A stretch of DNA of 32,000 nt. It comes from an uncultured Erysipelotrichaceae bacterium. Lineage in GTDB: Bacteria; Bacillota_I; Bacilli_A; Erysipelotrichales; Erysipelotrichaceae. The stretch spans positions 1,260,001-1,292,000 of the forward strand of contig OW818668.1 of assembly GCA_942493105.1 (NCBI GenBank), given 5' to 3'. Below, one piece after another: positions 1 through 32,000 of this stretch. Under the pieces are notes generated by a model. That model was not told where the DNA came from. It searched no databases and saw only the letters and a program-made list of their open reading frames with translations. The position numbers and the translations under genes are program-made. Position 1 is the stretch's first letter. Every line of letters begins with the position of its first letter.

Positions 1-1
1 T

Positions 2-127
2 AAAGCGTTAGAGATCATTACTTCCATCAGTAAAAAGGCAAAGAGCCAAACAAAGAATACGATCATCAATGTTTTAGGCAAGGAAAATGTTAAGAAAATC
101 AAGAAACTGATCAGAGACATCAGCTAA
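2..127 (+). CDS. 3' end of an upstream gene (last ~41 codons only; product not identifiable)
   Basis: Frame is open from the window edge (KALEIITSISKKAKSQ...KKLIRDIS) and ends at TAA 125-127. Same strand as the next gene. Confidence 0.3.
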   Translation, partial: KALEIITSISKKAKSQTKNTIINVLGKENVKKIKKLIRDIS

Positions 128-197
128 GTTTTGGTTACCATCTAGCGATCTTTAAAGCAACCAAAAAATAAGCAACGCTCATGCAGTCAGGTTAAAC

Positions 198-235
198 AAG
201 GTGGGGCCGTAGTTATTGGTTTCCACCTTTTCTTA
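198..235 (+). terminator. Possible weak intrinsic terminator
   Basis: AAGGTGG (198-204) pairs with CCACCTT (223-229) and is followed by TTTCTT. The loop is long, so this is weak. Confidence 0.3.
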
Positions 236-254
236 AAACAAGTAGGGGACACAC

Positions 255-1418
255 ATGAAAAAAATAGGCGTTATTACACTCAACAGTGACAATAATTACG
301 GAAACAGATTGCAAAATCTAGCGCTTTTAAGTGTCTTGAATAAACTTGGTTTTGAATCACAAACGGTGATCTTTAAAAAGAAACCCAGGCCTTCTTCATT
401 GAGTGCTAAACTAAAACGAGTTCTTAAACAATTTAAAGGGCAATCGCTTATCGATAATGTCCACATGATCTCTCGTAAAATTCAGCGCAGGATCCATAAA
501 AAGAAAACAGCCAGTCTTGAGCAAGAAAAAGTATTAAGAAGCAAAGCGTTCTGTTCAAATTATATTAAGTCGTTTATTGTCGATTATGAAGATCTTGAGA
601 AGGGCTACCCAACTTTAAACGACTTTGATTATTTTGTCTCCGGCAGCGATCAAGTTTGGAATCCGCATCTTTTAAACAAGGGCACAGGTGACTTAACACC
701 TTTCGAAATCAATTTCCTAAGCTTTGCCCCGCATTCTAAAAGAACGGCGTATTCTGCCAGTTTTGGGGTATCAGATATACCAGAGCAGTTTATCGAAAAG
801 TATAAAGCATATCTTAAAGGCATGCATTCAATCTCTGTAAGAGAAGACGAAGGAGCACAGATCATAAAGAAGCTCATCAATAAAGAAGTACCTGTATTAG
901 TAGACCCTACCTTACTTTTAAACCAAAATGAATGGAAAGAAATTTCATGTGCACCAAGTATGGACCTTTCTCAACATTATATCCTGACTTATTTTCTAGG
1001 AGGCATCTCAGAATCTAACGACAAAATGATCAAAGATTATGCTAAAAAACATAACTTTAAAATACACCGGCTTATCGATCCAAGTGATAAGTCCTTATAC
1101 ACTTTAAATCCAGGTGAATTCTTATACATAATCGATCATTGCGACATGATGTTGACGGATTCTTTTCATGGCTGTGTCTTTTCAATTCAGTTTGAAAAAC
1201 CTTTTATTGTCTTTGAACGAAGAAACGCTCAACATTCTATGGAATCCAGAATCAATACCTTGCTTAGTAAATTTGATCTAGAGAACAGGAAATGGTTATC
1301 TACAAGTCAAATGAGCGACTATGAAAAGATTGATTTCACAGGTGCTAAAAAGAATCTTGAGCTTGAGAAAAAGAAAGCCCATGACTATTTAGTCAATTCG
1401 CTTAAAACAAATTCTTAA
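255..1418 (+). CDS. Polysaccharide pyruvyl transferase family protein
   Basis: 387 aa. N-terminal MKKIGVITLNSDNNYGNRLQNLAL, SGSDQVWNP and C-terminal TDSFHGCVFSIQFEKPFIVF are typical of the PS_pyruv_trans (CsaB/WcaK-like) family. RBS AGGGGA lies upstream. Confidence 0.8.
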   Translation: MKKIGVITLNSDNNYGNRLQNLALLSVLNKLGFESQTVIFKKKPRPSSLSAKLKRVLKQFKGQSLIDNVHMISRKIQRRIHKKKTASLEQEKVLRSKAFCSNYIKSFIVDYEDLEKGYPTLNDFDYFVSGSDQVWNPHLLNKGTGDLTPFEINFLSFAPHSKRTAYSASFGVSDIPEQFIEKYKAYLKGMHSISVREDEGAQIIKKLINKEVPVLVDPTLLLNQNEWKEISCAPSMDLSQHYILTYFLGGISESNDKMIKDYAKKHNFKIHRLIDPSDKSLYTLNPGEFLYIIDHCDMMLTDSFHGCVFSIQFEKPFIVFERRNAQHSMESRINTLLSKFDLENRKWLSTSQMSDYEKIDFTGAKKNLELEKKKAHDYLVNSLKTNS

Positions 1419-1425
1419 TATAAAA

Positions 1426-1453
1426 GGAACTCATCGATGAGTTCCATTTTTTT
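1426..1453. terminator. Rho-independent terminator (perfect 20-bp palindrome plus T7), potentially bidirectional
   Basis: GGAACTCATC/GATGAGTTCC (1426-1445) is followed by TTTTTTT (1447-1453). An A-run on the 5' side gives a T-run on the minus strand. Confidence 0.85.
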
Positions 1454-1659
1454 AAGTACTTCATTATGTAGACCTTTATGATCGGGAAAGTGTATCGATC
1501 TTAAATCTTTAGTTTGTTTCACACGAAGGTTTTAACTTTATTAGAAGAAAATGCTAAGAACTTTAATTTACTGATGGACATAGATATCTGATTATACTGT
1601 GAGACCCTGGCATTATATTAATTGAACTTGTTTTGTGCTTAAGGCTTACTTACTCAAAT

Positions 1660-2325
1660 TTATGCCTTAATAGCATCCTTTAAGAGATCAATATTCTTTT
1701 TGAAGTTATTTTGATCATAGAATATACCAGCAGATCCTAAAACAAAACCCGTTGCACCACACTTCACAAGTTGAGCAATGTTTGAAGGCGAAATTGAACC
1801 ATCAACCATAATATCGATTTTTTTCTGATAGTTAGATAATATGTTATACAGACGTTGAGTCTTTTCGATTGAAGCATGAATAAATGCTTGACCAGCAAAA
1901 CCAGGATTAACAGACATGATCATGACCACATCTAGATCTTGAATTAATTCTTCAGCACATGAAATGGGGGTTGATGGATTTAAAACCAAGCCAACTCTTT
2001 TGCCCATACTTTTGATTTGATTGATCGTACGGTGCAAATGTGTACATGTCTCAGGATGGATCATTATTATTGATACTTTATCTAAATTGAAAAGATGAAG
2101 AATATTGCTAGGCTCATTAACCATTAAATGAATTTCCAAAGGAAGTGGACTAATTTTATTTAGTGCAATAATATCCATCAACCCCAAAGTAATATTAGGA
2201 ACATAGTTTCCATCCATAATATCAATATGAAATGAAGTGCTTCCAACTTTAGTTAGTTCATCTACTTGTTCTTGAAGATGTAAAATATCGATAAGCATCA
2301 AAGAAGGTGACCAATTTATTTGCAT
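1660..2325 (-). CDS. Ribulose-phosphate 3-epimerase family protein, AlsE-like (putative hexulose-6-phosphate 3-epimerase)
   Basis: 221 aa. SPSLMLIDIL...FHIDIMDGNYVPNITLG...VNPGFAGQAF...VDGSIS are the canonical Rpe/AlsE TIM-barrel motifs. The start overlaps the rpiB stop by 10 nt. Confidence 0.8.
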   Translation of the reverse strand: MQINWSPSLMLIDILHLQEQVDELTKVGSTSFHIDIMDGNYVPNITLGLMDIIALNKISPLPLEIHLMVNEPSNILHLFNLDKVSIIMIHPETCTHLHRTINQIKSMGKRVGLVLNPSTPISCAEELIQDLDVVMIMSVNPGFAGQAFIHASIEKTQRLYNILSNYQKKIDIMVDGSISPSNIAQLVKCGATGFVLGSAGIFYDQNNFKKNIDLLKDAIKA

Positions 2326-2765
2326 TGCTTTTTCTCAATTTCAGAGATTAACTGAACTCTCGATTCATGTCTTCCGCCTTCAAATGTGCTATCTAACCAA
2401 CTACATATAATCATCCTAGCCAATTCTTTACCTACAACTCTGGATCCTAAAGCTAAAATGTTCGTATTGTTGTGTTGTCTTGACAGCATCGCAGAATATG
2501 GCTCCGAACAAACGACAGCCCTAATGCCATTGACCTTATTGGCGGCAATAGATATTCCAACGCCTGTTCCACAGCATACTATTCCCAAGTCAGCACTTCC
2601 TTGAGTAACTGCATTAGCAACTTTTTCTCCAAAAACTGGATAATCGCACCTTAAAGTATCATAGGTTCCAAAATCTAGAATCTCAATACCGCGTTTATTC
2701 AACTCATCGATAACTGTTGATTTCAATTCAATCCCAACATGATCACATCCGATGGCGATTTTCAT
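2316..2765 (-). CDS. rpiB: Ribose-5-phosphate isomerase B / sugar-phosphate isomerase (RpiB/LacA/LacB family)
   Basis: 149 aa. MKIAIGCDHVG...GIVCCGTGVGISIAANKVNGIRAV...SRQHNNTNILALGSRV is the canonical RpiB signature, including the CGTG catalytic Cys. Confidence 0.85.
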   Translation of the reverse strand: MKIAIGCDHVGIELKSTVIDELNKRGIEILDFGTYDTLRCDYPVFGEKVANAVTQGSADLGIVCCGTGVGISIAANKVNGIRAVVCSEPYSAMLSRQHNNTNILALGSRVVGKELARMIICSWLDSTFEGGRHESRVQLISEIEKKQCK

Positions 2766-2888
2766 ATTTCCCCTTAAAATTTTTGCACACTGTATTACAG
2801 CTGATATTTGTCATATTTAGAAAAGTTTAGCTTGATTTCTAATTAGAGTTGTTTGATGATTGGTCAGCATTTTGTTGGTTCCAAATAT

Positions 2889-3605
2889 TTATCTAATTCT
2901 TACGTATTTGGCTTGGTATTTCTGAGAATTCAAGTATTGTTCGGTATACTCCATGACATCTCCATTTTTTAAGTATGTCAGTAAGTTGACTTTCATGATG
3001 GGGGTATACTTGTCGATCTTAAACACTTTCGCAAGTTCAATGGTTGGTAAGATGGGGATCACGGTATGTGTCGCTATATCGATCTTTAAGCCTTTGACGA
3101 CTTCCACATAATTATATTTGCTTTTCTCCAGATAACTGATACTGAGATCAGGGAACTTTCTGATTGACATGTAGGTTTTTTCATACTGAACGACTTCCTC
3201 ATCGCAGTAACAGGCTCTTTCAAAGTAATACACCATTTCTCGCTCATTGATGTTTAAGGCATGGGCAATTTGAGGTGTGGCTTCCTCTACAGTAAATACC
3301 TTGACTTCATAATGAGGGGTCTTGCCTTGAGCTCGCATTTCTTCTGAGAAGGACAGGGTTTCTATGGTCTTATGGGCTATTGAAGAAGGTCTTACGATCG
3401 ATCCTAAGCCTGCTGTACGCACCAAAAGGTTACGGGCAACTAAACCATCGGTTGCCTTTCTAATCGTTACTCTGGAGACCTTATAGATCTTGGTGAGCTC
3501 TAGTTCTGTGGGGATCATTTCATCTGGTTTATAGAAACCAGAGGTGATCTTATCGATCAAATCATTTTCGATGGATTTATACAAAGACATGTTTTTCTTA
3601 CTCAT
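2889..3605 (-). CDS. GntR family (HutC/UTRA subfamily) transcriptional regulator
   Basis: 238 aa. N-terminal winged HTH (LYKSIENDLIDKITSGFYKPDEMIPTELELTKIYKVSRVTIRKATDGLV) plus a C-terminal UTRA-like effector domain. Divergent from the PTS operon. Confidence 0.85.
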   Translation of the reverse strand: MSKKNMSLYKSIENDLIDKITSGFYKPDEMIPTELELTKIYKVSRVTIRKATDGLVARNLLVRTAGLGSIVRPSSIAHKTIETLSFSEEMRAQGKTPHYEVKVFTVEEATPQIAHALNINEREMVYYFERACYCDEEVVQYEKTYMSIRKFPDLSISYLEKSKYNYVEVVKGLKIDIATHTVIPILPTIELAKVFKIDKYTPIMKVNLLTYLKNGDVMEYTEQYLNSQKYQAKYVRIR

Positions 3606-3698
3606 AATGTTTACCCTATAAATGTATTATATATCATAACAATTAATACATCAAGTAAATATAATTAAATAATATATCATAATATATAACTAAATGTA

Positions 3699-3727
3699 TT
3701 TACAAATGCCCGAGATAATGCTAAACT
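3699..3727 (+). promoter_or_regulatory. Candidate sigma-A promoter of the PTS/sulfatase operon
   Basis: TTTACA (3699-3704), 17 nt, TAAACT (3722-3727), about 25 nt upstream of the IIA start. The -35 overlaps a repeated TAAATGTATT motif. Confidence 0.35.
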
Positions 3728-3752
3728 TTGGTCGAAATAACGGAGAACAACA

Positions 3753-4154
3753 ATGATCGGAGTCGCCATTTGTACGCATGCTGGTTTTGCGCAAGGACTA
3801 AAAGAAGCCTGTGAGATGATCTCAGGTGAACAAGAAAATTTTGTTGCTTTAGGATTTACATTCCATGATGAATTGATAGACTATAGTGAAAAATTAAAAT
3901 TTTTAACTAAGGACTTTGACGAAGGCTGTATCTATGTCTGCGACATGATCAACGCGAGTCCTTATAACGCTGCTTTGATGTGTATATATGAAACAAAAAA
4001 CTGGGTACTTAGCGGTGCCTGTTTACCGATGGTCATAGAAATACTGATTGCGCGTTCTTTAGAAGGCGCAACGGTAGAATCGATCGTCAATATGGTTAAA
4101 GGCTCATATCATGATTACTTGGGATTCACATCATCAGATGATGTTTTTAAGTAG
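3753..4154 (+). CDS. PTS mannose/fructose/sorbose family IIA component
   Basis: 133 aa. MIGVAICTHAGFAQGL places the phospho-His at the canonical N-terminal position of EIIA-Man. Confidence 0.8.
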   Translation: MIGVAICTHAGFAQGLKEACEMISGEQENFVALGFTFHDELIDYSEKLKFLTKDFDEGCIYVCDMINASPYNAALMCIYETKNWVLSGACLPMVIEILIARSLEGATVESIVNMVKGSYHDYLGFTSSDDVFK

Positions 4155-4171
4155 AAGAAAGGAGGAAAACA

Positions 4172-4663
4172 ATGCTGAAACTTGTTAGATGCGACGATCG
4201 TTTGATTCATGGACAATGTATGACCTACATTATCAATGAATATGCGATCAGGAATATTATTGTGGTCGATGAATTTACCGCCACCAATGCGATCATCAAA
4301 AAGATCTTTACGTCGGCGATACCGAAGTCGATCAGTGCTTCAGTTCATACCTTAGTAGACTCAACAGAAGCCATCCTAGCGGCTTTAAGCGATGACAGTT
4401 CAAGTTTGTTGTTGATGAAAAAACCACAGACCTATGTCTCGCTAAGAACCATGATTCCAAATTTGCCTGACAGTTTAAACATTGGTCCTCAAACCATTCG
4501 TAATGGCTGCAAGATTTGTACGCCATACGCTGCTTTGAATCAGGAAGAGGCCGATGCATGTACGACTTTAGAAAAGCAAGGGGTTAGAGTCTATTTCAAC
4601 TCCATCGGTAGTGGTTCAAAAACGGTAGAATGGAATAGTGTTGCCAAGCTGTTCAACACTTAA
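4172..4663 (+). CDS. PTS mannose/fructose/sorbose family IIB component
   Basis: 163 aa. LVRCDDRLIHGQ is the EIIB-Man active-site His motif. Strong RBS AAAGGAGG. Confidence 0.85.
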   Translation: MLKLVRCDDRLIHGQCMTYIINEYAIRNIIVVDEFTATNAIIKKIFTSAIPKSISASVHTLVDSTEAILAALSDDSSSLLLMKKPQTYVSLRTMIPNLPDSLNIGPQTIRNGCKICTPYAALNQEEADACTTLEKQGVRVYFNSIGSGSKTVEWNSVAKLFNT

Positions 4664-4715
4664 TGCTTAAAAGATTTGGATGATGTGATCTTAAATCTTG
4701 AAAGGAGAAAACAAG

Positions 4716-5468
4716 ATGGAGTTATGGCAAGCATTTCTAATTGCTCTATTAGGGTATTCAGCTGCTAACTGGTCCATTCCTTTAATGGGAAATATGGGCG
4801 GTTGGTGGACCATCGGGCGTCCTTTGGTCGCCGGATTATTGATTGGGCTTATTTTAGGGGATATTAAACAAGGGGTCATCTTAGGGGCCGCAATTCAAGC
4901 ATTGTATATCGGTTTGGTTACTGTTGGTGGAGTTATTCCAGCCGACATCAACTTTGCTGCTTATATTGGTATTCCGTTGGCGTTGATGTCCAATGCCTCC
5001 GTTGAAACCGCTCTTGCAATCGCTGTTCCACTAAGTATGTTAGGCGTATTGGTTTTCAATTTGACCCGTGTCGTGAATGTTTATTGGGTTCACTTACAGG
5101 AAAGATTGATCAATGACGGTAAATTGGATTTAGCAGCAGGGGTACCAATTTTCGGTAATCTGTTCCAGTTCATTTTCCGTTTCTTCCCAATTTTCTTTGC
5201 TTGTTTATTAGGCGTAGACGTTATGACGAAATTCATTGCTTCGATTCCTAAGGAATTATCAGCCATCATCACGATTTTCGGAGCTATGTTGCCGATCATT
5301 GGTTTTACCCTCATCTTAAAGATGATCGTCAAAAGCAATCTGCAATTTGTCTTCTACGTATTCGGTTTCGTTTTGTTTACCGTATTTAAAGTTGGAGTTA
5401 TTCCAATCGTTGTCGTTGCAGCTGTCTTTGCTTACCTTGACTACAAGTTTGGAGGTCAGACCACATGA
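4716..5468 (+). CDS. PTS mannose/fructose/sorbose family IIC component
   Basis: Polytopic membrane protein of the EIIC-Man type (MELWQAFLIALLGY...). I chose ATG 4716 because it follows RBS AAAGGAG. The track start 4698 is a TTG inside that RBS. Confidence 0.85.
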   Translation: MELWQAFLIALLGYSAANWSIPLMGNMGGWWTIGRPLVAGLLIGLILGDIKQGVILGAAIQALYIGLVTVGGVIPADINFAAYIGIPLALMSNASVETALAIAVPLSMLGVLVFNLTRVVNVYWVHLQERLINDGKLDLAAGVPIFGNLFQFIFRFFPIFFACLLGVDVMTKFIASIPKELSAIITIFGAMLPIIGFTLILKMIVKSNLQFVFYVFGFVLFTVFKVGVIPIVVVAAVFAYLDYKFGGQTT

Positions 5469-6295
5469 GTAACGCACCAGTCCGTTTATTAAATAAAAAA
5501 GATGTTCGTAAAGCTTGGTTAAACTGGATGTGGTTCTTCTTGTCGACCCAAAATATGGAACGTATGCAGGCTCCTGCCGTCATCCGTACCATGTGGACCG
5601 CAAAAGACAAATTGTATCCAAACAATAAAGAAGCTCAAAAAGAATTAATGCAGAGACATACCCCATTCTTCAATACTGAACCTGTTTGGGGCGGTATGAT
5701 CATTGGGATCACCTTGGGTATGGAAGAAGAAAGAGCCATGGGCGGAGACGTTCCAGATGAACTCATCAGCAGCATCAAAACTGCATTAATGGGTCCGTTT
5801 GCTGGTTTATTTGATTCCTTGTTCCAAGCGACTTTAGTTCCTATCCTGTTGTCTATTGGGATGGGGATGTCTGCTGAATCCGGCTCTGTTGCTGGACCAT
5901 TATTCTATGTCGTGTCATTCTGGGCGATCGTTCCGACCATTTCTTGGTTCTTGTTCTATAACGGATACAAGGCTGGGATCTCCGGAGCTCAAATCATCCT
6001 TGAAAGCAATATTAAAGAACGCGTCATCAGTGCTGCCAACATCATCGGTTTGGTCGTCATCGGTGCCGTTACCGCATCCATCGCCAACATCAATACCGGT
6101 TTGAAGTTCAAATATCAGACCTTGGTCGTTGATTTGAATGCCATTTTAACTGGGATCCAGCCTAAGATCTTGGTCTTGCTAATGGTCTTCTTGACTTATT
6201 ACCTGATGGTCAAGAGAAAAGTAACCATCAACCAGATTTTCTTACTGTATTTCTTATTGGCAGTCGTTGGTTATTTCACAAAAATCTTAGCTTAA
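5465..6295 (+). CDS. PTS mannose/fructose/sorbose family IID component
   Basis: 276 aa. LNKKDVRKAWLNWMWFFLSTQNMERMQAPAVIRTM is typical of EIID-AGA/Man. ATGA overlap with the IIC stop. Confidence 0.85.
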   Translation: MSNAPVRLLNKKDVRKAWLNWMWFFLSTQNMERMQAPAVIRTMWTAKDKLYPNNKEAQKELMQRHTPFFNTEPVWGGMIIGITLGMEEERAMGGDVPDELISSIKTALMGPFAGLFDSLFQATLVPILLSIGMGMSAESGSVAGPLFYVVSFWAIVPTISWFLFYNGYKAGISGAQIILESNIKERVISAANIIGLVVIGAVTASIANINTGLKFKYQTLVVDLNAILTGIQPKILVLLMVFLTYYLMVKRKVTINQIFLLYFLLAVVGYFTKILA

Positions 6296-6305
6296 TTGAT
6301 TTATG

Positions 6306-6335
6306 AGGTATGCCTAGCTTGCTCTAGGCATACCT
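6306..6335 (+). other. Perfect 12-bp stem / 6-nt loop hairpin between the PTS IID gene and the downstream enzyme genes
   Basis: AGGTATGCCTAG (6306-6317), cttgct, CTAGGCATACCT (6324-6335), followed only by TTCTC (no real T-run). RBS AAGGAG and ATG 6353 follow. Confidence 0.6.
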
Positions 6336-6352
6336 TTCTCACAAGGAGACTT

Positions 6353-6844
6353 ATGATCCTTACGTATCAATGTAACATCGATGATATCATCGATTATCAT
6401 TTATATTTGGCTGTTCATGATTCCTCGATGCAGAAGCGTTTGCTGCTGTTTATCGCGGGGTTTTGGGCGACCATTGCTTTAGTTATCGTCGTTTACTTTC
6501 GCACGACACAGGCTTTGCTGATCGGTTTGATCGTGGCTGTGCTTTATGCTTTGATCTTACCTAAAGTCTATTGGGCCATCGTCTTAAAACGCATTACGTT
6601 TATAACAAAAAAAGTATCGGTCCAATATCCACAGGTAACACTCACTTTATCTCGAAACATCATTCTAAGCGAAAACAATAAAACGACCACCATCTCTTTT
6701 ACTGATCTGACTCATATTGGTTGGACCAAAAATAGTTGTTTCTTATTTTATATCGTAGATGAACATAAGCAAGTCGCCATCATTCCTTTAAGGGCTGTAT
6801 CTGATCTTGAAGGGTTTGCGGCTTATTTATCACAAGGAGCCTAA
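6353..6844 (+). CDS. YcxB-like small membrane protein (function unknown)
   Basis: Two central TM helices (LLLFIAGFWATIALVIVVYF / ALLIGLIVAVLYALIL) and a C-terminal ...CFLFYIVDEHKQVAIIPLRAV pattern typical of YcxB-like proteins. Start moved to ATG 6353 (RBS AAGGAG). The track start 6296 reads through the hairpin. Confidence 0.5.
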   Translation: MILTYQCNIDDIIDYHLYLAVHDSSMQKRLLLFIAGFWATIALVIVVYFRTTQALLIGLIVAVLYALILPKVYWAIVLKRITFITKKVSVQYPQVTLTLSRNIILSENNKTTTISFTDLTHIGWTKNSCFLFYIVDEHKQVAIIPLRAVSDLEGFAAYLSQGA

Positions 6845-6846
6845 CT

Positions 6847-7568
6847 ATGAAAACAAAAGCTGAAATTTTAGCTTCTCTACAAGGCGGTTTAATCGCTTCC
6901 TGTCAGGTCAAAAAAGATGACCCACAATATATAGAAGGATTGATTCCGGCCTTAGCCAAAGGGGCGATATGGGGCGGAGCTGTTGGATTAAGGATCGATC
7001 AGCCTGAAACATCAAAGCGGTCAGAGCTGTTACGGATTTGCCTATTATTGGTTTATGGAAAATACATCGCAAAGATACAGAAGTCTTTATGACGCCCAAT
7101 ATGGATGCGGTGAGACAAGTCATTGAAGCCGGAGCCGATATCGTTGCGATCGATGGGACTCAAAGAATGATCGATGGGGAAGCTGCTTTTGAGATCATTC
7201 CTAAAATCAAAAAAGCCTATCCTAATGTCTTGATTTTTGCGGATGTTAGAGATGATGATGATGCGGTCGCAGCTTTAGAAAAAGGTGCTGATATCGTAGC
7301 CCCGACTTTCTATCGTTTTTCGCCCAATGCGAAATCATCCGATCTACCAGACTGGGAAATGTTTTCCAGGATGTGTGATCGCTGTAAAGGCAAAGGTGCC
7401 GTGTTTATGGAAGGCAAACTTTGGACCCCGGACGATTGTATCCGCGCTTTACATTATGGAGCCCATGCGGTCGTTGTTGGGACAGTGTTGACTCGTTCAC
7501 ACATTACCACCCAAAGATTTGTTGATCACATTAAAGGTTTCAAAGAAAAAAGAAGTCTTTTCTATTAA
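6847..7568 (+). pseudogene. nanE: N-acetylmannosamine-6-phosphate 2-epimerase (NanE), frame disrupted by an apparent 1-nt deletion in an A-run at 7007-7009
   Basis: Track ORFs 6847-7092 and 7038-7568 are the two halves of one NanE. LQGGLIASCQVKKDDP...GGAVGLRIDQPE continues in the +1 frame as NIKAVRAVTDLPIIGLWK...IVAIDGT...VVVGTVLTR. Reading CCTGAAAACATC instead of CCTGAAACATC restores a ~240-aa NanE. Confidence 0.85.
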
Positions 7569-7583
7569 AGAAAGGGGATACTC

Positions 7584-9131
7584 ATGAACCCGAAAACTCA
7601 CATTTATTGGACAGATATGCACAGTAATCTTCATCATGAAAAAATGATGGAGCTTGAGAAATGGTTTAAACACATCCAACAATTGATGGATTTTTGGCCG
7701 ATTGCCTATTATCCTTTTACGATGAAAGCTTTACCGATCGGGATCAGTGTTGAAGATCTGCATGATGAGGATAAGTTCAAAGCCGATTGGGAAACCATAA
7801 GAGCTTTTACGAAGAAAGCCAATGAAGAAGGTTTCCCTATGTTTATGGGTTATGAGTGGCAAGGTTCTGGTGAAGACGGAGATCATAATGTGTTTTTTAA
7901 AGACAATGATCAAGACATCGTTTTTCCTTTAAGATATACCCAACTCAGAGATCATTTTAAAGATAAAGATGTGATTGCGATACCACATCATTTGGCTTAT
8001 CAACCCTTAAATAGAGGTAAGAATTGGGACACTCACGATGAACAGTTTTCACCTTTCGTAGAAACGTATTCATCTCATGGCAGCAGTGAAAATGATACAG
8101 ATTCACTGCCTATGGTTCGCCATATCCACATGGGTCCTCGAACAGGAGTAACAACCGTCGTCAAAGGTCTTCAAAATGGTCATCGTTTTGGGATCATTGC
8201 CTCTGGAGACAATCATAGCGTACCTGGGGTGTATGAATATGGAACCATGGCGTGTATCGCAACCGAGTGTACCAAAGAAGCGCTGTGGGATGCGATGAAA
8301 CAGAGACGAGTCTATGGGGTCTCTAGAGATCGCATCAAGCTTGATTTTAAGCTGGATGAAGTGTTGATGGGTGGCGAGATAAAAGCTTCCCCAAATAGTC
8401 AATTGAAGGTTCAAATCGAAGGCAGTGATCGTCTTGATCGCGTTGAGATCATCGATGGGAGTCGAGTCATCGATGTGGTAAATATGTTGAGTCCACATAG
8501 AAATGATTTACCTAATGAAAACATACGCATTAAATTCAAGATCGAATTTGGATGGGGACCAGATCGAAGGATCTTTCCTGAGATTGCCTCTAAAGTATGG
8601 AATGGATCTTTCAAATCGAGTGGAAAAATAAAGTCGATTGAAAAATGTTGGAATAATTTTGGCCAGAAACTAGAAAATGTCGATGATCATCATTTTGATT
8701 TCACGATCACGTCTTATAAAAATGCGGCCAACGATAAATGGATGGCGACTTCAGCCATGACGACAGAAGGTTTCATCATCGAACTACAGACTCAAATCGA
8801 TGCTTGTTTTGATGTGATCGTCGATGGGAAAACTTATACCTTCAAAGTCTCAGATATTTTAGATTCTTCCCACATCATAGAAATGAGTGATGAGGTCAAA
8901 GCTTTGATCTTTGAAAGATATGGATTTAGTGAATACTATCGTCAAGATACGTGGTGGCATCATGCCTATAAATTTAAAATTGGACAAGCCTGTCGATCTG
9001 ATGAATATGAAATGACGATCGATAAACAGATCGATACCACATCTTTAAACAGTGTCAGACTTAGAGTTTGGGAAAACAATGGCTCTGTTGCCTGGAGCAG
9101 TCCGATTTTCATCAAGAAGGAGTCCTTATGA
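7584..9131 (+). CDS. DUF3604/PHP-like putative metal-dependent hydrolase (function unknown)
   Basis: 515 aa with no signal peptide. Ordered His/Asp/Glu motifs WTDMHSNLHH, FMGYEWQG..DGDHNVFF, AIPHHLAY, YSSHGSSE and ASGDNHS resemble the DUF3604/PHP metal-ligand pattern. The C-terminal ~220 aa are unassigned. Confidence 0.45.
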   Translation: MNPKTHIYWTDMHSNLHHEKMMELEKWFKHIQQLMDFWPIAYYPFTMKALPIGISVEDLHDEDKFKADWETIRAFTKKANEEGFPMFMGYEWQGSGEDGDHNVFFKDNDQDIVFPLRYTQLRDHFKDKDVIAIPHHLAYQPLNRGKNWDTHDEQFSPFVETYSSHGSSENDTDSLPMVRHIHMGPRTGVTTVVKGLQNGHRFGIIASGDNHSVPGVYEYGTMACIATECTKEALWDAMKQRRVYGVSRDRIKLDFKLDEVLMGGEIKASPNSQLKVQIEGSDRLDRVEIIDGSRVIDVVNMLSPHRNDLPNENIRIKFKIEFGWGPDRRIFPEIASKVWNGSFKSSGKIKSIEKCWNNFGQKLENVDDHHFDFTITSYKNAANDKWMATSAMTTEGFIIELQTQIDACFDVIVDGKTYTFKVSDILDSSHIIEMSDEVKALIFERYGFSEYYRQDTWWHHAYKFKIGQACRSDEYEMTIDKQIDTTSLNSVRLRVWENNGSVAWSSPIFIKKESL

Positions 9132-10492
9132 ACATTGTCTACATTCACACCCATGATATGGGTAAATTCATCAGTCCTTATGGTTATGCGACACCAACAA
9201 AAAACATCATGGCTTTTGCGAAAGAAGCCACTGTTTTTACCAACAGTTTCTGTGTTGCCCCAACCTGTTCACCCAGTCGAGCTGCTTTATTGACAGGTAC
9301 TTATCCTCATCAAAACGGTATGCTTGGCTTAGCACAACGCGGTTTTAATTTAAACGATTACAGTCAACACTTGGTTCAATTCTTGTCTAGAGCAGGCTAT
9401 ACGACGGTATTGAGCGGGATTCAGCATGAGGCAGGGTGGTATTTAGAAAACAGTGGTGCTGATAAAGTAGGTTATCAGATCAATTTGACAGCCGATGCTC
9501 AACCATATGAGCGAGAAGACCTTCATCTGTGGGATCATACCAACGCTAAAAAAGCAGCTAATTGGATCAAACAAGCCGATCCTAAGAAACCCTTCTTTTT
9601 ATCCTATGGGATGCATTCTACGCATCGTCCTTTCCCGCTGGATATCGATCCTTCCATCGATAAAAACTATCTGCAGCCGGCTAGTCCCATCACCAACAAT
9701 GCGATCACACGTCATGATCATGCGCAATTATTGACCTCACTGAAATATGCAGATGAAGGCTTTGCGATGATCATCGATGAACTTAAAGCCAAAGGCATTT
9801 ATGATGAGTCGATCATTTTGTTTACGACCGATCATGGTTTACCTTTACCGTTCCATAAATGTTATCTTAATGATTTTGGGATCGCAGTCAGTATGATCAT
9901 GCGTGTCCCATTTGCCAGTTCTAATGGTCAAGTCATTGACACCATGGTTTCTCATATCGATGTATTCCCAACCTTATGTGATCTCTTGAACTTAGAAAAA
10001 CCAATTACATTGGAAGGCAAATCATTTGAAGCTTTATTTAAGGGCGGAAACTTTGAGAATGAGCTGATCTTTGCGGAAATCAATTTTCATACTTCCTATG
10101 AACCTTCACGTTGTGTACGCTCAAAACGCTATAAATACATCAAATTCTTTGATGCGGATCATTTAAAAACCAATCCTTCTAATGTGGATGTTTCTTTGAC
10201 AAGAGAATTCTATATTGAAAACGGATGGCTAGATCTGGATAAAGATAAAGAAGGTTTATATGATCTGTTCTATGATCCAAGTGAAAAGAATAATCTGATC
10301 GAAGATCCTAAAGTCGCCAATATTGCCCAAAAGATGCGTGAAGCACTTTTGGATTTCCAAATCAAAACCAAGGATCCTTTATTAAATGGTCCAATTGAAG
10401 TCAAAAAGACTTATAAAGTCAATAAACAAGCCTGTATCGATCCTTCAAGCAAAGATCCAAAGGACTATGATCCTAGAGGAGTAACCCCATGA
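9128..10492 (+). CDS. Cys-type (formylglycine-dependent) sulfatase, no signal peptide (predicted cytoplasmic)
   Basis: CVAPTCSPSRAALLTGTYPHQNGM is the C-x-P-x-R FGly motif. DHG (TTDHGLPL) and other S1 sulfatase blocks are present. ATG 9128 follows RBS AAGAAGGAG and makes an ATGA overlap with the upstream stop. The protein begins MNIVYIHTHDMGK, directly in the catalytic core. Confidence 0.85.
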   Translation: MNIVYIHTHDMGKFISPYGYATPTKNIMAFAKEATVFTNSFCVAPTCSPSRAALLTGTYPHQNGMLGLAQRGFNLNDYSQHLVQFLSRAGYTTVLSGIQHEAGWYLENSGADKVGYQINLTADAQPYEREDLHLWDHTNAKKAANWIKQADPKKPFFLSYGMHSTHRPFPLDIDPSIDKNYLQPASPITNNAITRHDHAQLLTSLKYADEGFAMIIDELKAKGIYDESIILFTTDHGLPLPFHKCYLNDFGIAVSMIMRVPFASSNGQVIDTMVSHIDVFPTLCDLLNLEKPITLEGKSFEALFKGGNFENELIFAEINFHTSYEPSRCVRSKRYKYIKFFDADHLKTNPSNVDVSLTREFYIENGWLDLDKDKEGLYDLFYDPSEKNNLIEDPKVANIAQKMREALLDFQIKTKDPLLNGPIEVKKTYKVNKQACIDPSSKDPKDYDPRGVTP

Positions 10493-11928
10493 ACTATCCC
10501 AATCAAACCGAACTTTTAAAAGCATATGCGACTTTTACCCAAGATATTTTTAAAAAAGTAAAAGAAACCCAATTTGAAACGATTGCGAAGCTAGGAACGC
10601 TCATCTTTAAGCAATTGGCCACTGGTCATTCATTTTGGATGTATGGCAGCGGACATTCGCATATCTTGTGTGAAGAAATGATTGATAAGAAGGGTGGCTA
10701 TTCGTTTGTTAAGACGACTTGTTTAGAAGAAGTCTTAGGCAATCCATCAAAATGCGGTATCTTAGAGCGTGAAGCAGAGTTTGCTTATGCGATCTTACCT
10801 TTCTTTGAAGCTAAGGCAGGGGATATTGTTTATTTGATCTCCAATTCTGGAACCAATGGGGTCATCGTAGAATTGGCCAAAACTTTTAAAGAAAGAGGTT
10901 GTGTCGTAGTTGCCCACTGTAATATGACTCAATCTAAGAAAGTATCACCACGTCATCCTTCAGGCAAGAAATTATATGACTTTGCGGATTTCATCATCGA
11001 TAACTGCGGTAAAGATGGGGATGCGGCCTTTGAAGTCGTTCCTGGACAAAATATGGGGGCAACTTCCAATATGGTGGGATCCTTTATCTTACAAGCCCTT
11101 AATGTGGTCTTTACGACAATGCTTGCTGCCTATGAATCTGATGAAGCGCATTTACTTAACGGAAGTTTAAAAGATAAAGTGATCAATCAACCAGTTGATT
11201 TGAAACTGATCATGGATCAGTTGGATCGTTATGTTGAAACCTTCAATGAACACTTTACCCAGATCACCAAAACTCAATTTCCATCCATCATCAAGGCATC
11301 TAATTTGATTGGTGATGTTATTTTAGCCAATCGCTCCAGTTATATGTTTGGGATGGGCCATGATCATTCTTTGGTTGAAGAGATCCATGCCAGGGCAGGG
11401 ACCATCATGGTCAATAAATCCTTGGTCATGAATTGCCCAGAACTGATGATTTTTAAGGGTCTACAAAAATCCAATGCCTATGCGAATTGTCCGCATTATG
11501 CCGATGCGATTTTAGCTCAAATCGATCCTCAAGAAAATGAAGGATTCCTTTTGGTCTCGCAATCCTTTAGTGAACCGGCTTTGATCAGAATGTTAGATTT
11601 ATTAAAAGAAAAGAAATGTAAAGTCGTGGTCATGGTCAATCAGAACTTGGCTAAAACACAAAGCACCAAGGCTTATCTTAATGCAGATGTCGTATTGGAT
11701 AATTGTTGCGATGAAAGCGATGCTGCTTTATGGATCAGTGATAATGCTACCGCGGCCTTGTCTACACCTTTAAGTGCCTTTGTCTTACAGAGCTATGTCT
11801 TATCCATGGGTCATTACGTCACTGAAAAAGGGATGATTTTACCAGCTCGAATCAGTGTCAATACAGATCGTGGACTTAACTTTACAGAAAACTTGAATCG
11901 TGATCATTTTAAGAAGAGCATCGTCTAA
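10489..11928 (+). CDS. Tandem (duplicated) SIS-domain protein of the UPF0309 / SIS_2 type
   Basis: 479 aa. Half 1 has WMYGSGHSHILCEEM, LISNSGTNG and SPRHPSGKKLYDFADFIIDNCG. Half 2 repeats the architecture (YMFGMGHDHSLVEEI, LVSQSFSEP, ADVVLDNCCDESDAA) with degenerate motifs. ATGA overlap with the sulfatase stop. Confidence 0.7.
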   Translation: MNYPNQTELLKAYATFTQDIFKKVKETQFETIAKLGTLIFKQLATGHSFWMYGSGHSHILCEEMIDKKGGYSFVKTTCLEEVLGNPSKCGILEREAEFAYAILPFFEAKAGDIVYLISNSGTNGVIVELAKTFKERGCVVVAHCNMTQSKKVSPRHPSGKKLYDFADFIIDNCGKDGDAAFEVVPGQNMGATSNMVGSFILQALNVVFTTMLAAYESDEAHLLNGSLKDKVINQPVDLKLIMDQLDRYVETFNEHFTQITKTQFPSIIKASNLIGDVILANRSSYMFGMGHDHSLVEEIHARAGTIMVNKSLVMNCPELMIFKGLQKSNAYANCPHYADAILAQIDPQENEGFLLVSQSFSEPALIRMLDLLKEKKCKVVVMVNQNLAKTQSTKAYLNADVVLDNCCDESDAALWISDNATAALSTPLSAFVLQSYVLSMGHYVTEKGMILPARISVNTDRGLNFTENLNRDHFKKSIV

Positions 11929-11960
11929 TTAATTTTCACGTTTAAATGTTGGGGGTCAGT

Positions 11961-12743
11961 ATGATCGCAATAGAAGCCTTGATTGTTTTTGTGGCGACCT
12001 TGATTGGAGCCATTACGGGTTTGGGTGGTGGTGTCATCATCAAACCCTTTTTTGAATTAGCAGGGTTACATGATACTCAAACGATTGGAGTCTTATCTGC
12101 CTTTGCGGTCTTTACCATGTCGATTGTCTCTTTAGTCAAGAATAAACAACATTTTATAAGCCTTCAAAAAAACATCATTCTGTTTTTAGCGAGCGGATCT
12201 TTCTTAGGAGGTCTGTTGGGCAATACCATTTTTGGATGGATCAAAACCATGACTCCCGATGAGAATCTTCTTAAATTATCTCAGTCTATGGTATTACTGC
12301 TGGTTTTGATCATCATTGTATTAGCGACGATTTTTAAATCTCGGATTAAGACATATCGGGTTAAAAGTGCTTGGGTAATCTTTAGTGCAGGTTTGTTGCT
12401 GGGTTGTATCTCGGTATTTTTAGGGATCGGAGGTGGTCCTTTAAACATCATCTGCTTAAGTGTTCTGTTTTCCTTTGGGATGAAAGAATCGGTTATCTAT
12501 TCGATCAGTACTGTTTTCTTTGCGCAATTATCTAAACTTACTCAAGTTTATATTGTGAATCAGTTTAAGGAATATGATCTTGGATTGATTGTGTGGATTT
12601 GTCTTTTTGCACTGTTAGGGGGTTATGTTGGATCAAAGGTCCACCTTAAGATATCCAGTGCTCATATTCAAAAGATCTACTTACTGACCATGATTTTCTT
12701 GATTTTTCTGACTTTATTTAATATATCGCGCTGCTTTATATAG
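11961..12743 (+). CDS. TauE/SafE family anion (sulfite/sulfate-type) exporter
   Basis: Polytopic protein with the two glycine-rich half-repeats GLGGGVIIKP and GIGGGPLNI typical of TauE/SafE. ATG 11961 is preferred (GGGGG RBS). ATG 11946 is also possible. Confidence 0.75.
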   Translation: MIAIEALIVFVATLIGAITGLGGGVIIKPFFELAGLHDTQTIGVLSAFAVFTMSIVSLVKNKQHFISLQKNIILFLASGSFLGGLLGNTIFGWIKTMTPDENLLKLSQSMVLLLVLIIIVLATIFKSRIKTYRVKSAWVIFSAGLLLGCISVFLGIGGGPLNIICLSVLFSFGMKESVIYSISTVFFAQLSKLTQVYIVNQFKEYDLGLIVWICLFALLGGYVGSKVHLKISSAHIQKIYLLTMIFLIFLTLFNISRCFI

Positions 12744-12859
12744 TAATAAGGTAACCATTTTAATAATAGTAGGAATCTTTGATTTCATAGAATGGTTGTA
12801 AGGCATGATTATTCATGGGTTTGATTTCATGAACATGTGGATACATGTGAAATAAATGC

Positions 12860-12888
12860 TTAACAAGTTCATGTGTTATGGGTATAAT
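12860..12888 (+). promoter_or_regulatory. Candidate sigma-A promoter of the lipoprotein gene
   Basis: TTAACA (12860-12865), 17 nt, TATAAT (12883-12888), 24 nt upstream of ATG 12913. Confidence 0.5.
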
Positions 12889-12912
12889 GGAAGCAATAAA
12901 CAAGGGGAAATT

Positions 12913-13539
12913 ATGAGAAAATTACTGATCAGTTTAGTGTTGGGAAGTTTAATCCTGGCTGGTTTTAGTGCATGTGCCTCTAAACCTAAACCAGAAGCTG
13001 CAGTCAAAGTATTTCTAGAAGCTTTTAAGAAGGGTGATGAGACCTTCGATTATGACAAGATGTTTGATTCAGAAGTGACCTTCTTGGATAATGTCCCACT
13101 GACAACTGATGAAGAAACACCGATTGAAATCCAAACCAGAGCTGAAGAACTCTTATTGGGTTTTGAATATGAAGTCGTTAAAGCAGTCGTCGCTAAAGAC
13201 GGAAATACAGCCCTTGTAACGGTAAAGTTTACGACAGTTAATATGGGTGATATCTTCTTTAAATTCTTTACCACATACATCACTAAGGCCATGGAAGCAC
13301 TATTTAATGGTGCCACTGAAGCAGAAGTAACAGTGATGGCAACTGAGCTTTTCTTAGAAGCATCAAAAGATGCGAAGAAAGATAAGTTAAGCACTGTAGA
13401 TATTCAGATGGTCTATGTTGATAAAGTTTGGTTGATCAAAGGCGGAGAAACCAATAAAGTCATGTTTGATGCCTTATTGGGTGGTATGATCACCGTCATT
13501 GAAGATCTGCAGGAAATGCAAAACCCTGAAACAAATTAA
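12913..13539 (+). CDS. Lipoprotein (DUF4878-like small secreted domain)
   Basis: MRKLLISLVLGSLILAGFSAC is a signal peptide plus lipobox Cys. PEAAVKVFLEAFKKGD is typical of DUF4878-like lipoproteins. The track start 12856 lies inside the predicted promoter, so ATG 12913 (RBS AAGGGGAAA) is used. Confidence 0.65.
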   Translation: MRKLLISLVLGSLILAGFSACASKPKPEAAVKVFLEAFKKGDETFDYDKMFDSEVTFLDNVPLTTDEETPIEIQTRAEELLLGFEYEVVKAVVAKDGNTALVTVKFTTVNMGDIFFKFFTTYITKAMEALFNGATEAEVTVMATELFLEASKDAKKDKLSTVDIQMVYVDKVWLIKGGETNKVMFDALLGGMITVIEDLQEMQNPETN

Positions 13540-13544
13540 TAAGT

Positions 13545-13573
13545 AAGATGACACTTTTAGTGCCATCTTTTTT
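13545..13573 (+). terminator. Rho-independent terminator
   Basis: AAGATGACAC (13545-13554) pairs with GTGCCATCTT (13560-13569), giving 9 of 10 bp. The T6 run spans 13568-13573. Confidence 0.7.
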
Positions 13574-13602
13574 AATAAGCTTACTTAAACAAGGAGATAA
13601 AC

Positions 13603-14121
13603 ATGTCTGAGTCTATTGATAATATCATTATCGAGGAACATGAATTATTTGGGAATGGTCATTCCATGAAGTTCTTTAACTTCTTATACAAGACTTTTTT
13701 CTTCTTCTTTATCGTTGGATTGGTCTTAGAAGTTTCATCATTGACCAATTCATTCATCGTCGATTATAAAAAAGATCTGCCTTTATTCTTATCGATATGG
13801 GGCAATCTCAGTACTTTATTTTTGTTTGTGGTTTTGATTGTCTATAATCTTGTGATGACAAGTGCCATCATCAAAAAAGATAAACAGAAATTCTCGGTTT
13901 TGATGGTGTGGAGATACCCTTTAGCAACGTTATTTCTAGTGATCAATTACTTTATGTATGTCCTTCAATATCCGGAATTATCAACTATCCTTTTACCTCA
14001 GACTGTTTTTCAGTCCTTTATCCAACTGGTATTATTTATTCCCATATTTATTTATTTAAGAAAAAGGATGAACAAGAAATATCCTTCCGATATCCATCAA
14101 GATTTATTTAGACAAACATAA
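13603..14121 (+). CDS. Hypothetical polytopic membrane protein (about 4 TM)
   Basis: 172 aa. RBS AAGGAG. Hydrophobic segments FFFFFIVGLVLEVSSL, LSTLFLFVVLIVYNLVMTSAII, LATLFLVINYFMYVL and FIQLVLFIPIFIYL. No family recognised. Confidence 0.5.
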   Translation: MSESIDNIIIEEHELFGNGHSMKFFNFLYKTFFFFFIVGLVLEVSSLTNSFIVDYKKDLPLFLSIWGNLSTLFLFVVLIVYNLVMTSAIIKKDKQKFSVLMVWRYPLATLFLVINYFMYVLQYPELSTILLPQTVFQSFIQLVLFIPIFIYLRKRMNKKYPSDIHQDLFRQT

Positions 14122-14220
14122 CAGCTTATTTCTCGTTTGTTTAAAAACAGCTTAAATCACACTCATCGTAGGTAGACACTGATGATTTCAACCTTTATCC
14201 TAAAGATATGGGGAGTCATC

Positions 14221-14349
14221 ATGTCTGATAAAATGAACAAAATTTATAATATCTTTATGTGGATTGTTTTAATCACTGTTGTATTCATATCCGTGCTTAT
14301 GGCAAGACTAAAAACTTTTGCTGATATGATTAGTCAGTTGAGACCATGA
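14221..14349 (+). CDS. Small single-TM protein (42 aa), not in the supplied ORF track
   Basis: MSDKMNKIYNIFMWIVLITVVFISVLMARLKTFADMISQLRP. RBS GGGGAG lies 6 nt upstream. The stop TGA 14347-14349 overlaps ATG 14346 of the next ORF (ATGA). Confidence 0.4.
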   Translation: MSDKMNKIYNIFMWIVLITVVFISVLMARLKTFADMISQLRP

Positions 14350-14576
14350 ATCAACGTTATTTTTACATCAACGACCTACAATTGGTTGGTAAGAAAGTCA
14401 ATAAAGCTTCTTACTTATATAAGAATCAGATTTGGGAGGATGATACTCAAAACATCATCGATGATCGCTTAACAGGATACTGTCATATCTTAAAGACCAC
14501 AGGACATCCACATATGCTGATCAAAATTGAAGAAATCAGTTGTGAAGATGCGAAAAGGTTGATGAACCTTTATTAA
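14346..14576 (+). CDS. Hypothetical protein (76 aa)
   Basis: ORF translationally coupled to the 42-aa ORF and followed by a terminator. No family recognised. Confidence 0.4.
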   Translation: MNQRYFYINDLQLVGKKVNKASYLYKNQIWEDDTQNIIDDRLTGYCHILKTTGHPHMLIKIEEISCEDAKRLMNLY

Positions 14577-14623
14577 TAAACCGAAATCCAATATTTGCCA
14601 TTTTTAATGCTACTCGTCATATT

Positions 14624-14651
14624 AAAAAGATAAACAAACGTTTATCTTTTT
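14624..14651. terminator. Bidirectional terminator between convergent genes
   Basis: AAAAA-GATAAAC-aaac-GTTTATC-TTTTT (stem 14629-14635 / 14640-14646). A/T runs on both sides. Abuts the LCP stop codon. Confidence 0.7.
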
Positions 14652-16113
14652 ATTGGGTCATCTGATAATTCATGATGTAGTCTATTCTTGCTTTCAGGTC
14701 CGCTAATAAATTTTGATTTGGCCAAGAAACATAAAGTAATCGTTTGCTTCCCATGCTATAGGTAGGTTGATAATCATGTGTTCCGATCAATGCGGAGGTA
14801 CTGATGTTCCATGTTTGATTGTTTTCAATTTGAGCACTGACCAGACTTAAGACATTGTCTGTCGTTAGATTGGTGTCGATGCTATTGGAAGCTGCATTGA
14901 TGATGCTTTCAACTTTAAGAAGGGTAGAGGCATCGGTAAGTTTCTTAATCAGACCTTTAATGACTTCTTGCTGATTCAATCCTCGTTGTTCATCTCCGCC
15001 CGGAAAATTATGGCGTTCACGGGAGAAGAAAAGGGCTTGTTCTGCACTCATGATGTTCATGCCTTCTATAAACGAATATGATTTTGCATAGGATACATAT
15101 TTTGAAGTCGTGAAGGCATATTTTGAATACACTTCGATCTTGCCTACCGCATCTATGATTTTCATGAAAGATGTGAAGTTGATTTTGACATAATAGTTTA
15201 CTTTGAGTCCAAATAGGTTTTCAACAGTCTTGACTGTACAATCGACTCCGTAAACACCAGCATGGGTCAGTTTATCCATCTCAAAGGTTCGACAGCCTAA
15301 AGGTGTATAGGTGTCTCGTGGGATACTGATGGTCAAGACATTATGGGTCTTGGGATTGACAATGACCAAGATGTTGACATCGCTTCTGGCTTTTTCTGAT
15401 AAAGCTCCAGGTGTTCTGGAATCAACGCCACTGATCAGCACGATGAATGGATTTTTTGCTGTATCGAGCTTCATCGAATCAATCAGTTTTATGGTGTCTT
15501 TTTCCAGAGTAAGGATGGTTGTGGTTTTACTTTCAAAGTCTGGATCTTCTTCGATGATATAAGGCATCATACTTTTATCCAAGACCATGACATCGATCTT
15601 TTTTGTATACAATAAATTGAGATTGGTTAGATCATCATCACTGACTTGCCAAGTATAGTTGTCAATTTCTTCATTAAGGTACTCCTTTAGATAATTGGTG
15701 ATCGTATCTTCGGTCTGTGCCGTTGCGCCTAAGATTGCATTTTGCATCTCTTTGACATTGGTGATGCCGCTGTCTTTCAATACGACAAATCCAATAATGT
15801 TGGTTTCAACTTTTTCTTGGTTGAGCAATCTTTCTAAAGTATATTGGCTGTAAAATAGTGCGCTTGAACTGATAAACAATAATACTGACAAAGTGATCAG
15901 GAGTCCTTTTTTGAAGTTCAATAAGAAACTCAGTCCGAGAAGCATAAGAAGAGCCAGCTTGATCGTTAAGCTAATCCAATTCGGTAAGATCTGATTATAA
16001 AGAAGCCCTAAGAAAAGCAGAGCTGTCATACTGAAATAGAGTATTTGATATGGTAATTTTTGTTGTTTAGGCTTGATCATATGGTGCTGTTCCCCATGAG
16101 TGTTATACATCAT
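14650..16113 (-). CDS. LytR-CpsA-Psr (LCP) family glycopolymer-peptidoglycan ligase
   Basis: 487 aa. N-terminal TM segments, then ARSDVNILVIVNPKTHNVLTISIPRDTY...LTHAGVYG...ALFFSRERH, the core LCP motifs. Confidence 0.85.
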   Translation of the reverse strand: MMYNTHGEQHHMIKPKQQKLPYQILYFSMTALLFLGLLYNQILPNWISLTIKLALLMLLGLSFLLNFKKGLLITLSVLLFISSSALFYSQYTLERLLNQEKVETNIIGFVVLKDSGITNVKEMQNAILGATAQTEDTITNYLKEYLNEEIDNYTWQVSDDDLTNLNLLYTKKIDVMVLDKSMMPYIIEEDPDFESKTTTILTLEKDTIKLIDSMKLDTAKNPFIVLISGVDSRTPGALSEKARSDVNILVIVNPKTHNVLTISIPRDTYTPLGCRTFEMDKLTHAGVYGVDCTVKTVENLFGLKVNYYVKINFTSFMKIIDAVGKIEVYSKYAFTTSKYVSYAKSYSFIEGMNIMSAEQALFFSRERHNFPGGDEQRGLNQQEVIKGLIKKLTDASTLLKVESIINAASNSIDTNLTTDNVLSLVSAQIENNQTWNISTSALIGTHDYQPTYSMGSKRLLYVSWPNQNLLADLKARIDYIMNYQMTQ

Positions 16114-16282
16114 TTCATACGACTATGCAAACAAATACAGTTAAAATTCATTGGGAAACAACTCGTATAAATATTGAGGTAAAAATGTACATTGTTTTTG
16201 TATTACATTGTGTGCAAAAATCAAAGTTAACATAACTTTAACACAATTGTTAAAAATGAAATGAAAAAACTCGTCTTAAAGT

Positions 16283-16311
16283 CGTCACAGGCTTAAAAAA
16301 TTCTGTATAAT
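16283..16311 (+). promoter_or_regulatory. Candidate extended -10 promoter for the glycan operon
   Basis: TGTATAAT (16304-16311) lies about 40 nt upstream of the GTG 16352 start. The -35 is poor (CGTCAC). Confidence 0.4.
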
Positions 16312-16351
16312 ATGGACGTCAAATGTGATAATTTGATGAAATGAAGAGGGT

Positions 16352-16945
16352 GTGCTCGTGCTAAAGCTGTTTTATATCAAAGTTAAAAGATTTCTCGATA
16401 TCGTACTTTCAATAAGTATACTCGTGATTCTTTTCCCGATATTTTTAATGATTGGTGTACTGATTAAACTGGATTCTAAAGGCCCGTTGTTTTTTAGACA
16501 AATACGAATCGGATTAAATTCTGAACCTTTTACCATCTACAAATTTAGGACCATGTTTATTACAGCTCCCACCAACATCCCTACCCAAGAACTGGAAGAC
16601 CCACAGATGCATGTTACCAGGATGGGACGGTTTTTAAGAAAAAGCAGTTTGGATGAGCTGCCACAAATCTATAATATCCTGACCCACAGGATGACACTGA
16701 TTGGTCCCCGCCCAGTCATCCCTGAAGAAGTTGAATTGATCCAACGTCGCAAAGATCTGGGCATCGATCAAATCTTGCCTGGAATCACGGGTTGGGCTCA
16801 GATTAATGGCCGAGATGATCTGGACTACCTAGAAAAAGCAGAGTATGATTATGATTATTATAAAAATATGAGTTTGATCATGGACATCAAAATTATTTTT
16901 ATTACCGCGATCAAGATACTAAAACATGAGCATGTTAGCCATTAA
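16352..16945 (+). CDS. Small monotopic phosphoglycosyl transferase (Bac_transf, PglC/WbaP C-terminal type), initiating sugar-1-P transferase
   Basis: 197 aa. KRFLDIVLS...KGPLFFRQIRIG...FTIYKFRTM...LDELPQ...LIGPRP...GITGWAQI are the hallmark motifs. Confidence 0.85.
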   Translation: MLVLKLFYIKVKRFLDIVLSISILVILFPIFLMIGVLIKLDSKGPLFFRQIRIGLNSEPFTIYKFRTMFITAPTNIPTQELEDPQMHVTRMGRFLRKSSLDELPQIYNILTHRMTLIGPRPVIPEEVELIQRRKDLGIDQILPGITGWAQINGRDDLDYLEKAEYDYDYYKNMSLIMDIKIIFITAIKILKHEHVSH

Positions 16946-17021
16946 ACCTCATGCGACAGATTGTTGGATATCTGATTACTTATCGTTATTTGACGTTTAT
17001 TGAAAGCAAGAGGACCTTGGT

Positions 17022-18392
17022 TTGACCGAATTTAAAATATCCTTAAAGCAATTGAATCATCTTGAATGGATCTTACTGAGTCAACCGATCATCGATCTGT
17101 TGACTTCTTTACTGATGAACCAAAGCAATGCAATTGCTTCAATCGGAGTTATGAGCCGTATGCTGTTTCTGGTTTATTTTGCTTATGTGATCTTCATGAA
17201 GTCAGATGCAAAGCTGAGGAAGTTTTCAATAGGTTATTTAATTGCAGTCATTATTTTTGCCTTGCTTTCATTATGGATCAACTTTATCCATAAAGACTCC
17301 AGTGTCTTATTATCAGAAATCAAGAACTTCGCTAAGTTGTTTTATTTTCCAATCTTACTGATCGGCATCATGAATTTATCTTTCACAACTAAAATAAGAA
17401 ACTTATCTTGGATCCTAACAATCAATATGGCTGTTATCGCTGTTTTTATCGTTGTACCGACGCTTTTTAAGGTAAACCTAGCCAGTTACCCTACTGGTAA
17501 GTTTGGGTCCGTAGGATGGTTCTATTCGCCCAATGAGTTAAGTGCGATTACGACCATCATCTTGCCATATGTCATCTATGAACTGTTGCGTCGATTCAAA
17601 CTTCAGATAGCTTTGATTGGGATCGTTTCGATCATGATCAGTATGTTGATGCTTGGGACCAAGGTTCCATTGATCGGGATCATATTGATTACTTTTTTGA
17701 TGATTCTTCCAAAACTTAAATTTTTCTTTAAAAACATCGATCTCATAAAAATCAAAGAACTGACCCATTTCGGTTTTGCGTTTGTGATCGTGTTGAGTTT
17801 TGCAATCTTGACTCAAGTCGGAAACCTTAAAACACAAAGCCAATGGATAGATCAAGTCTATGAAGACAACATACATTCAGAACCACATGCGGGAGATAAT
17901 GTCGATCCAAGTTTAGATCTGTATAGGCAACTTGACAGTCGTGTCGTTAAAGTCATCAATCTTATTTTCAGCAGTCGTGATCGATATGTATTGGCCATGG
18001 GTTCAATCATGAATGATGCGCAGATCGATCGAAAACTGATGGGTTTAGGCATCACGGATTATGCCGATGTTTATAAATTCGGAAGCAATAATATCGTAGA
18101 AATGGATTTCATGGATGTTTTCTTTATGTATGGGTTTTTTGGTTTCATCCTTTATTTCGTTCCTTTGGTGTTTCTGTTTCGAAAATTCAAAGTTCACTTA
18201 AAAGAAAATTTAAAGAGAGCCTTTAAAGACGAACGTCACATGATTAATGTCTTGGCGCTCAGCCTGATCGCAGGCATATCTTTATTCAGCGGTCATGTCT
18301 TAAGTGCTCCCTCCGTCAGTATCTATGTCGGATTCATTCTCGTCGACATTCTAAACAAAGGACAATCTCATGAATCAACTTCCAAAAACTGA
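17022..18392 (+). CDS. O-antigen ligase/polymerase-like polytopic membrane protein (WaaL/Wzy superfamily)
   Basis: 456 aa with more than 10 predicted TM segments and a large loop (residues ~270-345), as in the O-antigen-ligase-like membrane proteins of Firmicute glycan loci. TTG start after AGAGGA. Confidence 0.55.
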   Translation: MTEFKISLKQLNHLEWILLSQPIIDLLTSLLMNQSNAIASIGVMSRMLFLVYFAYVIFMKSDAKLRKFSIGYLIAVIIFALLSLWINFIHKDSSVLLSEIKNFAKLFYFPILLIGIMNLSFTTKIRNLSWILTINMAVIAVFIVVPTLFKVNLASYPTGKFGSVGWFYSPNELSAITTIILPYVIYELLRRFKLQIALIGIVSIMISMLMLGTKVPLIGIILITFLMILPKLKFFFKNIDLIKIKELTHFGFAFVIVLSFAILTQVGNLKTQSQWIDQVYEDNIHSEPHAGDNVDPSLDLYRQLDSRVVKVINLIFSSRDRYVLAMGSIMNDAQIDRKLMGLGITDYADVYKFGSNNIVEMDFMDVFFMYGFFGFILYFVPLVFLFRKFKVHLKENLKRAFKDERHMINVLALSLIAGISLFSGHVLSAPSVSIYVGFILVDILNKGQSHESTSKN

Positions 18393-19113
18393 AAAGATAC
18401 TTGGTGTTCAAACCAATGTCTTGACTCAAGCATCCTTGATTGAGGCACTGGATAAAGACATCCAAAACAACACAAAACGAAGACTCGTCGCAATCAATCC
18501 GGAAAAAATCATGAAGTGCAGGAAAGATCCAAAACTGAAAGCGATGCTGAATACATTTGATTATCGCATCGCTGATGGGATCGGGATCATATTGGCTTCT
18601 CGTCTGCATCACGGACAGATCAAAGAACGGATCACCGGCATTGATACGATGACAGCTTTATGTCAATTGGCTCATGAAAAAGGATATGGTATCTTTATGT
18701 ATGGCTCTGCTGAATCTGTCTTAGTCCAGGCAAAAATGAAGCTGAGTGAGACATTCCCGAACCTTAAGATCTGTGGCATCATGGATGGTTATCAACCTGA
18801 TCAAGGGGCCATCATCAAAGGCATCAATGAAACCAAACCAGATATTTTGTTTGTCGCTTTAGGGTCTCCTAAACAAGAGTATTGGATCAATGATCATTAT
18901 GAAGGTCTCAATGCAAAAATATTCATGGGTGTTGGGGGTTCATTTGACGTGCTCAGTGAAAAGATCGATCGGGCACCTGAAAAATATAGAAAAGCGGGGC
19001 TGGAGTGGTTTTATCGGCTACTCAAAGAACCTAAACGCATTTTTAGACAATCCAGTTTAGTCGTGTTTGCGGTTTTGGCGCTGACGCATTGGGGATCAAA
19101 CTATGAAAAATAG
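18370..19113 (+). CDS. WecB/TagA/CpsF-family glycosyltransferase (TagA/WecG-like ManNAc or ManNAcA transferase)
   Basis: 247 aa. VAINPEKIM, IADGIGI, FMYGS, ALGSPKQEYW, GVGGSFD and RAPEKYRKAGLEWFYRLLKEPKR are the canonical GT26 motifs. Confidence 0.85.
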   Translation: MNQLPKTEKILGVQTNVLTQASLIEALDKDIQNNTKRRLVAINPEKIMKCRKDPKLKAMLNTFDYRIADGIGIILASRLHHGQIKERITGIDTMTALCQLAHEKGYGIFMYGSAESVLVQAKMKLSETFPNLKICGIMDGYQPDQGAIIKGINETKPDILFVALGSPKQEYWINDHYEGLNAKIFMGVGGSFDVLSEKIDRAPEKYRKAGLEWFYRLLKEPKRIFRQSSLVVFAVLALTHWGSNYEK

Positions 19114-19143
19114 AGCAATCTTTCATCTTGATGGAGATTTAAA

Positions 19144-20298
19144 GTGACACCTCAAAACCGTTACTTGGTCATTGTTCCTGGCTATCCAAGCGACAAACAT
19201 CGATACAACAATGCCTTTGTCCACAGTAGGGTCAAAGCTTACAAACAAGAAGGTATCCTTGTCGATGTCTTTTCAGTCGATCAGCTTGGCAGCTCCTATG
19301 AATTCGATGGGGTAAACGTTACAGTTGGATCGCTGAAACAGCTGAAAGAACAGCTGATGAGCCAGCAATATACCAAACTATTGGTCCATTTTGCCTTAAG
19401 CAAGATTATGAAAATTATCTTGGAAACCAATCCAAATGCTCAAATGATCATATGGGTCCATGGTTATGAAGCCTTGCATTGGAAACGCAGGATTGGATTC
19501 TTTGAACTTAAGACGTGGCACAGAATGATCGGATATGTCCTGATCAATCACAGACAACTATCCTACCTTAATAAATTGATCAAATCTTCCCCACAAAACA
19601 TCACCCTCGTATTCGTATCGAAATGGATGAGGGATGTATTCATTAGCGATACCCGATCTACTGGCCGCTTGATAAAAGGGGTCATCATACCCAACAGCAT
19701 CGATACCGAAAATTTTGTTTACATACCCAAATCAGCTGATCAAAGACTTCAAGTCTTAAGCATTCGGCCTTACAGTTCGAAAAAATACGCAAATGATTTA
19801 TCCATCGATACTGTCCTTGAATTGTCCAAACGACCTCATTTCAATCAATATCATTTTACGTTCTACGGTGACGGCAGATTATTCAAATCTTTGACCGATA
19901 AGATCAAGCATTTTGATAATGTTGAAATCCATCGCCAATTTCTTTCTCATCCGCAAATCATCCAACTCCATCAAAAAAACGGCATCATGTTGATTCCCAC
20001 ACGTCAAGATTCTCAAGGAGTTTCTATGGGTGAAGCCATGAGTAGCGGTTTAGTACCCATCGCCTCCAACAATACAGCCATTCCTGAATTTTTAGATTCA
20101 AGTTCAGGTTTTTTAACCAATAATTCGAAAGAAATGGCAGATGCGATCGAATCCTTGGCTCAAGATCCAGAATTATTTTTGAGAATGAGTCAAGCTGCTG
20201 CACAGCGCGTCAGGGTTCAATGCGCTCAAGATGTGGTCATTCAACAAGAAATAGATTTGATCCGTGATCGTTTTGTGATCGAATCGAGAACCCTTTAA
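19144..20298 (+). CDS. Glycosyltransferase family 4 (GT-B, retaining type)
   Basis: 384 aa. The C-terminal RQDSQGVSMGEAMSSGLVPIASNNTAIPEFL is the E-x7-E region. GTG start after GGAG. Confidence 0.75.
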   Translation: MTPQNRYLVIVPGYPSDKHRYNNAFVHSRVKAYKQEGILVDVFSVDQLGSSYEFDGVNVTVGSLKQLKEQLMSQQYTKLLVHFALSKIMKIILETNPNAQMIIWVHGYEALHWKRRIGFFELKTWHRMIGYVLINHRQLSYLNKLIKSSPQNITLVFVSKWMRDVFISDTRSTGRLIKGVIIPNSIDTENFVYIPKSADQRLQVLSIRPYSSKKYANDLSIDTVLELSKRPHFNQYHFTFYGDGRLFKSLTDKIKHFDNVEIHRQFLSHPQIIQLHQKNGIMLIPTRQDSQGVSMGEAMSSGLVPIASNNTAIPEFLDSSSGFLTNNSKEMADAIESLAQDPELFLRMSQAAAQRVRVQCAQDVVIQQEIDLIRDRFVIESRTL

Positions 20299-20299
20299 T

Positions 20300-21823
20300 A
20301 TGAAAAGCAAAAACAGCATCAAGAATTTCATCAGCAGTTACTTCATTTACTTCATCCTGGTTTTATTGGGAATTTATAAAGTTAGGATCTTTTTAGGTCA
20401 CTTAGGTCAGGAACTGTATGCTTTAAATCAGCTCTATATCAATTTATACTCATATTTGGCGGTAGCGGAAGGCGGGATCGGGATGGCCCTGATTTATCGA
20501 CTCTATCCAAAATTCGCAGCCAAGCAAACAGATCAAATCAATGCCCTTTATTCGGGCACAAAAATTATTTACCGATACATCGGCTTATTTGTCTTGGCAG
20601 CAGGTTTCATCTTCACTTTCTTTATCCCATCACTACTTAAAGACAACACGATGTCGCATGCCTACATAAGTTTGACCTTCATGATGTTTGTCGTCAGAAG
20701 TGCTTTGGATTATTTCGCAGTCGTCCCACGTTTGATCATCCAAGCCGATCAAAAGATGTATAAAGTCAATCTTATGATCTTTGGTAGCCGATTTTTTATC
20801 ATCATTGCTGAAATTGCCCTGATCATGGCTGGATATGACTATGCTTATTCTTTGATTCCAGGAATTGTTTTAACAGTCTTGGTCAATCTCATCATCAATC
20901 GTTTCATCAAGAAAACCTATCCTTGGTTGAAAACTGTTGCCCACAAAGACTTCAGCAGTTTCAATGACACCAAACATCTGTTGCTTCATAAAGGTTTGAC
21001 GCTGATCACCCGTAACATCGACATCGTCTTGATCACCTACTTCTTAGGAAGCCTTTCAGTGACCATCTATGCGGCCTACAACTATTTCGTTAAGTTTGCC
21101 TTAGACAGCTTTGAACACATCTTCAATGCGGTCAAAGACGGTATGGGCATGGTTTTCCAAGAGGATTCAAAAAATAAAGTTGGTATCCTAGAAGAATACT
21201 TCAGCATCTTCAATTTCATCTCTATCTTTGGGATGACCTTGTTTTATCTGAATATCAATAAATTCATCACCTTGTGGATTGGATCTGAATACGTGACCGA
21301 TTCGACAACGCAGCTCCTATTTTTAGTATTGGTCTATGTGAGCACCTTAAGACAATCCTATGAGCTCACAAAGACTGCCCTGGGTCGATTCAAAGAAACC
21401 AAATTGATTGCCACGATCCAAGCCATTTTAAACATTACCTTATCTTTGATTTTCGTTAAGCTATTTGGTATGAAAGGGGTATTACTAGGAACCATCTTCT
21501 CATTCTTATTGACTGATTTCTGGTATTATCCAAACTACCTATACACAAAGGTATTAAAGATTAAGCGTTGGACGTATTATCGAGATCAGGGATTGAATCT
21601 GTTGATTCTGGTGTTTGTTTTATGGACATCATCGACAGGTTTATCGATGATCTTTAAACCACAAGTGTTCACCTTTGTGAGTTGGATGGTCTATGCGATC
21701 TGTTCACTCTTGATCGCAGGTCTTTTGACCAGTGGGGTGTCGGCACTGATCTTTGCGCCTTTCAGACGACTTTTCATCAAAACCGTCAAGGTCATGATGC
21801 CTAAACACAAACCAAGTATTTGA
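20300..21823 (+). CDS. wzx: Wzx-type polysaccharide flippase (MOP superfamily)
   Basis: 507 aa with about 14 TM segments. Its position and architecture are typical of oligosaccharide-unit flippases. Confidence 0.7.
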   Translation: MKSKNSIKNFISSYFIYFILVLLGIYKVRIFLGHLGQELYALNQLYINLYSYLAVAEGGIGMALIYRLYPKFAAKQTDQINALYSGTKIIYRYIGLFVLAAGFIFTFFIPSLLKDNTMSHAYISLTFMMFVVRSALDYFAVVPRLIIQADQKMYKVNLMIFGSRFFIIIAEIALIMAGYDYAYSLIPGIVLTVLVNLIINRFIKKTYPWLKTVAHKDFSSFNDTKHLLLHKGLTLITRNIDIVLITYFLGSLSVTIYAAYNYFVKFALDSFEHIFNAVKDGMGMVFQEDSKNKVGILEEYFSIFNFISIFGMTLFYLNINKFITLWIGSEYVTDSTTQLLFLVLVYVSTLRQSYELTKTALGRFKETKLIATIQAILNITLSLIFVKLFGMKGVLLGTIFSFLLTDFWYYPNYLYTKVLKIKRWTYYRDQGLNLLILVFVLWTSSTGLSMIFKPQVFTFVSWMVYAICSLLIAGLLTSGVSALIFAPFRRLFIKTVKVMMPKHKPSI

Positions 21824-21972
21824 TCAAATTCAAAGGAATCTTTGACTCAAAATGATCTTAAATGGTAAATAATCAAAGTTTGTCAGTAATGACAGTCCTT
21901 GGAAGATTAGGGTCACTGTCTGATGTGTGGTAAAATCAATTCAGCAGATATGGTTGAATGAAGGAGAAATTT

Positions 21973-23193
21973 ATGGTAAATGTAATTGGTCTAGGGTATA
22001 TCGGATTGCCCACAGCACTCATGTTGGCAGCTCATGGAATCGAGGTCGTTGGAACCGACTACAGTGAAAAAGTCGTCCGTTCACTCAATGAAGGCAAAGT
22101 TCCATTTGAAGAAAAAGGCATCCAAGAGCTTTTTAAATCTGCTACGCAAAAAGGCATCCGCTTTACAACAGAGTATCAATCCTCCGATGTATACATCATT
22201 GCTGTACCTACACCGTTTTTAAAACTCAATAAAAAACTGGATCCAGTCTATGTCATCAATGCGGTCAAAAATGTTTTAGATCATTGTCCAAAAGGTGCCA
22301 TCCTTATCATTGAATCGACCATTTCACCTGGAACCATCGATAAAAGCATACGTCCGATCCTCATTGAAAGAGGTTTGATCAGTGGCAAAGATGTCCATTT
22401 GGTCCATGCTCCAGAACGCATCATCCCCGGCAATATGATCTATGAATTGTTGCACAATTCAAGAACCATCGGATGTGATGACCATTTGATCGGTGAAGAA
22501 GTCAAAACGATCTATACATCCTTTTGTAAAGGTGAGATCGTTTTAACCAGCATCAAAACTGCAGAAATGACCAAAGTCGTAGAAAATACTTTTAGAGACA
22601 TCAATATCGCTTTTGCCAATGAGTTGGCGAAGATTTGCAGGATCGATGGGATGGATGTCTATGAGATCATCAAGATCGCCAACATGCATCCACGAGTCAA
22701 TATCCTTCAGCCCGGTCCTGGTGTCGGTGGACACTGTATCTCGGTTGATCCTTGGTTCTTGGTTGGAGATTATCCGGGTTTGGCCAACATCATATTGGCT
22801 GCTCGTAAAATCAATGACTCCATGCCTGAATTCGTTCTAGAAAGAACCCACAACATCATGCGTCAACACAAGATCCATGATTTCTCTAGGGTAGGGGTCT
22901 ATGGCCTTACCTATAAAGAAAATGTCGATGATGTTCGTGAAAGCCCTACTTTACAACTATTTGAAGCTATGAATAAGCATTTGGCACCCAGTTTAAAATG
23001 TTATGACCCTTATATAAAAACGGATATCGTTGAGCACCAGTACCATGATTTGGATGCTTTCTTAAAAGATGTCGATGTGGTCATCGTGATGGTGGCTCAT
23101 CAAGAGATTATTCGTCATATGGATAAACTAAAAGGCAAGATCGTTTTTGATACCAAGAATGTCTGTCCTTTTGAAAGTGCCTATAAATTATAA
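21973..23193 (+). CDS. wecC: UDP-N-acetyl-D-mannosamine 6-dehydrogenase (WecC/Cap5O type)
   Basis: VNVIGLGYIGLPTALMLA (NAD fold), ERIIPG and GPGVGGHCISVDPWF (catalytic Cys). ATG 21973 follows AAGGAG. The track start 21958 lies inside the RBS. Confidence 0.85.
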   Translation: MVNVIGLGYIGLPTALMLAAHGIEVVGTDYSEKVVRSLNEGKVPFEEKGIQELFKSATQKGIRFTTEYQSSDVYIIAVPTPFLKLNKKLDPVYVINAVKNVLDHCPKGAILIIESTISPGTIDKSIRPILIERGLISGKDVHLVHAPERIIPGNMIYELLHNSRTIGCDDHLIGEEVKTIYTSFCKGEIVLTSIKTAEMTKVVENTFRDINIAFANELAKICRIDGMDVYEIIKIANMHPRVNILQPGPGVGGHCISVDPWFLVGDYPGLANIILAARKINDSMPEFVLERTHNIMRQHKIHDFSRVGVYGLTYKENVDDVRESPTLQLFEAMNKHLAPSLKCYDPYIKTDIVEHQYHDLDAFLKDVDVVIVMVAHQEIIRHMDKLKGKIVFDTKNVCPFESAYKL

Positions 23194-23195
23194 CC

Positions 23196-24290
23196 ATGAA
23201 AAAGATCATGCTTGTGTTTGGAACACGTCCTGAAGCAATAAAGATGTGTCCATTGGTTAAAGAACTGAAGTCTCGACCATATTTTCATACGGTTGTATGT
23301 GTAAGTGGTCAGCATCGCGAAATGCTAGATCAGGTCTTGTCGGTATTTGAAGTGATTCCTGATTATGATTTATCGATCATGCAAGATAATCAAACGCTGT
23401 TTGACGTGACCAATCGTATTCTATCTAAAATCAAAGATGTTTTGATATTAGAAAAACCAGATGTCGTATTGGTTCATGGGGACACGTCTACAACCTTTGT
23501 GACAGCTTTGGCATGTTTCTACCTGCAGATCCCTGTTGGCCACGTAGAAGCCGGTTTAAGGACCCACAACATCTATTCACCATTCCCTGAGGAATTCAAT
23601 AGACAGGCCGTCGGACTTATTGCCCGTTATCATTTTGCCCCAACAGAAAGCGCAAAACTTAATTTAGTTCAGGAAGGAAAAGATCCTTCGCGTATATATG
23701 TGACAGGCAACACAGCCATTGATGCACTTAAAATAACTGTCAGAGCTGAGTACACCAATGATGAGTTAAAATGGGCAGCTGATAGTCGTTTGATCATGAT
23801 CACAGCTCATCGAAGAGAAAATTTGGGTGAACCGATGCGCAATATGTTTAAAGCCATCTTAAGGATCGTGGAAGAGTTTCCAGATATTAAGGTGGTATAT
23901 CCCATTCATATGAATCCAACAGTCAGGAATATTGCTGAAGAGGTTTTATCCAAATCTGATCGAATTCATCTTATTGAACCAATGGAAGTGATTGATTTTC
24001 ATAATATGTTGGCTCAGTCGTACCTGATTTTGACTGATAGTGGCGGAATACAAGAAGAAGCCCCCAGTTTAGGTAAACCAGTCTTGGTCATGCGGGACAC
24101 TACAGAACGTCCTGAGGGCATAGAAGCAGGTACTTTACGTTTGGTTGGCACAGATGAACAAACCATCTATATGAACTTCAAGCAGCTCCTAAGCGATGAG
24201 AATGAATATATGATCATGAGTAAAGCTAGTAATCCTTATGGGGACGGAACTGCTTGTAAACAAATTTCCGATATTTTAGAAATGGAATAA
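23196..24290 (+). CDS. wecB: UDP-N-acetylglucosamine 2-epimerase, non-hydrolysing (WecB/MnaA/Cap5P type)
   Basis: 364 aa. FGTRPEAIKM, HGDTSTT, HVEAGLRT, AHRREN and TDSGGIQEEAPSLGKPVLVMRDTTERPE. Confidence 0.9.
   Translation: MKKIMLVFGTRPEAIKMCPLVKELKSRPYFHTVVCVSGQHREMLDQVLSVFEVIPDYDLSIMQDNQTLFDVTNRILSKIKDVLILEKPDVVLVHGDTSTTFVTALACFYLQIPVGHVEAGLRTHNIYSPFPEEFNRQAVGLIARYHFAPTESAKLNLVQEGKDPSRIYVTGNTAIDALKITVRAEYTNDELKWAADSRLIMITAHRRENLGEPMRNMFKAILRIVEEFPDIKVVYPIHMNPTVRNIAEEVLSKSDRIHLIEPMEVIDFHNMLAQSYLILTDSGGIQEEAPSLGKPVLVMRDTTERPEGIEAGTLRLVGTDEQTIYMNFKQLLSDENEYMIMSKASNPYGDGTACKQISDILEME

Positions 24291-32000: not shown

Follow-up and report, generated by a model that had tools for sequence, protein, structure and literature searches.

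Organization of the locus

A sulfatase without a signal peptide is encoded here within a PTS operon, which raises the question of what sugar such a transporter and such an enzyme could handle together. The PTS-linked cytoplasmic sugar sulfatase operon is a genuine gene cluster and is conserved widely. It forms a plus-strand run at 3753–12743 of the window (the whole 32 kb stretch of DNA that was analysed), in which the genes are tightly coupled and overlap by ATGA at three places (5465, 9128 and 10489); the order, gaps and overlaps described in an initial annotation match the ORF list. The Pfam matches along the run are EIIA-man, PTSIIB_sorb, EII-Sor, EIID-AGA, NanE, DUF3604, Sulfatase plus SGSH_C, SIS_2 twice, and TauE. 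The gene positions of that annotation stand, but its intact nanE and its ‘YcxB-like’ and ‘AlsE-like’ labels do not.

The first four genes encode a mannose-family PTS. EIIA (3753–4154; Pfam EIIA-man, 3.1e-16) carries, close to its N-terminus, a histidine within CTHAG that we take to be the phosphorylation site, by analogy with E. coli ManX. EIIB (4172–4663; mannose/sorbose family, PTSIIB_sorb, 1.8e-26) contains a DDRLIHGQ motif. EIIC (4698–5468; EII-Sor, 3.8e-58) has AgaW as its top NCBIfam model, at a score far under the cut-off, and EIID (5465–6295; EIID-AGA, 1.7e-76) overlaps it by ATGA, its own start lying on the EIIC stop. Downstream on the same strand are a small protein with hydrophobic segments (6296–6844), a frameshifted gene of the N-acetylmannosamine-6-P 2-epimerase family (nanE, 6847–7568), a DUF3604-like metallohydrolase (7584–9131), the Cys-type formylglycine (S1) sulfatase (9128–10492; Pfam Sulfatase, 1.7e-40; SGSH_C, 3.5e-18), a tandem UPF0309/SIS_2 protein (10489–11928; SIS_2 twice, NCBIfam PRK02947 in two stretches) and a TauE/SafE-family anion permease (11946–12743; Pfam TauE, 100.7 bits against a cut-off of 32.6). 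The small protein had been called ‘YcxB-like’, a label left unsupported because neither Pfam nor NCBIfam gave a match even at E=10. In 7 of the 80 related loci considered below, each of Erysipelotrichales type, a homologue is likewise flanked by EIID and NanE.

Divergent from the operon, on the minus strand, are a GntR/HutC-type regulator with a winged helix and a UTRA effector domain (2889–3605; Pfam GntR and UTRA), RpiB, ribose-5-phosphate isomerase B (2316–2765; Pfam LacAB_rpiB, 9.6e-57; NCBIfam rpiB, 196.9 bits, cut-off 138.65), and a ribulose-phosphate 3-epimerase family protein (1660–2325; Pfam Ribul_P_3_epim, 1.3e-62). The first two members of this trio are as initially annotated, and the third belongs to the expected Pfam family, but the protein labelled ‘AlsE-like’ scores as an ordinary Rpe (NCBIfam rpe, 219.8 bits, equivalog cut-off 212.6). 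Allulose-6-P 3-epimerase was tried as its identity and rejected, at 196 bits against a cut-off of 271. The RpiB–epimerase pair occurs in only 1 of the 80 related loci (L009, the only other locus in which the epimerase adjoins the cluster), and its tie to the pathway is weak. The gntR–rpiB–rpe unit is closed by a terminator-like bidirectional hairpin at 1426–1445 (8-bp stem GGAACTCATCGATGAGTTCC, then T-runs on both strands), which also closes the upstream plus-strand gene.

Conservation of the module

We scanned 185,579 species genomes for relatives of the signal-peptide-less Cys-type (CSPSR) sulfatase and obtained 324 stretches; neighbours were counted in the best 80 loci of these (50–75% sulfatase identity). 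PTS genes lie beside the sulfatase in 75, and the remaining five are contigs that end next to the sulfatase; the linkage first noticed in this window is therefore conserved in every related locus that can be assessed. A lack of this linkage in related genomes, which the initial annotation had named as grounds for refutation, is not what these loci show. Fifty loci have a Man-type transporter and 27 a Glc-type one, and thus two unrelated superfamilies have been recruited to the same enzymes. Related loci range over Bacillota, Fusobacteriota, Synergistota and Actinomycetota, and annotated contexts in Fusobacterium varium, Neobacillus niacini, Holdemania, an Erysipelotrichaceae MAG and a Lachnospiraceae MAG concur.

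The other partners recur at different frequencies: GntR/UTRA regulators in 69 of the 80 loci (38–71% identity), DUF3604-like proteins in 55 (36–66%), anSME and/or FGE maturases in 29, NanE in 28 (45–88%) and TauE homologues adjoining the sulfatase in 14 (25–49%). Judged by these orthologue identities and by the shared operator described below, the present locus represents one instance of an orthologous module that is widespread.

The sulfatase

The CSPSR motif occupies residues 47–51 of the sulfatase, and the conserved first strand begins at residue 2, too close to the N-terminus for a signal peptide to precede it. Both features are invariant in 80 of 80 relatives, extending to all of them what had been read from the window alone, and the enzyme appears to be cytoplasmic. 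Its best PDB matches are S1_8A (9bb9, 2.5e-29), S1_8B/C and human SGSH (4mhx), placing it nearest to subfamily S1_8, by matches at low identity. The S1_8 enzymes characterised so far act at position 2 (Gal-2S, Xyl-2S, GlcNS), and S1_8A is monosaccharide-specific; by this likeness the sulfate is probably carried on the C2 substituent, N- or O-linked.

Weaker matches to the phosphonate monoester hydrolases 4upk and 4upi could mean that the ‘sulfatase’ uses its formylglycine to hydrolyse phosphoesters or phosphonate monoesters and that the cluster handles a phosphorylated sugar derivative; such hydrolases likewise need FGly maturation. We regard this as highly improbable, given that carbohydrate sulfatases of the S1_8/SGSH group match best, that the SGSH_C domain is present, that TauE-family permeases of sulfur oxyanions are co-located in some loci, and that many of the 80 loci hold a second S1 sulfatase.

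The window contains no anSME or FGE maturase gene. Maturase genes are also missing from 51 of the 80 related loci, which indicates that the maturase is often encoded elsewhere.

The partner enzymes

The initial annotation had taken nanE as intact, but it is read as two ORFs, 6847–7092 and 7038–7568, that are out of frame with each other. The break is a −1 frameshift in which one A has been lost from an A-run near 7005–7010; restoring it gives an intact NanE (PE[N]IKAVR), and each piece can be aligned over its whole length to intact NanE proteins. An intact orthologue scores above the NCBIfam PRK01130 cut-off and aligns at full length with solved NanE structures. Taken together with the lack of a maturase gene in the window, the frameshift could be read as a sign that the locus is a decaying, non-working remnant in this genome, the module being functional elsewhere. 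We consider this quite unlikely: the remaining genes are all intact and tightly coupled, and related loci commonly lack a maturase gene too. Moreover, the window holds a second frameshift, in an A7G5 run at ~30200, and breaks in such runs are typical homopolymer sequencing errors, which suggests an error of this kind in nanE rather than decay.

The tandem SIS protein matches 3cvj and NagS (9eol) in the PDB. Its N-terminal half keeps H53, E94, S119, S121 and D179 and has lost R64; its C-terminal half keeps R64 and N228, with E94 replaced by alanine. Between them the halves retain the residues essential in NagS, and the pattern is identical in six of six tandem homologues; on this residue pattern, the protein is a fused pseudo-heterodimer with one complete, putatively NagS-like, sugar-6-phosphate active site. 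The fusion is rare (5 of the 80 loci), and in this it differs from NagS, with which it shares the UPF0309 family. NagS, the sole characterised UPF0309 enzyme, binds and dehydrates GlcNAc-6P and ManNAc-6P; the Firmicute UPF0309 homologues that have been tested were inactive on GlcNAc-6P.

The DUF3604-like protein is predicted to be a cytoplasmic PHP-fold metallohydrolase with C-terminal beta-sandwich domains. Pfam DUF3604 matches it at 34 bits over a short segment (residues 220–255 only), and the NCBIfam CehA/McbA metallohydrolase domain reaches 42.7 bits, below the cut-off of 80. Its AlphaFold model (pLDDT 89.9, pTM 0.90) matches the PHP phosphoesterases 3e38 and 2anu by Foldseek, and His, Asp and Glu residues are invariant among its relatives. 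More distant relatives are found without any sulfatase, which indicates that the enzyme is not tied to desulfation.

Proposed pathway and substrate

We favour, as the probable though not assured reading of these sequence comparisons, that the module serves to catabolise a sulfated monosaccharide by PTS import and intracellular desulfation; a 2-N-substituted gluco- or manno-hexosamine is the likeliest candidate. Import followed by desulfation, the core of the initial interpretation, fits the cytoplasmic sulfatase, the nearby FGly maturases of related loci and TauE; the parts assigned to RpiB and ‘AlsE’ and the option of a disaccharide fare less well. No glycosidase, lyase or sugar kinase family recurs in the 80 neighbourhoods, and the want of a recurrent glycosidase or lyase makes a disaccharide unlikely and the substrate probably a monosaccharide.

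From the known behaviour of its family, the Man-family PTS would import the sulfo-sugar and phosphorylate its free 6-OH. The sulfatase, activated first by a maturase whose gene lies at another place in the genome, would strip the sulfate in the cytoplasm, probably from the C2 substituent; we infer, as the initial annotation held, that it acts on the 6-phosphate form. A second hydrolysis by the DUF3604-like enzyme would follow, which we guess to be N-deacylation or the cleavage of a second ester. Conversion of the resulting sugar toward GlcNAc-6-P or GlcN-6-P, and from there into central metabolism, would fall to NanE and the NagS-like tandem SIS protein, and TauE is proposed to export the released sulfate. 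The NanE and NagS families abstract the C2 proton of N-acetylhexosamine-6-phosphates, and the NanE family match, with the NagS-essential residues of the tandem SIS protein, makes an amino-sugar skeleton the most likely one. Our best guess at the substrate is N-sulfoglucosamine, then 3-O- or 4-O-sulfated GlcNAc or ManNAc, then a hexose 2-sulfate. N-sulfoglucosamine would leave NanE without an obvious role.

The same module might instead present its sulfatase with an unphosphorylated or O6-sulfated sugar, the PTS acting without 6-phosphorylation or phosphorylation following desulfation. Of the free sulfated amino sugars known from host mucus, GlcNAc-6-sulfate is the most common, and the genes of sulfatase relatives at 30–40% identity (Streptomyces, Deinococcus, haloarchaea) have ABC sugar importers, ROK regulators and FGE as neighbours. 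ABC importers do not phosphorylate their substrate, which implies unphosphorylated substrates for these relatives and means that phosphorylation is not generally required across the wider sulfatase clade. The model for such a route is Bifidobacterium breve UCC2003, in which, in a review's account of the study by Egan et al. (2016), free GlcNAc-6-sulfate is taken up and then desulfated intracellularly by an FGly sulfatase, the bacterium depending on cross-feeding from other mucin degraders. The clusters described there resemble the present proposal in importing a sulfated amino sugar ahead of an intracellular FGly sulfatase, but their substrate bears its sulfate at O6, which is incompatible with the 6-phosphorylation proposed here. 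We know of no PTS involved in the B. breve clusters. PTS transport is coupled to phosphorylation, and the known Man- and Glc-family systems phosphorylate a primary hydroxyl, a group that a sulfate at O6 would block; no recurrent kinase is available for a desulfated free sugar, and the nearest characterised sulfatases cut at position 2, not 6. Such a route is accordingly unlikely, and we retain desulfation of a PTS-imported 6-phosphate as the preferred reading.

Comparison with known systems

The initial annotation knew of no characterised PTS-coupled desulfation route, and none was found in the literature searched, but there is some precedent, both in known or proposed non-PTS intracellular desulfation and in an accessory region of Streptococcus pneumoniae, SPH1922–1930 (Hungary 19A-6; studied in WCH206), published in 2012. 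Like the present cluster, that island unites a PTS, a Cys-type sulfatase, a sulfatase-modifying radical-SAM enzyme (anSME) and a TauE-family protein, and its TIM-barrel protein has an HHpred match to NanE. However, its PTS is of the Lac/cellobiose family and its regulator is ROK, in place of Man-family and GntR, and its description mentions neither a DUF3604-like nor a SIS protein. By gene content it is similar, as an independent parallel. The island is regulated and plays a part in both colonisation and virulence; with 4-methylumbelliferyl sulfate as substrate, activity was not detected.

In the glycosaminoglycan cluster of Streptobacillus moniliformis (Smon0120–0127), the Smon0126 sulfatase is predicted to be cytoplasmic and proposed to act after import, as we propose here, but that cluster takes up unsaturated disaccharides through an ABC importer and also has lyases and a GH88 hydrolase; no such gene recurs in the present module. 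The S1_8 sulfatases (Pseudoalteromonas S1_8A/B/C, human SGSH and Pedobacter heparinus sulfamidase), the closest solved structures, share the FGly mechanism and SGSH_C, but their location is the periplasm or the lysosome and their substrates are unphosphorylated sugars, and the match to the cytoplasmic enzyme is ~1e-29 at low identity. The MurP/MurQ pathway also begins with PTS import, there of a GlcNAc derivative with an extra substituent, and a SIS-domain enzyme then acts on the 6-phosphate via C2-proton chemistry. The present proposal shares PTS import of a substituted amino sugar and a SIS enzyme, whereas the substituent would here be removed by a hydrolytic FGly sulfatase.

Regulator and operator

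The candidate control region of the operon (3692–3727, plus strand) contains an operator-like site, AAATGTATTTACAAAT, at 3692–3707, with two mismatches to the palindrome given below. In a promoter scan it overlaps a promoter-like −35 box, TTTACA (3699–3704), followed by a −10 box, TAAACT (3722–3727). The GntR/UTRA protein would be a repressor on an operator overlapping the −35 box, and a sugar-phosphate of the pathway would release it. The operator-like motif AATGTAT[T/G]ACATT is shared by Man- and Glc-type loci. In 19 of 49 divergent intergenic regions AATGT-N4-ACATT is matched exactly, and 39 of the 80 loci, again of both types, have it when one mismatch is allowed.

Gene organization of the locus

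The ORF list and Pfam scans bear out the operon layout of the initial annotation, with its short gaps and its ATGA overlaps at 5465, 9128 and 10489. On the minus strand lie a ribulose-phosphate 3-epimerase family gene (1660–2325), rpiB (2316–2765) and a GntR regulator with a UTRA domain (2889–3605). The plus strand carries EIIA-man (3753–4154), EIIB (PTSIIB_sorb; 4172–4663), EIIC (EII-Sor; 4698–5468), EIID (EIID-AGA; 5465–6295), a 182-aa ORF (6296–6844), nanE in two frames (6847–7568), a DUF3604-like protein (7584–9131), the sulfatase (9128–10492), a double SIS_2 protein (10489–11928) and TauE (11946–12743). The four PTS components exceed their Pfam gathering scores, and all lie far below the cut-offs of the NCBIfam equivalogs for Man, Aga, Gam and Sor specificity (for example, 111 versus 300 bits for AgaW). 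No sulfatase maturase, either anSME or FGE, is found within the 32-kb window.

Two names had to be withdrawn. The 182-aa ORF, previously called YcxB-like, matches no family profile of Pfam or NCBIfam even at E = 10; in Pfam this holds for both possible starts and for the homologue in the related locus L006. The epimerase previously called AlsE-like falls below the NCBIfam equivalog cut-off for allulose-6-P 3-epimerase (196.2 versus 271 bits) and above that for rpe (219.8 versus 212.6 bits).

Linkage of the sulfatase to a PTS across genomes

We used an alignment of 17 sulfatase sequences to scan 185,579 species genomes, each species being represented by one genome. Relatives of the sulfatase are encoded in 324 stretches, the closest of them in Erysipelotrichales MAGs, in line with a source organism from this order. 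ORFs were called in the best 80 of these 324 loci, whose sulfatases are 50–75% identical to the window protein, and were searched with the window proteins and with reference proteins from the first annotated contigs; partners were counted up to 9 kb from the sulfatase.

The initial annotation had staked its proposal, PTS import of a sulfated sugar followed by cytoplasmic desulfation, on the sulfatase and the PTS staying together in related genomes. They do: a PTS membrane component is present at 75 of the 80 best loci, and at the other five (L009, L015, L026, L052 and L075) the contig stops 0.3–2.8 kb upstream of the sulfatase. The central inference thus survives the test that its proponent had set. 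The PTS is of the Man family (EIIC/EIID) in 50 of the 80 loci and of the Glc family (EIICB) in 27, and a GntR regulator accompanies 69. Among the other partners, the DUF3604-like protein recurs in 55 of 80, NanE in 28, a maturase in 29 (anSME in 21, FGE in 12) and TauE in 14, and the 182-aa ORF and the tandem SIS protein in seven and five, respectively. Clustering of the remaining neighbour ORFs in these 80 loci gives no additional recurrent enzyme family, be it a glycosidase, lyase, kinase, NagA or NagB; a glycosaminoglycan disaccharide locus of the streptococcal type, with its lyase, GH88 and other glycosidases, is rejected because these enzymes do not recur.

The rpiB–rpe pair probably shares one transcript with gntR, extending to a terminator at 1426–1445, and is not counted as core because it lies beside the cluster in just one other locus. 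An allose-type route through RpiB and AlsE was likewise discarded: by score the epimerase is an Rpe, and only one of the 80 loci has the pair.

The carriers include Erysipelotrichia, Clostridia, Bacilli, Enterococcus, Fusobacterium, a Synergistaceae MAG and Thermophilibacter. Annotated contigs with homologues of the sulfatase or the DUF3604-like protein illustrate the range of gene orders. An Erysipelotrichaceae MAG has the order of the window and encodes an uninterrupted NanE of 239 aa and a double SIS protein of 479 aa. In Holdemania, GntR is followed by EIIC, EIID, DUF3604-like protein and sulfatase, and in Fusobacterium varium by Glc-family EIICB, NanE, DUF3604-like protein and sulfatase. 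A Lachnospiraceae MAG has GntR, then sulfatase, EIIA, EIIC, EIID, a second sulfatase, DUF3604-like protein and EIIB, and Neobacillus niacini has TauE, LysR, GntR, EIICB, sulfatase, EIIA, NanE, a radical-SAM/SPASM maturase and FGE.

A copy of the module in the order GntR, EIICB, NanE, DUF3604-like protein and sulfatase lies on the 159-kb plasmid pSB021A of Fusobacterium sp. SB021 (L024, 41952–63301), which suggests that it is capable of horizontal movement. FGE is an oxygen-dependent maturase, and the Bacilli carriers include aerobic halophiles that possess it. All twelve FGE loci (Bacillaceae and Salinicoccus; L017, L018, L046, L049, L053, L068, L070, L071, L077, L079, L083 and L086) are devoid of the DUF3604-like gene that is common in the loci of anaerobes, a pattern that may reflect phylogeny or function. 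Many Lachnospiraceae, Hungatella and Oscillospiraceae loci (L007, L016, L022, L034–L037, L044, L050–L051, L055–L056, L059, L063–L065, L067, L072–L073 and others) encode a second cytoplasmic S1 sulfatase of ~490 aa, whose nearest structures are those of choline-sulfatase and whose score is far below the choline-sulfatase family cut-off. These loci have no NanE, and the two features together hint at a variant for a doubly sulfated or different substrate.

A cytoplasmic sulfatase nearest to S1_8 structures

Most work on carbohydrate sulfatases has dealt with secreted or periplasmic enzymes from Bacteroidota and marine bacteria. The window sulfatase matches Pfam PF00884 (139.6 bits, cut-off 25 bits) and also contains an SGSH_C domain. 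Its formylglycine motif (C/S-x-P-x-R), CSPSR at residues 47–51, shows no variation across the 17 aligned sequences or in any of the 80 best relatives. The conserved first strand starts at residue 2, and the alignment to the secreted S1_8A starts at residue 35 of that enzyme, leaving no room for a signal peptide. The same holds for the 80 best loci, where a start codon immediately precedes the conserved strand; longer N-terminal “extensions” in some of them are products of the longest-ORF rule and contain no signal-peptide-like sequence. The claim that the sulfatase has no signal peptide is thereby upheld for the window protein and its relatives alike.

The closest solved structures in the PDB are Pseudoalteromonas S1_8A (2.5e-29), S1_8B, S1_8C and human SGSH. 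All activities described to date for S1_8 enzymes concern position 2 (Gal-2-sulfate, Xyl-2-sulfate and N-sulfoglucosamine), and S1_8A acts on a monosaccharide only (paper describing S1_8A/B/C). With E-values of just ~1e-29 and other subfamilies scoring close behind, the S1_8 likeness is a lead to regiochemistry and not a subfamily assignment. More distant relatives (30–40% identity), on Streptomyces and Deinococcus plasmids, share their operons with genes for an ABC sugar importer, a ROK regulator and FGE. The broader clade is thus one of transporter-linked cytoplasmic sulfatases, of which the PTS-coupled branch is that of Bacillota and Fusobacteriota.

A shared regulator and operator

Judged by identity to the window’s proteins, the partners are orthologous across loci (GntR 38–71%, NanE 45–88%, DUF3604-like protein 36–66% and TauE 25–49%). 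The divergent spacers between gntR and the operon have in common a palindrome, AATGT-N4-ACATT, which is exact in 19 of 49; allowing up to one mismatch, sites in the non-coding parts of the cluster are found in 39 of the 80 best loci, in Man-type and Glc-type loci alike. The usual form, AATGTATTGACATT, holds a TTGACA –35 box, and the operator-like site of the window, AAATGTATTTACAAAT at 3692–3707, overlaps a promoter-like TTTACA-17-TAAACT. Within the window alone the matches are not above chance (32 at up to three mismatches versus 52 expected), so the evidence for the operator is its conservation across loci. That one regulator and operator serve two PTS superfamilies argues that the effector, and by extension the substrate, is identical or very similar in Man-type and Glc-type loci.

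A locus labelled “MAG: Bacteroides thetaiotaomicron” (L072) has the Man-PTS/two-sulfatase order of Hungatella, with operator sites positioned as in Hungatella hathewayi (L055), and probably comes from Clostridia through mis-binning.

NanE and the tandem SIS protein

A gene of the NanE family is present, as annotated, but it is not intact: a frameshift splits it into 6847–7092 and 7038–7568. The translations of 6847–7011 and 7011–7568 jointly cover an intact NanE and are one residue short at the junction (PE[N]IKAVR), as expected from the loss of one A from an A-run. A second gene of the window, glycosyltransferase-like (29695–30835), is split into overlapping ORFs in different frames (29695–30246 and 30170–30835), with the break near 30195–30215 at a homopolymer stretch (an A7G5 run near 30200). 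Given these two sites, a homopolymer sequencing error is as likely as real decay, and the two frameshifts together suggest homopolymer errors in the assembly. In L006 the orthologue is intact; it reaches 202.9 bits (NCBIfam cut-off 189 bits) and aligns over its full length with the solved NanE enzymes of Streptococcus, Fusobacterium, Clostridium and Staphylococcus.

The double SIS protein gives two matches to NCBIfam PRK02947 and, in the PDB, matches 3cvj and NagS (SCO4393), the latter weakly (6.6e-18). Among UPF0309 enzymes NagS alone has been characterised: it dehydrates GlcNAc-6P and binds both this compound and ManNAc-6P; H53, R64, E94 and D179 are essential, and R64 and N228 come from the other subunit of the dimer (NagS paper). 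When these positions are mapped onto the fusion, the N-terminal half keeps H53, E94, S119, S121 and D179 and has Lys, Gln or Leu at position 64, and the C-terminal half keeps R64 and N228 and has Ala at position 94 and Asp at position 54, in six of six tandem homologues. All residues essential in NagS are therefore present, divided between the two halves, and the fusion is predicted to be a pseudo-heterodimer with a single complete active site. The Firmicute UPF0309 proteins assayed were inactive on GlcNAc-6P, and homologues of ~30% identity outside Streptomycetaceae have no GlcNAc-6P dehydratase activity (NagS paper); the substrate of the tandem protein is probably a modified relative of GlcNAc-6P. 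We note that the operon thus contains two enzymes from families that abstract the C2 proton of N-acyl-hexosamine-6-phosphates, and this family membership points to an amino-sugar skeleton of the substrate.

A putative PHP-type hydrolase with a partial DUF3604 match

The Pfam DUF3604 match is not full-length, covering residues 220–255 only (36 residues; profile positions 379–414 of 591), and the match to the NCBIfam CehA/McbA metallohydrolase domain is sub-threshold. The homologues form a tight family of ~510 aa, in whose alignment H13, H17/H18, E91, H101, H135/H136, H165, D209 and H211 are invariant; we read these residues as candidate metal ligands. A profile search of the PDB with this alignment gives no meaningful match. 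In an AlphaFold model built with 42 sequences (pLDDT 89.9, pTM 0.90), the N-terminal domain matches two uncharacterised PHP phosphoesterases, 3e38 and 2anu, with a probability of 1.00 in structure comparison, and the C-terminal half consists of beta-sandwich domains. As in the sulfatase, the first conserved strand lies directly at the start, and the protein is read as cytoplasmic for this reason.

A distant homologue (31% identical; named “DUF3604 domain-containing protein” by PGAP) lies on a plasmid of Halomicrobium urmianum (L089), two genes away from a sulfatase with 39.5% identity to the window’s. Its neighbours there, as in Halorubrum rubrum (L093), are a TrmB regulator, an ABC sugar importer, several Gfo/Idh/MocA oxidoreductases and a Rid-family protein, which looks like a sugar-catabolic cluster in its own right. 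The DUF3604-like protein is not an obligate partner of the sulfatase: no sulfatase is near the more distant members in Halorubrum, a Bathyarchaeota MAG, a Gemmatimonadota MAG and one metagenome contig. The family is thus tied to sugar catabolism and not bound to desulfation, and from its Rid and oxidoreductase neighbours an action on the substituent of the amino sugar is plausible. Full-text literature searches for DUF3604 return one paper alone, which is unrelated.

It is unlikely, in our estimate, that the PHP metallohydrolase is a new FGly-independent desulfating or N-deprotecting enzyme that acts on sulfo-amino-sugar 6-phosphates in partnership with the S1_8-like sulfatase. If it were, this would be the first PTS-coupled pathway that cleaves sulfate esters or sulfamates off sugar phosphates, and would account for the scavenging of heparan- or mucin-derived sulfated monosaccharides by gut bacteria outside Bacteroidota. 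In Bacteroides thetaiotaomicron, BT4655 has been described as a putative GlcNS sulfamidase that does not depend on FGly and belongs to a “novel family”.

Proposed pathway and precedents

The gene content, the Cys-type sulfatase in the cytoplasm and its pairing, in nearly all loci, with a PTS and with an orthologous regulator and operator are features of the loci themselves. In the pathway we propose, the PTS substrate would carry a sulfate and be phosphorylated on entry, and the sulfatase would work on the phosphate form. The sulfate, probably located on the C2 substituent, would leave through TauE (PF01925; 100.7 bits versus a cut-off of 32.6 bits), and the PHP hydrolase might provide a second deprotection. 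The sulfoquinovose pathway is ruled out on chemistry: sulfoquinovose is a C6 sulfonate, which an S1 sulfatase does not cleave, and has no free 6-OH. We rank N-sulfoglucosamine first as the substrate, O-sulfated GlcNAc or ManNAc with a free 6-OH second and hexose 2-sulfate third; with N-sulfoglucosamine, NanE is unexplained. Mutants of B. thetaiotaomicron that lack BT4655 leave N-sulfoglucosamine in the medium, which shows that it can be present outside cells as a free sugar.

The nearest precedent is a pneumococcal accessory island (2012) that affects colonisation and virulence. It likewise combines a PTS, a NanE-like barrel, a sulfatase, a sulfatase-modifying enzyme and TauE, but has a ROK regulator and a Lac-type PTS; no activity on an aryl sulfate was seen, and the module may explain this island. 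Intracellular desulfation after non-PTS import is reported for GlcNAc-6-sulfate in Bifidobacterium breve and is proposed for Streptobacillus moniliformis; a characterised pathway that couples desulfation to a PTS did not turn up in full-text literature searches. The module is not categorically new, given the comparable islands already noted and the existing import-then-desulfate routes: it is a widespread variant, involving two families without assigned function. Its distribution suggests a different logic in many Bacillota, Fusobacterium and others, with PTS uptake of a free sulfated sugar and cytoplasmic desulfation, probably at the level of the sugar phosphate. Desulfation of sugar phosphates, if it occurs, would add a new class to the substrates of S1 sulfatases, and the pathway, if true, would define a cross-feeding niche on sulfated monosaccharides freed by primary glycan degraders. 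The loci also offer testable contexts for cytoplasmic DUF3604-like PHP hydrolases and non-Streptomyces UPF0309 SIS proteins, which have little or no functional assignment.

Flanking genes

Upstream of the locus lies a polysaccharide pyruvyl transferase gene (255–1418), separated from it by the terminator at 1426–1445, which is bidirectional. Directly downstream of TauE, an ORF (12856–13539) with a lipoprotein-like N-terminus (…LILAGFSAC…) and no Pfam family has a strong promoter-like site of its own at 12860–12888. The 14–32 kb part of the window is occupied by genes for cell-surface polysaccharide synthesis, which form a large cluster (14650–31426) with no link seen to the sulfatase operon. 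It encodes an LCP protein, an initiating sugar transferase, an O-antigen-ligase-like protein, a WecG/TagA transferase, a GT4 glycosyltransferase, a UDP-sugar dehydrogenase, two UDP-GlcNAc 2-epimerases and a Polysacc_synt_2 dehydratase, and the polymer made seems likely to contain ManNAc or ManNAcA.
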